From a virus, in the UHGV virus genome UHGV-0375936: a DNA stretch of 64,000 nt. The stretch is one strand, 5' to 3'. A program made the translations under genes and the position numbers. The notes under the pieces are model-generated. The model saw only the letters and a program-made list of their open reading frames with translations. It did not search any database and had not been told where the DNA came from. This document shows positions 1-64,000 of the stretch, in pieces. Numbering within the stretch: position 1 is the first letter of the stretch; every line of letters starts with the position of its first letter.

Positions 1-446
1 CGGATACGGGACATTGTTTCGTTGGTAAGAATATCGCTCCAACACGTTGTGTCTATTATATCCGTCGTTGAAGATTGTCGCTGCAGTATGGCGACATACA
101 CTTCGTCGAGGGTATCTGGAGCATTATTCTGTAAGTAATGCGCGGCATGTAGAAAGGCTTTCTCAAGAATCAGGTGAATATCCGTATCGGGATCAGTTAC
201 CCGCACTAAATGTGGGTATGTCATAGCCGAATGGATTTTTCGCTCTAACTGTTCAATGAGATTATTCACCATCGCTTCTGAATCCAGGATAGTAATTTCG
301 ACCCCACTGTGTTCTTCAGAAATCTTGTTCTCATGTACTGCTATCGCGTCGTGCAGTTCAAACGCAACGCGGCTACGCATCTCACTTAACAGTTTGTTTA
401 ATTTGCCCCGTGACTCGCTGAGTGAGAAATCGATAAGTATTTTCAT
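1..446 (-). CDS. hypothetical protein, partial (C-terminus beyond window start)
   Basis: Minus-strand frame open from ATG at 444-446 to the window edge; absent from ORF track because incomplete. Confidence 0.4.
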   Translation of the reverse strand, partial: MKILIDFSLSESRGKLNKLLSEMRSRVAFELHDAIAVHENKISEEHSGVEITILDSEAMVNNLIEQLERKIHSAMTYPHLVRVTDPDTDIHLILEKAFLHAAHYLQNNAPDTLDEVYVAILQRQSSTTDIIDTTCWSDILTNETMSRI

Positions 447-447
447 G

Positions 448-1185
448 TTAATAGCCCTGATAAATGATGTCGTCACGGTCTTTACGTAACTGGCAGTATG
501 TTACGTCAGCACCGTTAGGGATTTGTACGCCAGCGTCTTCAAGATAAATAACACCAGTCTGATTACAGAAATAAAAAGACCACAAGTACGGATTGCCTTG
601 ACAACTGTTTTCACGATGATCGAAGGGCCAATAGCCTCGATACAATTCGTCGTAATCACCGCGCTCGATACCAAAAGCAATCATTTCTTTTTCCCACAAT
701 CTGCTTTCGGCGTCGTAAATCGAAAACCAGAAACCGACGAGGTTCTTTGTCCGTTTAACGTTCATTAAGTCGTTATAAATGGGGAAGAGTGCTTTATTGA
801 AACTTTCTAACATCCCTGGAGAGAGTAGAAAGTTCACGTAATATTCTAGCCATTGATAAACGGCTTCCCAGACATCCTCAGAAGAGAAATGCTCGAATAC
901 GGCGTCATCACAATCGTAGTTATCGAAGACCCCTGAGAGATCTATTATGACGTCGCGAAGGTCAAAGTTTCGGTTGGTATTGACACCCTCAATAACTTCA
1001 GCGATGAGACGAGTAAAGACGTTTGTGCAGGCAGTCTGTGCGGTATAAAAGAATTCTCCTTGTACGGTTGACCACTTTGGGTCCTTCAAATGTTCATTGA
1101 AGTATTGTGGCCAAATTTTATAAAAGATTCCCTCGAACAACGAGGGATTGATACGTTGTAATTGAGGGACATAAACTTTTAGCAT
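448..1185 (-). CDS. hypothetical protein
   Basis: 245-aa ORF, GGAG RBS upstream of ATG, same strand as neighbours. Confidence 0.6.
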   Translation of the reverse strand: MLKVYVPQLQRINPSLFEGIFYKIWPQYFNEHLKDPKWSTVQGEFFYTAQTACTNVFTRLIAEVIEGVNTNRNFDLRDVIIDLSGVFDNYDCDDAVFEHFSSEDVWEAVYQWLEYYVNFLLSPGMLESFNKALFPIYNDLMNVKRTKNLVGFWFSIYDAESRLWEKEMIAFGIERGDYDELYRGYWPFDHRENSCQGNPYLWSFYFCNQTGVIYLEDAGVQIPNGADVTYCQLRKDRDDIIYQGY

Positions 1186-1221
1186 TTTAATAACTCCAAT
1201 GGTGTTACACCTGGATAATAT

Positions 1222-1890
1222 CTATCTAAGAATATTTTTAGCGAAAAAAGGATCGACTATAAACTCCTTCACCTGTGAGTCATAACCCGAATGTATTTGA
1301 TCGCTACTGAGCAAATACCCGTCTAAATCGTGTGGAAGAATCCAAGAATCCCCCTGTTTAAAAATACCATAATCTGTTGTTCCAGAGGAAAAAACGATTT
1401 CCTCTGGAGAGGGATAGATGTGGCGTAAGGCAAGATCAGACGGCTTTAGCACGATTAATCGAACGGGATGTTGACTGACTGCCTCTTTAATAAACTGTTC
1501 ACGATTAAACCAAATTATTTTTTCGGGGTAAGTTTCGAATTCAGCCCATGTCCGCGTGATAACTAATTTGGAAATCTTTCTCAATTCTTCAGAATGCTCT
1601 GCGTAGCCGATACACTCCTTGCGTACTTCATGATTTTCTACCGATGCTGTGAATTTTTGGAATAGGTGTTGTTGGAAAAAGCCGTTCTCCGGGATATCAC
1701 AACCCGCGTTGTATAGTGCAACGATCTCCCACAACAACGAAAGAGAAAACACAAATGCTAACTTTTCCACAACTTCCCAATCTTCGGAGTAAGGGGCTTT
1801 AAAGCCCCAATACTGCCGTGCGTTATACATAAAGTGAGTTTGTAAAAACCGAGGGGCTTTTGACAAGACCTCACTATAAACGATCAGCAT
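1222..1890 (-). CDS. hypothetical protein
   Basis: 222-aa ORF, 7-nt overlap with upstream gene (translational coupling). Confidence 0.6.
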   Translation of the reverse strand: MLIVYSEVLSKAPRFLQTHFMYNARQYWGFKAPYSEDWEVVEKLAFVFSLSLLWEIVALYNAGCDIPENGFFQQHLFQKFTASVENHEVRKECIGYAEHSEELRKISKLVITRTWAEFETYPEKIIWFNREQFIKEAVSQHPVRLIVLKPSDLALRHIYPSPEEIVFSSGTTDYGIFKQGDSWILPHDLDGYLLSSDQIHSGYDSQVKEFIVDPFFAKNILR

Positions 1891-3404
1891 TCAAGCTCCT
1901 TATCCGTCAATATTCGTTTGTTTGAATAATAGCCGCACCACAACCCATGATATTTTTCCCCGATATAAACCAACGCGTACTCGATATACTGCCGTTCTGG
2001 ACGCCGTACCGCCACGTAGAATCGTCCTTCTGGTTCTTTCATACGGTTGATTTCCGTACGCGTCGGTATGTCGATACCTCGAGTAAGGATGGTTTTAACC
2101 TTGTTTTTGCTACCTGGGATATGGATGGTTACGTCAAAACCTTTATCTACGTTACGATAAAAGTCTTTCTTCGGCTTACCTTTCTCATCGTAAAGCAGGT
2201 CAGTAATGTCGTTCATTACGACTGAGTTTTTCCCCTCCATGGCATCGCGTAACCAACCTGCAAGCTCATCACGAATCGTAATGCAGCGATAAGACAATAA
2301 CGCGGGACGAAGAATTCGTGTAATCGAAAGATCTTCAAACATCCACAGGTTTTTGTCTTCGCTAAAATGCATCCGTTCGATAGGAATACCGTTAGCTGCG
2401 GCTTCTGCGAACTTCTTACGTTTTACGAATAAGTTAAATACAACGGCGATGGGATCAAATTGACGTAAACGGGGCACCCCTTCCCACGCTTTCGCAGAGT
2501 GGGTATTTACCAACTCGTATACGTTATCCCACGGTTCTTTGGTAAACATTACGCAGAATTGTGCGTCTGGAATGTACTTACCAACGAAGACGATATCGTC
2601 CTTCTGTTTTGCATGGTTCCCACCGAACATGTAATAAAGTTTATTACCGTTAACCGTAACCGTGGGATGCGGTTCGTTCACCATCGGGTAACAGAACTTC
2701 GTAACACAGATATCAGGAAAGGCAGACAAATTGACACCCTCGCCAACAACTTCTGGTTGCTGTTCTTCCTCAGGCATCTCGTCTTTTGACCAATACGGTG
2801 TATAGTCTAACCCATCACCTCGAGCCGAAATACTTGAACCTTTCCGTGCTAACTCGTCGGCACGTTCGTTTCCATAACGTCCTGAATGCCCTTTAATTTT
2901 AAGGACACGAACACCTTTCCCTTCTTTCTTTAACCGCTGTTTAACCTCCCACATCCGTTGGATTAATTCCAAGTTCGCAATAGGTGTACCGTCTGCACGA
3001 CGCCAACCGCGTGCAGCCCAACCATCAATCCAATCGTTATACGTGTTGACAACGTAAGAGGCATCGATATAGATAACATAGTTTTTGGCAACGAAAGGTG
3101 CGTGTTCGAAGACGGTCAGGAAAGCCACGAGTTCTGCAACGTCAGAGTGTGACATTTTTGGTACAGGCACAACGCCGTCAATAAACTCCACAGTTTCTGG
3201 TAAAGGTGGAAGTTTTTCATCCTTGTTTATCTGGCGGTATCCTGACGACGTAATCCCCTCTGGAATAGAGGGATGGCGGTAAACCCGACCATCCTCAATC
3301 GCTTCACGATTAAATAAGTATCCATGAATCCCCGCTCCTGTACCGAGCGGGGAGGTCAAATGGCTACCATCCGTGTAAATTACTGCAACATCAACGTTCT
3401 TCAT
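1884..3404 (-). CDS. RNase H-domain protein with about 300-aa C-terminal extension
   Basis: N-terminus VAVIYTDGS ... KIKGHSGRYGNERADELARKG resembles RNase HI active-site and C-terminal motifs; remainder unassigned. Confidence 0.65.
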   Translation of the reverse strand: MKNVDVAVIYTDGSHLTSPLGTGAGIHGYLFNREAIEDGRVYRHPSIPEGITSSGYRQINKDEKLPPLPETVEFIDGVVPVPKMSHSDVAELVAFLTVFEHAPFVAKNYVIYIDASYVVNTYNDWIDGWAARGWRRADGTPIANLELIQRMWEVKQRLKKEGKGVRVLKIKGHSGRYGNERADELARKGSSISARGDGLDYTPYWSKDEMPEEEQQPEVVGEGVNLSAFPDICVTKFCYPMVNEPHPTVTVNGNKLYYMFGGNHAKQKDDIVFVGKYIPDAQFCVMFTKEPWDNVYELVNTHSAKAWEGVPRLRQFDPIAVVFNLFVKRKKFAEAAANGIPIERMHFSEDKNLWMFEDLSITRILRPALLSYRCITIRDELAGWLRDAMEGKNSVVMNDITDLLYDEKGKPKKDFYRNVDKGFDVTIHIPGSKNKVKTILTRGIDIPTRTEINRMKEPEGRFYVAVRRPERQYIEYALVYIGEKYHGLWCGYYSNKRILTDKELEC

Positions 3405-3406
3405 TC

Positions 3407-4141
3407 TTAATCCCTGGTTAATTGATCACGAATCTGTGGCGCAACATACTCGCCTGTTTTCAGTTCTTCGTGACAGGCTTTGGCGCGTTCAAACCCGTAT
3501 TGGCGTGTGACCAAAGCGAGGTGGTAAATACGTGCCGTGGTGTAGGCTTCTTTTGCTGCATCCCACATTGCGTGGTGCTCAAAAGCGGGCTTACCGCGTG
3601 TCCAGTAAATTTGCTCTACGGTTAAGTCAGGCTCGAAACCAAATGCAAAGGCTAAACGTTCTGCAGTACGATCGCTATCCAGTGCACTAAATTTACGGAA
3701 CTTCCCTGGCGGAATATCACATTGTGCGAACGCGTTCATGAAAATCGGTGCATCAAAGTCAGGACCACGCATGGTAATAACAAATTCATGTTTTGCGGTA
3801 ATCTCCCCGAGCCATTTTTGCATCGCCCACAGTGCGTCCGGCAATGCTGTCGTCCCACCCCATGCTTCCGCATAGGCTTCACGAGACGGTGCGTATTCGG
3901 GTTCGCCTTTACCTTCCCACCAACCAACAGTTTGTGGGTCTTCGTGGAAAATGGCTTTTGCTTTAGGATCGTTAGGATCAATACGGATGTATGAGGAACC
4001 GACCATTTTCAATGTAGGGACGTCAAAGGCCACTAAACCTGCACTTAACAGATAAGCATCGGGACGTAATGATTTGGTTTCAGCATCAGCGCCAATAACC
4101 AGCGTCGGTGTGTACGGGGTGACAATTTTTGGGTAGGTCAT
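3407..4141 (-). CDS. putative DEDDh-type 3'-5' exonuclease
   Basis: Candidate Exo I (GADAET), Exo II (GPDFDAPIF) and Exo III (HHAMWDAAKEAY) motifs; AGGAGAA RBS. Confidence 0.5.
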   Translation of the reverse strand: MTYPKIVTPYTPTLVIGADAETKSLRPDAYLLSAGLVAFDVPTLKMVGSSYIRIDPNDPKAKAIFHEDPQTVGWWEGKGEPEYAPSREAYAEAWGGTTALPDALWAMQKWLGEITAKHEFVITMRGPDFDAPIFMNAFAQCDIPPGKFRKFSALDSDRTAERLAFAFGFEPDLTVEQIYWTRGKPAFEHHAMWDAAKEAYTTARIYHLALVTRQYGFERAKACHEELKTGEYVAPQIRDQLTRD

Positions 4142-4232
4142 GTTGAATTCTCCTGTTAGTCTACATTAAAATAGTCGTAAACGTTAAAAAGAAAGACCCT
4201 CCTGTACCACGAAAGGGTACAGGAGGGGGGTG

Positions 4233-4691
4233 TCAGTACAAACACGATGTCAAGTATTGGTTATACGAATCGAGCAGTGTCTGACGGTCGGAACGGTAAT
4301 TCCACAACAAATTATTGAGTTTACGCGATAAGTCACGGCTAATCTCCTGGGGCGTTAAAGAGCTTTCATCAAGAGATAAGCGTTCAGGTACAACATGTAA
4401 CTTCGGTAACTCATAACGTTCACAAAGTGGAGCCAGCATTGGTGGGCTCCAGCCACGTTTAACGGCTTGTTGGTTTAAATTTCGGGTGTAGACATAAACG
4501 TAGTAAGCATAGGTGTTGACATCCGCAACATACTCACGCATTGCATTATTGTCAATTTTCCAATTCACCATTATTGGCGGTGTAGGAGGAAGTTCCAGTG
4601 GCCTATAAGCTGGACGTTTAACTTCGTCGCCGTAGCTATTACTCACCAACCCCACGAACACCATCATGATGAATAACAGCATTTTCATCAA
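4233..4691 (-). CDS. secreted Pro-rich protein
   Basis: N-terminal signal-peptide-like hydrophobic stretch MMKMLLFIMMVFVGLVSNSYG, Pro-rich region after it. Confidence 0.5.
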   Translation of the reverse strand: MMKMLLFIMMVFVGLVSNSYGDEVKRPAYRPLELPPTPPIMVNWKIDNNAMREYVADVNTYAYYVYVYTRNLNQQAVKRGWSPPMLAPLCERYELPKLHVVPERLSLDESSLTPQEISRDLSRKLNNLLWNYRSDRQTLLDSYNQYLTSCLY

Positions 4692-5195
4692 TCACTCCTT
4701 AGAAGACGTTAGCGTCTTTATGATCTCCTGTCGAAAACTGTTCGCATTTAAATTGCCAACAGGTCTCGCCGAAGCCTCTTTACGTTGTTCTGGTGTTGAA
4801 GCTGGATTAACAGGAGTTTCTGGTTTTGTCGAAGACAGATCCTTCGCCGTACCGCTCGCTTTCGATGAATTAAACGTGCTTTCATATGGCGGTTTCTGGC
4901 CGAGGCAAACGAAGAGCCTGTCGTATAACTTCCCATTATCTTCTTTTAGTTTATCTCGATCTTGTTTCATCTCTTGGTAAGACTGCGACATATACGTGTC
5001 ATGAGACTGCACTGCAACGAGCGCGTGAAACTGTTGTACATAGGCGTAGGAGACGAAGCCAGAATACGACAACAAGATCGTGATGATTAAAGTCATTATC
5101 TTGCTTGCTCTTGATACGTTTTCTCCTTCTCCTGGTTTAAATGCTTCCATTAACATCTGAAGGAAGAACGGAAGCACTTTAAAAAATGAACCCAT
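4692..5195 (-). CDS. membrane-anchored coiled-coil protein
   Basis: Internal hydrophobic helix IMTLIITILLSYSGFVSYAYV followed by charged helical region; abuts 4233..4691. Confidence 0.5.
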   Translation of the reverse strand: MGSFFKVLPFFLQMLMEAFKPGEGENVSRASKIMTLIITILLSYSGFVSYAYVQQFHALVAVQSHDTYMSQSYQEMKQDRDKLKEDNGKLYDRLFVCLGQKPPYESTFNSSKASGTAKDLSSTKPETPVNPASTPEQRKEASARPVGNLNANSFRQEIIKTLTSSKE

Positions 5196-5220
5196 TGCTC
5201 ACCTCGGAGTATTTTTAATT

Positions 5221-6594
5221 ATGTTAGACTTACAAGGTTTTATTCAGATACCGGCACTGTTTGACAATCAGGACGGCGTCACCGCTCCGGTGGGCGAGCT
5301 GTCGGATTTGACACTCTCGTACGCGAAGAGTAAACAGACGTTTACTAAAACCAATTTGCAAGTTCAATTGGTGACTTTTACGTCTAAACGAGAAAAACAG
5401 ACGGTTGTTGTACCAGCCGAATTTTCTGATCATATTCTAACCGTTTCTCAATGGATTTACCAGCAAGCCATCTTGGGGAATCTGAGAAATGACGAACTTG
5501 AATTCCAGCGCCTGTTACTAGGACAATTCCAATCAACCATTTCTGGCGTTCAGTCCGGTGCGATGATCCAGACGAACAGTAACTGGTTCCCACGCTGGGT
5601 GAGCTGGAAATATGAAGCAACAGCAGATCAAGTACAAGATGACACCGATGTAGATAATCAGATCATTGTTTGGTTCTCGGATGAAGACTTCGATCAAGAT
5701 TACACAGGGTTCGAAATCGAAGTGCAGATGCCGATTTCACCAATCGACACATTTTTGTCGACCAAGTCAGTCGTTGAAAAGGCGATGGAAGGGTTTAACC
5801 TTACCGAACACCATAAGAAAATCAATGAGTTAATGGCAGGGTTTCCTTACACCGCTATCCAAACCAACTACTATACTTGGCACGATAAAGAAAACTACGA
5901 GTCCACCCTAGTTGTCCCAATGTCGGTTATTATTTACGGCCGCGCGGGAAAAAACCCAACGAAAATAAAGCAAGCGTTGCGAGAACATATTCTCGCCAAT
6001 TCTAGCTTTACTGTCCCCGTCGGGGTAAAGGTATTTCCTGAAATTTTCACTACCACGAAATTTACAATTGTTCCTGGATGGAAAATTCGTGGAATACCTA
6101 ATGAGGAAGACGTAGCGGCGCTTTATTCCCCTATCCTTCCATATGATTTCTGGGTCAAAGCTATCAGTCGGTTTGGAGAATGGGCAGACCTGACGGTAGC
6201 AGAAAGAAATACTAAAACGATCAGTAAGCCTACGACAGATGTAACTGACTTACCAACCGTTTATAAATCATTAAACTGTGTTGTAATCAGTGGGCCAGAA
6301 AATGATACGCGGAAAGCGACCTTACACGAAACTATCCCGGATTATGCGTTAATTGCGACGACTAACCCTGATATTGCGCGTATGTCGAAAACAACGACCG
6401 AATGGTTGGCGTTATTTTTCCAGGCACTTATTGCTGCGGAAGAATACCACCCGTATCAAACCAGCTTGGATATTGTAAAACTGGTCGATGAGGCTGACCC
6501 TGATAACTACTTCTGGGTGTTTGAATACGACAACGTAGAATATCGTATCCTGTCTCGGAAAGCGAAATGGTACACCGAGTTAGACAAGGAGTAA
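5221..6594 (+). CDS. hypothetical protein
   Basis: 457-aa ORF on plus strand inside a minus-strand block. Confidence 0.6.
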   Translation: MLDLQGFIQIPALFDNQDGVTAPVGELSDLTLSYAKSKQTFTKTNLQVQLVTFTSKREKQTVVVPAEFSDHILTVSQWIYQQAILGNLRNDELEFQRLLLGQFQSTISGVQSGAMIQTNSNWFPRWVSWKYEATADQVQDDTDVDNQIIVWFSDEDFDQDYTGFEIEVQMPISPIDTFLSTKSVVEKAMEGFNLTEHHKKINELMAGFPYTAIQTNYYTWHDKENYESTLVVPMSVIIYGRAGKNPTKIKQALREHILANSSFTVPVGVKVFPEIFTTTKFTIVPGWKIRGIPNEEDVAALYSPILPYDFWVKAISRFGEWADLTVAERNTKTISKPTTDVTDLPTVYKSLNCVVISGPENDTRKATLHETIPDYALIATTNPDIARMSKTTTEWLALFFQALIAAEEYHPYQTSLDIVKLVDEADPDNYFWVFEYDNVEYRILSRKAKWYTELDKE

Positions 6595-6597
6595 TGA

Positions 6598-7221
6598 ATG
6601 GCTACGCGTTTACCACTCCAGGTACCAGTCAACACCACGGGACTGTTCAAAGTAAAAACACCATTTACTTTGGCCGAGACGGTCATTTATACGGTAGAAG
6701 CGTCACGTACCTTCCCAGATTTAGTACGTCAGAATATTGACGTTTATAACTCGTATTACCAGCCAGTAGGGCTAGGACGTGAAGAATATTTAGCAGATGC
6801 GAATGTTAGTGCGTCGATTTTAACATTTAAATCTCGGGACGGTCAAGTTGTATACATACCTGACACCTACCTGGAATCATACCCAGGTTTATCCGGGATC
6901 ACGTATCAACGAAATGTGTTAGTAGTAGATTTGGCACTGGTACCGGATTACGTGAAAGTGTCGTCTATAACAAAAGACGTTTCAGATATTCTCACGCATA
7001 CACTAGGGATTGAGCCGAAAGTTGAAATTACAACGCTCGAGTATGAGGGGAAGGTAACGGAGGAACAGCACTTGCAGATGGAAGCGGCACGAAAAAATAA
7101 AATTCGTGAATCTATTCCATTAGGTGAGAAAGTTGCTGCGTTGACAGAAGAGAACAAAAAATTAAAAGAGTTAAACAACCAAATGTTAGAGATTCTTAAA
7201 GCTAACGGGTTAGTTAACTAA
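6598..7221 (+). CDS. hypothetical protein with C-terminal coiled coil
   Basis: 207-aa ORF 3 nt after previous stop; C-terminus KVAALTEENKKLKELNNQMLEILKANG. Confidence 0.6.
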   Translation: MATRLPLQVPVNTTGLFKVKTPFTLAETVIYTVEASRTFPDLVRQNIDVYNSYYQPVGLGREEYLADANVSASILTFKSRDGQVVYIPDTYLESYPGLSGITYQRNVLVVDLALVPDYVKVSSITKDVSDILTHTLGIEPKVEITTLEYEGKVTEEQHLQMEAARKNKIRESIPLGEKVAALTEENKKLKELNNQMLEILKANGLVN

Positions 7222-7228
7222 AAAGATT

Positions 7229-7262
7229 ACCCTACTCCTTCGGGAGTAGGGTAGCTTTTATT
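7229..7262. terminator. bidirectional Rho-independent terminator
   Basis: Perfect hairpin ACCCTACTCC-TTCG-GGAGTAGGGT between convergent genes, T-run after it. Confidence 0.6.
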
Positions 7263-7814
7263 TTAAATGTCGACTTCTAGTTTACGGTAATCGATGACGC
7301 CTTGAGCAATCATAGCAGCAACATCGTTCCAGGTACGAAAAATGAAGTAAACTGTGTCTCCGTTTAAAAAGATGTTAGATTCTTTATCCGGGAAATCATC
7401 TTCACTGAGGTAGTAGTAAGGTTTGTCGAAAGGGAAGTCGCGCTCATCAGAGGAACCAAGTACCGCATAACGATTGCCACAATCAAACAGAATCTTCCAA
7501 CCAGACAATTCACTATTAGCGTCAATACGATCGTCGATTTCAACGGTAATAGGAGAATGATCAAGAAAGCTGATTGTAACCTCTCCGTTATGCTGTCGTT
7601 TAAATCGACGAATATCTGTAGGCACAATTTCAGATGCTGCTATAAGGGAATAAAGTTGTGTTACGGTGATCTTTTTGTAAACACTATCGCCATCCCACAA
7701 ACGATCAAATAAGAAATTAGCCAGGAAATTTATATCCTTTAAACGTGAACGGAAAACAGAACCACGACGAATACCGTAAGCCAGATGAGTTAAATATTCA
7801 GACGATGGAAACAT
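7263..7814 (-). CDS. hypothetical protein
   Basis: 183-aa ORF; conserved RBS context (AGGAGTATTAAAATG). Confidence 0.6.
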   Translation of the reverse strand: MFPSSEYLTHLAYGIRRGSVFRSRLKDINFLANFLFDRLWDGDSVYKKITVTQLYSLIAASEIVPTDIRRFKRQHNGEVTISFLDHSPITVEIDDRIDANSELSGWKILFDCGNRYAVLGSSDERDFPFDKPYYYLSEDDFPDKESNIFLNGDTVYFIFRTWNDVAAMIAQGVIDYRKLEVDI

Positions 7815-7835
7815 TTTAATACTCCTAAGGTGGGA

Positions 7836-7868
7836 AAAAGAATTAACCCTACTCCCGGAGGAGTAGGG
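7836..7868 (-). terminator. Rho-independent terminator
   Basis: Hairpin CCCTACTCC-CGGA-GGAGTAGGG with A-run on plus strand (U-run on minus transcript). Confidence 0.55.
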
Positions 7869-7876
7869 GATTTAAA

Positions 7877-8812
7877 TTACTTTTTGGTTTGACCCAGGTT
7901 TTCAAGAACCAGCTCACGAATATACTTCTGAGTTCGTTTCTTCGGCGGTAGAGCCATAAGAGTGTCAACGATTCCCTGGCCGCCGATAACCTTGCTGACG
8001 AGTTGTTGAACTTGGAAGAGTTCTGCTTCTTCGTCACTGATCTCATTAGCTTGGTCTTTCTGACACAACGCTTCTACCAGGTCAGCTACGGATATTTCAT
8101 TTTCGTCACCGGGGAAATCCAGGTTTAACGATTCGAAAACATCACGCTTAACGAGTACAGATTTCAGATCATCGTAGTCTTCACAAACGGCGACTTCTGT
8201 GCCAGGTACCGTTTCTTCTTCGTCATGATCTCCTTCCTCAGGGTTATGGTATTTTACCAACGGTGAGTTGAACAACGGTCCTTTTTTCATCAGCACAAAA
8301 CCTACATGTGACCAACTGCTCAGGATGAAATAGACAGCAGACCCACTTAATCCGATATTACCTTGACGTAGGTCAAACGCAATTTCTTGACGGCGATAAA
8401 TCTGCCCTAAATCAAAGAAAGCTTCGTCACGAGCTGCAACAACATCATACTGATTCGCACCTTGTTCTACCACAACGAACCAATTACCGTGATCCGTTGT
8501 ATGTTGGTAAGGCACGAAAGATGGGTCATCTCTCATGATGGGATTAATGGCGATGGTCGAATACAGCATTCCCATAGAGAAGTTGAACGTATTCCTTTCT
8601 TGAAACGCAGTGAAATTATCAATTGGAAGGATTAAGGAGGTACGTTCGATAGAGAAAACCGTTTCCTGTGTAATCGACGTTGGATTTCTGCCCAGGAAAT
8701 AACCACGTAAAAAGTCGGCGGTCGCACCCACATTGGTTTGCATCGTCTTGCTGCTATGGTAACGACGTAGCGTGTTAGCCAGTTCGTGAATTACTTCAGA
8801 TGGAAAAGTCAT
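7877..8812 (-). CDS. hypothetical protein
   Basis: 311-aa ORF with RBS. Confidence 0.6.
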   Translation of the reverse strand: MTFPSEVIHELANTLRRYHSSKTMQTNVGATADFLRGYFLGRNPTSITQETVFSIERTSLILPIDNFTAFQERNTFNFSMGMLYSTIAINPIMRDDPSFVPYQHTTDHGNWFVVVEQGANQYDVVAARDEAFFDLGQIYRRQEIAFDLRQGNIGLSGSAVYFILSSWSHVGFVLMKKGPLFNSPLVKYHNPEEGDHDEEETVPGTEVAVCEDYDDLKSVLVKRDVFESLNLDFPGDENEISVADLVEALCQKDQANEISDEEAELFQVQQLVSKVIGGQGIVDTLMALPPKKRTQKYIRELVLENLGQTKK

Positions 8813-8866
8813 TTTAATAGTCCTCTTTTAGGTTTGTTCAAATCAACTAAGGGTTATGTAAAAAAG

Positions 8867-9346
8867 TTAAAATAATGGCAAGTTACGCCATTGTCCTACC
8901 GAGTAAAAAGCTTTTGGATGTTTACGGATATACGCTTTCGCTTCTTCTGGCAACCAACGGTCACCCGCCAGTTTTTGTTGTGCAACAATTACCGCCATCA
9001 ACAAATACGGGTTTTTCGCACCGGGGAACTTTGCATTGGTTTCTAGCGCAATATCCAACATTGACGACCAGCCCAGTAATTTATGTTGCGCCGGTAAACG
9101 TTCTTCAATATACATCAGCCATTTCATGATTTGTTTAGGCTTATACGGACAGGTATAATTCGCCCAACACACCATGACGAACTTAATAGCCTTCGCAATC
9201 ACCCATACAGGGACAGTCACGAAAAGGCAGAAAATGGCCAACTGCGAGGCGGGCGCTTCGACAAAAGTAACCGCTACAAGAACCATACACAGTTCAAGTA
9301 CCACAAACCAAAAACGCGTTGGATAACGCCAAATGAATTTTATCAT
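8867..9346 (-). CDS. membrane protein
   Basis: Two long hydrophobic segments in N-terminal half. Confidence 0.5.
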   Translation of the reverse strand: MIKFIWRYPTRFWFVVLELCMVLVAVTFVEAPASQLAIFCLFVTVPVWVIAKAIKFVMVCWANYTCPYKPKQIMKWLMYIEERLPAQHKLLGWSSMLDIALETNAKFPGAKNPYLLMAVIVAQQKLAGDRWLPEEAKAYIRKHPKAFYSVGQWRNLPLF

Positions 9347-9412
9347 AACTCTGTTCCTTTAGGGAATGAAAATAAAAGTACCCCTTACTCCGTATAGGGT
9401 AAGGGGTAGAAG

Positions 9413-9922
9413 TTAGAAGAACGGCTGATTTGGAATGACAGCGTACTCTAAAATGAACATATGTTCCGGGGCGTCTTCTTTACGCCAGACTTTGTGTGTC
9501 GACACAAGTTTTTCCAGAATCGTTAAGAAACTACGTTGGCAGTATGTGTTTTCACCAAGCAGTAGATTTTGAAGTTCTACAGTAGCGTCCATATACGCCT
9601 GTTTAAAGACTAAACTACGGTTATACTGCCCGGTAAAATTCCAAAGCAAGACCTTCCCTTCTTCGGTTTCTTTTACCGTTGGCCGTAAACCACAAATCCA
9701 CAGTAAGGCAAGGTTGACGTTCCAGTCAAACTCTAAACCTTCTTCTTCGTCAACACCGAATGCTGTGGGTAAAGCATCGTAAAATTCGTGTTTCTCTGCG
9801 AATTCTTCATCCGACTTAATCTCGTCTTCGATACTGCTTCGGACAATACTGTAAACGTCTTTCGCGGTCAATTGTGCGGCTTTTGTAATGCCTTTATACC
9901 AATCGGTTACTACGATGCTCAA
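9413..9922 (-). CDS. hypothetical protein
   Basis: 169-aa ORF, 4-nt overlap with upstream gene. Confidence 0.55.
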   Translation of the reverse strand: MSIVVTDWYKGITKAAQLTAKDVYSIVRSSIEDEIKSDEEFAEKHEFYDALPTAFGVDEEEGLEFDWNVNLALLWICGLRPTVKETEEGKVLLWNFTGQYNRSLVFKQAYMDATVELQNLLLGENTYCQRSFLTILEKLVSTHKVWRKEDAPEHMFILEYAVIPNQPFF

Positions 9923-10644
9923 AGGGTAACTCCTCTATTGATTGGAAAACTCGTGTTTATCGTATCCCAAATTCTACTAACTTCCGCCAGTTGAATCTGA
10001 CGTGGTGTTTTCTTCGCAAACGCAAGCTGACGTGGGGCCGAGCCCACAACAACAGGCACATCGATTTTCGCGCTATAGAACGAGGCGTCTTTCATAAAGC
10101 CTGCCATTTCTCGTTGTGCTGCTCGAGATTTGCTTTTGATTCGCGTGTGAGCGCCACTTTCACCCCAGTGGTAAGCTAACGCAACTTCAGCCATGGTGGG
10201 CTTGCGTTTGAGTCGTTTGGTTAACCCCTTCTCAAGATGTTTAACATACGCGGTAGCCAGCAAAACAGCATTACGCGGATTATACAAATCGGCGTTCTGA
10301 CTAAGACCTAATTCTTTTCCATAAAGCTTTAGCAGATTACGCTTGGTACTTGGAAGCATTTGTACCAGGCTGTGTGCTCGTGAGCTTTTGTTGTAAGCCT
10401 TGGGATCAAAACGCGATTCACGATAAATCAGCGTAATCATCAGCTTGGGATCAACGCCCTGCTTTCGTGAGATTTCCACAATTAACGGGCTGACTTTTTC
10501 GAACCGATGTTGGATTTGTGCAAACTCTCGCTGATGCTTAGAATGTGGCGTTGACGTTGACGCCTGTGCGTTAAACGCGAAAAGTGTTACCAGTAAAAGA
10601 AAGAAGATACGAAACATTTTGTTTCTCCAGTTGGATTTATACAT
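9919..10644 (-). CDS. lytic transglycosylase (SLT domain) with signal peptide
   Basis: Signal-like MFRIFFLLLVTLFAFNAQAS; SLT catalytic region LIYRESRFDPKAY...SLVQMLPST. Confidence 0.75.
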   Translation of the reverse strand: MYKSNWRNKMFRIFFLLLVTLFAFNAQASTSTPHSKHQREFAQIQHRFEKVSPLIVEISRKQGVDPKLMITLIYRESRFDPKAYNKSSRAHSLVQMLPSTKRNLLKLYGKELGLSQNADLYNPRNAVLLATAYVKHLEKGLTKRLKRKPTMAEVALAYHWGESGAHTRIKSKSRAAQREMAGFMKDASFYSAKIDVPVVVGSAPRQLAFAKKTPRQIQLAEVSRIWDTINTSFPINRGVTL

Positions 10645-10717
10645 TTCCGTATTCCGTAAGACGAAATGACGGCGCGGACAGCTAATACTCCTTTGTTGTG
10701 TGCCCTAATGATAATAT

Positions 10718-11278
10718 CTATTTAAAAGAGTTTGGAATTAATGACTCTGCTTCTTGGTACAGCTTATCAGGTAAATATAACGTGTAGCGCTGCCTCCTCG
10801 GTTCAAGTTTTTTGTAAAGCCACAAAAAGATTTCTTGTCTTTCCCAGGAATCTAACCACCCATTTGCCATCCCCAGTGGAGGGATAGCAACGCTGGTATC
10901 CAGATCCTCAGCACAGTCTGCTAATGCGGTAATGCCCGCAGTAACATAAGAAACCTGGGATTTTAAACGCCAATGTGTTTTCGTGGGGAGCAAGATACAC
11001 TTTTCGTCAGAGTAAACGTAAACGCTTCCAATCTTAATTTCGTCTTCACGACACCGCTTACGATAATCCTGATAAAGGTTGGGGTAGCGTTCACGACACG
11101 CGAGTGCAATACCGCGACCCATCGCTCCTACGCAGTTAATGGTAACGACTTTATAGTCTTCGGGCGCATTAAAAAGATCGTTACCAATTTCAGATTCTTT
11201 ACGTACCGTTAACATAACGAAACGCCCGGAGTTGATGTGTAGTATTAAAACGTGTACCGCCGATTGATAGCTCGACAA
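10718..11278 (-). CDS. macro-domain-like protein (start codon uncertain: TTG 11278 or ATG 11215)
   Basis: VVTINCVGAMGRGIALA and VAIPPLGMANG segments resemble macro/ADP-ribose-binding fold motifs; weak RBS. Confidence 0.4.
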   Translation of the reverse strand: MSSYQSAVHVLILHINSGRFVMLTVRKESEIGNDLFNAPEDYKVVTINCVGAMGRGIALACRERYPNLYQDYRKRCREDEIKIGSVYVYSDEKCILLPTKTHWRLKSQVSYVTAGITALADCAEDLDTSVAIPPLGMANGWLDSWERQEIFLWLYKKLEPRRQRYTLYLPDKLYQEAESLIPNSFK

Positions 11279-11302
11279 GTATAGCGATATATGTTTTACC
11301 CA

Positions 11303-11671
11303 TTATCGATTTTTCGTAATCCATTGCTTGACCGCTGCTTCTAAACCTTCGTGTTGTAAGCCCAGGCGCTGCATAGTCAGTGACAAGTTAAGCGTGTGGA
11401 CGACCTGCTCACGGAACTGATGATCGTTCATACGGTCCCAGACCTTCTCTACTGAAATATTGTGTTTCCAGAGCAAATAAGCTTCACGACACGATGCGCG
11501 ACGAACTAAACTGGGTTTAACAAAAGGCAACTCGATTTCAGGCAAGTAACCTAAAAGCTTAACTAACGGCGTTACCTGCGTCTTACCGAAGTCACCACAT
11601 TGATAACAAATTTGCAGAATATCAATTTCATTCAACGGTATGCCGTAAATTGATGGGTTCTCTGTGAACAT
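11303..11671 (-). CDS. hypothetical protein
   Basis: 122-aa ORF, AGGAGAA RBS. Confidence 0.5.
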   Translation of the reverse strand: MFTENPSIYGIPLNEIDILQICYQCGDFGKTQVTPLVKLLGYLPEIELPFVKPSLVRRASCREAYLLWKHNISVEKVWDRMNDHQFREQVVHTLNLSLTMQRLGLQHEGLEAAVKQWITKNR

Positions 11672-11873
11672 TCATATTCTCCTCAGGCTCGAAATGTGAT
11701 TCGGGTGGCAACGTCCCTAAAGCCCCTTGGATACAAGCCGTCAGTGAAGGTTTGCCGAAACAGACCTTACCTATCGTCCCCACATTGGGATGCTGTAAGA
11801 ACGCTTTCGCACGTTCGTATTCTTTCCAACAAATACTCGTATCCAAACCACCCACTCCGTACGATTTTAACAT
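11628..11873 (-). CDS. hypothetical protein
   Basis: 81-aa ORF overlapping the start of the next gene. Confidence 0.4.
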   Translation of the reverse strand: MLKSYGVGGLDTSICWKEYERAKAFLQHPNVGTIGKVCFGKPSLTACIQGALGTLPPESHFEPEENMNVHREPINLRHTVE

Positions 11874-11939
11874 AATTAGCTCTCCTGACGTAAATTTCTC
11901 ACACTCATAGTGAGGTACGCCAAGAGAGCTTTATTGTTT

Positions 11940-12383
11940 TTAGAATGTTTTGCTAAAATCGACCCACTCACGATCGTGTGAGTAAACCGCTTGATAGCCG
12001 CGTCGGATGAAATACTCTTTTGCTTCTTTACATTTCGCATACATGCCAGTAACAATCTCGCCGAAAACTTCATCAGCTGCAATTGCTTTGAAAATCTCTT
12101 TCATTACACCCCGTTGACGATAGTCTGGGAGCACGTATACCGAACGTATCTTAAGTGAACCGTTACGATTCCGATAACTACAGTATCCTACCGCGACATC
12201 ATCCTGATACACCAGAACTATGCAGTTACCTTCGATCAGCTGTCGCGCATTTAACTTCGGCACCGACATTTTGATTTTCAGTAACGTGGCCTGGTGGTCT
12301 AAGTAACGGTAGTGTAGTTTGAGTAAATCGGCAGCTTGTCGCTCGCCAACTTTAGAAGATGCGTTCAACAAATAAATTTCCAT
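11940..12383 (-). CDS. GNAT-family acetyltransferase-like protein
   Basis: Translation matches the minus strand only; YRQRGVMKEIF resembles the GNAT acetyl-CoA-binding motif; ATG at 12381-12383. Confidence 0.5.
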   Translation of the reverse strand: MEIYLLNASSKVGERQAADLLKLHYRYLDHQATLLKIKMSVPKLNARQLIEGNCIVLVYQDDVAVGYCSYRNRNGSLKIRSVYVLPDYRQRGVMKEIFKAIAADEVFGEIVTGMYAKCKEAKEYFIRRGYQAVYSHDREWVDFSKTF

Positions 12384-12414
12384 TTGCAAACCTTAGAGAC
12401 GCAAAAAAGTAAAA

Positions 12415-12543
12415 TTAAAACCAACGCGCGATGACGAAAGCCGCAGCGGCTAATATGGCTGTGGTGATTATCAATCCACCCCATGAAAGTTCCGCGTCGT
12501 ATAGTGCGGATATCGCTACATTCGTAGCGTTTATCGTGGTCAT
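12415..12543 (-). CDS. small hydrophobic peptide (42 aa)
   Basis: ATG with AGGAG RBS 6 nt upstream; MTTINATNVAISALYDAELSWGGLIITTAILAAAAFVIARWF; below ORF-track cutoff. Confidence 0.35.
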   Translation of the reverse strand: MTTINATNVAISALYDAELSWGGLIITTAILAAAAFVIARWF

Positions 12544-12600
12544 TTTCTGCTCCTGTCAATACCCTCACACCGGAGGGTATCTTCTGGACTATTTGGGTGG

Positions 12601-12699
12601 TTAATCTTCGAACGCCCAACGGTGACGTTTAATCAGCCAGTTTAAACCTTTACCAATTAACCACAACGAGCCAAGTGTTAACAGAACCCCTACAACCAT
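12601..12699 (-). CDS. small hydrophobic peptide (32 aa)
   Basis: ATG with AGGAGAGGG RBS; MVVGVLLTLGSLWLIGKGLNWLIKRHRWAFED. Confidence 0.35.
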   Translation of the reverse strand: MVVGVLLTLGSLWLIGKGLNWLIKRHRWAFED

Positions 12700-12709
12700 A
12701 TTCCCTCTC

Positions 12710-12895
12710 CTAATTCCGCCATTCGCATTCGCGTTGACGCCAAATTGAACCCCACGATAGTTTAATCAGATAAGATGAAACTACCCATAAAATCATCACC
12801 ACACAAAACATGACATAAAGAACCGCTAGAATGGACATGAAGCCAAACCCTGCCGCATCCACAATACGACGGAACCAATCAGTTTGCATAAACAA
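12710..12895 (-). CDS. small membrane protein
   Basis: 61-aa ORF with long hydrophobic core; overlaps the stop of the ATPase gene. Confidence 0.4.
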   Translation of the reverse strand: MFMQTDWFRRIVDAAGFGFMSILAVLYVMFCVVMILWVVSSYLIKLSWGSIWRQRECEWRN

Positions 12896-15383
12896 TTTTT
12901 ACTCCTTCGTTATACACCGCAGGCAATGTCACCCCTTCCGGTTCGATGACACAGTACGATGCTTCATTAAGTTTAGAATGAACCTCGGCTTCGTGGGAGA
13001 CTACCAACAGTTGGGAAAATTCTCCCGAGTTTGCTAACGTTTTAATAAAACCGACCAGGTTGTTACGGTGCTCCTCATCCATGCCTTCCGAAGGCTCATC
13101 CAAAAGCAACGGAAACTGATGCAACTTCAGCGCTTTGTACGCAGTCAGCCTGAACATCAGATTAAATATCGCACGCTGCGCCTTAGACCCTTTACGCACG
13201 TCAGGAACAGGCTCAGGATGCGTTTTTAGCTGGACAGGAAAAGTATAATCCAAATCGCCGTCAGTGAGGTCACAAGGCATAACGCGCATGGGGTACGTCC
13301 AGACCTGTTCGATATAACGCGTCATTAACTCTGTGATTCTAACGATAGCGTTGTAAAAATACTTTCTAAGTACACCCTTTTCTGGCGAGAAGGCTTGAAT
13401 CATCAGTTTGTTATTGAACTGCTGGGCTTGTAAGTCAGCAAGTTCGCGTTCCAAACTGTTGAGCTGATTCAATTCATTTTCCATCTGACGATAACGTTCG
13501 CGTGCGGTTGTAAAAGCATCCAGCTTCCCTTCTCGAGCACGTAAGAGTTCCTCGACGACCGTATTTGTCAACGTAACCTTAACATCACTCTCTAACCGTT
13601 CGAATAACGCACTGAAATCATCTACAGCACGTTTAACATTCACCAGATAGGTAAGTGTCGTGTTAGCCAGTTCGTGCTCTCTACGACGCATTGAGAGCAT
13701 CTCTGTGGCTTTACCTAATCGTGACTGTTGAAAAGCAATTTTCTGTTGTAAAGCACCATCGACGTTACCAACGGCCGCTACGGCATCCTGCCATTCTTTT
13801 TCCGCCTTCACTAACCGTTGTCGGGTTTCATGGTACTCAATAGCAGAGTACAACTCACTGTCAAACGCTGCGCATAGACTACCGAACTGTTCACGTGATT
13901 CTGTGAAAACGTTACGTTCTTGCAAACGCTTAAAGAACATGCTCAATACCGGGTCCTTTGAATACGTCAGCACAATCTCACGAACCTGCCGCATATAAGT
14001 TACATCAGATTCTAACTCAACACGATCGCGTAATAGGGCCTCTAACTGCGTTTGCAGTTCCGTGCGCTGCTGCTGTTGTCCACGAATCGAAGACTCAAGT
14101 TCAGGTAAAGAACGTGTAACACCAGGCCGAAACTTAAACCGGCACTGCGGACAATCCACTTCCGCTGTTTCTAAGTAGTGATTACGTTCGTGATTTAAAT
14201 TCTGTAAAACGTTCTCCACTCGCTGGAGTCTATCCCGCAACCCTGCGGTTTTTTGATCCATCACCAGAAGCCGTTCTTCCAAAACATTGAGTTTTTCAGT
14301 TGAATGAATTGCGTCCAGTGTTGTTCCTAACCGTTGCCCCCAAACACGCGCATCGGTAGCCGCACGAAGTTGGTCTAAATTGACGTTGTCGTTAAATAGA
14401 CCCGGAAAGAGATGCTCGGTGTCCCATTTGGTAAGTAACTCACGTAAACGCGCCAATGTATTCTTGAGACCTTCGTGATTCCGCATCAGGTAGTCTTGTC
14501 GTGTTGACTCATCCATCAATAACGACAAGTCTTTATTCAACATCGATACCTCTGTTTCAGTAGACACGACAGCTTCGCGGGCCGTCGCTTCGTTTTGTCG
14601 CGCGACCAGTATCTGTTCATCGGTAGGCAGGCCACCACGATGTTGTAATATTGCGTCGATGGTTGGGCCCAAGCTGTTTAATAACGCTTGGATTGTTTCG
14701 ATGGTGACGGCACGATTTAATCCTGGCAACTGTTCGATTTCTCGGTTCAATTCACGTAAATCCGATTCCAAACCTTTTAATCTCGTCGCTAACTGCTGCC
14801 GTTCTTCCTCGTTCTCAATAACACGCGTCCGTAATTCGGCGATCTTGCGGCTGGTGATTTCAATACCCCCATTTAAGGCAGTAAGGTTTTTACGTAAACG
14901 TTGATAAAACCCTAACGCGTAAGTGAGGTCAGAGGTACTTAAACGGTAAAACCATTTGCGGCGTAATTCGGTTCCCGCATCGGTTAACAACACCTCACCA
15001 TTTAATAGTTCTTTAATCTCTTTCGTAATACCCGTGATTTCTTCAACACGGGAGTTGTAGACTTTCGCATTACCTTGCTCGACGATCTTTGTCCCCGTGG
15101 TCAGGTTCTCAATATCGCAAACCAAAGAGTTGCCTTTACGGGCAACTTTGAATCGATAGCGTTGATCGCCAACTAAACAGTAGTTCGTGTAAGAACCGCC
15201 GTCCCTGAATTCAGTTTTAGCTGGTGCTAAGGGTAAGAACACAGACAGTAGACTGGTTTTCCCGCAGCCGTTCCCACCCAGGATAATTGTTGTCGGAGAC
15301 TGGATAGTGAAATCGAAGGTTTCAATTTCATGTAACCCCATCCCCGTAAAACCTTTGAGTATAATGCGTTCAACTTTTAGCAT
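12879..15383 (-). CDS. SbcC/Rad50/SMC-like ABC-type ATPase with long coiled coil
   Basis: Walker A GGNGCGKTSLL; coiled-coil middle; C-terminal LLLDEPSEGMD...LLVVSHE (Walker B/D-loop/H-loop); start probably ATG 15383 after GGAGG. Confidence 0.7.
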   Translation of the reverse strand: MLKVERIILKGFTGMGLHEIETFDFTIQSPTTIILGGNGCGKTSLLSVFLPLAPAKTEFRDGGSYTNYCLVGDQRYRFKVARKGNSLVCDIENLTTGTKIVEQGNAKVYNSRVEEITGITKEIKELLNGEVLLTDAGTELRRKWFYRLSTSDLTYALGFYQRLRKNLTALNGGIEITSRKIAELRTRVIENEEERQQLATRLKGLESDLRELNREIEQLPGLNRAVTIETIQALLNSLGPTIDAILQHRGGLPTDEQILVARQNEATAREAVVSTETEVSMLNKDLSLLMDESTRQDYLMRNHEGLKNTLARLRELLTKWDTEHLFPGLFNDNVNLDQLRAATDARVWGQRLGTTLDAIHSTEKLNVLEERLLVMDQKTAGLRDRLQRVENVLQNLNHERNHYLETAEVDCPQCRFKFRPGVTRSLPELESSIRGQQQQRTELQTQLEALLRDRVELESDVTYMRQVREIVLTYSKDPVLSMFFKRLQERNVFTESREQFGSLCAAFDSELYSAIEYHETRQRLVKAEKEWQDAVAAVGNVDGALQQKIAFQQSRLGKATEMLSMRRREHELANTTLTYLVNVKRAVDDFSALFERLESDVKVTLTNTVVEELLRAREGKLDAFTTARERYRQMENELNQLNSLERELADLQAQQFNNKLMIQAFSPEKGVLRKYFYNAIVRITELMTRYIEQVWTYPMRVMPCDLTDGDLDYTFPVQLKTHPEPVPDVRKGSKAQRAIFNLMFRLTAYKALKLHQFPLLLDEPSEGMDEEHRNNLVGFIKTLANSGEFSQLLVVSHEAEVHSKLNEASYCVIEPEGVTLPAVYNEGVKIVYAN

Positions 15384-15461
15384 ACCCACCTCCATAAAGA
15401 CGGAGTGTGGTGTAAAAAGAAAAAAATAAAGAAAGGGAGAACCCGAAGGTTCTCCCTAACG

Positions 15462-16070
15462 TTATTTGGTATACAGCTGATAACCCATTGAAGCCCAATA
15501 ATCAATGTTCTTCGCGTTTTCTACCCAAACCTGTCCCGCCTTTGTGGCTAAGACTTCCATTGTCAATGTACAGATCAGATTTGTTACCTGGATACAATTT
15601 CCAGGTGTAACATCATCCAGATAAACCGGATATAAAAACGGCGATTTAATGGATTGGTACGGGTAAGAATAGTGGCTACCGACTTTCCACCCTTCTTCTA
15701 CAGGGCAGAGATTATAAGTGCGTGTTTCAGGAACTGCGTTTTCAGAGATCCAGTTAACAACATCGGCTTTAATTCGATCGTGGTCGATATAGTAGAACAC
15801 AACACGCTGTGGGATACTTGTGGTACCAGCCGGGTCTAAAGCCTCCAACGCCTTAAAAGGCGACGTTAACAATGTTGTACTGTTCTCAAGCGCGTAAACC
15901 AACTTTTCGTAAGCAGTCGGTGTTTTGCGTTTAAAATATTCCCGTAAGCGAGGGTAAGCCAGGAAGCCCTCTACTTCTTCTTCCATTAAGTCAATGAATA
16001 AAGGCGTATGCGAAAACCGCTCTGCATTTTGCATCGCTTCAAGAAAACGAACTAATGTAATTTCGTTCAT
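15462..16070 (-). CDS. hypothetical protein
   Basis: 202-aa ORF. Confidence 0.55.
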   Translation of the reverse strand: MNEITLVRFLEAMQNAERFSHTPLFIDLMEEEVEGFLAYPRLREYFKRKTPTAYEKLVYALENSTTLLTSPFKALEALDPAGTTSIPQRVVFYYIDHDRIKADVVNWISENAVPETRTYNLCPVEEGWKVGSHYSYPYQSIKSPFLYPVYLDDVTPGNCIQVTNLICTLTMEVLATKAGQVWVENAKNIDYWASMGYQLYTK

Positions 16071-16087
16071 CTGGTCTTTCCTTTTAG

Positions 16088-16118
16088 ATCAAAAAAAGAA
16101 GCCCCGAGTAAACGGGGC
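16088..16118 (-). terminator. Rho-independent terminator
   Basis: GCCCCG-AGTAAA-CGGGGC hairpin with adjacent A-run on plus strand. Confidence 0.5.
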
Positions 16119-16126
16119 CGGGCTAA

Positions 16127-16603
16127 TTACAGCCCTAAGTGCGTGAGTGATAAAATAGGTTGTGTTTCACCTTTAATCGTCGCGTAGGAACGATACATTT
16201 CTGCGTTACTTGAAAAAACTTCGTTAGCAACGATACATTCACCCGTCTCTAAAGAAAGGAGATAAATGTAGTCGCTCCATACGCTTTGTACCAATACCCA
16301 CTCAAGTGCGGTATCATTTTCGCGTGTTGTTCGCAGGTGATGAAAGTAAGGACGGATTGCATCAACCGCCGCATTAAAACGACGGTGATAGATTCGGGTT
16401 AAATCAAAGGTCCAGATTGTTTCCAGGTCGACTGGATGTAATGTGCGCACCGTTTCGATAATCGTCGACTGATCGTTAAGGCGCGAGGCTTCGGCGATAC
16501 GTAGCAGTTTCCAGGCTACCGTTAAGTTGTGGCGAATTTGTTCAGGTTTAGCCGACAGGTCATGATGAAATTGCGCAGCTTGGTAAACGTTAGATAATTG
16601 CAT
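16127..16603 (-). CDS. hypothetical protein
   Basis: 158-aa ORF; conserved initiation context CCTAAAGGAGTATTAAAATG. Confidence 0.55.
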   Translation of the reverse strand: MQLSNVYQAAQFHHDLSAKPEQIRHNLTVAWKLLRIAEASRLNDQSTIIETVRTLHPVDLETIWTFDLTRIYHRRFNAAVDAIRPYFHHLRTTRENDTALEWVLVQSVWSDYIYLLSLETGECIVANEVFSSNAEMYRSYATIKGETQPILSLTHLGL

Positions 16604-16631
16604 TTTAATACTCCTTTAGGTAAATATGTCG

Positions 16632-16658
16632 TAAAAAGGACCCCGGACGTACCGGGGC
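16632..16658 (-). terminator. Rho-independent terminator
   Basis: CCCCGG...CCGGGG hairpin with A-run on plus strand. Confidence 0.5.
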
Positions 16659-16669
16659 CAAGACTACAC

Positions 16670-17059
16670 TCAAAGATCTAATTCGATAGCACCAGCCATC
16701 TTGCCCCGTTCTTCTATAACGATCAGATAACGGTCGCGAGATTTGCTTTTAGCGAGAGTTAAGACAACGGTAGGGTCGCACGTTTTCGTGGTGATAGGAA
16801 GAACCTCTCTTGCGACGGAATCGAGCAGAAAGTAATAACCTGCGGGACACATTGTGCCGCCATCAGCTTTTACCAGAATATAGCGCCCGTCTGCGCCGAC
16901 TTCTTGGCAGATTGTTTCACCGACTTCGCAAACTTCAAACCCCGGAGGATTGTACTGGTAATCGGTATTGTTGTTTGGGGTTAGCAGTAAATCGTTAACT
17001 TGAGTAGATGCTGCTACACTCAGGGAGAAGAAGAATGCTAAAACGCAGACGAGACGCAT
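16670..17059 (-). CDS. small secreted protein
   Basis: N-terminal signal-like MRLVCVLAFFFSLSVAAS. Confidence 0.55.
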   Translation of the reverse strand: MRLVCVLAFFFSLSVAASTQVNDLLLTPNNNTDYQYNPPGFEVCEVGETICQEVGADGRYILVKADGGTMCPAGYYFLLDSVAREVLPITTKTCDPTVVLTLAKSKSRDRYLIVIEERGKMAGAIELDL

Positions 17060-17069
17060 GAGTTACTCC

Positions 17070-17480
17070 TTAAATTTTAAGTTTATCCATAGCTACAACG
17101 ATAGGTTTTTCCGAAGTGTCTAATATCCCTACCATTGGCACACCATCTACGACTTCGAAGAATGGTTTGTTATTACCAGAGCATAGACGTTTGTCGTTGT
17201 ATTCGAGACGCTGAGCCTTCCACGTTTCGAGGTTGAGTACGGACATTGGGCTGTCGTAGCACCAGGCACCACCTTGCTCAACGATGAATACGTATCTGCT
17301 ACCTTTGTATTTAAACAGGCTCTTTGCCTGGCAGTACAACCCGTCTATTTCCGTACAATAGAAATCATCGGTGCTATTGACGTACTTAATATTGTCTGGC
17401 AACTGTATTGTCTTTGCTGTAGCGTTGACAGAGAACAGAACAGCCATTGCAATGAGAAGAGTATTAATGATAGTTTTCAT
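17070..17480 (-). CDS. small secreted protein
   Basis: N-terminal signal-like MKTIINTLLIAMAVLFSVNATA. Confidence 0.55.
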   Translation of the reverse strand: MKTIINTLLIAMAVLFSVNATAKTIQLPDNIKYVNSTDDFYCTEIDGLYCQAKSLFKYKGSRYVFIVEQGGAWCYDSPMSVLNLETWKAQRLEYNDKRLCSGNNKPFFEVVDGVPMVGILDTSEKPIVVAMDKLKI

Positions 17481-17491
17481 GATAAAAGTCC

Positions 17492-17977
17492 TTAGTATTT
17501 AGATTGTTCTACGTACTTCTTAACCAGGTAAGCGAATTCGGCAACACCGATATCACCGAACCAAATCAGGTAACCGGGGTCGATGTTGTAGTAATAACCG
17601 ACGAGTTTCTTGGTGTGTGGGTTGTATAGCGTTACGATGTATTCCCAACCACAAGCGTTAGCTTTACAACCGCCACTTTCAATCCAGATTTTGTTGTTGA
17701 TGTTTACCGGATACATGTTACCGCCAGGGCCATCCATGTAACCTTTAGAGCCGAACATACCATCCAGTCCCACAGGGTCTAGTGTTTTATCAACAACGGC
17801 TTTAAACGACTTATCGGTATCGTACAAGTCGTTGATGTTTGGGCACGCATTTGGCTGGCCTTCCCAAGCGTTTCCATCACAGGTAAGCAATTCGTCTACG
17901 GAGGCCGCATCTACAGTTGGCGTGGCACCGATAAACAAGAAAACCAGAAAGAACATCAGTGTATGTAAACGTTTCAT
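17492..17977 (-). CDS. small secreted protein
   Basis: N-terminal signal-like MKRLHTLMFFLVFLFIGATPTVDAA. Confidence 0.55.
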   Translation of the reverse strand: MKRLHTLMFFLVFLFIGATPTVDAASVDELLTCDGNAWEGQPNACPNINDLYDTDKSFKAVVDKTLDPVGLDGMFGSKGYMDGPGGNMYPVNINNKIWIESGGCKANACGWEYIVTLYNPHTKKLVGYYYNIDPGYLIWFGDIGVAEFAYLVKKYVEQSKY

Positions 17978-17995
17978 TGTAACTACTCCTTTAGA

Positions 17996-18388
17996 TTATT
18001 CGGCAGGACGATTTAAGGTAACGCGTCCGATTAATTCAGCGTTGTGAAAGAAGTCCACAGCGGTATAGTTACCAACTGATAGCGGATGGATACTAACTGA
18101 CATTACTTTTGGTTGTTCGCAGGCGATATCCGTCAGGCGTTGGTAGACTTGTGCACGAGTGTCAGCAATGAGTAATCCCGTACACGTTTCACCACGCACT
18201 AAACGATAAACTTGCAGTTTACCGAAACTGCGCATTAACGTAGGCGTCTCATCCGGGTTGATAATCGGTGACTCAGGAGCCGGTTCGTAATAGCGGACAT
18301 CCGAATCACCGAAAGCATAAGTGCCAGTAATTCCGACCGCACAGAAAACAATGATAGTATAAAGTATAGTTCTGATATTCATTTTCAC
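17996..18388 (-). CDS. small secreted protein
   Basis: N-terminal signal-like MKMNIRTILYTIIVFCAVGITGTYA. Confidence 0.55.
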   Translation of the reverse strand: MKMNIRTILYTIIVFCAVGITGTYAFGDSDVRYYEPAPESPIINPDETPTLMRSFGKLQVYRLVRGETCTGLLIADTRAQVYQRLTDIACEQPKVMSVSIHPLSVGNYTAVDFFHNAELIGRVTLNRPAE

Positions 18389-18410
18389 GCACTCTAAAAA
18401 AGATTAATAC

Positions 18411-18872
18411 TTATTTGTTAGGACGGGTGTGTCCACAGTTCTGGAAGAAAGTTTCAGATAAACGATCGCCTTCTACGGTAAAGTTAGCGGCATCGTTACC
18501 ATTGATACTCACACTGAAAGTTTTGGCATTACCGATAGCATTAACGAAAGCAACCCAAGCGTGTTCTGCCTTGTCGCTACCGTCCACGGTAGGGATGTTA
18601 TAGGTTTTGCCGTTTACGACAATATCCATCATGTTATCTTCAGCGTTAGTTGCACCTACGGGTTCCCCGTAATACCAAACCATGCGACCGTAAAATTTGC
18701 GATTCACAGTTTCTGTGTCACAGTTGATAGACAGTCCGTTTCCGGCGGTGTCTTCGATTTCGTAAACTGCCTGGCCAGGGTTTTGTATTTGTTCCCAACT
18801 ATTGATTGCAGCGTATGCGCTATTGAGGCCGAAAGTTAAAATGGTTATTAAGAATGTGATAAAGGTTTTCAT
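18411..18872 (-). CDS. small secreted protein
   Basis: N-terminal signal-like MKTFITFLITILTFGLNSAYA. Confidence 0.55.
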   Translation of the reverse strand: MKTFITFLITILTFGLNSAYAAINSWEQIQNPGQAVYEIEDTAGNGLSINCDTETVNRKFYGRMVWYYGEPVGATNAEDNMMDIVVNGKTYNIPTVDGSDKAEHAWVAFVNAIGNAKTFSVSINGNDAANFTVEGDRLSETFFQNCGHTRPNK

Positions 18873-18918
18873 TGAAATGCTCCTTCGAGTTATGGGGAAG
18901 CTCCCACAAATTATGAAA

Positions 18919-19290
18919 TTAAATAACTGTGTTGGGTAATGCTTTAATCTGTGTATAACTATCTCCGATACCTCTTATCATTTCCAGACGCTCTTCTGTA
19001 GAAAGGCTTTGGTTAATGTCTTTGTCAAGATTGAACAGTGTCAAGAGTTTTGCAATTGCAACCGTCAAGTTGTCGGACAGCTCGTTGTTTTTACGCCATT
19101 CTTCGTTACGGAAAATAGAGATAAGGTCTTTCGCCTGGCCTTCAGCGTGCGGTTTGGCTAACTGCGCGTCACGCTGTTCGATAAGGTATGCTTCGTTAGT
19201 AAGTAAACGTTTCAGGTTTTCTGGGTTAGTGGCAGCGCGAGTAACGATCATTAATACAACAAACGGGTCTTTAAATAATTCGTTTTTCAT
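18919..19290 (-). CDS. hypothetical protein
   Basis: 123-aa ORF directly downstream of a conserved promoter-like element. Confidence 0.55.
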   Translation of the reverse strand: MKNELFKDPFVVLMIVTRAATNPENLKRLLTNEAYLIEQRDAQLAKPHAEGQAKDLISIFRNEEWRKNNELSDNLTVAIAKLLTLFNLDKDINQSLSTEERLEMIRGIGDSYTQIKALPNTVI

Positions 19291-19295
19291 CTTTA

Positions 19296-19373
19296 GTTCT
19301 CCTAAAATGGTTTTCGTTAAGTGAGAGCTTTTGTACTCTCACCTAAGTAATATATATCTGAAATTATTTTTAA
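19296..19373 (-). promoter_or_regulatory. conserved AT-rich box plus 5' hairpin element (copy 1)
   Basis: Near-identical to 55955..56027; minus strand reads TTTCAGATATATATTACTTAGG then hairpin GTGAGAG-TACAAAAGC-CTCTCAC then RBS and ATG. Confidence 0.45.
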
Positions 19374-19383
19374 TATTAACGAA

Positions 19384-19416
19384 CAAAAAAATAAAAGGTG
19401 GGGGTAAACCCCCCAC
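19384..19416 (-). terminator. Rho-independent terminator
   Basis: GGTGGGGG-TAAA-CCCCCACC hairpin with A-run on plus strand. Confidence 0.55.
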
Positions 19417-19421
19417 CGATG

Positions 19422-20000
19422 TTATACATCGAACCGATACTGCCGGGAGTTAATGAGGAATTCGGTATTCAGCTCAATCCATTCGAGTAAATCACCCAAC
19501 GGTAATCGGTTTGGGTTTTCTAACTCAATAGACGCTACCGGATAAGAGTTTACTAATTCCGTAATTGTATCAATACCCTCTTGCGTTCCATCGTCTTCTA
19601 AGGTGATTGTAAACGGCATATCGGTACGATCCGCATTAGGATTGTACAAACTGACTTTTGTTGCTTGGACAAACGCAGACAGGTCGTCACGTATAATGCG
19701 TGTATCAGGCGATAGAACTACCCAGAGATGCTGCCCTGGCTGGAGTTTACGTTTTGCGTAGTTTAAGAAAGGACTTGCCATCAAGTTTTCCAAACCACAA
19801 CAGATGCTACGTAACTGTATTCCGCGCGGATCTCGGTAATCCACATCGAAAATTCCCACAGGTTCATTCGCTGCCTGTTTTATCAGAAAGGCCAATACCG
19901 TGTCCGCTCTTTCTGGTAAGGAAAGCTCTATTCCCTCAAGCTCCCCATCGACGAGATTTTCTAACCAAACGTCTTTTCGCATTTCTATTAATCGGTACAC
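19422..20000 (-). CDS. hypothetical protein
   Basis: 192-aa ORF. Confidence 0.55.
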   Translation of the reverse strand: MYRLIEMRKDVWLENLVDGELEGIELSLPERADTVLAFLIKQAANEPVGIFDVDYRDPRGIQLRSICCGLENLMASPFLNYAKRKLQPGQHLWVVLSPDTRIIRDDLSAFVQATKVSLYNPNADRTDMPFTITLEDDGTQEGIDTITELVNSYPVASIELENPNRLPLGDLLEWIELNTEFLINSRQYRFDV

Positions 20001-20012
20001 GGTTCCACCTCA

Positions 20013-20786
20013 CTAATAATTAAGTTTTACATCGGCAATAAACAGCAATTGTTTACCATGTTGCTGCACTTCTTTCCAACCTAGTTTCATAGCAGCGTCA
20101 ACAACATCTAACATGCTGTAACGGGACATCAAAGATTCTGATTTTGTTCCTGACATTAAGTAAAGTGGCTCATTAGGGCTACGGTCACGTGCGTCAGGAA
20201 GTTCCCGAGAGACTGCTGATCCTTCGGGTACGGTAACAACATGAATCACGGTAAATGGTCTCTTGTGCGTCAGATAGATACGAAACCCAACGTGTTCAGA
20301 TTCATGAAAGACTTTCTTCACAACCACATCTTTTAGTGTCGTCTGAACATCAGCCCCAGGTAATATCGTGGTTTCACGTGAAACGAAACAACGGCTATTT
20401 TCAATCGTGGAGAAATAATTACGTATCGGCAAACTAGCGTTATGATCGCGCAGTTTTTTGCTCAGTAGATCGAAGTTCAGTTCTTTAACTTTCTCTAGCC
20501 ATTCTTTGGCTTGTTGAATGTAATAACTACCGACAGTGCGATAAGTTAATACCTTACCTGTGCTTACTTTCCAAAGTTTAACGCTTAGTGAATTTGGCTT
20601 ATAGCGACGATACTCACCCCGCGTATAGTTGATGCGCTCGTAACGCTCTACATCGTCAACGGGTGCAGATTCGATCGATTGTAATTGCAGCGTACGATCT
20701 AATCTATCGGCGAATAGTAGTGATGTTAGCGGACCTTCGATCAAATACGGTTCGGTTTTAAAGATATCATCTAGATGGATTTTCAT
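20013..20786 (-). CDS. hypothetical protein, tandem paralog family member
   Basis: C-terminus LGWKEVQQHGKQLLFIADV shared with three neighbours; N-terminal LDDIF. Confidence 0.6.
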   Translation of the reverse strand: MKIHLDDIFKTEPYLIEGPLTSLLFADRLDRTLQLQSIESAPVDDVERYERINYTRGEYRRYKPNSLSVKLWKVSTGKVLTYRTVGSYYIQQAKEWLEKVKELNFDLLSKKLRDHNASLPIRNYFSTIENSRCFVSRETTILPGADVQTTLKDVVVKKVFHESEHVGFRIYLTHKRPFTVIHVVTVPEGSAVSRELPDARDRSPNEPLYLMSGTKSESLMSRYSMLDVVDAAMKLGWKEVQQHGKQLLFIADVKLNY

Positions 20787-20853
20787 TTCTATTTCCTTCT
20801 TAACAAAAGCCGCGACTAAAGCGCGGCAGTTAGAGAAAGTCTATTTTTACTTA

Positions 20854-22005
20854 TTAGAGGTCAGCAACAAACAACAGCTGGCAGCCGTACTTTTGTACGT
20901 CCGCCCAACCGTAGTCTTTTCCGATTATAGGTAGATGTAAAATATCCAGCTTCTCGTCTTTCGCTTTTAGTTTCGCCATTAACGCATTGGACTCCTCAGC
21001 ACTGAGGAGTAATGCTGGCTCTTTTTCAGTACGTCCTTCTGCGGTTGGGAAGAAATTGTAATAGCTGCGAGTAGGTAAATCGACAGAAAAACTACGATTG
21101 CCTATTCTGGCGATGAACGCAACTCCTTCACAGTTAGCATCTACACTACACGACCATCCCGCCTCCGTTAAAAGGTCTTTTAACAGACACCACACTTTAA
21201 GTTGGTTCTTAGAAACTGTACGGTAAATAGCAAGATGTTCAGGAAGTAAATGTACGCCCATAACCACGTTTTCAGATTTCTCGTCAAGCAACTCTGGATG
21301 CTGTATCGGGAACAATAATTCACTGATACCCACGTTATCAATTTTGTTAACAAAATCAGTTAATTCATCTTTTAAGGTAGACACTTGATTTTCTCCTTTG
21401 TCTTCAATAATCAGGTGGGGTTCGCCGCTAATTAAAATGTGGTAAACGAGATCGTCAGTAGAACGGTAAGTGAGCTTGATTGCTTTATCACTTAATATTT
21501 CGTAGCGGAAGAAACTTTCGTACCAACTTGAGCCGAAATCGTTTTGTGTAAGCTCCTGCTCAACTTTGATGGTTTTTGCTTCAAAGCCGATTAACTCGCT
21601 TAATAACGCGAGTTCTTGTTTAGTTAAAATAGCTACACCGTGAAAGGGCACTTGTTCAAGCTGAAAACATAACTTAGTGACTTCACCATTTGGGAAGACC
21701 TTAAACATAATCTTCCGGTTGCTACTCTTTTCCCTAACAACGAGTTTACGGTAATTTAGTCCACAATTTGTGTAAGCCGCGAACTGGTAACCTTCAATTT
21801 CTTCATCGGAAGTACAGACATCGACAGGCGCGATAATCTCATCGTATTCACTAAGTACACAGCAGCCCAATTTATAACCAAACAACGTATGTTGTAAAAA
21901 ATAGTCGAGGGTTAAGCTTGGTAGTGGCCAAGCCCGATTATAGCATCTGTCCATCAGTTCTTTTAGGTACTTGGCATGTCTTGGTTTAGAAATAATATTT
22001 CGCAT
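20854..22005 (-). CDS. hypothetical protein, tandem paralog family member
   Basis: C-terminus FFPT...GWADVQKYGCQLLFVADL. Confidence 0.6.
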   Translation of the reverse strand: MRNIISKPRHAKYLKELMDRCYNRAWPLPSLTLDYFLQHTLFGYKLGCCVLSEYDEIIAPVDVCTSDEEIEGYQFAAYTNCGLNYRKLVVREKSSNRKIMFKVFPNGEVTKLCFQLEQVPFHGVAILTKQELALLSELIGFEAKTIKVEQELTQNDFGSSWYESFFRYEILSDKAIKLTYRSTDDLVYHILISGEPHLIIEDKGENQVSTLKDELTDFVNKIDNVGISELLFPIQHPELLDEKSENVVMGVHLLPEHLAIYRTVSKNQLKVWCLLKDLLTEAGWSCSVDANCEGVAFIARIGNRSFSVDLPTRSYYNFFPTAEGRTEKEPALLLSAEESNALMAKLKAKDEKLDILHLPIIGKDYGWADVQKYGCQLLFVADL

Positions 22006-22036
22006 TTTTACTCTCCTTTAGGGGTTTTTTCGTTAC

Positions 22037-22591
22037 TTAAGCAGGGCAAGCTAAGAACAACAACTGCTGACCGATTTTACGTACGGTATACCAACCGTGG
22101 GCTTTAGCGACCGCGATCAACGTTTCCCAGTCATCAACATCACATTGCTCGTTCCGAAGTTTTGTAAAGAGTGCTTCGGCTTCGTCTTGGTTTAATAACT
22201 TACCTGGATTATCAGGGGTGGTGCCAGAAGGGGTTGGAAAGAAATCGTATTGACGCGCTAAGAGAAAATCAACCAGATACTTGGTGTTCTCTTTATAAAC
22301 CAGTGTGGAAGTCTTCCCTTCGTGGAAGAAGCTGCCTGTTTTCCAAACGCTATCTTTCAGTAAGCTCTGAAGGTAATCTGTAAAGCCCGTTCTAAATGGG
22401 ATATGCGTTTTACGCGTGATGTTGCGACGCAGCGGGGTTTCCTCCACAGCTTGTACACTCACCCCTACTATCATCGCACCTGGCTGAATAATGGTATTGG
22501 TCAGTACGGTATAGGGACAGTTAAAGAAATGTTCACCTACACCTTTTTCAAGGGATTGGATAATTTCATTTTTCAGTTTAGTCAGATACAT
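22037..22591 (-). CDS. hypothetical protein, tandem paralog family member
   Basis: C-terminus FFPT...GWYTVRKIGQQLLFLA. Confidence 0.6.
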   Translation of the reverse strand: MYLTKLKNEIIQSLEKGVGEHFFNCPYTVLTNTIIQPGAMIVGVSVQAVEETPLRRNITRKTHIPFRTGFTDYLQSLLKDSVWKTGSFFHEGKTSTLVYKENTKYLVDFLLARQYDFFPTPSGTTPDNPGKLLNQDEAEALFTKLRNEQCDVDDWETLIAVAKAHGWYTVRKIGQQLLFLACPA

Positions 22592-22617
22592 GATATATTC
22601 TCCTTTTAGGTTTTTAC

Positions 22618-23352
22618 TTACGCGGTTTTAATTAGCAGCAGATAGCCCTTCGTAATCTCAGCACAACTCCACCCTTTTACGGCAGCGACACCACGAAGGT
22701 AATTTTCTGTGTGATACTGTAAAAACGGATCGTCTGGATTAATCTCAACTAGGTGAGTGGCTTTAGAAATCGTTTCCGCCTCTGGGATTTGTTTTGTTAA
22801 GCCTGATGCAATCAGTTCAATAACGCGGTATCCCTCTAACCAAGAAACATAGATACGTAAACCGTATAACTTACCGTTATCTTTTAAGGGATAAAGACTG
22901 ATGTCCCGGCCGAGCAACGTTAATTCTACATCAGTGGGAAGGTTTTCTACATGCTTGATTAACCCTACCCCATGTCTAAACAGTGGGAAGTAAGAGTATA
23001 GCGTCAGCATACTGCTTCCTCCAATAAACGTAACATCGGAAACGGTAGGCGTGCTGGCAATGAGGCGAACATGTTCCGCTACGACTTCAAGTTCGGCGTC
23101 ACTGATCAATTTATAGAATAAAATGACGCTGGTTTCGGTATTAAGAACAAAGAAGAACCGGTTGGCGTGACTGCTTATCGTGTATTCGTCAACCATGCTG
23201 TCGATAACGTCACTGTCTGGATAATCTTCGGGTTTAATTGTTTCAGCAGAGACTAACTTAGCAGGTTGGGATTGCCCTATTAGTTCATTAACCACCGTAG
23301 AAGAAAGTTCTAAACTGGTGTTAGTAAAGATATCGTCTAATAATTCTCTCAT
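22618..23352 (-). CDS. hypothetical protein, tandem paralog family member
   Basis: N-terminal LLDDIF and C-terminal KGWSCAEITKGYLLLI related to the three neighbours. Confidence 0.55.
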   Translation of the reverse strand: MRELLDDIFTNTSLELSSTVVNELIGQSQPAKLVSAETIKPEDYPDSDVIDSMVDEYTISSHANRFFFVLNTETSVILFYKLISDAELEVVAEHVRLIASTPTVSDVTFIGGSSMLTLYSYFPLFRHGVGLIKHVENLPTDVELTLLGRDISLYPLKDNGKLYGLRIYVSWLEGYRVIELIASGLTKQIPEAETISKATHLVEINPDDPFLQYHTENYLRGVAAVKGWSCAEITKGYLLLIKTA

Positions 23353-23558
23353 GATTTACTCGCTAATCTCAATAAAGGGGAGTCTATTATTATGGATTGT
23401 AAAAGAGGTATAAGGAAGTCACTACGTTCCTCTGGGAAGAGTATGTCGGTATACTACGTATACCTCCGCTATTTATATCCGTATACATAATGCCCCCTAC
23501 CCCCTACCGGTATCCCGAGTAGCAGAATAAAGGGACATAATGTAATTTTTAGTACCTG

Positions 23559-23639
23559 TTATCGGAAGGTACTAAATGGAGTGTAGTCTTTAAGCCGTTT
23601 GAGCAGCTCATTGAGACTTTCTTTCTTTTTAGTAGACAT
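23559..23639 (-). CDS. candidate 26-aa basic peptide
   Basis: ATG preceded by GGAGAG RBS and by the conserved AT-rich box/hairpin; MSTKKKESLNELLKRLKDYTPFSTFR; below track cutoff. Confidence 0.3.
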   Translation of the reverse strand: MSTKKKESLNELLKRLKDYTPFSTFR

Positions 23640-23691
23640 GATCTGTCTCTCCAAATGGTTTAATCAATCCGTTTCGAATGAAACGTGCTCG

Positions 23692-23747
23692 TAGGGACTG
23701 AACTGGTACTTCAGTCCCTATTCACTTAAGTAAAATATATCTGAAAT
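23692..23747 (-). promoter_or_regulatory. conserved AT-rich box plus hairpin element (variant copy)
   Basis: Minus strand ATTTCAGATATATTTTACTTAAG followed by 10-bp stem hairpin AGGGACTGAA/TTCAGTCCCT. Confidence 0.4.
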
Positions 23748-23772
23748 CAATTCCGATCTAAGGAACGTCCCG

Positions 23773-24738
23773 ATGGAGAAATCCAGTGTTGATTTTTTCT
23801 CAATTGGTATCGTCGCGGAAGACAAACCCCGTGGTACAGATCGGGTAAAAGTGATACCAATTGAAACCAACTTTGCTAACCCTACCGTGGTGCAATCTGT
23901 TTCTTCAGCAACTGAAAAGACGCATGAAACGTCCGGTGCAACAGATAACCTAACCATTAAGACGGGTAACACGATAACCGCAAAGTGGTGGAAGTTTAAC
24001 TCCAACCGAATTAATTCCCCTGACGTTAAACGAGAAGACTACGTTATCTTGTTGCGTTTGGGGAAAACCGATATTTATTTTTGGATTGATCTGAACTTCG
24101 CTAACGTTAAGCGATTAGAAGATGCGGTTTATGCGTGGTCGGCTGACCCTGAAAACCAAATGGCGGATGACTTGTCCAATGCGTATGTGTTGAACGTTTC
24201 GACGATTGACAAACATATCACGCTAAGAACGAGTATGGTGAATGGCGAGAAAGCGGCGTGGTTGTTTCAGTTTGATAATGCAAACGGTACGTGGCAGTGC
24301 GTTGACCATAAAGGAAACAAGTATTACATTAACTCGGTTGAAGATGATCTCGGGTTTGAGAATGCGATGCTTTCAAAAGTGAACATCAACAAAGAAGATG
24401 CGTTCATTTATTCAAAGCGTTCTATTAACCTGGAAACGAAAACGATTAATGAAAAATGTGAAGTCCGCAATACGGAAGCAGCGAATTCCGTTACGTTTAA
24501 AACACAAACCTGGTTAACAGAAGCGGGCAGTTCGACAACGTTTAAAACGCCGAACTTTAAACAAGAAGGGAAGGAAGCGATGTTCACCGGTAATTTGGAA
24601 ATCGCTAAGAACTTCAAATACGGTGGTACGGGTGAAGGCGTGGGTGTCTTTACGGTTAAAGATGCCATTATTTCCGGTATTACCTTTAGCGTTCACATTC
24701 ACCAAGGTAAACATGGCCCGACATCACCTCCACAGTAA
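23773..24738 (+). CDS. hypothetical protein (possibly virion-associated)
   Basis: 321-aa ORF, first gene of the plus-strand structural block. Confidence 0.55.
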   Translation: MEKSSVDFFSIGIVAEDKPRGTDRVKVIPIETNFANPTVVQSVSSATEKTHETSGATDNLTIKTGNTITAKWWKFNSNRINSPDVKREDYVILLRLGKTDIYFWIDLNFANVKRLEDAVYAWSADPENQMADDLSNAYVLNVSTIDKHITLRTSMVNGEKAAWLFQFDNANGTWQCVDHKGNKYYINSVEDDLGFENAMLSKVNINKEDAFIYSKRSINLETKTINEKCEVRNTEAANSVTFKTQTWLTEAGSSTTFKTPNFKQEGKEAMFTGNLEIAKNFKYGGTGEGVGVFTVKDAIISGITFSVHIHQGKHGPTSPPQ

Positions 24739-24945
24739 TTCCCCTTTTTCTTACGTTGTTTTTATATATTGTGACCTGACGTTGGTAAAACTTTTTATCA
24801 ACACTTTTCTTAAACCCATCGTTTAGTTAAGCAGGCCACTTTTTTTCGCGCACTCTACTCCTCCCTACGGGGAGGAGCTATCTTATGCTTCGGTTGTAAC
24901 ACACGTCGGTCTTAGACCACTAACCTTTTGAAATGGAGAGCTGTT

Positions 24946-25155
24946 ATGTCTATTAAAGAGTTCTCTTCTGCTGAGCATATTCCAGAAGAGTTTAAGAAAA
25001 TCGGTAACGTTAGCGCTTTCGGCGATACCGTTGATCATGTAACTGGTAAACTGGCTGCTGAAGCTGAAAAAATTGGCGGCGACGCATTCAAAGTTATCGG
25101 TATTTCCGGCAACAACAAACTGCACGGTAACGCGATTGTCTACAAAAAAGACTAA
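24946..25155 (+). CDS. small DUF1471-like (YdgH/BhsA/McbA-type) domain protein
   Basis: GGAGAG RBS then ATG; KIGNVSAFGDTVDHVTGKLAAEAEKIGGDAFKVIGISG...NAIVYK matches that small-domain pattern; no signal peptide. Confidence 0.45.
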   Translation: MSIKEFSSAEHIPEEFKKIGNVSAFGDTVDHVTGKLAAEAEKIGGDAFKVIGISGNNKLHGNAIVYKKD

Positions 25156-25156
25156 G

Positions 25157-25216
25157 CGAAAAAAAAAACGTGCTACTCCTACCCTCTAAGAGGGTAGGAG
25201 GTTACTTTATTTTTTT
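25157..25216. terminator. bidirectional Rho-independent terminator
   Basis: Hairpin TCCTACCCT-CTAAG-AGGGTAGGA flanked by A-run and T-run between convergent genes. Confidence 0.6.
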
Positions 25217-26469
25217 CGTGCTCTAAAGCGATGCATTTCTAAATACACTTTTTCCCAGGGACCGAATGGACCGACGATTGCTTGCGCGTCGTTAATCTTC
25301 TTCTGATTATACCACCGGGCTTCACGAAAGACGTAGTTTTGACTGTCGAACTCTGTGGTGTTAAATACCCACTCACCCTCCTCCCATGTAGGCCAATAGC
25401 CCACCGTCTTTCCGAAGCGGTTGTTTAAGTACCCTAACGGTTTTTCAGAATCAGGATCGTTAGGGTCCTTGAGATAACAACGTCCCCAAACTGCGTTATG
25501 CGATACACCCACAACCTCTTCTTCTAAATACGGATTATCTACCGTAAAGATAAACGAAGACTCGTGGAGTAAAAGCGCCTTTAATGTTTCGGGGTTGCGA
25601 ATACGTTGGACATTAGTAGGTGTTGATAAATCCCCCACACCGATGGCGTCCCAGTCGTAATAGCGACGGGTTTCCAGAACGGTCCGCGCAAGATCAAAAT
25701 TCGGTAAAGAAATCATGATCGCACGGTCGGAGAAATAACCGCCCGGAGGCAACCAACGTAACAGTCCACCGATGACGAAACCCACCGTTTTTCCCGTAAT
25801 AGATTCGGGTAGCGAAATCATTAACGTGGAGTAATAGTCACGTGTGGTGTCGAGCTTGTTTAGGGTAAGGTTGGCAATGGGGTAAGTTTTAACATTCCCT
25901 AACTGACCAAAAACCATACAGCCGATATCTGGCGTACAGGCCCTTCGTACAATTTTACCGGCCCCGGGTAATCGGACACCTACGGTATCTGTCTGATGCG
26001 CTACCCATTGACCGTTAATGTTGTACAGTACACTATTACGGTATTTGTCCTTCCACTTGTCCTCACAAACGATGACAACGTCATCAGCATCATCTAAGCT
26101 GAAATCTTGACTGTGGTGGTACCCCGGCGGACACAGGTACGTTTCAACGGGCACGTCAGCATTAATCGATTGGTAATGTGCCCAACTGAATTCGAGTTTC
26201 GGCAATCCGGCCTTTAGAGTGGGGATGACGTTTCCGGCTTTTTCATTTAACCAATCTTGTAAAGTGTCTGTTCGGTTTTGTAGTTCGGCAAGATGGTATT
26301 GGCTGACTAACGTATAGTCTTTACCAAGTGCACTTAAACCGATCTCAAAGGTGTGGTAGTCTGAACACAACGTATTTAAGGGTTGCGTGACATCGATGGC
26401 TCCCCAGGTACGGGACTCTCGAGAGAAGCCAAAAGCGCTGTCGGGCCGCACTTGATAAGCAGTAGTCAC
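25207..26469 (-). CDS. hypothetical protein
   Basis: 420-aa ORF, lone minus-strand gene diverging from the fibre genes. Confidence 0.55.
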   Translation of the reverse strand: MTTAYQVRPDSAFGFSRESRTWGAIDVTQPLNTLCSDYHTFEIGLSALGKDYTLVSQYHLAELQNRTDTLQDWLNEKAGNVIPTLKAGLPKLEFSWAHYQSINADVPVETYLCPPGYHHSQDFSLDDADDVVIVCEDKWKDKYRNSVLYNINGQWVAHQTDTVGVRLPGAGKIVRRACTPDIGCMVFGQLGNVKTYPIANLTLNKLDTTRDYYSTLMISLPESITGKTVGFVIGGLLRWLPPGGYFSDRAIMISLPNFDLARTVLETRRYYDWDAIGVGDLSTPTNVQRIRNPETLKALLLHESSFIFTVDNPYLEEEVVGVSHNAVWGRCYLKDPNDPDSEKPLGYLNNRFGKTVGYWPTWEEGEWVFNTTEFDSQNYVFREARWYNQKKINDAQAIVGPFGPWEKVYLEMHRFRARKK

Positions 26470-26537
26470 AGCTCTTTTCCTCTATAGATTCAAGTCATAG
26501 TATGAACTTCGACGCCCACGGACTATAGGAGTAGAGA

Positions 26538-29500
26538 ATGGCTGTCGTCCTAGACCCACACTTCAAAAAACCGGGGAATAAAATAACCGGTGAAGCGGTC
26601 GCCGTCATTGGTACGAAATACCGAATGTTGGTACCTGCCCACGCCCCTTTTTTCACCACATCCCTGGTGGTCAAGAGCGGCGGCAAAACACTGACCTTAG
26701 GCGACGATTACATTATTACACACCCGTACGAGACCGGTATGTTGCGCACAGCCTATCTCATTCACGGGATGATTTGGATTGTTAATGACAAATACAAATC
26801 GAATTTTACGGTAGATTACCACGCCGTTGGTTGTGGTCAGGCTACCCAACAACAGATTACCGCAGAACGCGAACTCAATAAAGATAAATACCCGACTACG
26901 TGTCAGTGGGACACCGTCATCGGGGACGTTTACTTTCCGCCGGTCGATATCCAGTTCGATTGGGAGAATTGGAAAGGTGAACTGGAATTAATGCAGGCTA
27001 TTGCTGGATTAGGCGATTCGTTAGGGGAAGTCGTGAGTCGACTTAACCCCATCGCACGCAATACCCTGGATTTAGAATACCGTGCTAACAGCAAGGTTAT
27101 CACTTCCGAGCAGTATGCCGCATACGACAATAAAGGTGGGTTCACCTACAACACTACCCGTCATCGTTATAGCTTGAGTTATAAAACTGCAACCTTTAAC
27201 GACTACGCCCTGTCAGTGAAACATAGAATTCCTGCTATTCTGCCAGACATGACGAAATTGAATCCAAACGAACAGATCGATTGGATGCTCTGTTATGCTA
27301 ACGGCGGGGCAAGTATTCTACGGCTGCAGCTAAAACAGCGCAAAATCTCACTGGTCTTAACGGTCGCTATTGGTAGCGGTTCAACAAACTACGATTATAC
27401 GTTAATCAACGGTTTAACTGACGATGAGTTAAAAAACGATATCGATTTTAGTGTAACCCGTCAACCCGGAAACGGTGTTTACGTCATCGTAGTAAAAACA
27501 AATAAACAGACCATGGATTACACATTCAACGTCGATACGCCGCCTGATGAGTTCTCGGCAGGGTATTCGAAAACGGATGTTGCTAAATGGTTGAAGTCTA
27601 AAACGAACATTAACCTGAACTGGTATGCTGGACAAAAAGATTATGTTCAAATTCGTTCTTTACCCGGCGCACCAGAACCTGACGTCGACAACGATGTTTA
27701 CCAGTTAATAGTTAAATACCATCAATTAGTTGAGCAGCTGTATCGTAACGCGCCTGCACACGAACACGTTACACGTAAGGACAACCCGCACACCGATACG
27801 TGGGGCCCGATCCGTGCGTTACAGCTGAATGGTATTGCGTCGGATGCCGCGTTAGCTTACGGGAAAACGAAACAACAGTTAACGGATTATGTTAATGCTA
27901 AGTACCCAACACAAGCAACGTTAACCGCACAGAAAAAACTGCTTCGTGAATCGGCGAACAAGAACGTTAACGGCACGATTACCACACTTCCGGGTTTTAC
28001 TTCGTTCACGACGGAAGTTGATCCGGTTTCGATGTCGAAATACGTGAGTCCTAGTTTTAGCGAAAGCTACGTTAGTAATGGTCACAGGTATCACGGTGCG
28101 CTTCGTTACACAGGAACGAAAAGCGGTTTCAGTGCTAACTTTAATGCGGTGCCTGCCAACCTGCAAGATATTGACTTTATTGTTACCGGACGTAAAACAG
28201 CGTCTGGTAACGAAGCTGTCGGTGCAGTTGGTTTGCGTTTCTACGAAAACCCCGGTAGTAACTCCGGTAAGTTTGTAGAGATTAACGGACAAATCTGGGC
28301 TGGTACCCTTACTATCAGTCTGACATTGAACGGTTACGGGAGTCCGTTACCGTCGGTGCGTTATATTTCTCAAGCCCCTAATCCGGCAATACCGGATGGA
28401 GATTTTACGCTACGTTTTCAACTGAAGCGTACAGGGAACGTGTTTGACGTCGTTATTACCGTAAACGGTAAAACGTATAGCGCCCGGATTAACTTCAATA
28501 ACATGGACGCTGCGTTAGAAGCATTAGAGAATCAGCACCACTTTAAATCGCTGATCAATAATGTTGCCGATGGCGTCAAAATTAGTTCGCAAAACAAAGG
28601 TAACACGGTTACCATTAAGAAAGCACCGGATGTCGTTGACGGAACTCGTTTAGGTGCCCAGTTTGTCGTTGATCCGAAATCCATTAAGTTTATTGGCCAA
28701 GGTTCAACTGATGTTAACGTAGGAAATAACCCCGTAACGTTCCAAGCAGGTACTAACCAGCTTATGTTGTATCCTGACGATCGTGGGTTACAGTGGCGTG
28801 GTAAAAAACTCTTAGACCCTACCACCGTGGCCCCGTATCTGCCAGGTAATACCGCAGGTGGTACCGGTTTATTCTACGCAAGCTCGACAACAACAGTTAC
28901 GATCACTGGTAGCGGGATAAAAGCTTCGCCGTTCGTAGCGACCTTTATTCTCCCTACCGCGACCGATACAACGGCTCTGGCAGCTTGGCAGTTGACCGAT
29001 GAGTTCGGTACTGCTGAAAACCTTGCAGCAACGCCAGCACTGATTGAAAAACTGGATGCGGAGTTCACCGGTAAGTTAGTTGCAGTTAAATCGTACATTA
29101 ACGACATGCAGCTTACCAGCTCGGTTACTATCGATAAGATTACCTTCGGTTTAGGTAATGTTGCGAATACGCCCGATGTCAATTTACCGATTTCTACAGC
29201 ACAGCGTGCGGAGTTAGATAAATACTCGCCTAAGGTTCACCAACACCCGTTTACCGCTTTTGGTACCGGGAACGCAACCACAGCGAAACGCGGTCTGATT
29301 AAATTTGGTCTGGATGTGGATGATGCGACTTTAGCACTCGATGGGAGTGTGGTAATGGCGCAGACTTCCCAGATTGAAAAATTGGAGAGTGCTGTCGGCG
29401 GCGTTGACTCGGAGGCACGTCTTGATATCATACGTTTTGGTGAGTCTGGTAACGACTTAATAGACGTTACGGTCAAAGACAAAATTCTGGTCACGCTTCC

Positions 29501-30860
29501 AGCTTCAACGTATTTTATCGGTGGCGAAACGTACACCGTACCGTTGATGACGATTAACGTTAGTGAACGTTTTCCGAAATTGAATACAGAGATCTACGCG
29601 GGGATTTTTGTTGATATTGTTGATAACAAAGCGAAGTATATTATCCACGACAGCTACAGTCAGGCCGAAACGGATACCATGACGCGTGTGGGGTTGATCG
29701 GCGTCAACGACCTTTCTGAGGTGTTCGTTACAGAGATGCGTAATGTCACACGGTTGGGTGATTTCCGTGAACTGAAAGATCATAAAGCCGATGACAACGC
29801 ACACATTCAGCGCTCCGCATCACGTGCAGCGCTTGGGTTAGCTAACTTAACCGTAGGTGCGCCTTGCTGGGCTTCTGGACTCCAGGCAGTAGTACGCGGT
29901 GAAGCAGATTGGCGTTATGTTGCCGGTGGACAGTATAAAGCTTTAGACGGGGTGAAATACGACCAGCTCGCATCCAAGTGGATTTTTGACGCGAAAGGGG
30001 TAAGCGATAACCTACACGGGTTTATCCACAACATGTTCCCAGCTTTTAAGAACGCAGGAATGCGGGTAAGTTGGGAAACAGAAAGCAACGCAAAAACCGG
30101 CACGGTGTTAGAAACTGTTTTAGGTTGTTGGAAAAACACCGACGGCGAGTTTATGCGGTTGTCGTTACTTATCACTCGTGGTTATCGTTTAACTGACAGC
30201 AACGGTGAGTATTGTTACGCAGGGTTCGGTTTGAACTTCGGTAGCGGGAAATCGGTAGTGTTAGGTTTCACACCAACGAAGCGTGTTACGCCTGCACCGT
30301 GGAATACGTTACAACCTGACGTAACGTTTACCCACACCCGTGCTGCAAATAACGCATTAACGTTTAACGCAACACTGACCTTAGCGGGCACTACGTATAC
30401 CGTCGTGGTGTTTTTATCTGCGACAGATAAATACGTAAGCTGCACGGCAGCAGGGGGAGCTACGCAGAAAATCCCTCTAACTGACCGTTTAACAGGGTTC
30501 AACCTCGCACCTATCGTTAACGATCCGTATACCCCTATTTACTACGGTTTAGGGGGACTTTATGAGGATGAGGTTCGTGCCAACATCCGTTCTACGGCAG
30601 ACAGCGCAACCGCGAATAAAGTCTACGGTACGTTGTTAGACTATATTAGCAACTATTCCTCATTAAATCGTGTGCGCGTTATGGAATTGAGCGGTGTCAG
30701 TTCAGACCCCGAAACGCTTAATGCGTTAGTGGCAACTGAATTTAATAACAACCTGGCGGATTACGCCGCGTTACCGATACCTTCTTATCTTAACAAGGAG
30801 CGCGTAATGTCGTTTATCGACACCAACAATAAAGTGCAGGCGGTAATCATTCGCGATTAA
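26538..30860 (+). CDS. tail-fibre-like protein (paralog 1 of 4)
   Basis: 1440 aa; N-terminal PFF...G..L.LG.DY domain shared with next three genes; T4 gp34/gp12-like repeat (NATTAKRGLIKFG). Confidence 0.65.
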   Translation: MAVVLDPHFKKPGNKITGEAVAVIGTKYRMLVPAHAPFFTTSLVVKSGGKTLTLGDDYIITHPYETGMLRTAYLIHGMIWIVNDKYKSNFTVDYHAVGCGQATQQQITAERELNKDKYPTTCQWDTVIGDVYFPPVDIQFDWENWKGELELMQAIAGLGDSLGEVVSRLNPIARNTLDLEYRANSKVITSEQYAAYDNKGGFTYNTTRHRYSLSYKTATFNDYALSVKHRIPAILPDMTKLNPNEQIDWMLCYANGGASILRLQLKQRKISLVLTVAIGSGSTNYDYTLINGLTDDELKNDIDFSVTRQPGNGVYVIVVKTNKQTMDYTFNVDTPPDEFSAGYSKTDVAKWLKSKTNINLNWYAGQKDYVQIRSLPGAPEPDVDNDVYQLIVKYHQLVEQLYRNAPAHEHVTRKDNPHTDTWGPIRALQLNGIASDAALAYGKTKQQLTDYVNAKYPTQATLTAQKKLLRESANKNVNGTITTLPGFTSFTTEVDPVSMSKYVSPSFSESYVSNGHRYHGALRYTGTKSGFSANFNAVPANLQDIDFIVTGRKTASGNEAVGAVGLRFYENPGSNSGKFVEINGQIWAGTLTISLTLNGYGSPLPSVRYISQAPNPAIPDGDFTLRFQLKRTGNVFDVVITVNGKTYSARINFNNMDAALEALENQHHFKSLINNVADGVKISSQNKGNTVTIKKAPDVVDGTRLGAQFVVDPKSIKFIGQGSTDVNVGNNPVTFQAGTNQLMLYPDDRGLQWRGKKLLDPTTVAPYLPGNTAGGTGLFYASSTTTVTITGSGIKASPFVATFILPTATDTTALAAWQLTDEFGTAENLAATPALIEKLDAEFTGKLVAVKSYINDMQLTSSVTIDKITFGLGNVANTPDVNLPISTAQRAELDKYSPKVHQHPFTAFGTGNATTAKRGLIKFGLDVDDATLALDGSVVMAQTSQIEKLESAVGGVDSEARLDIIRFGESGNDLIDVTVKDKILVTLPASTYFIGGETYTVPLMTINVSERFPKLNTEIYAGIFVDIVDNKAKYIIHDSYSQAETDTMTRVGLIGVNDLSEVFVTEMRNVTRLGDFRELKDHKADDNAHIQRSASRAALGLANLTVGAPCWASGLQAVVRGEADWRYVAGGQYKALDGVKYDQLASKWIFDAKGVSDNLHGFIHNMFPAFKNAGMRVSWETESNAKTGTVLETVLGCWKNTDGEFMRLSLLITRGYRLTDSNGEYCYAGFGLNFGSGKSVVLGFTPTKRVTPAPWNTLQPDVTFTHTRAANNALTFNATLTLAGTTYTVVVFLSATDKYVSCTAAGGATQKIPLTDRLTGFNLAPIVNDPYTPIYYGLGGLYEDEVRANIRSTADSATANKVYGTLLDYISNYSSLNRVRVMELSGVSSDPETLNALVATEFNNNLADYAALPIPSYLNKERVMSFIDTNNKVQAVIIRD

Positions 30861-30873
30861 GGAGAATTTTTTG

Positions 30874-33800
30874 ATGAAAGCGTATCCTTACGATCCTCGG
30901 GGGACGAAAGCCGAGAATCACTTCTTAGAGGAGCGTATCATCGGGTCAGAGAACAACAACGATCGGGTGGTGATTTTAGACCACCGCCCGTTCTTTGAAG
31001 ATTTGGTCGTCAGACAACCAGGTTCAACCACCCCACTGAGTCGTGGGGTGGACTACGAACTGCAATATCAGCTGACGGAACTGGATGACTCGGTAGCAGC
31101 CAACGTGTATTGTGGGGTACACCTTATCAACCCATCCATCAAAGGCATCGTAACCTTTGAAGGACAAATGCTCGGCGGTACGTTCTACGACCCGTTTGTT
31201 GATATTCTCGATGAACTGGTGAAATATTTGAATAACCCTGTCAGTGCTGACTGGTTGTTATTAGACGGTAGACCATCGTTATATCCAGCGACGCCAGCAG
31301 CAACGTCCTGGGCGGATTTGCTGAACAAAAAATATTTAGCGTCGGCAGTTCACGATATTGAATTGAAAACCGACGACGCTAACCAGTTAATTAAAGACAA
31401 ATTAGCTGAAGTTAAAGCGTTAGTGACTGCGTTGGGTAAAGAAATCGAAGCATTTAACTACCCGGCACATATCGCGGAAACCAACCCACACAAAACCACA
31501 TCCGCGCAGATTAACGCGCATCCTGTTAACTTGAAAACACCCGACACCTTTATGGCGTACGGGTTAAAGTTGAAAGCGCTGACGGATGAGCTGAAAGCGT
31601 TTCGTTTACCCCAGTCAGTTATCGACACGTATATCTCTCACTGGATTTCTTCGGAAGTACGTGGCGTGTTTAACTGTACGGTGTCAGGAAACCGCGCACA
31701 GTTCCGTTCGAAAAACGGTGAGTCAGAAATCATTTTTGCCAACGATGGTTTTACGTTAAAATCCAACGGTTCTGTGGTATTAGCGGTAGGGCATCTGGAA
31801 GGTACGGGTGCAGGACGTTACATTAATTGGCGTGCCGGTAAAAACACATTACGCATCGAGTCAACAGGCGATGCTTTAGGGATGAACAAACTCACCCTGA
31901 ACGGTAACCCGTTACTGACTACCACGGCGTTGATGGAATACCAACAAGATCCAGATGCGGGTTCTGGTGGCGGTGGCGACCCTGATGACTCGAAGGTGTA
32001 CATTGAAGGCCGTAATGGGATTAGCTTTACCGGTAAAGGTTCTCGCGCCGACCCTATCGTGGGGACTATCGACCCAACAAAAGCGACAACCGCCGAAAAA
32101 GGCGTCGCTAAACTTAAAACAGGTAAAGGTACAGAAACGACTGGGGTTGCTGCAACTCCGGCTTCGTTAGCACCATACTCGACTGACCTATCGGGGTATG
32201 TGGCTAAAACGACCATGATTAACGGTAAGCCGATGAACGACGGCTCCAGGACAATCACGAAAGCTGATCTGGGGTTAGGGCAAGCGAATAACACCGCAGA
32301 CGTTGACAAACCGTTGTCTACCGAGTTAAATGCGGCGCTTAGCGGCTTAGCGGATGCAGGCCACCACCACGATTGGTCGGAACTCGGCATTTATAAAGCC
32401 TCGCAATCCGTTTACGGTATCGGTCGTTACGCAACTAACCAGAACGGTTTGGTTGAAAACCGTGCGGTAGTACCGAACATCTTAAAAGAACTTTCGGCGC
32501 GTTTAGATGTGGTTGCTGCGGCGATTGCAAACGCGAAAGAAGGATCGGTAACGGATTTCGCTGCGGTAAAAGGCGCAGAGTGGCGCTTTAATAGTCAGGG
32601 TACGGCAATCTCCGTTCAAGATTTGAAGTATTTCTATTTGCTGAACGGTACGAAAGCTGATAGCACCGTTACAGGTTCGATTGACCTGCAAACTACGCCG
32701 ATGTTTAACTGGTTCTCACCGAACAACCAAATTGAGACGACTTGGCCTACGGGGAAAGTGAGCGCTGGTAAGGGTATTAACTGGACAGGTATTGAAGAAC
32801 CACCACTAATGGGTTTCCAATCTGTTCCGGTAGGTAAAACTGCCTCACAGATGGGTGACCAGTCAGTTGTTACTGTGTTGGCCAAAACGCGGGTAAGGGC
32901 ACACCAGTCGAAGCTTTGGGTTTATGCCGCAGGGGGTGGTCCGGTTACAGTTTACATTAACGGTATCCAGGCAGCCACAGGCCAGTCTCCACTCGTTGCA
33001 GTGCATGAAACATCAGCAGACGTTGAAAACTACACCGTAGCGGTTAAAGCTGAGTGTAGCGACACAGCTAAATCCGCAGCGGTGCAATTCGAAATTTACG
33101 ACGGTGACTACCCCGTTTATTTCAGTGGCCCTGAAACGCGCGTAGAGCTTCTCCAAGAGTTTGTTACAACACACGTAGGGATTCGTCATTATCTGTACGT
33201 TAACATGCTCACAAGCTCTCTGTATTCGCGTACTGAGCCAATTCAGAGTGTTGCAGTTGATCCTGAGCGCGGTTATATCGGCTACGTTGATATTGTTGCC
33301 GGTGAGTCTTACGCGAATAAGAGCGTGAGTTTTGAAACCACGTTTGATTTCGGGAAAAGTGCCGAGGTTAGTGAACACATTGACACACGCAAAGCACACG
33401 GACTCAGCTCTGTAGACTGGACGTTAACGGATAACCCACGTTTCCCGTTATTAAATCGTGCGATTGCAGAGCCGAGAACGTGTATTTTTAGAAAAACGTT
33501 AACGGCCGGTACTGGTGACGTTTTTCATCTCGTGAGTCGTGGTCTTTATACTTACGCACATAACCAAAACGTGAAGTCCAGTCTTCAATACGTTGTGATA
33601 CCTGAAGGTGCTACACCGTATTGCTGGTTTACGCCGTTTAACCCGAAAGAAAACAACGCACCGACGTTCGAAGGTTCGTTTGTGTTCGACGTTGACGACG
33701 TCGGTGGAACACAAGCGCTCACGGCTGCACCGGATTTGGTGCTGTGTACGTCAACACAAGGTAGCAGCGTTAAACGTCGTTACGTACGTATTGACCTAAC

Positions 33801-35055
33801 TGCCAAAGCGTGTAAGCTGGGGATTGGTTCTCGTTCAGATTCTGCGGTTACGGATATCCCGTTAGTGATGGAGGAATCTGGGGAAACGGCGGTGGCGGCA
33901 ACGTTTAAGGATGTGTTGTTCAACGGCGAGGAAACCAACGCAGCGATACTCGACTTGATAGGCTGGGGTCCAAATAAAGACAAAATCTCTGCAAACCACG
34001 CGCCACGAGGTATGATTCGTTATCGTTACAACGTAAACACTCGGGTATTACGTTTAGCACTATCGTTCTCACAGTTCGGAACGACAACAGTTAAGCACCG
34101 CCAGTTGGAAATTGAATTTCCGTTTGATTTGGTGGATTACTTCACCGGTGACGGTGTAGGATTGTCGTTTAAAGAACTGTCTGCGAAATGCCGTGTAACG
34201 ATTAGCCACGCACTGATTGATCCGGTTACGACTAAAATCGATATTGATAAGTATCATTACCTACGCTCGTTATTTGAGTCGTATTTGGATGCATCTGTTG
34301 GTTATTTGGCTGATACCAAAGACGCCGACTTTAACCAGTCTGTGATTGACCCTGCGACTTATGAGATTAATCAGAAATACCGCGTTACCGAAAGCATTGC
34401 GCTGCCGACCGGTCAGGGAAGTGTTGCTGTTTCCCATGACGGTCAGTTACCTGCACAGTTCTTTGACCGTAAGCTGTCTCGCGGTGCTTTGATGGCCAAG
34501 AAAGGTGAACTTCATACTTCCTGGAACAATGAGTGGAGTACATCCAAAGCTGCCGCAAACCGGTATCGACATAAACTCATTCTGCGCTTTGCACAAGGTG
34601 CTGATAAACAACAGTACCGTGTTGCAAAAGTGACAGGAACGGTGAAGTGTAACTGGCCGGGCAAGGTGATTATCGGTGATGCTGGGAAGGACGCGTATGT
34701 ATCAGCTATCGATAGCGTGCCGTTTGCGCTTTCGACCAGCGCGGACACAGGTAAAGCAGTTACCCTTACGCCAAAGGATCTACGTGTAGGGCAGGACATT
34801 TATATTGTCTTAGAACCACCAGGCAATAATCCAGAAGGCTACGAGCTTAACTTTACCTGTTCGTTAGATGTCACTGACGAGAAAGGTGTCCGTCAAGACC
34901 AGCTCAATGCGCAGAGTTTCGAACTCCGTAGCGGCGAAAGTCAGTTCTTAATGGAGAAACGCAATCCGTACCACATCACGAGTAAAGCGTGGAAGTGGAT
35001 TCTGGCTGTACTGAAACGAGAACTTAACGGGAAGCAGTTAGGGGATCGTACTTAG
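30874..35055 (+). CDS. tail-fibre-like protein (paralog 2 of 4)
   Basis: 1394 aa from ATG after AAGGAGAA; shared N-terminal domain; repeat ATTAEKGVAKLKTGKGTETTGVAATPASL. Confidence 0.65.
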   Translation: MKAYPYDPRGTKAENHFLEERIIGSENNNDRVVILDHRPFFEDLVVRQPGSTTPLSRGVDYELQYQLTELDDSVAANVYCGVHLINPSIKGIVTFEGQMLGGTFYDPFVDILDELVKYLNNPVSADWLLLDGRPSLYPATPAATSWADLLNKKYLASAVHDIELKTDDANQLIKDKLAEVKALVTALGKEIEAFNYPAHIAETNPHKTTSAQINAHPVNLKTPDTFMAYGLKLKALTDELKAFRLPQSVIDTYISHWISSEVRGVFNCTVSGNRAQFRSKNGESEIIFANDGFTLKSNGSVVLAVGHLEGTGAGRYINWRAGKNTLRIESTGDALGMNKLTLNGNPLLTTTALMEYQQDPDAGSGGGGDPDDSKVYIEGRNGISFTGKGSRADPIVGTIDPTKATTAEKGVAKLKTGKGTETTGVAATPASLAPYSTDLSGYVAKTTMINGKPMNDGSRTITKADLGLGQANNTADVDKPLSTELNAALSGLADAGHHHDWSELGIYKASQSVYGIGRYATNQNGLVENRAVVPNILKELSARLDVVAAAIANAKEGSVTDFAAVKGAEWRFNSQGTAISVQDLKYFYLLNGTKADSTVTGSIDLQTTPMFNWFSPNNQIETTWPTGKVSAGKGINWTGIEEPPLMGFQSVPVGKTASQMGDQSVVTVLAKTRVRAHQSKLWVYAAGGGPVTVYINGIQAATGQSPLVAVHETSADVENYTVAVKAECSDTAKSAAVQFEIYDGDYPVYFSGPETRVELLQEFVTTHVGIRHYLYVNMLTSSLYSRTEPIQSVAVDPERGYIGYVDIVAGESYANKSVSFETTFDFGKSAEVSEHIDTRKAHGLSSVDWTLTDNPRFPLLNRAIAEPRTCIFRKTLTAGTGDVFHLVSRGLYTYAHNQNVKSSLQYVVIPEGATPYCWFTPFNPKENNAPTFEGSFVFDVDDVGGTQALTAAPDLVLCTSTQGSSVKRRYVRIDLTAKACKLGIGSRSDSAVTDIPLVMEESGETAVAATFKDVLFNGEETNAAILDLIGWGPNKDKISANHAPRGMIRYRYNVNTRVLRLALSFSQFGTTTVKHRQLEIEFPFDLVDYFTGDGVGLSFKELSAKCRVTISHALIDPVTTKIDIDKYHYLRSLFESYLDASVGYLADTKDADFNQSVIDPATYEINQKYRVTESIALPTGQGSVAVSHDGQLPAQFFDRKLSRGALMAKKGELHTSWNNEWSTSKAAANRYRHKLILRFAQGADKQQYRVAKVTGTVKCNWPGKVIIGDAGKDAYVSAIDSVPFALSTSADTGKAVTLTPKDLRVGQDIYIVLEPPGNNPEGYELNFTCSLDVTDEKGVRQDQLNAQSFELRSGESQFLMEKRNPYHITSKAWKWILAVLKRELNGKQLGDRT

Positions 35056-35093
35056 GACAGACTGCCTGCGGGCAGTTGTGTGTCCGTAGGTAA

Positions 35094-35130
35094 CCCCTCC
35101 CTGTAATGGGGAGGGGTATCCATTTTATTT
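35094..35130 (+). terminator. intergenic hairpin / possible attenuator
   Basis: CCCCTCCC-TGTAAT-GGGAGGGG hairpin with T-rich tail between fibre genes 2 and 3. Confidence 0.45.
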
Positions 35131-35149
35131 AAAAGTAGGAGTCTTTACG

Positions 35150-38100
35150 ATGCCGAGAGAAGACGCGGCGCAGTTTAACGGTACGCTAAGCACAACGACG
35201 TACCCTAACCGATTTAACGTGGTCATTCCGCCTGAAGGACCTTTTTATCGTATCGGATTAAAACTCACAGTAGCCGACGATACCGCGCCTAACGGACGTC
35301 GTACTCTGATTGAGGGGTTGGACTACTATTTAGGCTATTACTTTAAAGAACTCGCAGAAGCTGAACAAGATCAGATTTATGGCGGGTTTATGTTGCTTAC
35401 TGCAACAGAAATCGAATATGAGATTTTAGGGGTAGCACGTCAATACCGTGTACCGCAATCTGAAATCGGGAAGTTCTTAGTTCGTACTGACCTGAAAGAC
35501 CCACGTAACGTGGACTGGTCAGAGTTAATGGCGTATGCGCCAGTTATTCAACCTATCGATCCCCCTGCTAACTTAGAAGAAGCTATCCTGAGGGATGAGG
35601 TTGTTAAAGCGTTAAACGATATCCGTAAGAAAATCATTCAACGTTCAACAGAGTTAGATGCAGCGTTTACCGAAGTCACTAACCTGATTTACGAGAACGG
35701 TAAAAAGATTTTCGATGAAGAACTATACCAACACCACCTTAATCCTAACGCTCACCAGTATACGACCACTGATGTTGGTGCTCTTCCGGTTTTGGGACGT
35801 GCTGTTGACGCGACAAAAGCGTTTGGACTGACGATTGACCAGCTGGCTACGCTGATGGGTTCGGCGGGTATTGAGCAATCAGACGTTGATCAGTTAATAG
35901 GTGAAGCCCTCGGCACTGTTTACGGTCGTTGGGGCAGCACGAACGGTAACGAACTGACGTTTAAAACCGCAGGCGGACACATCATCAGTATCCGTGGTGA
36001 TAAGTGGTTAATTACCTCACCGCAACCGTTGGTGATTAAAGCAGACCAGGACAACAACGAATCGGGTTTGGCGGTTGAATTTAGTGCGGGGCTGAATACG
36101 CTTTGGGTACACTCTGGGACAGAACAAGATGTATTAGCGCCGGTTTACAACTCTGTGTATTTGGTTACACCAGAAATGGTGAACATGTACCTTACGTCTG
36201 TAACGTTACTTGAAGCAAATGCCTATTTCAAACCATCAGACACCGTAAAACCATACGGTACAGCGAAGCAGTCTAATCCGCTAACGTTGAACGCGAATAT
36301 CCCCACAGCAACCGAGTCGGTTTATGGGGTGTTTTCGATTACGAATATCGCAACCTCCGTAGCACTAGGCACTGCTATTTCCCAAAAGGCGGTGACCGAA
36401 TTAAAAGACCGGTTAGACTTGTACGTTGACGATGACTACACGGTTAACGGTAAAGGGTTTGTTAAGACAGGCGATAAAATGGTGTTAACCTTAACGAAAA
36501 CCGATTTCGGTATCGATAAGATGGATAACACCACGCCGATCGCTAAACCGGTAACAAAAGCGTTAGCGAATGTGCTGAAAAATAAAAGTTTGAAGGTGCA
36601 TACGCACACTACCGCCGATTTGGATAATGTCCCGATTGGTAGTGCGACCGTGGATGGTATCTTACAGCTGTGGGATGCGATTGATACCACGAATGATAAA
36701 GCCGTCACATCACGCCAAGGGTGGTTGTTCGCAAAAGAGATTAAGAAGGTCTCTGATAAACTGAATACCCTCTTGCCCGCATGGACAACGTCCGGGAGCA
36801 AATACACCAATAATTCGATATTGCCGATCTTGTCGATGGGTAATTACGAAGGTTATGGTAAAAACATGGATGCGCTCCAGATGGTTATAGGGGTACAACA
36901 AGGTAAGCTTTATGCTTTAATTAGTTCTAAATCTGCCCTTCCGGGAACTGAGGGTATTTATTACGCTGTTGCTGGGTTAAAAAACGACAAAAGTCTCGGT
37001 GAAATTTACAAAACAACTTTCCGTTATAAGCCGAAAGGGTTAGAGACGAATTATCCGGGGGTGGAACTAAAAGAAATTACCGTTACTGGCACCGAAGCAT
37101 TTATAGCGAAGGGCAGCGACGATAATTATTATTTAGTTAAACTGAACGGTTCAATGGATTACACCAAACATACCGATGTCAGGTTGGTAACTTTCTCAGA
37201 ATTTGTTTCAGAAACAACATGGGAATTTGTGCCGAATATGTTCATGGATCGTGTGGTCATAGCCGATAACGGCGTCTATGTTTTGCGTACGATGCTAATG
37301 GCCGATCTGAAAAACAATAGTCTGGTGGACTACATTAAGGATACTCCGCAACCTATGTTCCGTGTTGGGTTATTGCGACTTAATAAAACCGATCGGTTTG
37401 AACAGGTTGATTTAAGCTCTACACGAAAAATCGGTAAGTGTGCCGATTTGGTTGAACCTGGCGCGTTCGATGTAGATAATCCGAATACGAAGCGTCTTGC
37501 CTACTTCACTGCGGAAGGCAAAGCGTTGTGGACAGTGAATTTACAATTAACTAGAGGGGTGTCAAGATGGATAACGCCCGTTGTTAAGGACGGTCACTTG
37601 TTAACCGTCGGCGTGTCTGGCGTTTGTCTTGGTTTTTCTTCAACGAAAGGTACCACATTCGGGCCATGGAATGGTGCTTATCGTCTCGACCTATTAACCG
37701 GGGAGGTTGGGTTAGAGACAACTAACATCTTCCCAATCAAAATCGATACTACAGGTTGCTACTTAAAAGACGGAACAAAAATAGAGCTGAAATGGAAATG
37801 GGCTACTCGAAGTTCTGGCTATATGGCCGACAATAGAATCTGTGTCGGTGATATGGTTTATTCTTGCTGCTGTTCGACAGAAAAACAACTTGCACCGTCT
37901 CTCCATTACCAGAAACTCCCAGAAGGAGTTAGTTATCTGGACTATGTTAAGTTGAGTGCGGGGTATGAGGGGCAATCTACGTTTGAAAATCGGATAAACC
38001 CTGTGGTGGGTTCGGTGTGGAAACCGTCTATGACCTTCCCATTGTTCTTCCCAGGAACAAACAAAGTATGGCTTAAACATCAAAAAACGGCTTATTTCAT

Positions 38101-40336
38101 TGAAGCCGAATATGATAAAGATACGACTTATGGTTATCCTGGATACGGCGGGTTTGGACCAACATCCCGCCGTGTTGAAAAAAAAGCGAACGAATACGGC
38201 GTATTGACAAATATACCGCTGGTTGTTACGCCAGACATACCGAAAGGTCTACTAGATGGGGCTTACTTTATCGGTGCTGAAAGTAAACCATGTAAAGTTG
38301 TTTACGGTACCACTACGGTGGCTAGTGATCGGTTGTCTATCGATGCGGCAGAATGGGCGAAGTTGACTAATATTGTTCAGTCCAGCCAGTTCTCTGGGGC
38401 TTCTAACGGCAACGCCTATGAGCGGATTAGCGTAGCTAAGACCAAAAAGAACAACTACAGTTTGTCCTTTTGGGTGCTTGGTCAAACGATGTCTGGTGGT
38501 CCGCTTTGTATCGCGATAGTGAGTCTTATCTATAAAGACACTGACGGGGTAAATAAGTTTGCTTTTTACTTCTTTCAGGTAAAACCGACTATAACCAACG
38601 GGGTCATAAGGTTCGTTAGTTCGGAAGCGAGAATGATGACGTTCAGGGAAAAAGTGGCCAGTAACGCCATTAATCTCTCACCCACAGCTTTTAATGGTGA
38701 ACTTAAACAACGCTCCGGTCAAGTTTTCCTTTATTCGCAAGACGGACAAAAGTTCAGATTCTCAATACATAACCTGGTTGGCGGGAATCTTGTAGGATCA
38801 GAGATTTCTTTTGCTTTTGGGATAAACTTGACTAAAAAAGGAGAATGGTTTACCGGCGAAATTCATCGGGCGTGGGGCTATACGTATACGCTGAATAATA
38901 CATCTGAAGTCTATATACCCGATCTCTCGGGCATCGCGCTATTGACTTGTAACTCGGAAGATTTAAACGAGTTGTATCTCGGTGGCGAACAGTATAGAAT
39001 CTCTGATTTGTTTAACAAAAAATATACTGTTATCGATAAGATTATTATTGGCGGCGTACAAACACAGAGCGGTTGGAATTTCTATCTGACGGAGGAAACC
39101 GAGTTAAGTTTTGGAAATAAAAGATATACCGTTCCAAGATGGTCCGTTGATTTAAGCGATGAATTCCCGACTAATCACGCTAACCAGACATTCTACGTTT
39201 ATGCTGAAGTGGTCGGTTCTACTGCCCAATACCGCATCGGTTTAGAGCAGTTAGCTGATACCTCGTCGAGACTGTTTGTTGGGACAGTAACCACTGATTC
39301 GAACCGTATTACGGATATCAGTATCGATAAAGTAAAACGGTTAGGTCGTGTAAAAGAGCTGGAAAATCATGCCTCGGTTGTTGATCAGCACGATGTGGCG
39401 CAGGCGTTCGACAGGAAAACTGGTCCACTATTAACAGTGGTTAATAAACCCGTTAAAGCCATTACAGCATCTGCGAGCAAGGGTGCTGGGTATGTCGATG
39501 GCCAGAAATGGAATACGTTGTCCGGGATTGCAACGCGGCCCAGGTTGCCGGTACAGGAAACCTATTCAGGTTATAAAAGTATCAGCAGGGTGGCGTATGA
39601 GAACTGCGCTGACCAGTTCTGGCAGAAAGCGGTTGCTGCGAACGTTGCAGCGGCTACTGCTTCTGAGAACAAACAAGCAGCAACCGCGAACATGAAGTGG
39701 TTGGGTGCGTATACGAAACCGACTACCGGCGAGTATGCATATCTGGCATTGAGTCTGCGTGTTAAAGTACCTGGCGATCCTGGTACTACTAATCGTCGAC
39801 TGAAAATCAGGCTTGCGGCCCCGACAGGTATAACTCAAGTTCGTTACGGGCTAAATCAGTCTGGCGGTACGATGACTGAACAGACAGTAACGCTAACTGC
39901 TAACAGTTACCTGGAAAAAGAACACGCGGGATTTAAGCCAGCCGCCGAAGTCCGCCTTCATGCTACGTTTGTCATTCCAAAAAATGAATACGATAGCTAC
40001 CGGACCAAATTTGGTGCTGTTCAGCTGATTGACGTTGAGACGAACACTGTCATTAAACAGACAGATATCGACACACCGTTTATCGTGTACACCGCCACAG
40101 AGCAAGCGGCACAATCTGGTTTGGTGTATAAAGCGGTTAAGAGTCAGTTTCGTCAACTCCCGGCTCAACCTGTCGTCATTGTAACTGATGGACAGACAGG
40201 GACTACACCACCGGTGAAAACCGCATATTCTGACGGCACGTTAACGGTCTACGTGGCAACCACGTACGATGCGGTTAACCCAGCACAAACTCGCGATATC
40301 GATAAGCTCCAGTTCAATCTTATGTTTACATCTTAA
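35150..40336 (+). CDS. tail-fibre-like protein (paralog 3 of 4)
   Basis: 1728 aa; AGGAG RBS; shared N-terminal domain (PPEGPFYRIGL...GLDYYLGYY). Confidence 0.65.
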   Translation: MPREDAAQFNGTLSTTTYPNRFNVVIPPEGPFYRIGLKLTVADDTAPNGRRTLIEGLDYYLGYYFKELAEAEQDQIYGGFMLLTATEIEYEILGVARQYRVPQSEIGKFLVRTDLKDPRNVDWSELMAYAPVIQPIDPPANLEEAILRDEVVKALNDIRKKIIQRSTELDAAFTEVTNLIYENGKKIFDEELYQHHLNPNAHQYTTTDVGALPVLGRAVDATKAFGLTIDQLATLMGSAGIEQSDVDQLIGEALGTVYGRWGSTNGNELTFKTAGGHIISIRGDKWLITSPQPLVIKADQDNNESGLAVEFSAGLNTLWVHSGTEQDVLAPVYNSVYLVTPEMVNMYLTSVTLLEANAYFKPSDTVKPYGTAKQSNPLTLNANIPTATESVYGVFSITNIATSVALGTAISQKAVTELKDRLDLYVDDDYTVNGKGFVKTGDKMVLTLTKTDFGIDKMDNTTPIAKPVTKALANVLKNKSLKVHTHTTADLDNVPIGSATVDGILQLWDAIDTTNDKAVTSRQGWLFAKEIKKVSDKLNTLLPAWTTSGSKYTNNSILPILSMGNYEGYGKNMDALQMVIGVQQGKLYALISSKSALPGTEGIYYAVAGLKNDKSLGEIYKTTFRYKPKGLETNYPGVELKEITVTGTEAFIAKGSDDNYYLVKLNGSMDYTKHTDVRLVTFSEFVSETTWEFVPNMFMDRVVIADNGVYVLRTMLMADLKNNSLVDYIKDTPQPMFRVGLLRLNKTDRFEQVDLSSTRKIGKCADLVEPGAFDVDNPNTKRLAYFTAEGKALWTVNLQLTRGVSRWITPVVKDGHLLTVGVSGVCLGFSSTKGTTFGPWNGAYRLDLLTGEVGLETTNIFPIKIDTTGCYLKDGTKIELKWKWATRSSGYMADNRICVGDMVYSCCCSTEKQLAPSLHYQKLPEGVSYLDYVKLSAGYEGQSTFENRINPVVGSVWKPSMTFPLFFPGTNKVWLKHQKTAYFIEAEYDKDTTYGYPGYGGFGPTSRRVEKKANEYGVLTNIPLVVTPDIPKGLLDGAYFIGAESKPCKVVYGTTTVASDRLSIDAAEWAKLTNIVQSSQFSGASNGNAYERISVAKTKKNNYSLSFWVLGQTMSGGPLCIAIVSLIYKDTDGVNKFAFYFFQVKPTITNGVIRFVSSEARMMTFREKVASNAINLSPTAFNGELKQRSGQVFLYSQDGQKFRFSIHNLVGGNLVGSEISFAFGINLTKKGEWFTGEIHRAWGYTYTLNNTSEVYIPDLSGIALLTCNSEDLNELYLGGEQYRISDLFNKKYTVIDKIIIGGVQTQSGWNFYLTEETELSFGNKRYTVPRWSVDLSDEFPTNHANQTFYVYAEVVGSTAQYRIGLEQLADTSSRLFVGTVTTDSNRITDISIDKVKRLGRVKELENHASVVDQHDVAQAFDRKTGPLLTVVNKPVKAITASASKGAGYVDGQKWNTLSGIATRPRLPVQETYSGYKSISRVAYENCADQFWQKAVAANVAAATASENKQAATANMKWLGAYTKPTTGEYAYLALSLRVKVPGDPGTTNRRLKIRLAAPTGITQVRYGLNQSGGTMTEQTVTLTANSYLEKEHAGFKPAAEVRLHATFVIPKNEYDSYRTKFGAVQLIDVETNTVIKQTDIDTPFIVYTATEQAAQSGLVYKAVKSQFRQLPAQPVVIVTDGQTGTTPPVKTAYSDGTLTVYVATTYDAVNPAQTRDIDKLQFNLMFTS

Positions 40337-40376
40337 CGCCACGAGACAAGGACGTCTCGGATTAAGGAGAGTGGCC

Positions 40377-41576
40377 ATGGCCTCCATTGTATACCAATAC
40401 CCTTTAGATTTAACGGGAACCCTAACCTCTAACGCCGTGGAGCGTCAGGTTACGTTAGGTACAGGTAAAGTTAACCGTGCGTTTGCTTTTCCTGACGGTC
40501 CGTTTTATGCTGATACGTTCCGCTTGCGGGTTGCTAACCGCCCAGATGCGACGTATGAGCGCGGAACGGACTATGAGTTGATTTTTGCACACCCGGCTTA
40601 CGAGAAATTGACGAAGAACCGGGAAGTGGTAATGGCGGTTGTTGTAACGAACACCGCGATTCCGACCGATATCACGGTATCGGCGCAAGTAGTCGGGGGC
40701 CCGCAGTCGGCAAACGTGACTGCGATAGAACAGGCGATTGCTGAGTTGAATCTCGATAATCGAACTGTTGGCTTTAAAGACTTGCGAAATGTTCCTGATA
40801 CATTTCCTTCGGCACCAACGTATAAAGACGTCGGCGATATTTACGGCTTCGAATACATCATTACAGTGCTCGCCGGTATTAAAGATGCGATAACTGCTGG
40901 CGATGCTGTACAGCTTGAGAACATCAAAGCGATTCTCGAAAGCCTGAAAAACGATTTCCTGGACGCGCTGAACGCGCACATTAACGCCACGGGTAACGTC
41001 CACCATCTGGATATTCACCAGGTTAACGGGTTAACAGAAACGGAGATCCGTGCACTGATCCGTGACGTACAGTCTGCCATCGATGCAACCATTACTGATA
41101 TTAATGCGTTGAAGAAAGCAGACGAAGCGTTAGGAAAACGTATTGATGCTGTTGTCAAATCTCTGGAAGCGTGGAACGACCAACTTAACGTCGTTGCACA
41201 AAACTACCAGAAAATGGCACTGGCAATGGCGAACCTAAACTCGTTAGTGTTACAGTTACAGAAAAATATCAACGATCTGAGCACCAAACTCAACCAAGCG
41301 ATTCAACGTATTGCTGCGTTAGAACAGCGGGGTAATGAGTCCGATCAGAAAATTGATAAACTGCAACAAAACCTGGATGCGCTTAAACAGCAGGTTAATA
41401 ATAACACGAACGCAATCAGTCAGGCGAATCAGAACCTACAAAACCATATTGCGGCAGACAACCCACACACAGGCTATCTCCACAAGAAATACGGTGGTGT
41501 GGTTCAGGCTCCAGTGCACGTTAACGCTAACTTGACGTCCCGTGATGACGTTCAGGCAGAAGCGGGTACGAAATAA
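40377..41576 (+). CDS. tail-fibre-like protein with coiled coil (paralog 4 of 4)
   Basis: ATG after AAGGAG; N-terminus FPDGPFYADTFRL...GTDYELIF shares the fibre N-domain; long heptad-like C-terminal region. Confidence 0.6.
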   Translation: MASIVYQYPLDLTGTLTSNAVERQVTLGTGKVNRAFAFPDGPFYADTFRLRVANRPDATYERGTDYELIFAHPAYEKLTKNREVVMAVVVTNTAIPTDITVSAQVVGGPQSANVTAIEQAIAELNLDNRTVGFKDLRNVPDTFPSAPTYKDVGDIYGFEYIITVLAGIKDAITAGDAVQLENIKAILESLKNDFLDALNAHINATGNVHHLDIHQVNGLTETEIRALIRDVQSAIDATITDINALKKADEALGKRIDAVVKSLEAWNDQLNVVAQNYQKMALAMANLNSLVLQLQKNINDLSTKLNQAIQRIAALEQRGNESDQKIDKLQQNLDALKQQVNNNTNAISQANQNLQNHIAADNPHTGYLHKKYGGVVQAPVHVNANLTSRDDVQAEAGTK

Positions 41577-41643
41577 CTTTATTACAGGAGGAACTATGCT
41601 TATGGGCGTAGTCCTCCATTCTTTTTTATTTTAAGGATACGTG

Positions 41644-42039
41644 ATGGCGATCAGTGTTAAAAATGTACGTGACCGAATCACCAACGTAGAGAACCAAATG
41701 GCAACTGGCCCACGTGTTGATCCGCAAGTTGCGTCGAAAGCACATAATGCCGCCGACACTTTTTCGGGTTGGACGCCAAGTCGGTTAGACTGCGGGGGAA
41801 GTTGCAGCTGGACGTGCTCAAACGGCTGTACGCACGGCTGTACGAGTTGTTCGGGCACCTGTACGTCAGTATGTGTAGGTAGCTGCTCCTCTGCGTGCGG
41901 TAACCAGTGTACTGGATGTAGTTCAACATGTTCCGGCGGCTGTTCAGGTTGCAGTGGGACCTGTGGTGGTGCTTGCTCGGGCCGTTGTTCTACGGGTTGT
42001 TCTGGTGCTTGCTCTGGTGGCTGTTCTGGCCCAACCTAA
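41644..42039 (+). CDS. Cys-rich peptide A, candidate RiPP precursor
   Basis: AAGGA RBS; about 50-aa leader then about 80-aa core with about 21 Cys, mostly C-x3-C (CGGSCSWTCSNGCTHGC...); track ORF starts 3 nt earlier at GTG. Confidence 0.6.
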   Translation: MAISVKNVRDRITNVENQMATGPRVDPQVASKAHNAADTFSGWTPSRLDCGGSCSWTCSNGCTHGCTSCSGTCTSVCVGSCSSACGNQCTGCSSTCSGGCSGCSGTCGGACSGRCSTGCSGACSGGCSGPT

Positions 42040-42049
42040 GAGGTGAAAA

Positions 42050-42448
42050 ATGGCAATTGGATTACCTGCGCTACAAGCGCGGCTAAATAACATTGACAAC
42101 ACTGCATTGAAGAATACGGGTGCAGTGCAAAACTATATTCGTGGGAAAGCGACGAACAACGCAGACTTATTCGGTGGACAAGCTCGCAACCATTACGACT
42201 GTGGTGGGAGCTGTAGCTGGACCTGTTCGAGCTGTTCTGGTGGTTGTACAGGGAACGCATCAGGCGGCTGTGGTTCTTCGTGTTCTGCAAACTGTGTATC
42301 AGGTTGCAGCGCAGGCTGTAGCGGATGTTCGAATACATGTTCTGGTGGCTGCTCAGGAAGCTGTACGGGGAGTTGTTCTAACTCGTGTGTGGGAAACTGT
42401 TCTTCAGGCTGCTCGGGCAGTTGTTCTGGTGGGTGTTCTGGGAGGTAA
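42050..42448 (+). CDS. Cys-rich peptide B, candidate RiPP precursor
   Basis: GAGGTG RBS, 10 nt after peptide A stop; core DCGGSCSWTCSSCSGGC... with about 20 Cys. Confidence 0.6.
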   Translation: MAIGLPALQARLNNIDNTALKNTGAVQNYIRGKATNNADLFGGQARNHYDCGGSCSWTCSSCSGGCTGNASGGCGSSCSANCVSGCSAGCSGCSNTCSGGCSGSCTGSCSNSCVGNCSSGCSGSCSGGCSGR

Positions 42449-42450
42449 TT

Positions 42451-42657
42451 GTGATTAGCCTTAAGAACCTTCGTGATCGATTAGTAACAGCGGAAGGGTA
42501 TATTACGACCGCTAACGCAAACAACTATATTGCAAACCAGGGCACCGTGTCTTCAACCAATAACCTTGCCGGTTTACCTTTAAGCCATTATAACTGTAAC
42601 GGCGGATGTAGCTGGTCGTGTAGCGGTAGCTGTAGTAAAGGCGCGGGGGGAAGGTAA
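42451..42657 (+). CDS. short Cys-rich peptide C, candidate RiPP precursor
   Basis: GTG start 5 nt after GGAGG, 2 nt after peptide B stop; leader VISLKNLRDRL resembles peptide A; core NCNGGCSWSCSGSCSKG. Confidence 0.5.
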   Translation: MISLKNLRDRLVTAEGYITTANANNYIANQGTVSSTNNLAGLPLSHYNCNGGCSWSCSGSCSKGAGGR

Positions 42658-42806
42658 CTAAGCCCTCCAGTGGTAGTATGTCTATTACGCAATAACCGAG
42701 TTAATCGTACGGGTTTACTACTGAGTTTCAAGTTACCGGTAGGCAATGGTGCGGTGGTTTCTATACCCTGAATGTCCGTTTGACCGTGAAATAATTGGAG
42801 CAATCA

Positions 42807-43694
42807 ATGAAGAATGATTTACATTTAGCATACAAAACAATTTTCAATCATCCACTTCACATTTCTTCCCCTGATTCCGTACGTGCACACTTAGCAGATG
42901 AAGTTCGTCTGCTGACTCAGTTGCCGGGCGAATGGCCTAAAGTACGCGGACGTTTCTTTACCGATCGTAAAAACTATCGTGTAGAAAATACGTTTAAGAT
43001 TCGTGATCTGACGGCAGAAAGTGTGGTGGTCTTTACCGGTGACTCCGAGTTGCGTGGTAAACTGGTTGCGGGTAAATATTTCTTTAGTGACGGGATTTTG
43101 AATAACTCCGTAGATATGGAATTGTTCTTTACCCCATTTGAAGAAATGGGCGCAAAACCGGTTGCCCGTCGTTGGTGGTCACCGGATTACTTAGGCTCGT
43201 TCCCGTATTTCTTTACCCTGGTAACACCAGAAACGAAGAACTATTTCGATACGGAATCGTATATCGAAATTGAAGGGTACGAAGCGTTAGGGATTAATTG
43301 CTTAGCGGATTTAATGGCGTATAGCTATAAGTTCGTGTGGGATCGTGAACGTTCCGTGTGGGTTGCCCTGACGGATGAACATGAAATCACAAAACGCATC
43401 CGTAAGCCTTGGATGCAGCATTTGATTCAAACGCGTATTGGCGAGCATCCGTCAACAGAAGCGGATCTGGCAAAACTCCTTAGTTTCTTAATGACGAAAG
43501 TCACGTTAACTGACGAAGAGAAAGCAGCAGTGTCGGCGGTGTTGGACCGTAACGTAACGTTAGCGGATTTAGAACGTTTAAATGTCCGTTATAAAGACCT
43601 TAACCGTATTTTGGAAGCGTATAACTCTCCATTCTTGTTAACCCCTGGTGCTAACGTAGACGACGATCCTTTGTTCGCCATTGATTATATTTAA
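42807..43694 (+). CDS. hypothetical protein, candidate RiPP accessory
   Basis: ATG at 42807 with GGAG RBS; 296 aa between precursors and radical SAM genes; no motif recognised. Confidence 0.55.
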   Translation: MKNDLHLAYKTIFNHPLHISSPDSVRAHLADEVRLLTQLPGEWPKVRGRFFTDRKNYRVENTFKIRDLTAESVVVFTGDSELRGKLVAGKYFFSDGILNNSVDMELFFTPFEEMGAKPVARRWWSPDYLGSFPYFFTLVTPETKNYFDTESYIEIEGYEALGINCLADLMAYSYKFVWDRERSVWVALTDEHEITKRIRKPWMQHLIQTRIGEHPSTEADLAKLLSFLMTKVTLTDEEKAAVSAVLDRNVTLADLERLNVRYKDLNRILEAYNSPFLLTPGANVDDDPLFAIDYI

Positions 43695-43715
43695 AAACGA
43701 CCGGAGTCACCTGCA

Positions 43716-44639
43716 ATGACAACCAATGCAGAACCAAGGTTATCGAATCGTTTATACGATAAACCCACCGTATTGTCCGTAGTCGCTACGTCCAAGTGTA
43801 ACCTGGATTGTAGCTTCTGCGGTGGAGCCTATTACATGAATCGTGAAGATTCTCCGCGAGAGTTTCAACGTGAGCGAATTTTGGAAGCGCTGGAAGCTAA
43901 TCCAACCATTACCGAAATTCAGTGGACGGGTGGTGAGCCATTACTGGCAACCCGTAAAATTGAGGCGTTTGTTGACGAATTAAAAGTGATTCGTCCAGAA
44001 CTCAAACACCAGTTGTATACCAATGGCTTAAAGATGCGTAAATCGCATCTCCCGTTGCTAAAACAGTTTGACAATGTCTACGTTAGCATCGATGGGTTTA
44101 AGTCGTCTGAGCGCCCGTTTATGCGCTTTATTGACGAAGGCTGTTACGAAGCACTGGAAACGATCTACGAGCTGGATAATGTCCAGACTTGGGGTGTCCT
44201 GACACGGGACCGTTTAGGGGACAAACGCTGGCACGAAGATATTATTCAGCTGCACAGCGCGATTTACCATTACGGTTTCCGTGCAATGACGTTACTCTTA
44301 GATGCGAAAATGCCAAAACCTTTATCGCCTGACCACGTCATGAACTTTATTTACGGCTACTATCAGGTTCAGGATAACATTGAACGACTGAATGTAGTAA
44401 ATAGTCGTGAATGCGGCTTTACAGTAAGTAAAGTGTTTGAAGAAGGGTGTAACGTTTGCAGCGAAAGTCTTTGGATTAATGCAGACGGCGGTGAGCACCA
44501 ACTCCAGAATGCACCTAACGTTCTGGAATCGGGATGTAACCAACTGGCCTTCTCTATCGGTGTAGAGGCGTACGAATATATTCGTCGCGTAGTGATGGCA
44601 GGGCGTAATAGAGGGGCGGCAAATGAGTCAAGTAAATGA
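43716..44639 (+). CDS. radical SAM enzyme
   Basis: CNLDCSFC (CxxxCxxC) near N-terminus, GGEPLL SAM-binding motif, four more Cys in the C-terminal third. Confidence 0.8.
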   Translation: MTTNAEPRLSNRLYDKPTVLSVVATSKCNLDCSFCGGAYYMNREDSPREFQRERILEALEANPTITEIQWTGGEPLLATRKIEAFVDELKVIRPELKHQLYTNGLKMRKSHLPLLKQFDNVYVSIDGFKSSERPFMRFIDEGCYEALETIYELDNVQTWGVLTRDRLGDKRWHEDIIQLHSAIYHYGFRAMTLLLDAKMPKPLSPDHVMNFIYGYYQVQDNIERLNVVNSRECGFTVSKVFEEGCNVCSESLWINADGGEHQLQNAPNVLESGCNQLAFSIGVEAYEYIRRVVMAGRNRGAANESSK

Positions 44640-45945
44640 ATTCCCTAAGCAGTTAACGTATCAGATCGTAACCAACCTTTCGTGTAACCTGGACTGCGAA
44701 TATTGTTACGAACGTAAGTACCCGCGTAACAACAAAGCGGCGGATATTGTTGATTTCTTACACGCCTGTTTTGAACGTGATAAAAACGAACCGAATGTTG
44801 AAGTTATTATCGACATTATCGGTGGTGAGCCGTTCATGCAGCCTAAACTGCTGCTGGCTGCGTTTGAAACCGCTGAGCAGTTGTGTAAAGAACACAACCG
44901 ACCGTTTATGTTTAGTATTTCCACGAACGGAACGCTGTTAGATCGTCCGTTGAACCGTGAGATCGTAGAACGTTGGAAAGATAAACTTTCGGTTGGGGTT
45001 TCGATTGACGGCTTACCTGAGTCCCATGACCGTTATCGTATCTTCACAACAACACGCCAGGGTTCTTACGAAGCCGCAGTACGTGGCTATAACTACTTAA
45101 AAGAGGTTGGCATTGCAGAGCTCGGCGTAAAAGCAACCTTTACGTTAGAAACGCTGCCGTTCTATGCTGCGGGGATGAAGTCATTAATTGACATTACTGG
45201 CGGTGGGACAATTTCTGGAAACGTAACTTTCGAAGACGTTATGCCGCGTAGCATGGCGACATCAATCGCTTTACAGATGATGGATGTGATCGATTATTGG
45301 GTTGAGAAAGGATTACACACCAACCCACGTAATATCTTATCGCACATCATTCCAGAAGGGTTGGATTTCGATACGATTTGGGAACCGAACTGGCGTGACC
45401 AGTTACTGTATAATGACACCGTACGGTTGAACCCAGAACGTTTACGTCCGTTCTGTGGGACGTTAACGCACATGACGTGCTTAGGATTTGACCGTAAGAT
45501 CTTTGGCTGTAACCGCTTTATGTCAACGGTAACGTCGCGTTCTGCGGTGTTTGAGTTGGTAGGTCGGGAATTCGTCAGTCTGGACAACGGTAAGCTGCTA
45601 GAAGAGATTCAAACGCAATATACCAACTACCCAGAGACCTGTTTAGGTTGTCCGATGAAACACGCTTGTGGTAGCTGTGCTGCGGCTTCTTACGAGAACG
45701 GGGAAGGAACGTTAGAAGACCGTAAGGCGTATCACGCTGAACGACGTCAGTGCGGCTGGACGACAGCGAAACTGATGGTGGCGGAATACTGGAAACAGAA
45801 GATGGGTACGACGTCAGCAAAAGCGTTCCATGACACGAGCATGTGTTATTGCCCACGCTGTGTTCGTGAACGTGCCCAAAAGGAAAAATTATTAAGAGAA
45901 GCCAAAGATGAAACCAATTCTGATCAACAATATTACGAAGCGTAG
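44623..45945 (+). CDS. radical SAM enzyme with SPASM-like domain
   Basis: CNLDCEYC, IGGEPF, STNGTLL, and C-terminal CLGCPMKHACGSCAA Cys cluster; 17-nt overlap with upstream radical SAM gene. Confidence 0.8.
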   Translation: MSQVNEFPKQLTYQIVTNLSCNLDCEYCYERKYPRNNKAADIVDFLHACFERDKNEPNVEVIIDIIGGEPFMQPKLLLAAFETAEQLCKEHNRPFMFSISTNGTLLDRPLNREIVERWKDKLSVGVSIDGLPESHDRYRIFTTTRQGSYEAAVRGYNYLKEVGIAELGVKATFTLETLPFYAAGMKSLIDITGGGTISGNVTFEDVMPRSMATSIALQMMDVIDYWVEKGLHTNPRNILSHIIPEGLDFDTIWEPNWRDQLLYNDTVRLNPERLRPFCGTLTHMTCLGFDRKIFGCNRFMSTVTSRSAVFELVGREFVSLDNGKLLEEIQTQYTNYPETCLGCPMKHACGSCAAASYENGEGTLEDRKAYHAERRQCGWTTAKLMVAEYWKQKMGTTSAKAFHDTSMCYCPRCVRERAQKEKLLREAKDETNSDQQYYEA

Positions 45946-46480
45946 AATTCGACTTCTGGATAAGTTTCTGGAAAACAGTAAGCTATTCGGTTGTTATGTG
46001 GTGATTAACGGTGAAGATTTTACCGATGACGTAAAACGCTTACTGATTCGTCACGGCGTGACTGTAATCATCCCAATGTACTGCACCGAACTTACTGACC
46101 TGTCGGTCGCGGAAATTGAAAAACGTAACCCAGGGTTTGAAGAACGGGTATTGGATTTCCCACGTCACAAAATTGCGTTTCTACGCCGCTCTTTAAGCGA
46201 ACCCAGCGCAGAATCTATCACTGTGTTGGCATTGTCCTTCCCAGGCATTACTATCTTCGCAACACGTAACCCGAACTCACCGATTGATGGGTTTTACGAT
46301 GAGCGGGAGAAATTTAATAGCGTGATTTTTCCTGAACTAACGCCAGAAGAATGTCAGGGTATCCGTATCGATTGGGAATCGGACTTCGACACAAGATTCC
46401 GTCATATCGATTTTGAACTGTTAATCGAATTAGGGTTGATTAAAGGAGACGATGAATGTCTGCTACTGGTGAAGGCTTAA
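45908..46480 (+). CDS. hypothetical protein
   Basis: 190-aa ORF overlapping the end of the radical SAM gene. Confidence 0.5.
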   Translation: MKPILINNITKRRIRLLDKFLENSKLFGCYVVINGEDFTDDVKRLLIRHGVTVIIPMYCTELTDLSVAEIEKRNPGFEERVLDFPRHKIAFLRRSLSEPSAESITVLALSFPGITIFATRNPNSPIDGFYDEREKFNSVIFPELTPEECQGIRIDWESDFDTRFRHIDFELLIELGLIKGDDECLLLVKA

Positions 46481-47127
46481 CGAAAGAAGAAATCCGTCGC
46501 CGTTATTTTGCGCACGATTTACCGATTGACCGTCATGGTAACTACATGGAGAAAATCGGTAGCGAAGATCACGGCCGTACAGGGTTTTGTGCATTACTGC
46601 ACTATAAGTTGATTGATGGGATGTCTGATCGCGAAGCATTGGAGCAAATGCGTAACTACGACATGTCTGAAATCGAAGCACGGTTTACGCTACAGAAAGC
46701 GAAAGACTTTGTTAACGACACGCTGGGAATTGACCTGGAAGAGATTCGTACGGGGTTACGTTCCACCGTACGGTACATCTTTACCGATGTTCAGAAAATT
46801 CTAAGCGCTTTGGAATTCCGTTATCAGGATGCGCGCTATGCTGAGATTCAGGTAGGTGATTTCACTTTCCAGGCAGATGAGAAGTCACAGGTAGCACTGA
46901 GTCGTTATATCCAGTCAGAAACTGCGCCAGCGTATTGGTTAACGGCTAACAACACCCGTATCGAACCGTTTACGTTAGAACAGTGCAAGACGTTGCTGGC
47001 AGCAATCGTTGAGCGTGATCAAAGACTACACCACGCAATGTCTGAGCAGAAAAGAGAAGTCAGGGCTTGGGCTGAAGCACGTGATTACGATTCGATAAAA
47101 GCGTTTGCGTTAGAGCAAGGGCTGTAA
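46456..47127 (+). CDS. hypothetical protein
   Basis: 223-aa ORF overlapping previous gene; last gene before bidirectional terminator. Confidence 0.5.
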   Translation: MSATGEGLTKEEIRRRYFAHDLPIDRHGNYMEKIGSEDHGRTGFCALLHYKLIDGMSDREALEQMRNYDMSEIEARFTLQKAKDFVNDTLGIDLEEIRTGLRSTVRYIFTDVQKILSALEFRYQDARYAEIQVGDFTFQADEKSQVALSRYIQSETAPAYWLTANNTRIEPFTLEQCKTLLAAIVERDQRLHHAMSEQKREVRAWAEARDYDSIKAFALEQGL

Positions 47128-47134
47128 TCGACAG

Positions 47135-47190
47135 CGAAAAAAACAGTATACCTACCTCCCGTAATAGGAGGTAGGTATTTTTATTTTTTC
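47135..47190. terminator. bidirectional Rho-independent terminator
   Basis: 12-bp perfect stem ATACCTACCTCC-CGTAATA-GGAGGTAGGTAT flanked by A-run and T-run. Confidence 0.7.
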
Positions 47191-47721
47191 TTAGGACGTA
47201 AAACCGTCCAGCTCACCGTTGGTGGTGGCCAGGTCAATACGATTATCAACAACCTTCGGCGTAATTACGAAAGTTGCCATTACACCTGGCTTATAACGGA
47301 GGTTCTTTTCAGTAACGGTACACGTTACCGTACGCAGAGTGACGCTATCGTGTTCGTCTTTCTGGTCTTCGGTGGTGTACTCAGCGTCACCAGGTGCGAT
47401 AGAGTCGTCAGGTTTTACTTTATTGATGTAAAACTGTAATCGGTCGCGTAGTTCGTTTTCTCCAGTCCAGAGAGCCAAATCGTCCGTTACCTCAATGCGT
47501 CCGACAACGCCAGGTTCCAGACGATCGTAATGCAGTTCGATTGCGCCTTTAAAATTTTCAGACTCTGTACGTGCGGTCATGGTAACTTTGGTATTTTTAT
47601 CGCCCTTTTCAAGAGCGACAGGTTGACCAAAAGTTACCTCTTTATCAGTGACCTGATGCGGTAGCTCTGTGTTAGCAGCATTATAAAGCGCAACTAACAT
47701 CATCTGGTTAGTAGCTGCCAT
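47191..47721 (-). CDS. putative virion protein, paralog family B
   Basis: Shares NTKVTMTARTESENFKG...HYDRL and NGELDGFT with 47787..48353. Confidence 0.5.
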   Translation of the reverse strand: MAATNQMMLVALYNAANTELPHQVTDKEVTFGQPVALEKGDKNTKVTMTARTESENFKGAIELHYDRLEPGVVGRIEVTDDLALWTGENELRDRLQFYINKVKPDDSIAPGDAEYTTEDQKDEHDSVTLRTVTCTVTEKNLRYKPGVMATFVITPKVVDNRIDLATTNGELDGFTS

Positions 47722-47786
47722 TATCTTAAATCCTTAAAATGAAAGTTAAAGAAATATCGGGGGAGGTTACCCCCCCCCCGAATCAA

Positions 47787-48353
47787 TTACTCTTTAGGCG
47801 CTGGTGCGGTGAAGCCATCCAGTTCACCTTCCAAACCGCTCAGTGCTACTTTCTCAAGAGCTGGAGGGGTAACTTTATACGTCGCAACAGTACCTGGCAG
47901 GAACTTCAAGTGGCCAGCCACAACCGTTACCACGTAAATGGTTTTGCCTTCTTCTTCACGAGAGATAGTTTGCAGGTCGTTTTCACCGAACTCGTCATCG
48001 GTGTACCCTTTCTCAGCCATGGCTGCGTTAACTTTCGCCAGGATTTTCGTCGGTGAATCGAAATCGGTAGTAGGTGCAGTTACTTCAACTTCACCAACGA
48101 TGTCGCAGGAAAGACGAGTATAGTGGAATTCTTTCTCGCCTTTGAAGTTCTGGCTTTCTGCCTTGGCGGTCAGAGTAATTTTAGTGTTGCGGCCAGCTTC
48201 TCCGGTGAACTCAGCGACAGCACTAAAATTAACATCATTTACAGTCAGCTTAGAAGCAGTTTGGTTGTTTTTAGCAATTACAATCTCGATAAGCTGCTGT
48301 TGAAAAGTTTTAGCCATTGTTTTTACCTCGTAAGTAGTATGGGTGGTTTGCAT
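47787..48353 (-). CDS. putative virion protein, paralog family B
   Basis: Paralog of 47191..47721. Confidence 0.5.
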   Translation of the reverse strand: MQTTHTTYEVKTMAKTFQQQLIEIVIAKNNQTASKLTVNDVNFSAVAEFTGEAGRNTKITLTAKAESQNFKGEKEFHYTRLSCDIVGEVEVTAPTTDFDSPTKILAKVNAAMAEKGYTDDEFGENDLQTISREEEGKTIYVVTVVAGHLKFLPGTVATYKVTPPALEKVALSGLEGELDGFTAPAPKE

Positions 48354-48457
48354 AGTATTGTTCGGATTATAGAAGTGTTGTTAATAGTTATGACAGACAG
48401 CAGTAAGGGTTGTCTGTAAAATTATTATTTTTTAACTTTTTATAGAAGGGTGAAAAC

Positions 48458-48940
48458 ATGCTAAAACGTTTTCTACTTGTTGTAACTGCAGCACTTTCGT
48501 TGGCAAGCTGTGCCCTACAACCCACCGCTAACGGTCAATTCTCGACTGTACCCGTAGAGCCACACGACATGGTTATTTACACCTGTATGGGTGTAGAGCA
48601 AGATTTTGTAAATTATAAACCTGTCGTCAATTCGACTAACCTAATGTTAGGCTCAGTAACTGTAATCGATACTGGTGCTAACTGGGTAGCCACCTGGCCA
48701 AATGGTAAGATTGAGTCACCCCAACTTTATAAAGATCTATTAGGTAAAGTTAATGGAAATATCGATCCTATCACGGGACAACGTTACTACCGTGTAAATG
48801 GGTTACTTTCAAAAACACCAACATTTGCGTATTCTACTTTAGAATATAAAACGGGTGATGGTAAAGGCATTACTTTCTTCCACTGTAAAGAAGGTGTAGC
48901 GTCTGACACTGGAACAATGCTCCATCCTGCGGAACAATAA
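48458..48940 (+). CDS. lipoprotein (moron-like)
   Basis: Signal peptide ending in lipobox-like LSLASC; lone plus-strand gene with its own terminator. Confidence 0.6.
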   Translation: MLKRFLLVVTAALSLASCALQPTANGQFSTVPVEPHDMVIYTCMGVEQDFVNYKPVVNSTNLMLGSVTVIDTGANWVATWPNGKIESPQLYKDLLGKVNGNIDPITGQRYYRVNGLLSKTPTFAYSTLEYKTGDGKGITFFHCKEGVASDTGTMLHPAEQ

Positions 48941-48944
48941 AAAC

Positions 48945-48980
48945 TACCCTACTCCTTAACGGGAGTAGGGTATAGTCATT
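48945..48980 (+). terminator. Rho-independent terminator
   Basis: TACCCTACTCC-TTAACG-GGAGTAGGGTA hairpin right after the lipoprotein stop. Confidence 0.6.
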
Positions 48981-49055
48981 TTAACCGCCAAATCGTGCGT
49001 AGAACGCATTCTAAGCGCCTTTATACAAAATAAGGTATAAACGCCTTAGAAATAA

Positions 49056-49571
49056 TTAAATCTCGACTAAGGCGCTCCAATCGATTGGTTTTTGCTTAAC
49101 AACCTTCACAGTACCTCGATTTGGTGACCAGAAAGTAATGTTAGGCTGGTTACGAACGTCAATGTGCAACCAACTGATGTCACATTCAATAAAGTGAATG
49201 AACGGAAACTCGTCAGGGTTAGCAGCGATATAGTCGTGAACCTGTTTTACGGTGCTATCCAACAACGTTGCGTCAATGGCGTTACCGAATTTGTGTTGAC
49301 TTCCTGAATCGGCGTAAAGCTGCAACGCACGTTGTTTATAACTACCGCCCTTAGGCTTTTCTTGATTAATAAAGAAATCTAAGGTTCTTAGTCCACGTTG
49401 TTGTGCGGCAGTTGAGTTAATCACCATTCTACCGAAACGGTTACGAATCTGTTGTAGGGAGATCATTAACAACGGATTCATAAACCGAATTGCAGAATCG
49501 CCGTATTTGGCAATATAGGACTGTGGTACTAACTCTCTGAGTTTAAAGTTACTCGGATTTGGATGAAACAT
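49056..49571 (-). CDS. peptidase M15-like (VanY/L-Ala-D-Glu peptidase type) protein
   Basis: SQHKFGNAIDA fits SxHxxGxAxD; later WLHID His motif. Confidence 0.55.
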   Translation of the reverse strand: MFHPNPSNFKLRELVPQSYIAKYGDSAIRFMNPLLMISLQQIRNRFGRMVINSTAAQQRGLRTLDFFINQEKPKGGSYKQRALQLYADSGSQHKFGNAIDATLLDSTVKQVHDYIAANPDEFPFIHFIECDISWLHIDVRNQPNITFWSPNRGTVKVVKQKPIDWSALVEI

Positions 49572-50223
49572 CTTCCCTCCCAGACAGAAATGCCCGTTTA
49601 ATGTTCAGGTATTTGACATTAACGGGACAATCTGTGGTGATATCAATACGTTCGTGGTCAGGGATTGCAGGTTCCTTAAACTCGCGAACGAATAAATAGT
49701 TTCGATTATAATCTAACGTACGAAACGCGTTAGTGTTGTAGGATGGCTTTGCATTAGGATCTACGTAGGCATCCCAGCCGAATTCAACAACGGCCTTATA
49801 AAATGTTTGGCAGATATAAGGCGAGATTTCCAACGACTGCATAATACGCAGGAAAGTTAAGTCAGAGAACTCTTTATCGATGAAACGCGAAACGTTACCA
49901 CCCGGTGTCATGGGATAGCTACGCTCCGTGTTGCATTTTTGATAGAGTAAGTCGTGAATACAGGCCGCAGGTGCCCACGGTCCGTCAGGATGGAAAATTC
50001 CCTGGAGGTGTTCAGGAATTGACGCTAAATCAGTAACGAACCCTTTCGGTGCTGTTAACCACAGTTGTGTGTCAGGCAATACACCGGTTAAATAAACCGC
50101 ACGGTCTAAGTGTACGTGGTCGTGATATATCTCACGTAACGTAAACGGATAATGGTAATCCTCCGTTAATACAAACCACTTATTGTCTAAACGTTTATAT
50201 TGAAGCTTCTCCATTACCCACAC
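49549..50223 (-). CDS. hypothetical protein
   Basis: 224-aa ORF overlapping start of the M15 gene. Confidence 0.5.
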   Translation of the reverse strand: MWVMEKLQYKRLDNKWFVLTEDYHYPFTLREIYHDHVHLDRAVYLTGVLPDTQLWLTAPKGFVTDLASIPEHLQGIFHPDGPWAPAACIHDLLYQKCNTERSYPMTPGGNVSRFIDKEFSDLTFLRIMQSLEISPYICQTFYKAVVEFGWDAYVDPNAKPSYNTNAFRTLDYNRNYLFVREFKEPAIPDHERIDITTDCPVNVKYLNIKRAFLSGREDVSSKSE

Positions 50224-50330
50224 CTTCCCTTATAGAAACCAGAAAAATTCGTATCCACGCTTTTCGTCTTTACGTTTCCGCCCAGACGTTAACGCTTTCC
50301 ACAATAGTGCTAAGAGTTTAGCAAACCAGT

Positions 50331-50921
50331 TCATTTTACTAACCCCGCCTTCACTACATAATCCGGCATTTCCCTGAACACACGTGCATACCAACCGTAA
50401 GCGAATTTTTCATTCTTCTTACGCTTTTCGGAGATTTCTGTGTAGTAAGTTACCTGGTGTGAGATTAACGCAAAGATTAAAATGCCTAATCCCTCGCCTT
50501 TACGGTAATTCAGATAAGCATTCAGAGCACCTAGCGTTTTAGGCCCCATACCGCCGTCGGTGTCAATATCTGCGTAAAGTTTCCCTTCGTTATTTAAAAC
50601 GTTGAGAATACGTTGTAACGATTTCACACAGTTAACACGGCCAGAGTTAATAGCAAAATCAAACATCCGGTCGGCGAGTATCGGCGAGATAGCGAAAATC
50701 TCATCGAGTTTAAGTTTCTTCCACCAACCACGATCGTAAATGTCAAACGCTTGCGCACGGGTCAGATCTTTCATTCTTCCTTTGTACCCGTATTCGCGTG
50801 CAGTTGTCAGTGTTACCCCGTGACAGGTTTCCCCACCTTTATCGTCAGGGTCGTTCACGTACCCACCCTCTAAATCTGTTTTTGATTCAATAATACCTTC
50901 TTTAGTCCAACGTTCGGCCAT
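50331..50921 (-). CDS. endolysin-like GH108 lysozyme with peptidoglycan-binding region
   Basis: N-terminal EGGYVNDPDDKGGETCHGVT typical of GH108; C-terminal region consistent with a PG-binding module. Confidence 0.7.
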   Translation of the reverse strand: MAERWTKEGIIESKTDLEGGYVNDPDDKGGETCHGVTLTTAREYGYKGRMKDLTRAQAFDIYDRGWWKKLKLDEIFAISPILADRMFDFAINSGRVNCVKSLQRILNVLNNEGKLYADIDTDGGMGPKTLGALNAYLNYRKGEGLGILIFALISHQVTYYTEISEKRKKNEKFAYGWYARVFREMPDYVVKAGLVK

Positions 50922-50943
50922 TTTGTTTAACTCCTCTTTTACA

Positions 50944-50978
50944 CAAAAAAAGAAAAGAGGGTGGGATTACCCCACCCT
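50944..50978 (-). terminator. Rho-independent terminator
   Basis: AGGGTGGG-ATTA-CCCACCCT hairpin with A-run on plus strand. Confidence 0.55.
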
Positions 50979-50992
50979 GTAGTTATTTCTTC

Positions 50993-51457
50993 TTAGCGAG
51001 ATGGCTTGGCTGGCGCTGCGGCGACAGACGGTTTACGCGCAACACGCACTGTAAAACCACCGACCCAGGTTAGACACTCAGGACGGAAGAAAATACCGTG
51101 TTCGATTGCACTGCCGTCCAGCGGTAACGCACCAACCTGCTCTACCCATACGTCGTCTTCGGTAAGGGTTAAGCCATATTGCTCGTTAATTACAGGCAGC
51201 AGATCCGCAGTTGTGGTAGCTGATTCAACTAACAGTTTCGGCAATACGTTGAGGAAATACAAGCCTGCATCGATGCGGTTATACTGGAACGTTTGCTTAT
51301 TAGCATAACCGAGATTCTTAACCGCCACAACCGTAATTTCGGTATTGTAAGTACCGGTACTTACGACGGGATCAGCCAATGTGACTTTGGCGGTGTCAAG
51401 CTCAGCGTCTGGGTTAGCCTTTTTAATAAGGTCGAAGATAGTTTCTTGACTGGTCAT
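50993..51457 (-). CDS. putative virion protein, paralog family B
   Basis: Shares ...Y.R..... and DLLPVINEQYGL motifs with 51471..52319. Confidence 0.45.
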   Translation of the reverse strand: MTSQETIFDLIKKANPDAELDTAKVTLADPVVSTGTYNTEITVVAVKNLGYANKQTFQYNRIDAGLYFLNVLPKLLVESATTTADLLPVINEQYGLTLTEDDVWVEQVGALPLDGSAIEHGIFFRPECLTWVGGFTVRVARKPSVAAAPAKPSR

Positions 51458-51470
51458 TACTGTAATCCTC

Positions 51471-52319
51471 TTAATCTAAGAATCCCGGTAAGACCGAATT
51501 AGTCTTGGCTAATTCAATCTTCGACTTCGGACGATCGGTTCCGTTAAAGTGGATTAACAGATTACCGGTCAGGTTAGCACACATACCGCTTAGGGCGAGT
51601 ACCAGCACACGTGTGTACTTCGCATTTGCACCTTCGAAACCTGCGGTAGGGCCATCGTAGATAACCTTAGCACCGTAGAGGTTATTAGCAACGTTCTTAG
51701 GTACGCTTACCCATTTCTCATCAACGACGTTGACCAGTTTAGTGGCTAACTCAGCCATGTCGACAGTGTCGTTGATGGTAATCGGATCGAGGTAATCTTT
51801 TTCTGCGGTGAAGTCAATTGGATAAGAATAAACCGCAGCATTACCTTTCTTAGTGGACGGATACTCTACCAGGTTTTCTAATTGAGTAACAGGTAACAGT
51901 TTAGCCAGATCAATAGGATCGCGTAGCGTGAGTGTCACCTCGCCACACCACTCGTAGGATTTCTCGTTAGCGGTAAGCTGATGGGATTCACCTTCAACTT
52001 TCGCATCAACGATATCCGACGGTAGAATATTTAAATCGTATTTTGCGTTAATCGCATTAAGCAAATCTGCGGCGGTTACAACACCGTCGTTACCGAATAC
52101 CAACTCACCTGTTAGGTATTCGGGCAAATTACGACGATGGTAAGTCACGGTTAAAGTAGTAGACTCATCGCCTTTGAGTTTAGAAGTCAGAACCACCTGG
52201 GTATCAACCCCAGTACCAGTAGGTTCGCCGATATCAACATCACTGAAAGTCAATGGCGGAACAATATTGTTTTCAGTGTTGATGAGTTTTAGCAGTTTCT
52301 GTTTTGACGTAAGAGACAT
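51471..52319 (-). CDS. putative virion protein, paralog family B
   Basis: LTVTYHRRNLPEYL and DLLNAINAKYDLN related to neighbours. Confidence 0.45.
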   Translation of the reverse strand: MSLTSKQKLLKLINTENNIVPPLTFSDVDIGEPTGTGVDTQVVLTSKLKGDESTTLTVTYHRRNLPEYLTGELVFGNDGVVTAADLLNAINAKYDLNILPSDIVDAKVEGESHQLTANEKSYEWCGEVTLTLRDPIDLAKLLPVTQLENLVEYPSTKKGNAAVYSYPIDFTAEKDYLDPITINDTVDMAELATKLVNVVDEKWVSVPKNVANNLYGAKVIYDGPTAGFEGANAKYTRVLVLALSGMCANLTGNLLIHFNGTDRPKSKIELAKTNSVLPGFLD

Positions 52320-52485
52320 CGCGTTAACTCACAATAAGTAAAAAGGTTTAAGAGGTCGTTTTACATCCCTCAGCCAGCATAGGAATAGTCGAGTAGAGAG
52401 TAAGCAAAGTGGTGTCAAAATAACAAAAAAGAAAAGGGAAAGAAAATTAATTCCGCTATAGACCGAAGCCTATAGCGGAGTGAGA

Positions 52486-52917
52486 TTAACGAACGTTGTG
52501 TGCTAAGTACATCAGAGAACGAGTGTCGGTGTCACGAGAAGTTTGTGACATCTGGCTCAGTAACTTGTTGGCGGTAGGATCGCTATAAAGACGTTTTAAC
52601 CATTCGTCAACCATTTCTGGTACAGTGTCGACCAGCAGTGGATAGTTAAGATTTTCCAGTGTGTATTCAACGAATTCGTGCATCAGATTCTGGTCACGAT
52701 GCATGGTGTCACCTAACTCACCTGCGGGATACTCTTCACGAGGACGTTTACCCCAGCTGCAAATCTCCATATAGGCCGTGTTTACAATCTCTTTGTATTC
52801 CTCTAACTTAAGTAAATCGAAGCCAGTATTCGGGCGGCAGAAACCTACTAAAACGCTCAGAGCAATAGGGTTGTTACGAACGTAGTTACGGATTTCATCA
52901 TTTAATACGAAAAACAT
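52486..52917 (-). CDS. hypothetical protein (paralog of 54197..54625)
   Basis: Shared N-terminal (NDEIRNYVRNNP / NSDLRDYIRQYP) and internal motifs. Confidence 0.5.
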   Translation of the reverse strand: MFFVLNDEIRNYVRNNPIALSVLVGFCRPNTGFDLLKLEEYKEIVNTAYMEICSWGKRPREEYPAGELGDTMHRDQNLMHEFVEYTLENLNYPLLVDTVPEMVDEWLKRLYSDPTANKLLSQMSQTSRDTDTRSLMYLAHNVR

Positions 52918-52986
52918 TTTAATACTCCTTTAGGTAAATACAATAATGGAGGGGTGGTAAACCACCCCTTGTACGATTTTAGTTAA

Positions 52987-54174
52987 TTAACGAAATTTTT
53001 GACAAGCAGGGCAATCGCAGCCTATACCAGATGATATTTCTCTAAAGATCGCGTCGATCGAGTGCTCATTATTCTTAAGAAAACGAGCTCCCGCCAAGTC
53101 ACGCAGATGAGTTTTTAACTTTCCGATAATACCGGGTTCATAGTTGAGTAGAATGGTAAGTGTATTGTCTGTGTAAGTCCACTGACGGACTTTCTCAGGA
53201 AACCAACTAGCGATATCACGCATAAACGTATCGGCATCTTCTTTCCCAATAGCAGTGATTGTCAGAAGACGTAGCCGATCGTTAACAATATCGTCAATGA
53301 GATCACGAATTTCATCTCCCAGAGAAAGGTCGTCTAACGGGAGTTTAATGGTGAGCTGTTCGCCCTCGAGTTTAGTTTCTACCCTGCTGGAGTAGAATCC
53401 TGACAAGGTGTCACTAACATCTTTGGCATCTGGGCCAGTATAATTAATGGCATCCTGTCTTTCGGCGCATTTACGTGAATTTTTCTTTATTAACTCATCC
53501 ATACGGGTGCGTAGCTGATTAATAACAACAGGGTCATTATCAACAAGTACGGCTAGAGTGTCGCGAACATAATTAGACTGGAGAATTTTCTCCTTGTGTT
53601 CGTGAACGGCCCCACGCATGAATTCGTCCGCTTCACCTTTTCCGATACCTCGAAACGAAATAAGTCGAACGGCGTCTTTGACGATCCGTGCAACGGTGAT
53701 GCGAATAGCTTTAATGAGCTTAGGTTCGAAAATGAGCCTATGATCGAAATCATTCAACCAGACAACTAACGTGTCGTATTGTTGACCGACGGTTAAATAA
53801 TCAGGATAGAGAGCTTCTAACGCTTCTTTAATTTTCTCGTTCGTTTCGGCATCATACCGATAGACGAGCGGATTGTCGTCGCTGGTTTCAGCCCACTGCT
53901 GCTCTTCGACTTTCGGTTGCTCTGTCTCGGCCGCTTTTGCCTTGGCGTTTGCGGCTACCGGGTTGAGCAACTCACCGATTTCCACCGCAATAGTGTCAGA
54001 AACGTACTCACTGCTGTCAGTCCAGTAGAATACGATGCTTTCATCGTTGACCTGCTCTACACGGAAATGTACACCTTTATCCAGGAATATGCGATAAAGT
54101 TGATCAAGTAACTGTGCTTCAGGAACCGGACGGATTTCAGTTTTAACGAGCGGGGTAATTTCGATATTAAACAT
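52987..54174 (-). CDS. hypothetical protein with internal duplication
   Basis: Two related segments containing IGKGEADEFMRG / IGKEDADTFMRD. Confidence 0.5.
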   Translation of the reverse strand: MFNIEITPLVKTEIRPVPEAQLLDQLYRIFLDKGVHFRVEQVNDESIVFYWTDSSEYVSDTIAVEIGELLNPVAANAKAKAAETEQPKVEEQQWAETSDDNPLVYRYDAETNEKIKEALEALYPDYLTVGQQYDTLVVWLNDFDHRLIFEPKLIKAIRITVARIVKDAVRLISFRGIGKGEADEFMRGAVHEHKEKILQSNYVRDTLAVLVDNDPVVINQLRTRMDELIKKNSRKCAERQDAINYTGPDAKDVSDTLSGFYSSRVETKLEGEQLTIKLPLDDLSLGDEIRDLIDDIVNDRLRLLTITAIGKEDADTFMRDIASWFPEKVRQWTYTDNTLTILLNYEPGIIGKLKTHLRDLAGARFLKNNEHSIDAIFREISSGIGCDCPACQKFR

Positions 54175-54196
54175 GTCATTTTTTCCTTTTGGTAAA

Positions 54197-54625
54197 TTAA
54201 CTGTAATTGTGCTTAAAGAACTCTAAAGCACGCTGGTCGTTTGTAATCGCCGTTGTGGACATTCGTTTTAACGCCTGTCGGCAGTAAGCGTCGCTCAGAA
54301 TACGTTGCTGCCAAGCGTTAACTATTTCCGTCACTGTTTCCCCTTCTACAGCAGTGTTAAGTTTATCGAGACAGTGTCGCCCTAACAGAAACGCAACTGC
54401 GTAATCGGTAAACATCTCGGTGCCGAAATCCCCGTCGGGATAATCGCAACGTTTACGTACCGACGTTGCGGTAATGGAGTTATAGGCGGTTTTTATTATC
54501 TCGTGGAACTGTTCCACCGTTAAGATGTTAACGTCAGTACCTGAAAGCGTAAGCGAAGCCAGTACAGGAATACTGGCTGGGTACTGACGGATGTAATCAC
54601 GCAAATCTGAATTGAGCGTTTTCAT
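54197..54625 (-). CDS. hypothetical protein (paralog of 52486..52917)
   Basis: See 52486..52917. Confidence 0.5.
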   Translation of the reverse strand: MKTLNSDLRDYIRQYPASIPVLASLTLSGTDVNILTVEQFHEIIKTAYNSITATSVRKRCDYPDGDFGTEMFTDYAVAFLLGRHCLDKLNTAVEGETVTEIVNAWQQRILSDAYCRQALKRMSTTAITNDQRALEFFKHNYS

Positions 54626-55373
54626 TCATGAACCCTTTTGTTTTTATCCAATATAAGCAATTTGCACCAACCTGAACTGGCTCGATCCTATCAAGTTCTT
54701 CCATCAGAGCCAGATAAGTTTGCCAAACGGTTTGACGTTCGAAGAAAAATGATGTTGTGCCATTAGACCTAAGACATGCACGTACTAAGTGCTCGGTTTG
54801 TGAAAACTGTATATTAACGTTGTTCAGGACACGTTGAATAGTATCAGAATCGTAATGCGCGAAACGATCTTTGTGTACCAGAACCAACTCTATAGGCGTG
54901 GAGTTATCAATGACTGAAAAAGGTTCGTCAATACGAATAAGGTTATTCCGGTGAGGTACCCCATCATAACCGAGCGTATAGACATCCATACCTTCCCCTG
55001 GGTTACAGTCGAAATACTCCAGAATTTTATCAGCGTTTTTCTCCGCCGAACGTTTAAAGTAAACAATATAAACGGTATGACTAATCTTCTCAACTTCGTA
55101 TACTTTTTCGGAGAACGATCTGAAAATTGCCATGACGTTTAATCTTCCTTTGTCTTTAGCAACGTAACTTGCAACTAAACACGTTGCTTCACCACGAAGA
55201 ACATCGTCAATGAACTCTTTTGCTCGTTTTAATTCATCCTCGTTAAAACCACCGATAGTGAGCTCATTCCCACAAATCTGATAAGCAAGATGTGGAGTAA
55301 CGTTTTTCAGGAAACTCGTAATGATGTGCGTGTATGCCCAAAGACTACTATTCTTAAACTCGATAGTTTTCAT
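54597..55373 (-). CDS. hypothetical protein
   Basis: 258-aa ORF overlapping the downstream gene start. Confidence 0.5.
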   Translation of the reverse strand: MKTIEFKNSSLWAYTHIITSFLKNVTPHLAYQICGNELTIGGFNEDELKRAKEFIDDVLRGEATCLVASYVAKDKGRLNVMAIFRSFSEKVYEVEKISHTVYIVYFKRSAEKNADKILEYFDCNPGEGMDVYTLGYDGVPHRNNLIRIDEPFSVIDNSTPIELVLVHKDRFAHYDSDTIQRVLNNVNIQFSQTEHLVRACLRSNGTTSFFFERQTVWQTYLALMEELDRIEPVQVGANCLYWIKTKGFMNENAQFRFA

Positions 55374-55440
55374 TTTATTTTCCTTTTGGTTTTACAAGTC
55401 GAAATAATAGGGTAAGGGAATCCCTTACCCTATAGCGTAA

Positions 55441-55947
55441 TTAAACGTTGAAGTTAAAACGTACGTCTAAGATATTGGATATAAGATTGAAAAGTTCAAC
55501 TTTGGTAGCTAAACCGGCTCTTAAGTAAACGTCAAAGCTATCCTTACGGAAACTAAATTTAACCGAACTACCTAGCTCCTTTCTGAACTCGTCATAAAGT
55601 TCGTACTTATCGACATCCGTTAAGTCTTTATCGAATTCTACCGTGAAGCGATATTTTTCTTTGGCTTCCATTCCTTTAGTGTAAACCGCACATTTAGCGG
55701 TGGTGGTACCGACGATTTCGCACACCATATTGAACATTTCCTCATCGGTACGTACTGCGGCGGTGTAACCAATATCGATGGAGTCTTTACGGAAACCCAT
55801 GAAGAACAGCGCACCGAAGTGTTTGCGGAAAGCTTTATATAGCGTATCTTTTTCATCTTCGGTTAATACGTAGTCCAGTTCAACAGTAAACTTGTAATCT
55901 TCTTTAGAAACGAATTCTTTAGCATAATCAACTTTAGTGAAGTTCAT
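55441..55947 (-). CDS. hypothetical protein with internal tandem duplication
   Basis: Two about 65-aa halves share KEDYKFTVELDY...FRKDSIDI / KEKYRFTVEFDK...FRKDSFDV. Confidence 0.5.
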   Translation of the reverse strand: MNFTKVDYAKEFVSKEDYKFTVELDYVLTEDEKDTLYKAFRKHFGALFFMGFRKDSIDIGYTAAVRTDEEMFNMVCEIVGTTTAKCAVYTKGMEAKEKYRFTVEFDKDLTDVDKYELYDEFRKELGSSVKFSFRKDSFDVYLRAGLATKVELFNLISNILDVRFNFNV

Positions 55948-55954
55948 GGTATAT

Positions 55955-56027
55955 TCTCCTAAAATGGTTCGTTAAGTGAGAGCTTTTGTACTCTCACCTA
56001 GGTAATATATATCTGAAATTATTTTTA
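55955..56027 (-). promoter_or_regulatory. conserved AT-rich box plus 5' hairpin element (copy 2)
   Basis: Near-identical to 19296..19373 over about 75 bp, including RBS, hairpin and TTTCAGATATATATTACCTAGG. Confidence 0.45.
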
Positions 56028-56309
56028 TTAAAAACCCGCAATAAAACTGCCTAGCGAGACACGCTGTAGGTATTTGGGCTTACGGGCCAGGTAACAGTTC
56101 TTAGGATTACCTATTGCCATCTGCGCAACTGCACGTTCTAAACGCGGTGCTTCTAAGATGGCACGATAGTTCCCTTCGTAATGCATTAACCAAGCACACT
56201 CTTCAACGAAACGTTTTGCTTCGCGATAATCTAACGTACGGATTAACTTCTTGCCCCGGTATTGTTTTACATCGCCGTTTTGACAAAATACAATAGTTTC
56301 ACGATTCAT
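56028..56309 (-). CDS. hypothetical protein
   Basis: ORF with ATG at 56309 after GGGAGA (track extends to GTG at 56330). Confidence 0.45.
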   Translation of the reverse strand: MNRETIVFCQNGDVKQYRGKKLIRTLDYREAKRFVEECAWLMHYEGNYRAILEAPRLERAVAQMAIGNPKNCYLARKPKYLQRVSLGSFIAGF

Positions 56310-56628
56310 TGATAATCTCCCAGAATTCACGTACTAAATTACTTTTATATCCTTCAACCTCGGCACGACAACCTTTTGAGATTTTCTCAAGCACTGTCAG
56401 CCCACCCTCTTTAGATAGCTTACCTTCGCAGATCAATTCAGATATTGCACAGAGCTTGTAATAAAGTTCCCATTGTTCGGCGATTGATTTCGACTGTACC
56501 TTGATCAGTTCATCTTGCGTAGCAATAAGTTTTTCGCTGATCTCACAGACATCGCATTTCTTACGTTTAAAGAATTCGATTAGTTTAAAAACCACTGTTA
56601 CCTCCTCTGGCAATCCAGGTCGCCACAC
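56299..56628 (-). CDS. hypothetical protein
   Basis: 109-aa ORF in overlapping operon arrangement. Confidence 0.45.
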   Translation of the reverse strand: MWRPGLPEEVTVVFKLIEFFKRKKCDVCEISEKLIATQDELIKVQSKSIAEQWELYYKLCAISELICEGKLSKEGGLTVLEKISKGCRAEVEGYKSNLVREFWEIINES

Positions 56629-56893
56629 GCATATGGGCGTCTTGAAAAGATGAGATCAGTAAGATCACACCGCCTAACGTACGAGGTACGCGTAAGGCTT
56701 CGAAACGTCGGCAGTAAGAGCGTACACAATACTCGGAACCTAAGATAACGATTTCGCAGTATTCTGAACGAATCGGTAGTAATTGAGAAACGAGTTTATC
56801 GCACGTTTCTTTGTTATCTTCTAACAACCCACCGCGGAGAATATAGTTGACAATGTTCTCAGGTGCCGATGTGTTCGCGATTTTATTTTCCAT
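56585..56893 (-). CDS. hypothetical protein
   Basis: 102-aa ORF, overlapping operon arrangement. Confidence 0.45.
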   Translation of the reverse strand: MENKIANTSAPENIVNYILRGGLLEDNKETCDKLVSQLLPIRSEYCEIVILGSEYCVRSYCRRFEALRVPRTLGGVILLISSFQDAHMRVATWIARGGNSGF

Positions 56894-56896
56894 CTT

Positions 56897-57271
56897 TTAA
56901 ATCTCCACCGTAGTTCGTTCAGCTTCTTTAATAAATCTATGGACTGTCTCACCTAATTTCTTTACACGATTACCAAGTTCAATAAGCGTGTCGAAATAGT
57001 GTTGTGCTGTACAGTCAAATAACATTGGTCCTGCTTTCAGTTCCAATGCGGAAACCAGATAGAGTTCGGGAAGAAAAATAGCACCGCCTTTACGACCTAT
57101 CCTGACGCTGATATTGCGAACCTGAACATTAATCAGTTGACCGTCAGGGAGTACCACAATTTCGGTATACCAGTCTGTTGCTTTAACGATCGTTCTGACG
57201 TTCTCACCGCAAGCCCACGTTTTAAACTTTCCACTCAGCCAGTATTTAGTTGTATACGACATAAAAGCCAT
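56897..57271 (-). CDS. hypothetical protein
   Basis: 124-aa ORF. Confidence 0.5.
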   Translation of the reverse strand: MAFMSYTTKYWLSGKFKTWACGENVRTIVKATDWYTEIVVLPDGQLINVQVRNISVRIGRKGGAIFLPELYLVSALELKAGPMLFDCTAQHYFDTLIELGNRVKKLGETVHRFIKEAERTTVEI

Positions 57272-57313
57272 AATGTTACTCCTCCCTCTCAGGATTTCCT
57301 GAGAGGGGCTATA

Positions 57314-57595
57314 TCACAGTTTCTCTTCTATTGTATCTAATCGAACTAACGCATCGTGACTGACTTTCCGTGCGTGTCCGATTGTCCCACCTAAAGCTTT
57401 TGTTGTTGGGTCTAAGGTATTCAGACGGTGATACTGATAATCGATATCACGTATACAACGCGCCTGTTGTTTTACCATCCGAATTAATTGTCGTTTGGTC
57501 TGACGATTGCTACTAAGCTCCTGCCGTAATCGTGTGTTTTCTTTATAAAGCTCCTGTTGACGTGAGTTAATTAAACCCAACAACCAATCTAACAT
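57314..57595 (-). CDS. hypothetical protein (coiled-coil)
   Basis: 93-aa ORF, charged helical sequence. Confidence 0.45.
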   Translation of the reverse strand: MLDWLLGLINSRQQELYKENTRLRQELSSNRQTKRQLIRMVKQQARCIRDIDYQYHRLNTLDPTTKALGGTIGHARKVSHDALVRLDTIEEKL

Positions 57596-57597
57596 TT

Positions 57598-58113
57598 TTA
57601 CCCCCGGTGCAAGAAAATACGGTTAGTGTTTTCGAATTTCGGTTCTGTCCACTCCAGTTCCCAGTAAGCCTGGTTAATATCGCGAGACGTAAGTTTCAAA
57701 TTCGAAACGCCGGGGATATCGATCTGCTGCAGTAAATTAATAATCGTCACCAGCTCTTTACGAGGACGGTTCCAGATAACTTCAAGATATTCCTTTAGGC
57801 GTTCTGGGTAAGCGACAGGACGAATATAAACTAACCCAGAAGGATACTCAATTGCTGAGGGCGTTCTTGGCACTAACCAAACCCAGTCTTTTAATAGCGG
57901 TCCTGAGTGGTAGTTAGAGAGTTGAGTAAGCGCGTTTGCGACCGAACAACAACGGAAGTAGGTGATATCCCAATCGTGTTCATGGCAATTTCGCGCAACG
58001 ATAACTTTTAAACGGTCAATAGGTTTACCGTCGATGGTCGTAACACCAGGTTGATTCGCCAGAATCTGACGTTCACGTTTAGTATAAAGATTCATGTTAA
58101 TATTTACTGACAT
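57598..58113 (-). CDS. hypothetical protein
   Basis: 171-aa ORF; conserved initiation context; G10 tract just upstream. Confidence 0.5.
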   Translation of the reverse strand: MSVNINMNLYTKRERQILANQPGVTTIDGKPIDRLKVIVARNCHEHDWDITYFRCCSVANALTQLSNYHSGPLLKDWVWLVPRTPSAIEYPSGLVYIRPVAYPERLKEYLEVIWNRPRKELVTIINLLQQIDIPGVSNLKLTSRDINQAYWELEWTEPKFENTNRIFLHRG

Positions 58114-58163
58114 TTAATGCTCCTTTAGGTAAATGGTGTGGGGGGGGGGTAGTTAATGCTTCG

Positions 58164-59006
58164 TTATTTAAGATTCTGAATTTCTCTCATCTCGTTACAA
58201 AACTTATCAAACAACTGGGCGTATTTGTCAATGTGATTTTCGAACTCCCCAAAAAGGTGGCGTGAAAGGCGTTCGCTGACTTCCTTTTCGTATTTCTCGA
58301 GAAGTTGTTTAAAATATTCACTGTCTCTCTTAATTTTCTTCACATGGGATTCCAAAACTTTAAGAATCCATGATTCGTTTCTGATCAAGAGATTCAAATT
58401 ACCTTCAAGATATTTGCTTTGATAAATCATAAATTCGCGGCCTTCGAGTTCATCTTTCACGCGTCGGATAAACTCGCCAGCATTGGCTTCGCTAATATCC
58501 TCAACTGTAAATACCAGAACATTTTCTCCCTCTATGTCTTCCAATAGTTGATTTAAAAGAACACGATAGCTAGTATATTCATAGTTCACCCTAAGTACGT
58601 TGTTTTCAACCAGATAAGTGAATTTGTCGCTGTAAAAAAGGTATAATATCGATCCAATTTTACCTGCTTGTTTGGGGGTAAGCGGAATCTCGTCTGTGAA
58701 GTAAGCGACGTCTTTTGCGGTGGGCTTGTCTTTTAGCCTACAAGTCATTTGATCGGGTATTTCTTGCCCTTTAGGCATCTCAACAGGCCGTACCAAAATA
58801 TCCATAACTGCACTAATGAGCTTGTTAGAGAAATCGACCTCGCCTTCTACCCAGAAAATATTAAATGTTTCCGATTTAACTTTATAGTAAAAGGTGTACG
58901 TTTTTTGTAACTCAGCGATTTCCTTAATTTGTTCTTCAGTGGGGATAGGGGAGATCTTAAACCTGCTGATGACTTTTTCTTCTTCGGTGAGTTCGAACTG
59001 TAACAT
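58164..59006 (-). CDS. hypothetical protein
   Basis: 280-aa ORF. Confidence 0.5.
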   Translation of the reverse strand: MLQFELTEEEKVISRFKISPIPTEEQIKEIAELQKTYTFYYKVKSETFNIFWVEGEVDFSNKLISAVMDILVRPVEMPKGQEIPDQMTCRLKDKPTAKDVAYFTDEIPLTPKQAGKIGSILYLFYSDKFTYLVENNVLRVNYEYTSYRVLLNQLLEDIEGENVLVFTVEDISEANAGEFIRRVKDELEGREFMIYQSKYLEGNLNLLIRNESWILKVLESHVKKIKRDSEYFKQLLEKYEKEVSERLSRHLFGEFENHIDKYAQLFDKFCNEMREIQNLK

Positions 59007-59017
59007 GTTATAGTTCC

Positions 59018-59461
59018 TTAAATCATACCTGGGAATTCGAAATCGATTTTATCTAAAAGTTTGTAGTCGTCTTTTAGTTGAAGCATTAGTGTATTCTTAA
59101 ACAGTTCAAGTGAACCGATAAAGTAAGCCGTATAGCAGCTACCACGAACAGAAGAGGAAAGACCCAAGTCTCTTAAACACTGTTTCAAGATTTCATGTTC
59201 TTCAGCGGTACCGAAAAGTTGGAAATTGATAACGGTAATCTGTTTATTAATGATTGCCGATAACCATTCTTTAATTCTTCTCGTGGTTATACGTTCTTTG
59301 AAATCACTAGCTTCTGGCAACCAGGTAATGTGAACAAATGGGGCAGCATAGTCGACGAGAACTTTTTGCTGCCAACGTACTTGCATCAAACCACGAATAC
59401 GGTTTGCTAACGTTTCAGAATCACAAAGTAGCATAATGCCATTAGTAGTATTTGGTTTCAT
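59018..59461 (-). CDS. hypothetical protein
   Basis: 147-aa ORF. Confidence 0.5.
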   Translation of the reverse strand: MKPNTTNGIMLLCDSETLANRIRGLMQVRWQQKVLVDYAAPFVHITWLPEASDFKERITTRRIKEWLSAIINKQITVINFQLFGTAEEHEILKQCLRDLGLSSSVRGSCYTAYFIGSLELFKNTLMLQLKDDYKLLDKIDFEFPGMI

Positions 59462-60309
59462 AATTGCCCTTCCTTCTTAATGTAATCTTCAACCAACTTA
59501 TCAAACACGATTTTTATCTTCTCGCGTTCTTCTTCACCCAAATCACCAGAACAGGTCAGCCCATTTATCTTCCCGTACCGTAATTCCAACACATATTTCA
59601 ACCGATGACGTAAGGCTTGTTCAAAATGTGTCGGGATATAGATCGGTTCGAAGTTGTGCAATAAAATAAAATCGTCTTCGGTGTGTTTAGGGGGTTCGAA
59701 TTTTACTCTATCTAAGATAGTAAGCCAGCGTTGTCTGTCGACTAGCCGATCGTCCCAATAAACAGGTTTTGTCTTAGAGGGAGTAAGTGTATTGTAGTTA
59801 CTGGAATCAGAGACACGGAAATTTGCCGTGACATAAGTCTTCGTGAGTAACGAGAGAAGACAAATCGTGCCTTCTTCAGAGTAACTTAAACCCTCGTCGA
59901 GTACGTCTTTAGCTTTCTTGAAGTAGTCTTCGATATAGTCTTCAGCAATCGGTTGAATTTCTACTTCCATACAGCTAATTTGGGGTCCGTCTATCCGTAG
60001 GGGAATTTTTAGTTCAGCAATATATTGCCTATCCGATGTATAAGCTCGCGTAATAATAGGATAAGTAACAGGCTTAGCCAAATGACGATATTCACCAACC
60101 CTAATGACTGCGGAACGTCCAAAGTCACCTTTATTCGATTTTGAAAAACCGTAAAGGTCTTTTAGATACTCCAGATACTGGTCATCAGTCATTTCGTCGG
60201 TATTAAATTCACGAATGTAAAGTTGATTAAAAGATCCCTTTGTTTGTTCGTAGTAATAACCAGGGTCCCTATTTGCTAGAATGTGCGGGAGATAATACGG
60301 GTGATACAT
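59458..60309 (-). CDS. hypothetical protein
   Basis: 283-aa ORF; conserved AT-rich box/hairpin variant upstream. Confidence 0.5.
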   Translation of the reverse strand: MYHPYYLPHILANRDPGYYYEQTKGSFNQLYIREFNTDEMTDDQYLEYLKDLYGFSKSNKGDFGRSAVIRVGEYRHLAKPVTYPIITRAYTSDRQYIAELKIPLRIDGPQISCMEVEIQPIAEDYIEDYFKKAKDVLDEGLSYSEEGTICLLSLLTKTYVTANFRVSDSSNYNTLTPSKTKPVYWDDRLVDRQRWLTILDRVKFEPPKHTEDDFILLHNFEPIYIPTHFEQALRHRLKYVLELRYGKINGLTCSGDLGEEEREKIKIVFDKLVEDYIKKEGQL

Positions 60310-60339
60310 CTAATCCTCCTTTAGGCTATAACTAATGGA

Positions 60340-60381
60340 GTGAACGTAAATTTCACTCTCTCCTAGGTAATATATATCTGA
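60340..60381 (-). promoter_or_regulatory. conserved AT-rich box plus hairpin element (variant copy)
   Basis: Minus strand TTCTCAGATATATATTACCTAGG followed by hairpin GAGTGAA/TTCACTC. Confidence 0.4.
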
Positions 60382-60427
60382 GAAAAAATATAAAAACCGT
60401 AGGATGGACTAAGTCCATCCTACGGTT
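60381..60427 (-). terminator. Rho-independent terminator
   Basis: Long stem CCGTAGGATGGACT / AGTCCATCCTACGG with A-rich run on plus strand. Confidence 0.55.
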
Positions 60428-60431
60428 TAAA

Positions 60432-62552
60432 TTAAATAACTACCCAGCTTTTACCATCGGAACCAATCTGCATTAGCGTAATACTTTCATTGGTCTCAAT
60501 GGGTTTGGCAAGACCTTCTGTCCCACTCTTTGGAGTGATGAGAACGTTTGAATTTTCCGGTTTAACGGTGATCTTACCAGCCTTATTTGCCACGATCTGT
60601 ATATTTCTACCCACACTATATTCTAGATCAGGAATAGTAAGTTGGCCGCCACGGTTGGTGGCTGGGAAATACACATAAGACGACACATCTTCCTCAGATA
60701 ACACTATACCACCAGAATCACGATTGACCGAGATCTCAAACTTAGAAATATCGATATCGTAGGCAGTAACTTTCGTAATATCCGTCAGAACCAATTCGTT
60801 CAAATCGGTATTAGCTGGACTGTTCGCCAGATCAAACGGAGTGCCATTCTTGCCGTCAAGCACAGGTGTGACTTTGATTTTATTGTCACCCGGATAAATG
60901 ATTTCAAGCGTATGCCAGTTATTATCGTACGCACCAAAAGTTCCTAATTGCGCATTCTGCTTTTTATGATGCATCAGATAAAGATTCGTAGCGTCGGTCT
61001 GTAAGAAAAAAGACATTAGGTACGGGTTCGTCTTAGCCACACCAGCGTCAGCAAGTGTAGTACCAGAAGGTAGGTCGGACGCGGAAATACGCCAATAAAG
61101 TCCTAATCCGAAACGATCTGCTGCTAAATCACCTTTTAGTCTAAAAGTAACGGTCAGACGTCCACCGTAACGTAGCATGTCCGCAGCAGATGTCATTGAC
61201 TTAGTTACATTCCAAGGTTTCATCGTTACAGCCTTTCTTAATTCGACGAAATGCCCGTTTCCATCCTCAGAATCTTGCACGGTTACGTTACAATCAACGA
61301 TATTGTTCCAACCTTGCTCTTTCAGGGAACCATCCCCACGACGTCCGTTATAACCCACAGACTCTACTAATGGGGTATAGCTTCTTACCACATTCATATT
61401 GTCTTTGGATCTCTTAGTGTCGTTCTTCGTCAGGAACATTGCACCAATCGCTGTTCTTGATAATATCTCGGCAGCTATTCTCTCTGAGATAATACCGCGT
61501 CGAGCCCAAGAACTGAAATGGCTATTCCTTTCTGCAGACGTCCAGTTTTTAGCACTACGGGAGGCAGCGCCGTAGTAGGTAGCACCGGTGATATCAGGAT
61601 CGTCAGTGGGATCATTAGTCGGTACACGTTGGCCATTATCGTCGTACATGAATGGGACAAAAAAGATATTTTTTTGTTCATTGTTACGATAATTACCGTA
61701 TATGGTTTCATATTGAGCAGGATATTTTTCCTTCCAATAATAGGTAGTGTCCCCGCAGATCCATGGTACTTCGGCGGTGTCGTACTCGGGCATCTGAGAG
61801 AGATGGTCAGAGAGATCAGTTCGGAAACGCTCTACCATTGCGTTAAATAACGCTGGTTGTTGTGCGTATTGTACTTTAGTCAGATCATACTCTCCCTGCA
61901 TCCACACTACAGCCAAGAGTTTATTTTTAGGATTAACTTCCAGAGCTTTTTTGGTCCGGCTAACTAAATCTTTATAAAGTGGTTTCTCCACCCCCCATAG
62001 CATTGACGACTCAGTGGCTCCTGTGGCTTCATCGAAGGTACCTTCTGCACCACCCGTGAAAGCAGAACCGCCGCGTGCGCAGGGTACTAGTAAGATACCG
62101 GCGTTCTTAGGAATATACGGGAGAAGACGCTTCGCGATATGTAGACCTTGACCCACACATCCGTATTCACCTTTGCTCAAATCGGCATTGGGATGCGAGT
62201 ATCTGGACATGTCTTGCACGTCGTGCAGACAATGATCCGCTGGAATGACGTCGTTATACTTACAATCAGCCCCGTTAGGCGTTACCTTCGCACGGCGCGC
62301 CATCTGTTTAATTCGCGGATCGGGAGCGTCCAACGTCGCCGGTAGAGGCAACCCTTCACCATAACTCATCGCATTAGATTGCCCGGCTATAGGAATCACG
62401 AAGTAATACTCCGGCTCCGTCGTGCCCTGAAGTTTTGCAATATCAATTTTATATTCTTTTTCTTCCTTAGAAAGAAGAACTAACGCACCTTTGAGATCGC
62501 CAGAGAAATTGTCGAGTTCATGGATACGTTTCTTTCCAATTGGCTGACTCAT
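60432..62552 (-). CDS. tailspike/fibre-like protein with SGNH/SASA-type esterase motif
   Basis: 706 aa; N-terminal FVIPIAGQSNAMSYGEG matches the GQSN block of SGNH/sialate-O-acetylesterase-like hydrolases. Confidence 0.5.
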   Translation of the reverse strand: MSQPIGKKRIHELDNFSGDLKGALVLLSKEEKEYKIDIAKLQGTTEPEYYFVIPIAGQSNAMSYGEGLPLPATLDAPDPRIKQMARRAKVTPNGADCKYNDVIPADHCLHDVQDMSRYSHPNADLSKGEYGCVGQGLHIAKRLLPYIPKNAGILLVPCARGGSAFTGGAEGTFDEATGATESSMLWGVEKPLYKDLVSRTKKALEVNPKNKLLAVVWMQGEYDLTKVQYAQQPALFNAMVERFRTDLSDHLSQMPEYDTAEVPWICGDTTYYWKEKYPAQYETIYGNYRNNEQKNIFFVPFMYDDNGQRVPTNDPTDDPDITGATYYGAASRSAKNWTSAERNSHFSSWARRGIISERIAAEILSRTAIGAMFLTKNDTKRSKDNMNVVRSYTPLVESVGYNGRRGDGSLKEQGWNNIVDCNVTVQDSEDGNGHFVELRKAVTMKPWNVTKSMTSAADMLRYGGRLTVTFRLKGDLAADRFGLGLYWRISASDLPSGTTLADAGVAKTNPYLMSFFLQTDATNLYLMHHKKQNAQLGTFGAYDNNWHTLEIIYPGDNKIKVTPVLDGKNGTPFDLANSPANTDLNELVLTDITKVTAYDIDISKFEISVNRDSGGIVLSEEDVSSYVYFPATNRGGQLTIPDLEYSVGRNIQIVANKAGKITVKPENSNVLITPKSGTEGLAKPIETNESITLMQIGSDGKSWVVI

Positions 62553-62555
62553 CTA

Positions 62556-63068
62556 CTACTCTCCAAAAGTTAAGATTTTATTGTCAAACGTCAACACGAC
62601 AGAATCATCACCGATGCCACACGGTGTTTCATCTGGGCCGAAAACCACCACGGAGAACTGTCCTTTATAAGCGATGGAATTCGGAGCGATGCTAAGCGTT
62701 ACCGCGTCTTTACCTACCGTGAACGACTGGTCGGTTAAATCGTCGGTTTGTAAGTTAGCACCACAAACAGCATTGACGGATTCGATAAGATCGTGTGCAT
62801 TAAACCCTTCACCTCTTACTTTTACCAGAATAGGTTGTTGGTTTAACCACCGCTCTGCGGTTAAACGGTTGTAGTAGATTTGCAACGTTCTGTTTCCAGG
62901 ACGTTTAATCTTTACAATGGCAGTGGAGTCACGATCCATTTCATCACTGGTTTTTACGTCACTGACTTCAACCTCGTTCTCTTGCAAGTCAAGTTGGAGG
63001 TCATGGTTAACCAGTGAAATAACCATGTTAAGTGAAGTTAGTGATAAATCTGGTGTGAATTTTTCCAC
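62556..63068 (-). CDS. putative virion protein, paralog family B
   Basis: RTLQIYYNRLTAER and DLIESVNAVCGANL resemble motifs of 47191/47787/50993/51471 proteins. Confidence 0.4.
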   Translation of the reverse strand: MEKFTPDLSLTSLNMVISLVNHDLQLDLQENEVEVSDVKTSDEMDRDSTAIVKIKRPGNRTLQIYYNRLTAERWLNQQPILVKVRGEGFNAHDLIESVNAVCGANLQTDDLTDQSFTVGKDAVTLSIAPNSIAYKGQFSVVVFGPDETPCGIGDDSVVLTFDNKILTFGE

Positions 63069-63122
63069 GTATGTTTACCTCCTACGGTTGGGGGTCATAA
63101 AATATTGACTAAAAAACATTCA

Positions 63123-63132
63123 CCCCCCCCCC
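63123..63132. repeat. C10 homopolymer tract next to a 12-bp inverted repeat
   Basis: Ten consecutive C upstream of the 62556..63068 start, followed by ATTATTTTCAAC-CGCTTTCA-GTTGAAAATAAT. Confidence 0.6.
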
Positions 63133-63166
63133 ACGATTATTTTCAACCGCTTTCAGTTGAAAATAA

Positions 63167-63670
63167 TTAGCTAATTCTCAAATCACGCAGTGCGCCTGTC
63201 GATTTCATCACGTTTTGGAACGCGCCACTGATGTTATTAGTCCAGTAATAATGCTGTCCGTTAATAACCTGCTGATAGGTCAGCGCGCAGGTGTTGCCAC
63301 CTAAATTTACGGTAATGTTAGAGGCTCTGCCTCCTTGTAAGTAAACCGCTAAAGTAGGCTTTGCGTTGGCAACTATCGTCGTTAACTGTAACTCAATACC
63401 TACTAAAGTTCCCACCCCGCAGTTACCCGCGTTTTGAATGGTTCCCTGATTTTTCTGGTTTAACGGCCAGCTTGGTCCTACCGCGCCCCATTTCTTACCT
63501 AAAGAATCGCTATATGCAGCGGTTGCAATTTTACAGCCCATAGATCTTCCCACCATTTGACTCATCATAAAAGGTCTACCCAATCCTAATTTACTACCAG
63601 CAGCGCTCATCCATTGTTCGCCCGTTTCGTTCTTAGCCGAAGAACCGACCCATCCAGATGCTACCCCCAT
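63167..63670 (-). CDS. hypothetical protein
   Basis: 167-aa ORF, Gly/Asn-rich. Confidence 0.5.
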   Translation of the reverse strand: MGVASGWVGSSAKNETGEQWMSAAGSKLGLGRPFMMSQMVGRSMGCKIATAAYSDSLGKKWGAVGPSWPLNQKNQGTIQNAGNCGVGTLVGIELQLTTIVANAKPTLAVYLQGGRASNITVNLGGNTCALTYQQVINGQHYYWTNNISGAFQNVMKSTGALRDLRIS

Positions 63671-63686
63671 CTACCTTCTCTTTTAA

Positions 63687-64000
63687 TTAAACACGTGAAC
63701 CGTATATTGCACCTACTGCGTCCCATCTTGGCGCATTACCAGTAACAGCTTTACCAGCTGCTCCGCCGTTATATTCTGTACCGTTACCATGAGTATTACA
63801 TCTTCCTCCAGCAGCACCGACATTACCACCCGAACCGCCTGTATATGCACTAAGAGACCCCTCACCAACAGATCCTTTACCAGGAGCGGAAATAGTACCA
63901 GCAGTTGCACCGGAACTCATATGAGAGGAAGACCCACCAGCACCGAATGGGCGACCACCGCCACCACCAAATATTAGTCTACCCCTGTTACCGCCGCCAC
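63687..64000 (-). CDS. Gly-rich protein, partial (N-terminus beyond window end)
   Basis: Minus-strand frame stays open upstream of the track Met to the window edge (…GGGNRGRLIFGGGGRPFGAGG…). Confidence 0.4.
   Translation of the reverse strand, partial: GGGNRGRLIFGGGGGRPFGAGGSSSHMSSGATAGTISAPGKGSVGEGSLSAYTGGSGGNVGAAGGRCNTHGNGTEYNGGAAGKAVTGNAPRWDAVGAIYGSRV

Follow-up and report, generated by a model that had tools for sequence, protein, structure and literature searches.

The closest described counterpart of the locus analysed here is the CXXX-repeat radical SAM (rSAM) system (TIGR04114 and TIGR04115; PF27846), which has been catalogued from bacterial genomes and for which we found no biochemical characterisation in the literature. 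The phage cassette shares with it a substrate with a stretch of tens of residues in which every fourth one is Cys, an adjoining rSAM/SPASM enzyme that aligns with TIGR04115 over its full length, and several substrate paralogs per locus. Nevertheless, the phage scores fall under the model cutoffs (114.7 vs 350 bits for the enzyme against TIGR04115; 19.4 vs 20 bits for the repeat of peptide B against the TIGR04114 CXXX-repeat model), and the Tat signal and the TatA/TatC genes of the bacterial locus are absent. The phage version also adds a p299-family partner, a second rSAM enzyme, a 190-aa protein (p190) and a DUF4376 protein, carries a GCSWTC junction motif, and is embedded in or fused to fibres.

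PapB, CteB (SCIFF) and QhpD are, like the phage maturase, SPASM-type rSAM enzymes associated with Cys-rich substrates. QhpD cross-links QhpC, the small gamma subunit of quinohemoprotein amine dehydrogenase; in that system, rSAM thioether stapling serves a structural protein subunit and not just a secreted peptide. The phage maturase differs from these enzymes in lacking an N-terminal RRE and in its proposed setting, the virion. The repeat of its substrate lacks the Asp/Glu acceptors of the PapB and QhpD substrates, and the substrate exceeds known ranthipeptide cores 4- to 10-fold in length. Sactipeptide and ranthipeptide clusters share the SPASM rSAM enzyme with the phage cassette, whereas their RRE, leader protease and exporter/immunity genes are absent from it.

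Modular tail fibres, such as T4 gp37 with gp38/gp57A, T7 gp17 and collagen-like fibres, provide a different kind of comparison. Like the phage system, they are encoded in a fibre block, have attachment or coiled-coil parts at the N-terminus and a distal module at the C-terminus, are accompanied by accessory assembly genes whose products stay out of the virion, and show interchange with collagen-like repeats among paralogs. Known fibre tips are stabilised by metal ions, chaperones or auto-cleaving domains. To our knowledge, no tail fibre has been described that depends on radical SAM enzymes or contains a repeat with Cys at every fourth position, and our literature search found no paper describing a fibre-linked CXXX-repeat rSAM system.

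Organization of the locus and fibre genes

The window, the whole 64,000-nucleotide stretch of virus genome UHGV-0375936 that was analysed, belongs to an SPN3US-like jumbo phage. The fibre block and the Cys-rich cassette all lie on the + strand, in the order fibres 1-4, peptides A, B and C, and five further genes, the last of which ends at position 47127 (Table 1). The preliminary description had placed the cassette downstream of four same-strand fibre paralogs. The order is as described, and fibres 1-3 are paralogs with mutual BLAST matches and are syntenic with their SPN3US orthologs; fibre 4 shares with them the N-terminal domain common to all four genes, but its similarity is confined to the N-terminal ~110 aa (E 5e-7 vs fibre 2).

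In fibre 4, which matches the virion structural protein family phrog_2163 (E 1e-103), the N-terminal domain common to the fibres is accompanied by a long coiled coil, and the C-terminus is short, with the pattern NPH..YLHK..GG. The length of this family is near-invariant (395-400 aa); its distant homologs contain tail-fibre repeats, and one of them ends in a chaperone-like domain. Neither a BLAST comparison of the window proteins with all profile hits nor a search of fibre 4 homologs revealed a fusion of fibre 4 to the CXXX module. In SPN3US, gp167-170 have been identified as tail-associated virion proteins by mass spectrometry, gp167 being present in virions without a head flag (PMC5694885), while gp168-170 form 'paralog family C', virion proteins that a tailless mutant lacks and that show a resemblance to phiKZ gp131 (PMC5694885; PMC5105663).

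Table 1. Positions of the genes and DNA elements of the fibre block and Cys-rich cassette in the window
Feature	Position	Strand	Description
Fibre 1	26538-30860	+	ORF; ortholog of SPN3US gp170; large baseplate/fibre protein
Fibre 2	30871-35055	+	ORF; ortholog of SPN3US gp169; large baseplate/fibre protein
Terminator-like hairpin, fibre 2/fibre 3 gap	35093-35117	+	
Fibre 3	35150-40336	+	ORF; ortholog of SPN3US gp168; large baseplate/fibre protein
Fibre 4	40377-41576	+	399 aa; ortholog of SPN3US gp167
Conserved intergenic element, fibre 4/peptide A gap	41579-41632	+	From folding and alignment of relatives
TTATTAC	41579-41585	+	Part of the intergenic element
Intergenic hairpin stem-loop	41587-41617	+	13-bp stem
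TATG (two copies)	41595-41598, 41601-41604	+	In and near the hairpin loop
T-run 3' of the hairpin	41619-41632	+	
Peptide A	41644-42039	+	131 aa from ATG; phrog_6085, E 1.6e-40
Peptide B	42050-42448	+	132 aa; 20 Cys
Peptide C	42451-42657	+	68 aa, GTG start; phrog_6085, E 2.3e-24
Partner 'p299'	42807-43694	+	295 aa; ortholog of SPN3US gp165; family-specific fold
Short radical SAM enzyme	43716-44639	+	307 aa; ortholog of SPN3US gp164
Radical SAM/SPASM maturase	44623-45945	+	440 aa; ortholog of SPN3US gp163
190-aa protein	45908-46480	+	phrog_7988; ortholog of SPN3US gp162
DUF4376 protein	46456-47127	+	223 aa; PF14301, E 5e-11; ortholog of SPN3US gp161
Bidirectional terminator-like hairpin, cassette end	47148-47178	no strand	

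The intergenic element upstream of peptide A

Only a weak hairpin with a T-stretch had been thought to separate fibre 4 from the cassette. Both parts are present (41587-41632), but the hairpin is strong (minimum free energy -21.6 kcal/mol, z -3.8 vs shuffles), and folding of individual sequences placed a stem-loop, with differing stem sequences, at the equivalent site in 13 related phages. In the MAFFT alignment, whose indels break the register, the covariation count (53% paired) was no better than that of shuffles. The TTAC...TATG pattern of this element is invariant in all 12 of the 12 aligned sequences, so the two genes are divided by more than had been supposed.

The phiKZ middle promoters contain AAanTTACc at about -24, and its late promoters contain TATG, with G as +1 (PMC4666361). 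The TTAC...TATG of the intergenic element resembles these middle and late elements and may represent a phage promoter. Within the window, TTAC-N11-18-TATG had only four intergenic matches, two of which overlap start codons. A sigma-70 promoter scan showed no enrichment, a result without bearing on a phage that uses its own RNA polymerases. Because the hairpin is strong and conserved and the element is a possible promoter, co-transcription of the fibre genes and the cassette is not inferable from the sequence. As the terminator-like hairpin between fibres 2 and 3 illustrates, strong hairpins also occur within the fibre gene block.

Peptides A, B and C

Peptide A consists of an N-terminal helix, the junction motif DCGGSCSWTCS and ~80 aa of CXXX (sometimes CXX) repeats, with 21 Cys residues spaced 3,3,3,3,2,3,3,3,3,3,2,3,3,2,3,3,3,3,3,3. 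All its orthologs keep the 21 Cys, and its pN is 0.055 vs a pS of 0.84. Peptide B is a paralog of peptide A (45% identity), while peptide C has the same N-terminal region followed by CNGGCSWSCSGSCS, without the long repeat. All three match phrog_6085 (E 1e-24 to 1e-40), and the A/B/C triad is kept in SPN3US, CR5, Phobos and others. The phrog_6085 matches, the conservation of the triad and a pN far below pS indicate that the three peptide genes are real.

A (C-x3)x5 regular expression is present in peptides A and B and in all their orthologs, and homologs of the Cys-repeat peptides carry PF27846 (tSAM_targ_Cxxx_rpt); the TIGR04114 scan gave no match for peptides A and C. A Tat-type RRxFFK motif is absent from the three peptides, and no TatA/TatC genes were found within the window. 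In an SPN3US-like contig (L085), the peptide C ortholog has an extra 150-aa C-terminal domain, which we count in favour of a fibre role, as this is the behaviour of modular fibre proteins. AlphaFold2 modelling of peptide B with a 24-sequence alignment did not fold the repeat with confidence (pLDDT ~40), and a PDB profile search with the CXXX family returned only coiled-coil matches to constructs of trimeric adhesins, all of them insignificant (E values from 0.08 upwards).

The SPN3US virion mass spectrometry list contains gp167-173 and nothing from gp161-166. The only gene annotated over the A/B/C region of SPN3US is gp166, an out-of-frame ORF; thus, the published virion proteomics could not score the three peptides, and their absence from the list is uninformative. 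The annotations of SPN3US, CR5 and Phobos either omit the real A/B/C genes or call them in an incorrect frame or on the opposite strand, and this accounts for the lack of any proteomic report of them. The lack of gp161-165 in SPN3US virions is as expected for enzymes and chaperones.

Putative modification enzymes and other cassette proteins

The p299 protein is a conserved third component of the phage cassette. The short radical SAM enzyme (PF04055, E 6e-14), in which a CX3CX2C motif is present, is missing from part of the related cassettes; in one T7-like locus (L003), it is fused to the long rSAM enzyme. The long enzyme, the rSAM/SPASM maturase, aligns through residues 10-371 with positions 3-345 of the 359 in the TIGR04115 model for CXXX-repeat target maturases. 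Its top NCBIfam match is PapB (116.8 bits, far below the PapB cutoff); it also matches the QhpD-type model TIGR03906 (E 6e-17), and the nearest solved structure is that of the thioether-forming CteB (5WGG, E 6e-14). The CX3CX2C motif occupies residues 21-28 and the SPASM cysteine set is full, with C278, C286, C296, C340, C343, C349, C352 and C377 invariant in our alignment (A1); identity to the enzyme of a bacterial locus (L008) is 24%. Taken together, the family matches and the CteB structure support assignment to the peptide cross-linking class of enzymes. No RRE (PqqD-like) domain was found in the maturase or as a separate cassette protein, and the start of CX3CX2C at residue 21 indicates that the maturase has no N-terminal RRE.

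A homolog of the 190-aa protein occupies the same position in the cassette of locus L005. The DUF4376 protein has weak matches to the tail fiber PHROGs 1807 and 2837, and in locus L030 a protein matching phrog_1807 and phrog_105 (tail fibre assembly) lies directly upstream of a CXXX fibre; it is possible, from these similarities, that the DUF4376 protein is a fibre-assembly factor. Searches of the cassette proteins against Pfam, NCBIfam, PHROGs and PADLOC identified no protease, transporter/exporter or immunity gene. A defence or anti-defence role was rejected, since PADLOC shows only a generic rSAM-core similarity to viperins.

Recurrence of the module in other phages

The gene order fibres-fibre 4-A-B-C-p299-rSAM-rSAM/SPASM-p190-DUF4376 is kept in SPN3US, CR5, Phobos and 15+ IMG/VR jumbo contigs. 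More widely, all viral loci in which a relative of the rSAM/SPASM enzyme is present at full length (L012-L049) have a same-strand CXXX-repeat ORF within ~3 kb, the exceptions being four short or truncated stretches (L038, L043, L046 and L048). Conversely, such an ORF occurs in none of the 35 loci with only partial rSAM-core matches (L050-L084), leaving aside L081, a close relative listed out of order that has both A and B.

The module, comprising the CXXX repeat, the junction motif C..GCSWTC and a related rSAM/SPASM enzyme, was found in T7-like, lambda-like and myovirus/jumbo fibre loci. In T7-like L003 and L007, the genes encode tube, nozzle, a protein with the gp17 N-terminal domain, a collagen-like small protein, the CXXX protein and rSAM. 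The module lies right after a J-type central fibre (phrog_31, E 1e-167) in lambda-like L031, 3' of a baseplate wedge protein in a 213-kb contig (L029), and after the tail-fibre-assembly-like gene in L030. The location in a tail or fibre block is thus conserved in the jumbo clade, T7-like and lambda-like phages and the 213-kb contig; the exception is the L005/L006 lineage, which has the same cassette without recognisable structural genes adjoining.

In L029, L031, L033 and L034, the module forms the extreme C-terminus of fibres of 255-568 aa; in the 568-aa fibre of L029, phrog_6085 is matched at residues 443-531. Other fibres that end in the module are P0103, with an N-terminus of the T7 gp17 type, and the collagen-like P0150; collagen repeats are present in P0150 and L034, and P0098 and P0134 are long fibres. 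Among the top 150 profile hits, ~45 have the junction motif, and in every one of these no more than 12 residues separate the end of the Cys run from the C-terminus. In a neighbouring T7-like paralog, the same N-terminal domain is followed by collagen GXY repeats in place of CXXX, a swap that suggests a fibrous role for the repeat. Bacterial locus L008, in turn, encodes short Tat-signal peptides beside TatA/TatC; these relatives look more like secreted products, which is a point against a fibre role.

Proposed function and alternative explanations

We consider it fairly probable that the cassette is no self-contained antimicrobial peptide cluster but an enzymatically cross-linked accessory module of the tail fibres that belongs to the host-attachment apparatus. 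This assignment derives from the finding that unrelated types of phage carry the module at their fibre loci, and from its C-terminal fusion to bona fide fibres. The earlier proposal of fibre- or adsorption-linked modified Cys-rich proteins survives on these comparative loci and fusions, but not on the placement and weak-hairpin argument originally given for it.

As judged from sequence and homology, peptides A, B and C are small fibre proteins with a short N-terminal helix and a conserved shaft-to-tip junction motif (N..x.GG/GQ....Y.C..GCSW[ST]C), followed in A and B only by a C-terminal domain of ~80 residues with Cys at every fourth position. In the infected cell, the SPASM-type rSAM enzyme, aided by the 295-aa partner and, in this lineage, by the second rSAM enzyme, would introduce covalent cross-links into the Cys-repeat domain, most likely Cys-to-carbon thioethers. 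The enzymes would remain outside the virion, as shown for their SPN3US orthologs, while the very compact stapled domain would be incorporated into the fibre apparatus, either at the distal tip or in the shaft. Its carrier is probably the short, length-invariant fibre 4, which is the weakest step of this scheme. The stapled end would resist proteases, heat and redox changes and take part in adsorption.

Peptides A-C could instead be leader-core precursors of a classical RiPP or bacteriocin that are cross-linked by rSAM, relieved of their leader by a host or other protease, released at lysis and active against competitors or the host population. Small products (68-132 aa) in which ~50 conserved N-terminal residues precede the Cys-rich part, several precursor paralogs, an enzyme related to ranthipeptide/sactipeptide maturases, the short Tat-type relatives next to TatA/TatC in bacteria and the L005/L006 cassette outside any obvious structural block are all consistent with such precursors. 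Nevertheless, we regard a RiPP as unlikely: Pfam and NCBIfam scans of the cassette gave no protease, exporter or immunity gene, the maturase begins its CX3CX2C at residue 21 without an N-terminal RRE, and a "core" of ~80 aa with 20 Cys is far above the known sactipeptide/ranthipeptide size. Furthermore, the supposed "leader" is homologous to the shaft-to-tip junction region of 250-570-aa fibres that end in the same module, and the module recurs at the T7-like, lambda-like and 213-kb contig fibre loci. A framing as leader and core peptide is, for these reasons, doubtful, and the bacteriocin-like factor of the preliminary description is disfavoured given that the module caps true fibres. The most fitting reading of the peptides is that they are small proteins of the fibre tip, probably stapled by thioethers.

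A structural role could also be transient, with the Cys-repeat acting as a chaperone or nucleation module for fibre trimerisation that is cleaved or dissociates and is not in the mature virion. The module is always at the extreme C-terminus, the place of known intramolecular chaperones, one distant fibre 4 homolog has a chaperone-like end, and the DUF4376/tail-fibre-assembly-like gene goes with the cassette. We judge such a transient role quite unlikely, as two rSAM enzymes and a partner would be spent uneconomically on a discarded domain, cleavage is needless where A, B and C are already separate genes, and the strictly conserved Cys count (21 in peptide A) points to a definite end structure. 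The very high density of Cys and the small side chains in between could alternatively reflect metal or Fe-S binding, whether to store metal in the manner of a metallothionein, to donate clusters to the phage rSAM enzymes or to stitch a fibre with metal, with rSAM enzymes that do not cross-link the peptides; the bacterial relatives are Tat substrates, and the usual cargo of that export pathway is folded proteins that carry a cofactor. This seems very unlikely, since the long rSAM enzyme best matches peptide cross-linking maturases and is strictly linked to CXXX ORFs, and a store would leave the fusion to fibre C-termini unexplained. A metal-stitched fibre tip is, nevertheless, compatible with the tail-fibre module that we favour; the T4 gp37 tip contains iron ions.

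Implications

If the tail-fibre assignment is correct, radical SAM peptide-maturation chemistry would build part of a virus particle, the first such case known to us, and the catalogued CXXX-repeat rSAM family would acquire a biological role. A compact, probably hyper-stable fibre-tip module in many phage types would bear on host-range determinants, phage engineering and particle stability. The annotation of the model phages SPN3US, CR5 and Phobos is corrected, and the genetic system and well-studied proteome of SPN3US make the fibre-tip hypothesis directly testable. More tentatively, with chances that we place somewhat short of even, the fibre ends of many unrelated phages (T7-like, lambda-like, myoviruses and jumbo phages) may be stapled before assembly by a phage rSAM/SPASM enzyme, the bacterial Tat-exported CXXX peptides being cousins of the same fold. 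RiPP-type chemistry would then have been recruited to build the receptor-contacting tip of the virus, and this would constitute a widespread, unrecognised class of virion maturation.

Gene organization of the cassette

The window shares ~72% nucleotide identity with the SPN3US-like jumbo phages (Seoulvirus and relatives), and SPN3US gp170 to gp161 are colinear with its gene order; by tblastn, the gene region of its long radical SAM (rSAM) enzyme is 100% identical at the protein level to IMG/VR contig UViG_3300029126_000001. The ORF positions confirmed the layout of the preliminary description, in which the cassette lies 3′ of the fibre genes on the same strand. The description of these genes as four paralogs holds for the N-terminal attachment domain and not beyond it: fibres 1 to 3 match one another in BLAST comparisons, while the similarity of fibre 4 to them is confined to its first ~110 residues (E 5e-7 against fibre 2). 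Fibre 4, the ortholog of SPN3US gp167, consists of the attachment domain and a coiled coil and lacks an obvious receptor-binding end. Unlike that of typical receptor-binding fibres, the length of its family is unusually constant (395-400 aa across 46-94% identity). More distant fibre-4 homologs carry NPH..TTK..VGLG repeats and an intramolecular-chaperone-like end in place of the coiled coil.

Two small paralogous genes lie 3′ of the cassette on the opposite strand, at 47191-47721 (-) and 47787-48353 (-). The former is orthologous to SPN3US gp160, which belongs to paralog family B and is very abundant as a head protein (PMC5694885 Supplementary Table 1); thus, the structural block turns from tail to head right after the cassette.

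Coordinates of the fibre genes, the cassette genes and the associated hairpins in the window
Feature	Position	Strand	Basis or remark
Fibre 1	26538-30860	+	ORF
Fibre 2	30871-35055	+	ORF
Hairpin in the fibre 2/fibre 3 gap, comparable to the 13-bp stem-loop	35093-35117	+	predicted
Fibre 3	35150-40336	+	ORF
Fibre 4	40377-41576	+	ORF
TTATTAC - 15-16 nt - TATG	41579-41604	+	alignment of 12 related phages
Stem-loop, 13-bp stem	41587-41617	+	3′ flank TTCTTTTTTATTTT
Peptide A	41644-42039	+	start = ATG matching orthologs
Peptide B	42050-42448	+	ORF
Peptide C	42451-42657	+	GTG start
295-aa protein	42807-43694	+	ORF
Short radical SAM protein	43716-44639	+	ORF and domain match
Radical SAM/SPASM protein	44623-45945	+	ORF and domain match
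190-aa protein	45908-46480	+	ORF
DUF4376 protein	46456-47127	+	ORF and domain match
Bidirectional terminator-like hairpin at cassette end	47148-47178	.	predicted

Peptides A, B and C and their annotation in reference phages

Several observations indicate that the genes of the Cys-rich peptides A, B and C are real. All three match phrog_6085 (E 1.6e-40, 1.4e-39 and 2.3e-24, respectively), the triad is kept in SPN3US, CR5, Phobos and more than 15 IMG/VR contigs, the number of cysteines in A is exactly 21 in every ortholog, and non-synonymous divergence is far below synonymous divergence (pN 0.055 vs pS 0.84 for A; 0.064 vs 0.72 for C). In one SPN3US-like contig (L085 3402-4064), the peptide C ortholog has an extra C-terminal domain of ~150 aa, with A and B normal; modular swaps of this kind are typical for fibre proteins.

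In the SPN3US reference (NC_027402/JN641803, ~143191-144220; L001 16950-17979), A and C are unannotated, and the ORF called as gp166 (ACQ60_gp100) is out of frame and overlaps, or lies inside, peptide B. The correct ORFs are on the complement strand of JN641803, at roughly 144220-143828 for A, 143817-143413 for B and 143397-143191 for C (L001 16950-17342, 17353-17757 and 17773-17979, respectively). Opposite-strand genes are annotated in place of A and B in CR5 (CR5_157; L010 9145-9950) and in Phobos (gp167 and gp168; L011 9151-9948), and the 69-aa peptide C is the only one of the three annotated in these two phages. Given these annotations, published proteomes could not have scored A, B and C. 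The cassette enzymes, gp161-165, are absent from SPN3US virions (PMC5694885).

The element between fibre 4 and peptide A

The hairpin in this intergenic region had been described as weak, at about 41590-41635. Our analysis indicates otherwise: it has a 13-bp stem, an MFE of -21.6 kcal/mol and a z-score of -3.8, and only 2 of 200 shuffled sequences fold as well. In each of the 13 related phages that were examined, a stem-loop separates the stop codon of fibre 4 from the start of peptide A, with varying stem sequences (GGAGGAAC.., GAGCCGGAC.., GAGGACCTG.., GGGCGAT.., CACGGGCC..), and the T-run that follows it is absent from the CR5-type phages. The alignment of 12 related phages shows two invariant elements, TTAC immediately 5′ of the stem and TATG within the loop. 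The middle promoters of phiKZ contain AAanTTACc centred at approximately -24, and its late promoters contain TATG, with the G as start site (PMC4666361). The conserved element resembles this middle element combined with the late start motif, which would place a putative start in the hairpin loop. Based on this likeness, the element may act as a terminator, may serve the RNA polymerase of the phage itself as a promoter, or may do both. The sequence favours neither simple read-through co-expression with the fibres, as first suggested, nor separate transcription of the cassette. The hairpin also contains, at 41596-41634, a mini-ORF of 12 codons (MLMGVVLHSFLF*) that has a perfect AGGAGG Shine-Dalgarno sequence; since it is not kept as an ORF in SPN3US or phiEaH2, it is probably incidental.

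Enzymes, partner proteins and known systems

The long rSAM (gp163 ortholog) carries CX3CX2C at residues 21-28 and a complete and invariant set of SPASM cysteines. Its best families are PapB (116.8 bits) and TIGR04115, the CXXX-repeat-target maturase (114.7 bits over an end-to-end alignment), each with a score far below the cutoff; among solved structures, the thioether-forming CteB is the nearest. Peptide B scores 19.4 against the TIGR04114 repeat model, just below the cutoff of 20, and Pfam PF27846 (tSAM_targ_Cxxx_rpt) is present in its homologs. The 295-aa protein (p299 family, gp165 ortholog) yielded a confident model (pLDDT 86) with no structural relative in PDB or BFVD except its own orthologs, and hence is not recognisable from this model as an RRE or a protease.

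Based on these similarities, the cassette appears to work like an rSAM/SPASM peptide-maturation system, the closest being the catalogued, uncharacterised CXXX-repeat family. As it scores below the thresholds of this family, is devoid of Tat features and includes extra partners, we treat it as a divergent phage branch rather than as a member. It also differs from sactipeptide and ranthipeptide clusters, whose RRE, protease and exporter hallmarks are missing. QhpD staples QhpC, the small structural subunit of quinohemoprotein amine dehydrogenase, an example of rSAM thioethers used to make a protein component instead of an antibiotic; this pair would be the nearest functional analogy to the cassette. 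Full-text literature searches returned no description of rSAM-dependent tail fibres.

Association with fibre loci in unrelated phages

A scan of IMG/VR with the long-enzyme profile identified 73 loci. Among the full-length relatives of the long rSAM (L012-L049, down to 24% identity), a CXXX-repeat ORF is located on the same strand within ~3 kb at every locus except four short or truncated stretches; L081, a close relative out of list order, carries both A and B. Of the 35 loci that remain, all matching the generic rSAM core only, none has such an ORF. In two T7-like contigs, the tube and nozzle genes are followed by one whose product bears the T7 tail-fibre N-terminal domain; next come a small collagen-like protein, the CXXX protein, a p299-like protein and finally the rSAM enzymes, the two of which are fused in one of these contigs. 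In lambda-like contigs, a J-type central fibre (phrog_31, E 1e-167) is followed by the CXXX protein, a homolog of the 295-aa protein (E 8e-17) and the rSAM. The CXXX module lies 3′ of a baseplate wedge protein in a 213-kb contig and, at locus L030, 3′ of a tail-fibre-assembly-like gene whose PHROG is weakly matched by the DUF4376 protein of the window. In the T7-like contigs, the small protein next to the CXXX protein shares the N-terminal domain of the latter but has collagen GXY repeats at the CXXX position, a hint that the CXXX repeat forms a fibrous and possibly trimeric element.

Our CXXX profile search of 1.8 billion representatives retrieved 777 relatives, 123 of them at E ≤ 1e-10. In the unrelated phages, the CXXX module forms the extreme C-terminus of obvious tail fibres, among them a protein of 568 aa that has LDLKAPL-type fibre repeats, proteins of 255 and 401 aa, a fibre of the gp17 type (P0103) and a long collagen fibre (P0150). 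Of the best 150 of the 777 relatives, ~45 contain the junction motif C..GCSW[ST]C; these are 119-559 aa long, and the Cys run stops ≤12 residues from the C-terminus in all of them. The RiPP-leader-like part of A, B and C holds N.D/A..L.GQ....Y.C..GCSWTC, which is the joint between the shaft and the Cys-repeat tip of long fibres. No fusion of fibre 4 to the module was found in the comparison of the window proteins with the profile relatives.

Six of the profile matches (P0073, P0074, P0075, P0079, P0080 and P0084) are giants of 1,580-1,800 aa whose C-terminal ~600 residues are an unbroken CXXX-type repeat with ~150-170 cysteines. Loci L036-L049 (e.g., L039 7773-9877, L044 4315-6709 and L047 7866-10279) represent a second phage architecture. 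Their rSAM is closer to the bacterial TIGR04115 type and 38-42% identical to the enzyme of bacterial locus L008. After it comes a protein of 230-360 aa that combines N-terminal CXXX repeats with a conserved C-terminal domain of ~110 aa; in L044 and L045, these genes adjoin tail-fibre or collagen-like tail genes.

Interpretation

Comparative evidence is the main support for a fibre-linked role of the cassette: the co-occurrence, the fibre loci of unrelated phages and the C-terminal fusions constitute strong though indirect evidence for the virion- or adsorption-linked modified peptides originally suggested. Other observations count against it. The cassettes of L005 (10001-14677, 76-kb contig) and L006 (37 kb), which comprise a CXXX protein, a C-like 69-aa protein, a p299 homolog, the short and long rSAM (the latter at 50% identity) and a p190 homolog, lie among non-structural-looking genes (an Acb2/Tad1-like gene, a GIY-YIG nuclease and a Cpn60 chaperonin), with no recognisable fibre genes. 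AlphaFold yielded no fold for the CXXX repeat. In addition, the bacterial CXXX relatives are Tat-signal peptides encoded beside TatA/TatC and look like exported products, which would also favour the peptides being bacteriocin-like products. We consider this unlikely; none of the cassette genes matched a protease, exporter, immunity or defence function in Pfam, NCBIfam, PHROGs or PADLOC. At bacterial locus L008 (6556-13784), five CXXX-repeat peptides carry Tat-type signals (RR.FFK) and are encoded together with an rSAM, a Cys-motif protein of 330 aa and dedicated TatA and TatC genes, which suggests that export follows folding or cross-linking of the repeat domain.

For the fibre-linked role, we propose that the SPASM enzyme, the 295-aa protein and, in this lineage, the second rSAM would introduce cross-links, most plausibly thioethers, into the Cys-repeat domain while it is in the cytoplasm. 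Once stapled, the proteins would become part of the fibre apparatus, as a distal element that is compact and robust; their attachment to fibre 4 specifically is only a guess. The cassette would have a potentially broad, so far unrecognised role in phage adsorption structures.

Follow-up and report, generated by a model that had tools for sequence, protein, structure and literature searches.

The 64,000-nucleotide window from UHGV-0375936, an SPN3US-like jumbo phage, carries genes for cysteine-rich proteins beside genes for two radical SAM enzymes, which raises the question of whether the cysteine-rich proteins are precursors of a peptide natural product or components of the phage tail. The reading favored here, with moderate confidence, is that the cassette is a phage-fiber version of a CXXX-repeat target and its radical SAM/SPASM maturase, and that it produces fiber-associated structural proteins, probably thioether cross-linked in the reducing cytoplasm.

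Organization of the Cassette

An earlier note on this DNA had described eight co-oriented, tightly spaced or overlapping genes at 41644-47127. The reading frames, starts, and spacing are borne out: all eight ORFs are present on the + strand at the coordinates given there, a Shine-Dalgarno-like sequence precedes every start, and neighboring genes overlap or are separated by a few nucleotides. In order, they specify three Cys/Ser/Gly-rich proteins (pep1-pep3), an orphan of 295 aa, a pair of radical SAM enzymes, a second orphan of 190 aa, and a protein with DUF4376. The cassette is bracketed by a strong hairpin at each end.

The gene directly upstream (40377-41576, + strand), which is context rather than a member of the cassette, encodes a coiled-coil fiber protein with 78% identity to SPN3US gp167 and only coiled-coil-type noise in Pfam. 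The placement of the cassette after the last tail-fiber gene is correct as to order, but a strong hairpin followed by a U-run (41587-41617, within an element annotated at 41587-41633, + strand) separates this fiber gene from pep1. The calculated RNA fold is -21.4 kcal/mol (z -4.3), and none of 200 shuffles equals it. The SPN3US counterpart has the same fold with another stem sequence (-23.7 kcal/mol, z -4.5). The element looks like a terminator or attenuator. The strong bidirectional terminator reported at the cassette end is seen on both strands at 47148-47178, with a stem of 12-13 bp and a T-run on either side.

CXXX-Repeat Proteins

Protein pep1 (41644-42039, + strand; 131 aa, 21 Cys; phrog_6085, 1.6e-40) has an N-terminal part of 49 aa followed by the junction motif DCGGSCSWTC. 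Protein pep2 (42050-42448, + strand; 132 aa, 20 Cys) matches phrog_6085 and, just short of the cut-off (19.4 bits, cut-off 20), TIGR04114; its relative P0004 (58% identity) bears PF27846 tSAM_targ_Cxxx_rpt. The short paralogue pep3 (42451-42657, + strand; GTG start, 68 aa, 4 Cys; phrog_6085, 3.9e-24) consists of just the N-terminal region joined to the junction NCNGGCSWSCSGSC, with almost no repeats, and the third of the peptides noted earlier is thus a shortened version. All three proteins match phrog_6085 (1e-24 to 1e-40), and their order is retained in 18 jumbo-phage loci. In comparison with SPN3US, synonymous changes have reached saturation (pS 0.75), whereas pN is 0.10-0.22; pep3 is the best conserved (90% identity, dN 0.10). 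From the low pN relative to pS, the retained order, and the phrog_6085 matches, pep1-3 are judged to be real genes under strong purifying selection.

The spacing C-X3-C accounts for 87% of Cys spacings in the repeats, with the consensus C-[ST]-G-[GST]. The C-[ST]-G-x repeat of these small proteins is of the TIGR04114/PF27846 kind, to which the TIGR04114 matches are marginal. The junction follows the consensus N..L.G.....Y.C..GCSW[ST]C, in which CSW[ST]C is invariant. Ser/Thr-type residues are abundant in the repeats, and no Asp/Glu acceptors are found in the repeat region. AF2 predicts helices in the N-terminal part and assigns no fold to the repeats (pLDDT about 40), which fits a domain that may require modification or oligomerization.

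Radical SAM Enzymes and Accessory Proteins

The two CxxxCxxC radical SAM enzymes recognized earlier are confirmed as such by Pfam Radical_SAM (PF04055), for which rSAM-A (43716-44639, + strand; 307 aa, CNLDCSFC) and rSAM-B (44623-45945, + strand; 440 aa, CNLDCEYC) score 53 and 57 bits, respectively (cut-off 29.5). The CX3CX2C, GGEP, and TNG motifs of rSAM-A are kept among its relatives and its C-terminal Cys only partly; no SPASM domain is recognizable in this enzyme, and its C-terminus has no family match. In rSAM-B, Cys 21, 25, and 28 are conserved among distant relatives, as are eight Cys of the C-terminal domain (278, 286, 296, 340, 343, 349, 352, and 377). The SPASM-like Cys cluster ascribed to the second enzyme is present, and the domain scores near the threshold of TIGR04085 (25.9 bits, cut-off 27).

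The best NCBIfam E-value of rSAM-B is the full-length match to PapB (1.2e-33), followed by TIGR04115 (6.5e-33 over residues 10-371, covering 343 of 359 profile positions), and the best PDB match is CteB (5wgg, 4.7e-24). Matches to anSME and cyclophane-forming maturases are also obtained. The family profiles proposed as a check thus place rSAM-B nearest to thioether-forming RiPP maturases and the CXXX-repeat-target family, but every curated cut-off is missed, including those of TIGR04115 (114.7 bits vs 350) and PapB (116.8 vs 340). Since the scores are so far under the cut-offs, the chemistry of the named families cannot be transferred to rSAM-B with confidence. The enzyme is a probable cross-linking maturase of the SPASM type.

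In the T7-like phage locus L003, both radical SAM enzymes are fused in one 668-aa protein, to whose N-terminal half rSAM-A corresponds. Because of this fusion, rSAM-A and rSAM-B appear to form an obligatory pair, instead of each peptide having a maturase of its own.

The orphan unk295 (42807-43694, + strand; 295 aa) is a core partner of the fiber-type cassette, and a role in substrate docking or as a scaffold is proposed. Both rSAM-A and unk295 are found only alongside junction-type substrates. The last two genes had been listed as further unknowns. This is accurate for unk190 (45908-46480, + strand; 190 aa), an orphan accessory protein that matches phrog_7988 and has no match in Pfam, NCBIfam, or PDB searches; in L006, a homologue of unk190 follows rSAM-B (1e-12). 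The other (46456-47127, + strand) carries DUF4376 (PF14301, 5e-11), weakly matches tail-fiber PHROGs 1807 and 2837, and is homologous to SPN3US gp161. It may act in fiber assembly.

Distribution and Genomic Context

The cassette is retained in 18 of 18 related jumbo-phage loci and conserved across 62 jumbo phages in GenBank. The SPN3US annotation omits the three small genes, and its gp166 is an ORF in the wrong frame. The co-occurrence of enzyme and CXXX protein is shown from both search directions. Each full-length rSAM-B relative in a viral locus that is not cut short has an adjoining same-strand CXXX ORF, and a maturase is present at 68 of the 80 loci found from the CXXX motif. Eleven of the other 12 end at a contig edge on the expected maturase side; L199 is a CXXX locus without a maturase.

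At every phage locus examined, the module lies in the tail-fiber or baseplate region, across unrelated phages. The cassette follows the gp168-170 and gp167 homologues in the jumbo myovirus, a protein with the PF03906 tail-fiber N-terminal domain and a collagen-repeat protein in a T7-like phage, and the central fiber J homologue in a lambda-like phage; in a P2-like phage it lies between the fiber and sheath genes. Canonical TIGR04115 loci come after baseplate wedge and tail collar fiber genes. The CXXX proteins of the jumbo phages are free-standing and of RiPP-precursor size. In other phages the junction and CXXX domain form the C-terminal end of fiber-like proteins of 255-568 aa. The N-terminal parts of several long CXXX-ended proteins match tail-fiber PHROGs or hold collagen-like or fiber-type repeats, and L029 and L003 combine the CXXX domain with collagen-like repeats. 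The family is not confined to phage fibers, because one relative, from a bacterium, is accompanied by CXXX peptides bearing a Tat signal and by TatA/TatC. This Tat context could also be compatible with a cofactor- or metal-loaded product.

Mass spectrometry of purified SPN3US virions detected gp167-170, with gp167 listed in Suppl. Table 1, and none of gp161-165 (PMC5694885). The absence of gp161-165 is as expected for maturation factors. The pep1-3 proteins are missing from the SPN3US proteomics database because their genes are unannotated.

Comparison with Known Systems

The CXXX system defined by TIGR04114, TIGR04115, and PF27846 resembles the window in having Cys at every fourth substrate residue and an adjoining radical SAM/SPASM enzyme. 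This definition is bioinformatic, and no biochemical study of the system was found in the literature. The canonical TIGR04115 members L031, L039, and L040 (388-408 bits) likewise lie in phage tail modules. Their substrates carry the repeats at the N-terminus, ahead of a C-terminal domain of 110 aa, and are encoded downstream of a single, longer enzyme, whereas the repeats of the window type are C-terminal, behind a fiber-like junction and upstream of the enzymes, and the window type also needs the second radical SAM enzyme and unk295.

The ranthipeptide maturase PapB, which forms the Cys-to-Asp thioethers of freyrasin at repeated CX3D motifs, is like rSAM-B in being of the SPASM type and in acting with a tandem array of Cys motifs spaced by four residues. 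The window substrate, however, is a protein with fiber features rather than a leader-core peptide, and its repeats have no Asp/Glu. CteB, which forms the Cys-to-Thr gamma-thioether of the SCIFF thermocellin (PDB 5wgg, 5why), is the nearest solved structure by sequence and uses Ser/Thr-type acceptors of the kind plentiful in the window repeats. The alignment with CteB is confined to the radical SAM core (query 11-197), and rSAM-B, which begins at the core, has no counterpart to the N-terminal RRE of CteB; for the CteB family TIGR03974, rSAM-B scores 59.5 against a cut-off of 425.

In the QhpD/QhpC system, thioethers are introduced into the small gamma subunit of quinohemoprotein amine dehydrogenase. 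QhpD thus sets a precedent, since a small Cys-rich polypeptide undergoes RiPP-type cross-linking by a radical SAM enzyme and stays structural in a complex instead of becoming a natural product. The QhpD family TIGR03906 is matched by rSAM-B at 6.4e-17 (61.3 vs cut-off 453), but its acceptors are Asp/Glu, and it serves the biogenesis of an enzyme in the periplasm rather than of a virion. The His-Xaa-Ser system also pairs a SPASM-type with a short radical SAM enzyme and a tandem short-repeat substrate: rSAM-B matches HxsB (3.9e-21; 75 vs 370) and rSAM-A matches HxsC (4.5e-10; 39 vs 268). The repeat is different and a phage context is absent.

In the PDB, NOWA was the sole marginal match (E 0.83). 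In cnidarian minicollagens and NOWA, CX3C modules on fibrous, collagen-like proteins confer covalent toughness. The likeness to L029 and L003, in which the CXXX domain occurs with collagen-like repeats, is an analogy with no detectable homology. Minicollagen disulfides come from an oxidizing compartment, whereas assembly of the phage, which is equipped with radical SAM enzymes, takes place in a reducing cytoplasm.

Proposed Function and Alternatives

Under the favored reading, pep1-3 would be small structural proteins associated with tail fibers, with the short helical N-terminal part serving in attachment or oligomerization. The C-[ST]-G-x tail lacks a hydrophobic core of its own, and disulfides cannot form in the reducing host cytoplasm. 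The rSAM-A/rSAM-B pair, aided by unk295 as a docking or scaffold protein, would place covalent cross-links along the repeat; these would most likely be Cys-derived thioethers, as in the nearest characterized relatives PapB, CteB, and QhpD. The fibers would thereby gain a rigid rod or knob that withstands reduction and proteases. The unk190 and DUF4376 proteins may be assembly helpers, and rSAM-A and rSAM-B would remain outside the virion. Counting against this reading are the conserved hairpin between cassette and fiber genes, locus L199, the bacterial Tat-linked relative, the free-standing, RiPP-precursor-sized jumbo-phage proteins, the missing Asp/Glu acceptors used by PapB and QhpD, and the low family scores of rSAM-B.

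These last two points raise a structural protein with another chemistry, an unlikely alternative but the one to be taken most seriously. The enzymes might catalyze epimerization, C-methylation, formylglycine-type oxidation of Cys/Ser, or cross-linking via the invariant Trp, or might act at the junction only while the repeats bind metal or an Fe-S cluster. The matches to anSME and cyclophane-forming maturases are compatible with this chemistry, as are the invariant CSW[ST]C junction even in nearly repeat-less pep3, the restriction of rSAM-A and unk295 to junction-type substrates, and the Tat export of bacterial relatives; Tat export is typical of proteins already folded or cofactor-loaded. However, the best full-length and structural relatives (PapB, CteB, and the QhpD family) form thioethers, a donor array is the simplest explanation for Cys at every fourth position, and no sulfatase-type C/S-x-P-x-R motif is present. 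It is quite improbable that pep1-3 are leader-core precursors of a true diffusible RiPP, whose modified cores would be freed at lysis or exported as a bacteriocin, signal, or anti-defense molecule. Their size (68-132 aa), conserved N-terminal region, and Cys-rich C-terminus suit precursors, the enzymes have RiPP maturases as their closest kin, SPN3US virions lack the enzymes, and the hairpin sets the fiber genes apart. Against this, none of the eight cassette genes encodes a leader protease, exporter, immunity protein, or RRE, a GG ahead of the repeats is not conserved, and the junction and preceding region are common to long fiber-like proteins, where leader logic is inapplicable. Least probable is that the modified proteins are transient scaffolds or chaperones of the giant fibers, missing from the mature particle. 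Phage fibers often require dedicated chaperones, and in SPN3US the adjoining DUF4376 protein and orphans are not virion components, but the CXXX domain is covalently within fiber-like proteins in other phages, and costly radical modification of a throwaway scaffold seems unlikely.

The RiPP-type organization of precursors beside radical SAM/SPASM enzymes proposed in the earlier note is retained as to Cys-rich substrates paired with enzymes related to RiPP maturases, but not as to a diffusible product, which pep1-3 probably are not. Its parallel with two-peptide sactibiotics is not supported, given the missing protease, exporter, and RRE, the repeats without Asp/Glu, the CXXX-ended fiber-like proteins, and the tail-module position; for the same reasons the "peptides" are better read as small structural proteins with RiPP-style modification. 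As the note had supposed, no characterized phage system of this layout was found: the literature search returned neither a publication on this system nor a characterized homologous cluster, and the system appears to be without prior experimental study. The RiPP-type chemistry of peptide natural products seems here to have been turned on phage tail proteins.

Organization of the Cassette

Eight tightly spaced open reading frames occupy 41644-47127 on the + strand, in agreement with the earlier note. The cassette opens with the genes for three small Cys-rich CXXX-repeat proteins, pep1 (41644-42039), pep2 (42050-42448), and pep3 (42451-42657), the last with a GTG start codon directly behind a GGGAGG ribosome-binding site. 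These are followed by the genes for the orphan protein unk295 (42807-43694), the radical SAM enzymes rSAM-A (43716-44639, motif CNLDCSFC) and rSAM-B (44623-45945, motif CNLDCEYC), the orphan protein unk190 (45908-46480), and a DUF4376 protein (46456-47127). The cassette genes overlap or are separated by gaps of a few bases, and a Shine-Dalgarno-like sequence is found at every gene. The RNA structure of the 149-nt gap between pep3 and unk295 is not significant (z +0.8).

The strong bidirectional terminator that the same note had placed at the 3′ close of the cassette is present at 47148-47178 (12-13 bp). A strong hairpin with a U-run is found at 41587-41633, between the upstream fiber gene and pep1 (-21.4 kcal/mol, z -4.3), and the cassette is thus bracketed by two structured elements. 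The counterpart hairpin in Salmonella phage SPN3US (7892-7940 of the reference locus L001) is kept with different stem bases. The 41587-41633 hairpin may serve in termination, attenuation, or RNA stability and so decouple expression of the cassette from that of the fiber genes. A scan for sigma-70 promoters gave no enrichment (11 found, 11.1 expected), and the phage probably runs on its own RNA polymerases. No tRNA genes were found in the window.

Conservation and Annotation of the Small Genes

A viral metagenome contig, IMGVR_UViG_3300029126_000001, matches the window at 100% identity, and over the enzyme genes the window shares ~72% DNA identity with SPN3US and its relatives. Upstream of the cassette lie homologues of four SPN3US genes: those for the fiber/baseplate paralogues gp170, gp169, and gp168, and that for gp167, a virion protein. 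The first three of these are consecutive giant paralogous genes at 26538-40336, which encode 1440, 1394, and 1728 aa, respectively; they show 26-51% identity between relatives and are far more divergent than the cassette. In all 18 of the SPN3US-like loci that were retrieved, gp167 is followed by the small-gene trio and then by the other five genes of the cassette, in an unchanged order.

Relatives of pep2 occur in 62 phages from GenBank, with Salmonella, Erwinia, Escherichia, Cronobacter, and Proteus as hosts, and are "hypothetical" or unannotated in every case; many related GenBank records carry "none" as the annotation under the match. The three CXXX genes are absent from the SPN3US reference annotations (L001, the reverse complement of NC_027402, at 7950-8979, and L002, JN641803), in which a 111-aa wrong-frame open reading frame, gp166/ACQ60_gp100 (8426-8761 of L001), sits over pep2. 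The correct frames of the three genes are at 7950-8342, 8353-8757, and 8773-8979 of L001. In the comparison of the small open reading frames with SPN3US, synonymous sites are saturated (pS ~0.75) and pN is 0.10-0.22; these frames are under purifying selection.

Two IMG/VR contigs with an rSAM-B that is 93% identical (L008, 4575-5486, and L022) hold an additional 303-aa paralogue of rSAM-A between pep1 and pep2. Each of these relatives has three radical SAM genes, and the C-terminal end of pep2 is divergent.

Radical SAM Enzymes

Both enzymes reported in the earlier note were recovered with the Pfam profile PF04055, with scores of 53 bits for rSAM-A and 57 bits for rSAM-B against a cutoff of 29.5. 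Both contain the CX3CX2C cluster motif, and the GGEP and TNG motifs are conserved. The TIGR04115 profile ("radical SAM peptide maturase, CXXX-repeat target family") aligns with nearly the full length of rSAM-B (6.5e-33), and the PapB ranthipeptide maturase family gives an equally good match (1.2e-33). Further matches were obtained to HxsB, QhpD, SCIFF, anSME, and other peptide-modifying SPASM enzymes. The scores are far under the curated cutoff for every named family: 114.7 bits for TIGR04115 (cutoff 350), 116.8 bits for the PapB family NF047865 (cutoff 340), and 59.5 bits for the SCIFF maturases of TIGR03974, which include CteB (cutoff 425). The closest solved structure is that of CteB, the SCIFF thioether synthase (4.7e-24). 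SCIFF maturases have an N-terminal RRE; rSAM-B has no N-terminal extension and starts at the radical SAM core (C21).

A SPASM domain is a C-terminal Cys-rich domain with ~7 Cys for auxiliary Fe-S clusters. The C-terminal domain of rSAM-B matches the SPASM profile TIGR04085 over positions 1-86 of 93 (E 1e-5, 25.9 bits, just under the cutoff of 27), and the Pfam profile PF13186 gave no match. Eight Cys in this domain, including a CX2CX5CX2C motif, are invariant in relatives down to 37% identity. No SPASM or twitch domain was recognized in rSAM-A, whose C-terminal 83 aa match no family. The C-terminal Cys of rSAM-A are only partly conserved and are missing from the fused version in the T7-like phage contig L003.

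Matches to cofactor and nucleotide enzymes (MoaA, QueE, NrdG, and viperin) span only the first ~110 core residues and are therefore generic, and these roles were rejected. A role in anti-phage defense was likewise rejected, as the PADLOC models returned the same generic viperin-core matches only. The automatic labels "albA" and "moaA" in phage SPFM2 belong with the rejected cofactor and nucleotide roles.

CXXX-Repeat Proteins

The proteins pep1 and pep2 contain 21 and 20 Cys, respectively. Across this protein set, 87% of the Cys-to-Cys spacings are C-X3-C and 11% are C-X2-C, with the consensus C-[ST]-G-[GST]. The repeat region is essentially devoid of charged or aromatic residues, with the exception of one invariant Trp. 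No Asp or Glu is present in the repeat regions of pep1-3, and the Cys-X3-Asp/Glu pattern of PapB-type substrates is thus not found there. All three paralogues carry the junction motif N..L.G(Q)....Y.C..(G)CSW[ST]C, as do their relatives from metagenomes. The short paralogue pep3 is limited to the N-terminal part plus the junction and is the most conserved of the three.

The profile TIGR04114 (tSAM_targ_Cxxx) scores 19.4 and 14.4 bits against the small proteins (cutoff 20), and relatives such as P0004 and P0010 carry the precomputed annotation PF27846 ("tSAM_targ_Cxxx_rpt"). AlphaFold2 (AF2) predicts two N-terminal helices with moderate confidence, and the repeat region of pep2 was modeled with no confident fold. 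A sequence search of the PDB with the CXXX family gave no match.

Linkage of Enzymes and CXXX Proteins

The enzymes and the CXXX proteins are linked in both directions. A search from rSAM-B retrieved 73 viral loci, and a same-strand CXXX open reading frame adjoins the enzyme in every uncut locus with a full-length relative of rSAM-B. When the search was started from the CXXX motif, a maturase was found within ~0-2.5 kb in 68 of the 80 viral loci; in 11 of the 12 remaining loci, the contig breaks off on the side expected to hold the maturase. The sole uncut CXXX-pattern frame with no nearby radical SAM maturase (8386-9504 of L199, a high-GC viral contig) is a genuine exception to the linkage; the frame may be an out-of-frame artifact. 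The window also has the neighbor expected of a TIGR04115 enzyme, a protein in which every fourth residue is Cys: pep1-3 lie upstream by 0.8-2.6 kb on the same strand.

Two main architectures were recognized. In the canonical type, N-terminal repeats precede a conserved domain of ~110 aa at the C-terminus, and the gene is sited just downstream of a single enzyme; these viral enzymes score 388-408 bits with TIGR04115, above the cutoff, and intermediates score 150-274 bits. In the type found in the window, C-terminal repeats stand behind the junction motif, the genes are upstream of the enzymes, and the enzyme scores 115-157 bits. The second radical SAM enzyme and a homologue of unk295 are present in most of the examined loci of the latter type. 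Both radical SAM enzymes are fused as one 668-aa protein in a T7-like phage, which argues that rSAM-A and rSAM-B work as a pair. In a third architecture (L174-L236, many from IMG/VR sample 3300045988), proteins of 375-386 aa have the CXXX region in mid-protein from about residue 128, with a TIGR04115-like enzyme ~1 kb downstream of each.

The same cassette occurs in the Logan contigs L006 and L240 (2271-16131 of L240), with CXXX proteins of 119-122 aa, small open reading frames, a 289-aa protein, radical SAM enzymes of 291 and 407 aa, and a 172-aa protein. A third radical SAM gene (394 aa), an Acb2/Tad1-like gene, and a Cpn60 chaperonin gene are nearby in this phage. An apparently bacterial ENA contig (NODE_145, L241 7521-13784) encodes several CXXX peptides beside a 406-aa radical SAM enzyme and a dedicated TatA and TatC. 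The one CXXX peptide inspected, P0023, has a twin-arginine signal (RREFFK). L241 appears to be a cellular, export-linked version of the CXXX/radical SAM system. In the one-genome-per-species bacterial data, no fiber-type relative of the cassette was found, and the canonical type was found in only one Ruminococcaceae MAG.

Tail-Module Context

The system is located in the tail module of five phage types. In the window, the cassette stands directly after the fiber genes of a jumbo myovirus. In the T7-like podophage contigs L003-L005, the module follows a protein with the T7 tail-fiber N-terminal domain and another with collagen repeats, and precedes the terminase. It follows a lambda J-like central fiber in L026, lies between a fiber gene and a P2-like sheath gene in L029, and, in its canonical form, follows the baseplate wedge, baseplate, and tail collar fiber genes in L035. 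In L003 (8921-13336), a PF03906 N-terminal adaptor (229 aa), a collagen-repeat protein (118 aa), and a 206-aa CXXX protein are followed by a protein similar to unk295 and the single two-enzyme fusion. The tail fiber of L003-L005 seems to be split into adaptor, collagen-repeat, and CXXX proteins.

In other phages, proteins of 255-568 aa have the junction and CXXX domain at their C-terminus. The N-terminal parts of several of these match tail-fiber PHROGs (in L025 and L029, and in P0021 and P0006 with phrog_5073) or hold collagen-like or fiber-type repeats.

Proteomic analysis of SPN3US virions detected gp167-170 and none of gp161-165 (PMC5694885, Supplementary Table 1). This pattern fits a role of gp161-165 as maturation or assembly factors.

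Accessory Proteins

The AF2 model of unk295 is confident (pLDDT 88), and no known fold was found for it. The family is rare, with 50 clusters among 1.84 billion representatives, which have mainly the C-terminal helical part in common. A homologue of unk190 is located at the same position in L006. The DUF4376 protein shows weak similarity to tail-fiber PHROGs. PDB sequence searches with unk190 and the DUF4376 protein gave no match.

Proposed Function and Alternatives

We propose that the CXXX proteins would be small structural proteins associated with the fibers, and that their core-less Cys-repeat tail would be covalently cross-linked by the rSAM-A/rSAM-B pair in the reducing cytoplasm, with unk295 as a putative docking factor. 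By analogy with PapB, CteB, and QhpD, the cross-links are most likely thioethers. What the analysis shows is the protein families, a linkage that holds in both search directions, the tail-module setting, and the fusions to fiber proteins; the virion location, the bond type, and the accessory roles are inferred. It is possible, if on balance somewhat doubtful, that in several phage morphotypes the tail-fiber tips carry a Cys-x-x-x domain with a radical SAM-made ladder of covalent, non-disulfide cross-links. The closest functional precedent is QhpD/QhpC, in which a radical SAM enzyme cross-links a small structural subunit. The CX3C domains of minicollagens offer a striking analogy.

The main alternatives concern both the chemistry and the fate of the CXXX proteins. 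The cassette resembles the CXXX-repeat/TIGR04115 system and ranthipeptide maturation in its working; it falls under the curated thresholds of TIGR04115, PapB, SCIFF, and Hxs and has none of their acceptor motifs. Another radical SAM chemistry, or repeats that bind metal, is a main rival to the thioether cross-links. A second main rival is a diffusible RiPP. The two-peptide sactibiotic parallel drawn in the earlier note was rejected, since no protease, exporter, immunity gene, or RRE is present in the cassette and the CXXX domain is fused to fiber-like proteins in other phages. Across all eight cassette proteins, no peptidase, transporter, or RRE signature was found, and the cassette does not have the general composition of a RiPP gene cluster (a leader-core precursor with an RRE, and leader removal or export). 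The CXXX proteins may instead be a scaffold that acts in assembly only, which is the remaining main rival to a place in the mature fiber. The SPN3US virion data are uninformative for pep1-3 because the genes are absent from the search database.

Significance

Radical SAM/SPASM maturases have been studied for their part in making peptide natural products. The same maturase logic is apparently built into the tail-fiber module of lytic phages. No study of this system or of the biochemistry of TIGR04115 was found in the literature, for which journal coverage was partial. Within the same coverage, no study of radical SAM-modified phage fibers was found.

If the fiber tips do carry such a cross-link ladder, we know of no earlier case of a radical post-translational modification installed by an enzyme on a structural or receptor-binding protein of a virion. 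The domain would then have a novel protein architecture, with thioethers instead of a hydrophobic core as the holding force. The proposal would account for the extracellular stability of a Cys-rich, core-less domain that is built in a reducing cytoplasm. A cross-linked repeat that is a compact, reduction-proof scaffold may be of interest to protein engineers.

SPN3US-like jumbo phages are a genetic model and candidates for phage therapy. Their reference annotations omit or mis-frame three conserved genes, and existing proteomic data are therefore blind to them. The system is directly testable in SPN3US, for which amber mutants can be used and mass-spectrometry datasets have been published, covering wild-type virions, the tail-less mutant 64_112(am27), and a time course of infected cells. 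The proposal would say what two conserved "radical SAM" genes and four orphans of these phages do and would supply a biological role for the orphan TIGR04114/TIGR04115 families. If the ladder reading is true, the "CXXX-repeat RiPP" family, whose definition is bioinformatic, would be largely a maturation system for phage tail fibers.

Follow-up and report, generated by a model that had tools for sequence, protein, structure and literature searches.

What does a phage make from three consecutive genes whose products are crowded with Cys? The window, i.e., the whole 64,000-nucleotide stretch of viral DNA analysed here, carries three such genes, A, B and C, which the initial annotation had read as precursors of sactipeptide-like products. 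Reading of the open reading frames returned exactly the tandem genes, coordinates and Cys counts (21, 20 and 4) that it gave, together with the gaps of 10 nt (A to B) and 2 nt (B to C) and a ribosome-binding site for each gene, now read as Shine-Dalgarno (SD)-like sites conserved in the phages compared. We therefore take the following layout as given.

41633..41637, + strand: SD-like site AAGGA of gene A, read from the sequence; an equivalent is present in 8 of 8 phages compared
41644..42039, + strand: gene A, ATG to TAA, 131 aa, 21 Cys; phrog_6085 at 1.6e-40
42040..42045, + strand: SD-like site GAGGTG of gene B, read from the sequence and by cross-phage comparison
42050..42448, + strand: gene B, ATG to TAA, 132 aa, 20 Cys; phrog_6085 at 1.4e-39
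42440..42445, + strand: SD-like site GGGAGG of gene C, within the 3' end of gene B
42451..42657, + strand: gene C, GTG to TAA, 68 aa, 4 Cys (positions 49, 53, 57 and 61)

Sequence organization of A, B and C

The gene A product begins with a 49-aa Cys-free N-terminal part, followed by the junction CGGSCSWTCS and then an 82-aa C-[ST]-G-x array, and the gene B product follows the same plan, with an N-terminal part of 50 aa, the same junction sequence (CGGSCSWTCS) and an array that again measures 82 aa. Gene C has an A-like N-terminal part and no array beyond its junction knot CNGGCSWSCSGSC (4 Cys); its GTG start codon is replaced by ATG at the same place in one relative (L008), and its protein is matched exactly in 43 contigs of public assemblies. 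The junction motifs RLDCGGSCSWTCS, HYDCGGSCSWTCS and HYNCNGGCSWSCS are found in window proteins, and A, B and C share the junction consensus NAxxLxG....Y-C-x-G-x-C-S-W-x-C; the N-terminal starts ISVKNVRDRI and ISLKNLRDRL are common to A and C. The earlier claims of a common junction and of a likeness between the A and C starts are thus borne out, and alignment of A with B further shows the two to be paralogous, at 45% identity (E = 4e-17).

The Cys residues are, as had been described, spaced mostly with a period of four by Ser/Gly/Thr-rich residues: in A and B of eight phages, the interval C-x3-C occurs 263 times, C-x2-C 49 times and C-x7-C 5 times (17 C-x3-C intervals in A and 16 in B of the window by direct count), and the consensus unit of both arrays is C-[ST]-G-[SGT]. 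The spacing count reveals no CC or CxC motif in the A/B arrays, and by composition the two cores contain no Asp or Glu, are extremely rich in Cys, Gly and Ser and are nearly free of Lys and Arg. Such Cys patterning greatly exceeds what chance would give, and no other array of at least six closely spaced Cys was found in the six frames of the 64-kb window. A Pfam search of A, B and C gave zero matches, hence no recognised tail-fibre domain, and a PHROG search gave 6085 (function not known) as the sole match, whereas scores against the CXXX-repeat model TIGR04114 fall slightly under its cut-off of 20 bits (19.4 for B and 14.4 for A). An AlphaFold2 model of B from a 20-sequence alignment depicts the array as coil at a pLDDT of 42.9 and is uninformative.

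A, B and C are genes under purifying selection

Deposited annotations place other genes at this stretch: the ORF at 42120-42458, overlapping gene B, corresponds to the wrong frame that was annotated as gp100 in SPN3US, and the Proteus phage 7 record has an ORF on the minus strand at the A/B/C stretch. These records would suit a reading in which the A, B and C frames are open by chance, in DNA of high GC content and low complexity, and one of the overlapping GenBank-annotated frames is the true gene. However, the deposited annotations contradict one another, and the substitution pattern speaks for the A, B and C frames. The three genes are conserved in 62 records of SPN3US-like jumbo phages from five genera. 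In a comparison of the window phage with seven phages of other genera, pS in these frames is 0.74-0.97 versus a pN of 0.10-0.36, i.e., synonymous change is saturated and non-synonymous change low, indicating purifying selection, and third-position changes are 2-3 times commoner than first- or second-position changes. Every Cys column and an SD site before each gene are kept in all phages compared, and the Cys counts of 21, 20 and 4 are fixed in 8 phages from 5 genera; gene C is the most conserved of the three, with a pN of 0.10 versus SPN3US. On the evidence of these alignments A, B and C are genuine genes; the alternative frames and strand are ruled out by the substitution pattern, and the chance-frame reading is effectively refuted, retaining almost no credibility. 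A DNA microsatellite or tandem repeat as the origin of the arrays was also rejected, as TRF detects only 12-nt repeats of at most 2.7 copies and all Ser and Gly codons are used.

A and B commonly escape gene callers or are called in a wrong frame. When the N-terminal part and junction served as a profile query, the matches were nearly all C-type peptides, as the genes A and B are seldom called. Most deposited genomes, and a 15-billion-protein collection, lack A and B or give them in a wrong frame, so that proteomic and structural studies of SPN3US-like phages have used incomplete databases.

Operon context of the genes

A, B and C are located directly 3' of four virion baseplate/fibre paralogues, inside a late structural operon that includes the following further features.

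40374..41576, + strand: fibre-like virion protein, homologue of SPN3US gp167; phrog_2163 at 6e-104
42807..43694, + strand: accessory protein, 295 aa, core module member; its start MKNDLHLAY is kept in relatives
43716..44639, + strand: short radical SAM (rSAM) enzyme, 307 aa; Pfam Radical_SAM at 6e-14
44623..45945, + strand: radical SAM/SPASM enzyme, 440 aa; Pfam Radical_SAM at 3.4e-15
45908..46480, + strand: 190-aa protein with no assigned function; phrog_7988 at 2e-55
46456..47127, + strand: DUF4376 protein, 223 aa, last gene of the operon; PF14301 at 5e-11, phrog_8169 at 3.9e-89
47148..47178, no strand assigned: bidirectional intrinsic-terminator-like hairpin at the operon end, with a 12-13-bp stem and T runs on both strands

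In the gp167 homologue a coiled coil comes after the N-terminal phrog_2163 domain, and three giant proteins upstream share this domain at their N-termini; the longest ORF of the homologue starts at 40269, and the ATG at 40374 (MASIVYQYPLD) is conserved in relatives. The operon runs from the fibre paralogues to the 47148-47178 terminator without an internal terminator, and its downstream genes overlap: the SPASM gene overlaps the short rSAM gene by 17 nt, and the gene for the 190-aa protein overlaps the SPASM gene by 38 nt, which suggests translational coupling. An attenuator or terminator between gene C and the enzyme genes was considered as a control of stoichiometry and rejected, as neither a terminator nor a stable hairpin is present between gene C and the accessory gene (z = 0.66). 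No fold or domain could be recognised in the accessory protein, and it has no NCBIfam match. The 190-aa protein, conserved in SPN3US-like loci and missing from prophage modules, is lineage-specific and outside the core module described below. The DUF4376 protein has weaker matches to phrog_1807 (tail fiber) and phrog_2837 (tail), and a DUF4376 gene is also found downstream of the rSAM pair in a metagenomic phage (L094). Domain and profile searches of the operon (40269-47127) found no peptidase, exporter, immunity gene or RRE.

The published proteome of purified SPN3US virions includes gp167 (44.8 kDa) at a coverage of 70% (PMC5694885 Suppl. Table 1). The virion contains gp167-170, gp167 being the only listed product of the stretch that includes the A/B/C region, and gp161-166, which include the rSAM enzymes and the accessory protein, were not found in it, as expected for enzymes (PMC5694885). 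A, B and C could not be detected in that proteome because they were absent from the search database; moreover, cross-linked cores nearly free of Lys and Arg would be invisible to that analysis. Predicted peptides of the SPN3US versions of A, B and C include VQIVEANMATGPR, IDAQVASK, LNTIDANALK, NTTNVQNYIR and LVTAEGYITTAQANNYIANQGTVSTTNNLAGLPLSHYNCNGGCSWSCSGSCSR. SPN3US also has an established amber-mutant system (PMC5105663).

Two radical SAM enzymes are encoded downstream

The 307-aa enzyme carries CNLDCSFC at residues 28-35 and, in alignment, three conserved C-terminal Cys (Cys245, Cys248 and Cys274) reminiscent of an auxiliary cluster site of the twitch type. The 440-aa enzyme carries CNLDCEYC (a CX3CX2C motif) at residues 21-28; its Cys residues invariant in 15 homologues are C21/25/28 and the eight SPASM residues C278/286/296/340/343/349/352/377. 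A gene for an rSAM enzyme with a complete SPASM domain thus lies about 2 kb from the candidate substrate genes in one operon. The best profiles of the 440-aa enzyme are PapB NF047865 (116.8 bits, cut-off 340) and TIGR04115 (114.7 bits, cut-off 350), the latter with a full-length alignment of residues 10-371 to model positions 3-345 of 359; its best PDB match is CteB (5WGG, E = 5.8e-14), limited to the rSAM core (residues 19-180). The HxsB match of the 440-aa enzyme (75.3 bits, cut-off 370) and the HxsC match of the 307-aa enzyme (38.9 bits, cut-off 268) are weaker. The 440-aa enzyme misses the trusted cut-offs of all named maturase families, so that its chemistry is not transferable by homology. 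Both enzymes lack an N-terminal RRE extension: their cluster motifs begin at residue 21 (440-aa) or 28 (307-aa), and their profile alignments to TIGR03974 begin at model position 105.

The nearest characterised relatives of the SPASM enzyme, PapB, QhpD and SCIFF/CteB, all make Cys thioethers, and by this analogy the chemistry on the Cys arrays is probably thioether formation. As the A and B cores have no Asp or Glu, the acceptor rule of PapB cannot apply and the acceptor must differ. The enzyme genes lie 1-2 kb downstream in the same operon, and A, B and C are, we infer, almost certainly the substrates of the two rSAM enzymes.

Related modules place the Cys array on tail fibres

Among 80 IMG/VR viral loci picked by rSAM similarity alone, a Cys array adjoins the enzyme in 79; this co-occurrence, seen also in every module examined, argues for an enzyme-substrate pair. 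PHROG 6085, the family of A, B and C, is matched by 24 of the 38 non-redundant array proteins. The module has four parts, a Cys array, an accessory protein of about 250-300 aa, a short rSAM and a SPASM rSAM, and homologues of all four, with the gene order preserved, occur in phages that otherwise differ widely: a P2-like prophage of Campylobacter pinnipediorum (L010), where the module is placed between the tail-fibre and sheath genes, a GpJ-type prophage of Deferribacter (L012) and six metagenomic phages (L093, L094, L095, L102, L103 and L104). Homologues of the short rSAM are present in every related module, and in L103 both rSAM enzymes are fused into one 686-aa protein.

In seven of these phages (L010, L012, L093, L095, L102, L103 and L104), the array forms the C-terminus of a tail-fibre protein. 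The array protein contains PF12571 (Phage_tail_fib) in L010 (1.8e-40), where the fibre is encoded at 6070-7224, and in L095 (24.2 bits), PTR repeats are present in those of L012 and L093, and tail-fibre PHROGs match other array proteins. The window junction motif, NAxxLxG....Y.C.G.CSW.C, is kept in two fused cases, L012 and L093, and the fibre-like protein of L012 aligns with B from its residue 171, equivalent to B residue 21, onward. The pattern 'NAxxLxG...S.Y' may be a common tail-fibre motif; the junction likeness here is drawn only from the L012/L093 alignment.

The same query also returned true TIGR04115 members among the IMG/VR phage loci (L106, 400 bits; L159, 458 bits). As the neighbours of the canonical TIGR04115 loci L106 and L108 carry no annotation, the link to tails is shown only for the clade closest to that of the window. 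In Clostridia MAGs (L018 and L019), related maturases adjoin small stand-alone CXXX peptides (72-94 aa). A contig scan with the generic pattern CNL[DR]CxYC, which returned mostly unrelated SPASM enzymes, also revealed giant CXXX proteins in Margulisiibacteriota/Termititenax.

A model of A, B and C as cross-linked fibre components, and its alternatives

We consider it somewhat probable, from gene context and homology, that A, B and C are small fibre-associated structural proteins of an SPN3US-like jumbo phage, with arrays that are cross-linked by the rSAM pair, and not precursors of released peptides; phages would then probably cross-link part of their host-recognition apparatus enzymatically. 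The approximately 50-aa N-terminal part, which the initial annotation took for a cleaved leader, is probably no such thing: because the homologous array ends tail-fibre proteins in other phages, the "leader" would be fibre sequence that stays attached. Each protein would have a short helical N-terminal part and a junction, to which A and B add an 82-residue C-[S/T]-G-x rod. A, B and C would be made late, from the operon of baseplate/fibre paralogues, and modified before or during assembly by the next three gene products, of which the 295-aa accessory protein would probably act as an adaptor or chaperone presenting the array. The most likely chemistry would be hydrogen abstraction from a small residue nearby, at a backbone or side-chain carbon that a Cys sulfur would then capture; with about 20 repeats per chain, this could yield a ladder of thioether rings, a thin, rigid segment resistant to proteases and redox changes, which in relatives would constitute the distal end of the tail fibre. 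Likewise, we infer that A, B and C are located in the virion, retain their N-terminal parts and co-assemble. That A and B have cores of equal length, and that the Cys counts do not vary, would be more in keeping with a structural ruler than with a bioactive peptide. A difficulty for the cross-linking model is that radical SAM enzymes are oxygen-sensitive and phages of the SPN3US type are grown under aerobic conditions. A broader version, to which we give somewhat less than even credence, is that tailed phages with several unrelated kinds of tail terminate some fibres in a novel fibrous element, a (C-S/T-G-x)n rod made into a thioether ladder by the rSAM pair, and that jumbo phages have split this rod onto A, B and C, which would co-assemble via the N-terminal helix and the Trp-containing junction. 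If true, this would provide the first RiPP-type, rSAM-installed covalent modification of a virus structural protein and give a role to the orphan CXXX-repeat rSAM system.

A classical RiPP pathway, in which leaders guide the rSAM enzymes and are cut off, and the poly-thioether (sacti- or ranthipeptide-like) cores act as diffusible effectors, for example antimicrobials against competitors or host modulators, would explain why the N-terminal part and core, with their conserved junction, look like a leader/core design, why several precursor genes, each with its own ribosome-binding site, precede the enzymes, and why a SPASM maturase akin to PapB, CteB and TIGR04115 is present; the stand-alone CXXX peptides beside related maturases in the two Clostridia MAGs also speak for it. 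The proposal of sactipeptide precursors was partly right, in that the genes belong with the rSAM/SPASM enzymes downstream, but the peptidase, exporter, immunity gene and RRE searched for are missing, the setting is a late operon of structural genes, tail-fibre proteins of other phages carry the same array and junction as a covalent part, neither Cys count nor core length varies across five genera, and peptide C is almost coreless; we judge this pathway unlikely. A little less likely still, in our estimate, is a purely transient role, in which the array proteins and the rSAM/accessory set would act like chaperones in trimerising or attaching fibres of the gp167-170 type and be absent from the virion. 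In the P2-like prophage the accessory and rSAM genes sit where P2 has its fibre-assembly gene, a DUF4376 gene with weak tail-fibre and tail PHROG matches closes the window operon, and gp161-166 are missing from SPN3US virions, all in keeping with such a role; yet one or two dedicated rSAM enzymes and a strict 20-Cys array would be costly for a discarded part, the array of the fused versions is the fibre's own C-terminus, and the module contains no protease gene or recognisable protease domain.

The remaining alternative is that the Cys rods are left unmodified, held by disulfides or metal ions in the style of metallothionein, the beetle antifreeze beta-helix or the metal-lined T4 tip, and that the rSAM enzymes act elsewhere. 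Their extreme richness in Cys, Gly and Ser would suit this, and disulfides are possible in extracellular virion proteins and metal-containing fibre tips exist. The pairing of array and rSAM in nearly all viral loci and in every module examined, and the lack of the CC and CxC motifs of metallothioneins, argue against it, and we hold it to be quite improbable.

Cross-linking of the arrays and their presence on the virion, as in the main model, would, if true, extend rSAM peptide chemistry beyond secreted natural products to the building of virus hardware and account for the widespread orphan CXXX-repeat rSAM pair (TIGR04114/TIGR04115 relatives). It would also offer protein engineering a new thin, chemically robust protein rod and add an unrecognised host-recognition component to SPN3US-like jumbo phages, which are under development against Salmonella, E. 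coli, Erwinia and Cronobacter. No paper found in a literature search connects radical SAM enzymes and Cys arrays with tail fibres.

Comparison with known systems

Like the SCIFF maturase CteB and the sactipeptide synthases AlbA and SkfB, the window enzymes combine rSAM and SPASM/twitch architecture and would use Cys as sulfur donor, but the substrate has 20 Cys in a period-4 array versus 3-6 Cys in a hairpin, and unlike CteB the enzymes have no N-terminal RRE domain; neither an RRE-recognised cleavable leader nor a leader peptidase/exporter, features of sactipeptide systems, was found at the window operon. The His-Xaa-Ser system (HxsA, HxsB/HxsC and HxsD), which is defined by genomics alone, similarly has a short-period repeat substrate, an rSAM pair (one SPASM-like and one shorter) and a further protein, whereas its repeat is H-x-S rather than C-S-G-x and all scores are far below the cut-offs. 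PapB joins the Cys sulfur to the Asp beta-carbon in repeated CX3D motifs (freyrasin, a ranthipeptide), and its substrate PapA is a leader-containing secreted RiPP. PapB is the best-scoring characterised family for the 440-aa enzyme and shares with the proposed system the action of one enzyme on many repeated Cys motifs per substrate, but the window cores have no Cys-X3-Asp/Glu acceptor motifs and stand in a structural context. The promiscuity of PapB has been described (PMC12373016).

On the structural side, the arrangement resembles P2 H/G, Mu S/U and T4 gp37/gp38/gp57 in that the genes lie directly 3' of fibre genes and the arrays form the distal end of fibres. We know of no fibre tip that is a Cys array and of no fibre assembly factor that is an rSAM enzyme, and a literature search found neither. 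Metallothioneins differ in that A and B have almost only C-x3-C spacing, with some C-x2-C, and dedicated rSAM partners. The closest parallel is the CXXX-repeat system (TIGR04114/TIGR04115), for which, to our knowledge, there is comparative genomics only and no characterised product; Haft and Basu reportedly introduced many of the TIGRFAMs models concerned in 2011. That system, too, pairs a tandem C-x-x-x substrate with an adjacent rSAM/SPASM enzyme, whereas the clade of the window adds a second, short rSAM and an accessory protein of about 250-300 aa and carries its arrays on, or beside, tail-fibre proteins.

Three tandem genes encode cysteine arrays

The initial annotation had placed three tandem open reading frames, A, B and C, at 41644-42657, and these are borne out exactly, with cysteine counts and intergenic gaps matching. 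They lie within the following arrangement.

Features of the array operon and its upstream flank
26538-41576 (+): four consecutive proteins of 1440, 1394, 1728 and 435 aa
41644-42657: genes A, B and C
Gene A: 131 aa, 21 Cys; 49-aa Cys-free N-terminus and 82-aa core
Gene B: 132 aa, 20 Cys; 50-aa Cys-free N-terminus and 82-aa core
Gene C: 68 aa, 4 Cys; GTG start, junction only
42807-43694: accessory protein, 295 aa
43716-44639: short radical SAM (rSAM) enzyme, 307 aa
44623-45945: rSAM/SPASM enzyme, 440 aa; overlaps the short rSAM gene by 17 nt (44623-44639)
190-aa protein; overlaps the SPASM rSAM gene by 38 nt (45908-45945)
DUF4376 protein; overlaps the 190-aa protein gene by 25 nt (46456-46480)
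47148-47178: strong bidirectional terminator closing the transcription unit

The gaps are 10 nt between A and B and 2 nt between B and C, and a Shine-Dalgarno-like site lies 5-6 nt upstream of every start. A is paralogous to B (45% identity, E = 4e-17), and all three proteins hit PHROG 6085, a functionally uncharacterised family. The triplet is found in 62 records of Salmonella, Escherichia, Proteus, Erwinia and Cronobacter phages. Across eight phages from five genera, A has 21 cysteines, B 20-23 and C 4, and each gene is preceded by a Shine-Dalgarno site in all eight. Codon alignments of A, B and C against the window give a saturated pS of 0.74-0.97 versus a pN of 0.10-0.36; third-position changes are two to three times as frequent as those at first and second positions, and all cysteine columns are kept. 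On this sequence evidence, A, B and C are genuine genes. Since the arrays use the full set of Ser and Gly codons and TRF detects only 12-nt repeats of at most 2.7 copies in their DNA, the array is maintained at the protein level. No further array of this kind occurs in any frame of the window.

Deposited annotations of the A-C stretch are mutually contradictory. The sole CDS annotated over gene B in the reference genome of the Salmonella jumbo phage SPN3US, gp100 (YP_009153460.1 / AEP83999.1; 6074-6409 of the SPN3US locus, L002), is the +1 frame of gene B, corresponding to window 42120-42458 (+). Different frames or the opposite strand are annotated in Proteus phage 7, Asesino, Phobos, pSal-SNUABM-04 and pEa_SNUABM_9. 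A collection of 15 billion proteins contains C and the wrong-frame ORF but no exact copy of A or B, whether from SPN3US or from the window phage. None of the three proteins could have been seen in the published SPN3US virion proteomes. Ahead of its GTG, the reading frame of gene C continues without a stop for another 66 nt and reaches into the end of gene B (42385-42657 (+)), hence the N-terminally extended or fused versions of C among public gene calls (for example P0181, 121 aa, and P0247, 172 aa).

The window belongs to an SPN3US-type jumbo phage, the region sharing ~70% DNA identity with Seoulvirus genomes. L097, a 225-kb IMG/VR contig (IMGVR_UViG_3300029126_000001), carries an rSAM gene that matches that of the window at 100% identity. 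An exact copy of the C peptide is found on 43 contigs, none longer than 224 kb, some in assemblies labelled Salmonella enterica serovar Chester, and near-identical cluster relatives occur in serovar Dublin and Braenderup and Shigella flexneri assemblies; the jumbo phage therefore travels inside bacterial isolate assemblies. Elsewhere in the window, an SbcC-like nuclease subunit at 12879-15395 (-) (phrog_77, 1.3e-91) is the counterpart of gp186, an essential SPN3US protein, and is unrelated to the cysteine arrays.

The operon joins tail-fibre candidates to two radical SAM enzymes

The four proteins upstream of A share an N-terminal phrog_2163 domain and form a paralogue family homologous to SPN3US gp170, gp169, gp168 and gp167, all found in purified virions (PMC5694885) and considered baseplate or tail-fibre candidates (PMC5694885; PMC5105663). 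The shortest paralogue stops soon after its coiled coil, immediately upstream of A, B and C. Neither a terminator nor a stable hairpin was found directly after gene C. The last four operon genes overlap in succession, which suggests translational coupling of the enzyme part. Domain and fold searches matched the accessory protein to nothing known.

The 440-aa enzyme carries a CX3CX2C motif at residues 21-28 and eight further cysteines, all kept in 15 homologues with identities as low as 27%; by sequence, these eight are the full SPASM set. Among NCBIfam models it scores best against PapB, at 116.8 bits, and, over the full length, against TIGR04115, the family of CXXX-repeat maturases, at 114.7 bits; both values are far under the curated cut-offs. 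Of the solved structures, the closest is that of CteB, the SCIFF thioether synthase (5WGG, E = 5.8e-14). In the 307-aa enzyme, CX3CX2C lies at residues 28-35, and three conserved cysteines towards the C-terminus look like a twitch-like site. In another phage locus (L103, 4131-6191), residues 15-235 of a single 686-aa protein correspond to the short rSAM and residues 289-668 to the SPASM rSAM, a "Rosetta stone" fusion showing that the two enzymes cooperate.

Related arrays terminate tail fibres in other phages

Distant homologues of the SPASM rSAM (27-40% identity) were traced back to their contigs, two of which have the following gene orders.

Gene order in two prophages
L010, Campylobacter pinnipediorum P2-like prophage: baseplate J, Tail_P2_I, tail fibre (Pfam Phage_tail_fib, 1.8e-40), 250-aa protein, SPASM rSAM, short rSAM, DUF1353, sheath, tube
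L012, Deferribacter abyssi prophage: GpJ-type central fibre, three proteins, 250-aa protein, short rSAM, SPASM rSAM

The fibre proteins of both loci terminate in the same kind of cysteine array (...YITMGCNGCSGSCSGSCSSGCTACSGCSGSCSG... at the L010 terminus; ...KATNADQLGGQAGSYYRCSDCSWTCSSSCTGSC..., with 29 Cys, in L012). Across these phages, the array, accessory, short rSAM and SPASM rSAM proteins are each mutually homologous, and the same arrangement lies beside tail genes in five further loci (L094, L095, L102, L103 and L104). L093 (5306-8134) is a variant with three consecutive rSAM genes downstream of the array-bearing fibre. Residue for residue, L012 and L093 reproduce the junction motif that A, B and C have in common, and the L012 protein is alignable by BLASTP to B from B residue 21 on. 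In a looser variant, L096, acidic arrays (1866-3392 and 6804-6962; CSDCSDCSDYCSDDHC, CDDCSDSYYCSYCDSWDC) adjoin two related SPASM-type rSAMs, and the array-bearing fibre has KLATARKI-type repeats; neither the accessory protein nor the short rSAM was found there.

A proposed fibre-tip modification module

The rSAM pair and the array are probably enzymes and substrate of one module, which phages would carry at the distal end of the tail fibre. In SPN3US-like phages, its substrate would be split over three small chains encoded directly downstream of fibre paralogues. The initial annotation had read the Cys-free N-termini as leaders in a sactipeptide-like system. The BLASTP alignment covers most of this supposed leader; because the N-terminal part matches sequence retained in fused fibres, and domain and profile searches of the operon found no protease, transporter or RRE, a cleaved leader of ~50 aa is unlikely. 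The ~50 N-terminal residues of A, B and C would be the counterpart of that retained fibre sequence.

The closest characterised relatives, PapB, QhpD and CteB, all join the sulfur of a Cys to a carbon in a different residue. The substrate array offers ~20 cysteines with small neighbours only, in units of C-[ST]-G-[SGT], and contains no Asp or Glu. By analogy, our most economical guess, with enzyme homology too distant for a reaction to be transferred, is that the rSAM pair would convert the array to a ladder of thioether rings. Fixed cysteine counts and the identical 82-residue length of the two window cores suggest that A and B are a length-constrained structural element, possibly paired with each other. 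Because C, the most conserved of the three, retains just the Trp-containing four-Cys junction, we speculate that the junction may be a separate assembly or cross-link unit. AlphaFold gave no confident model for the array. There is a real chance, somewhat below even, that the system represents a novel class of modification of virion proteins.

Relation to the CXXX-repeat family

Scanning IMG/VR with the rSAM alignment yielded 80 loci, in 79 of which a cysteine array adjoins the enzyme. PHROG 6085 is matched by 24 of the 38 non-redundant array proteins, and the sole functional labels among the other matches are tail fibre, tail collar fibre and tail protein. The tail link covers the branch of the window; neighbouring genes in the canonical TIGR04115 branch are unannotated. 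In two Margulisiibacteriota (Candidatus Termititenax) MAGs, a TIGR04115-like rSAM (271.9 bits) adjoins giant CXXX-repeat proteins that are 668-672 aa long and contain 112-122 Cys (L013, 3081-5087; L014, 3387-5405).

Literature searches of incomplete coverage returned no paper characterising the TIGR04114/TIGR04115 pairing, or tying a CXXX/rSAM pairing to phage tail fibres or SPN3US-like phages. Some viral enzymes from the scan are bona fide TIGR04115 members (400-458 bits), which makes the window system a diverged branch of a family that has been catalogued but not characterised. CXXX repeats are already catalogued in NCBIfam (TIGR04114/TIGR04115) as paired with an rSAM/SPASM maturase; what appears to be new is the link of this known pairing to phage tail fibres.
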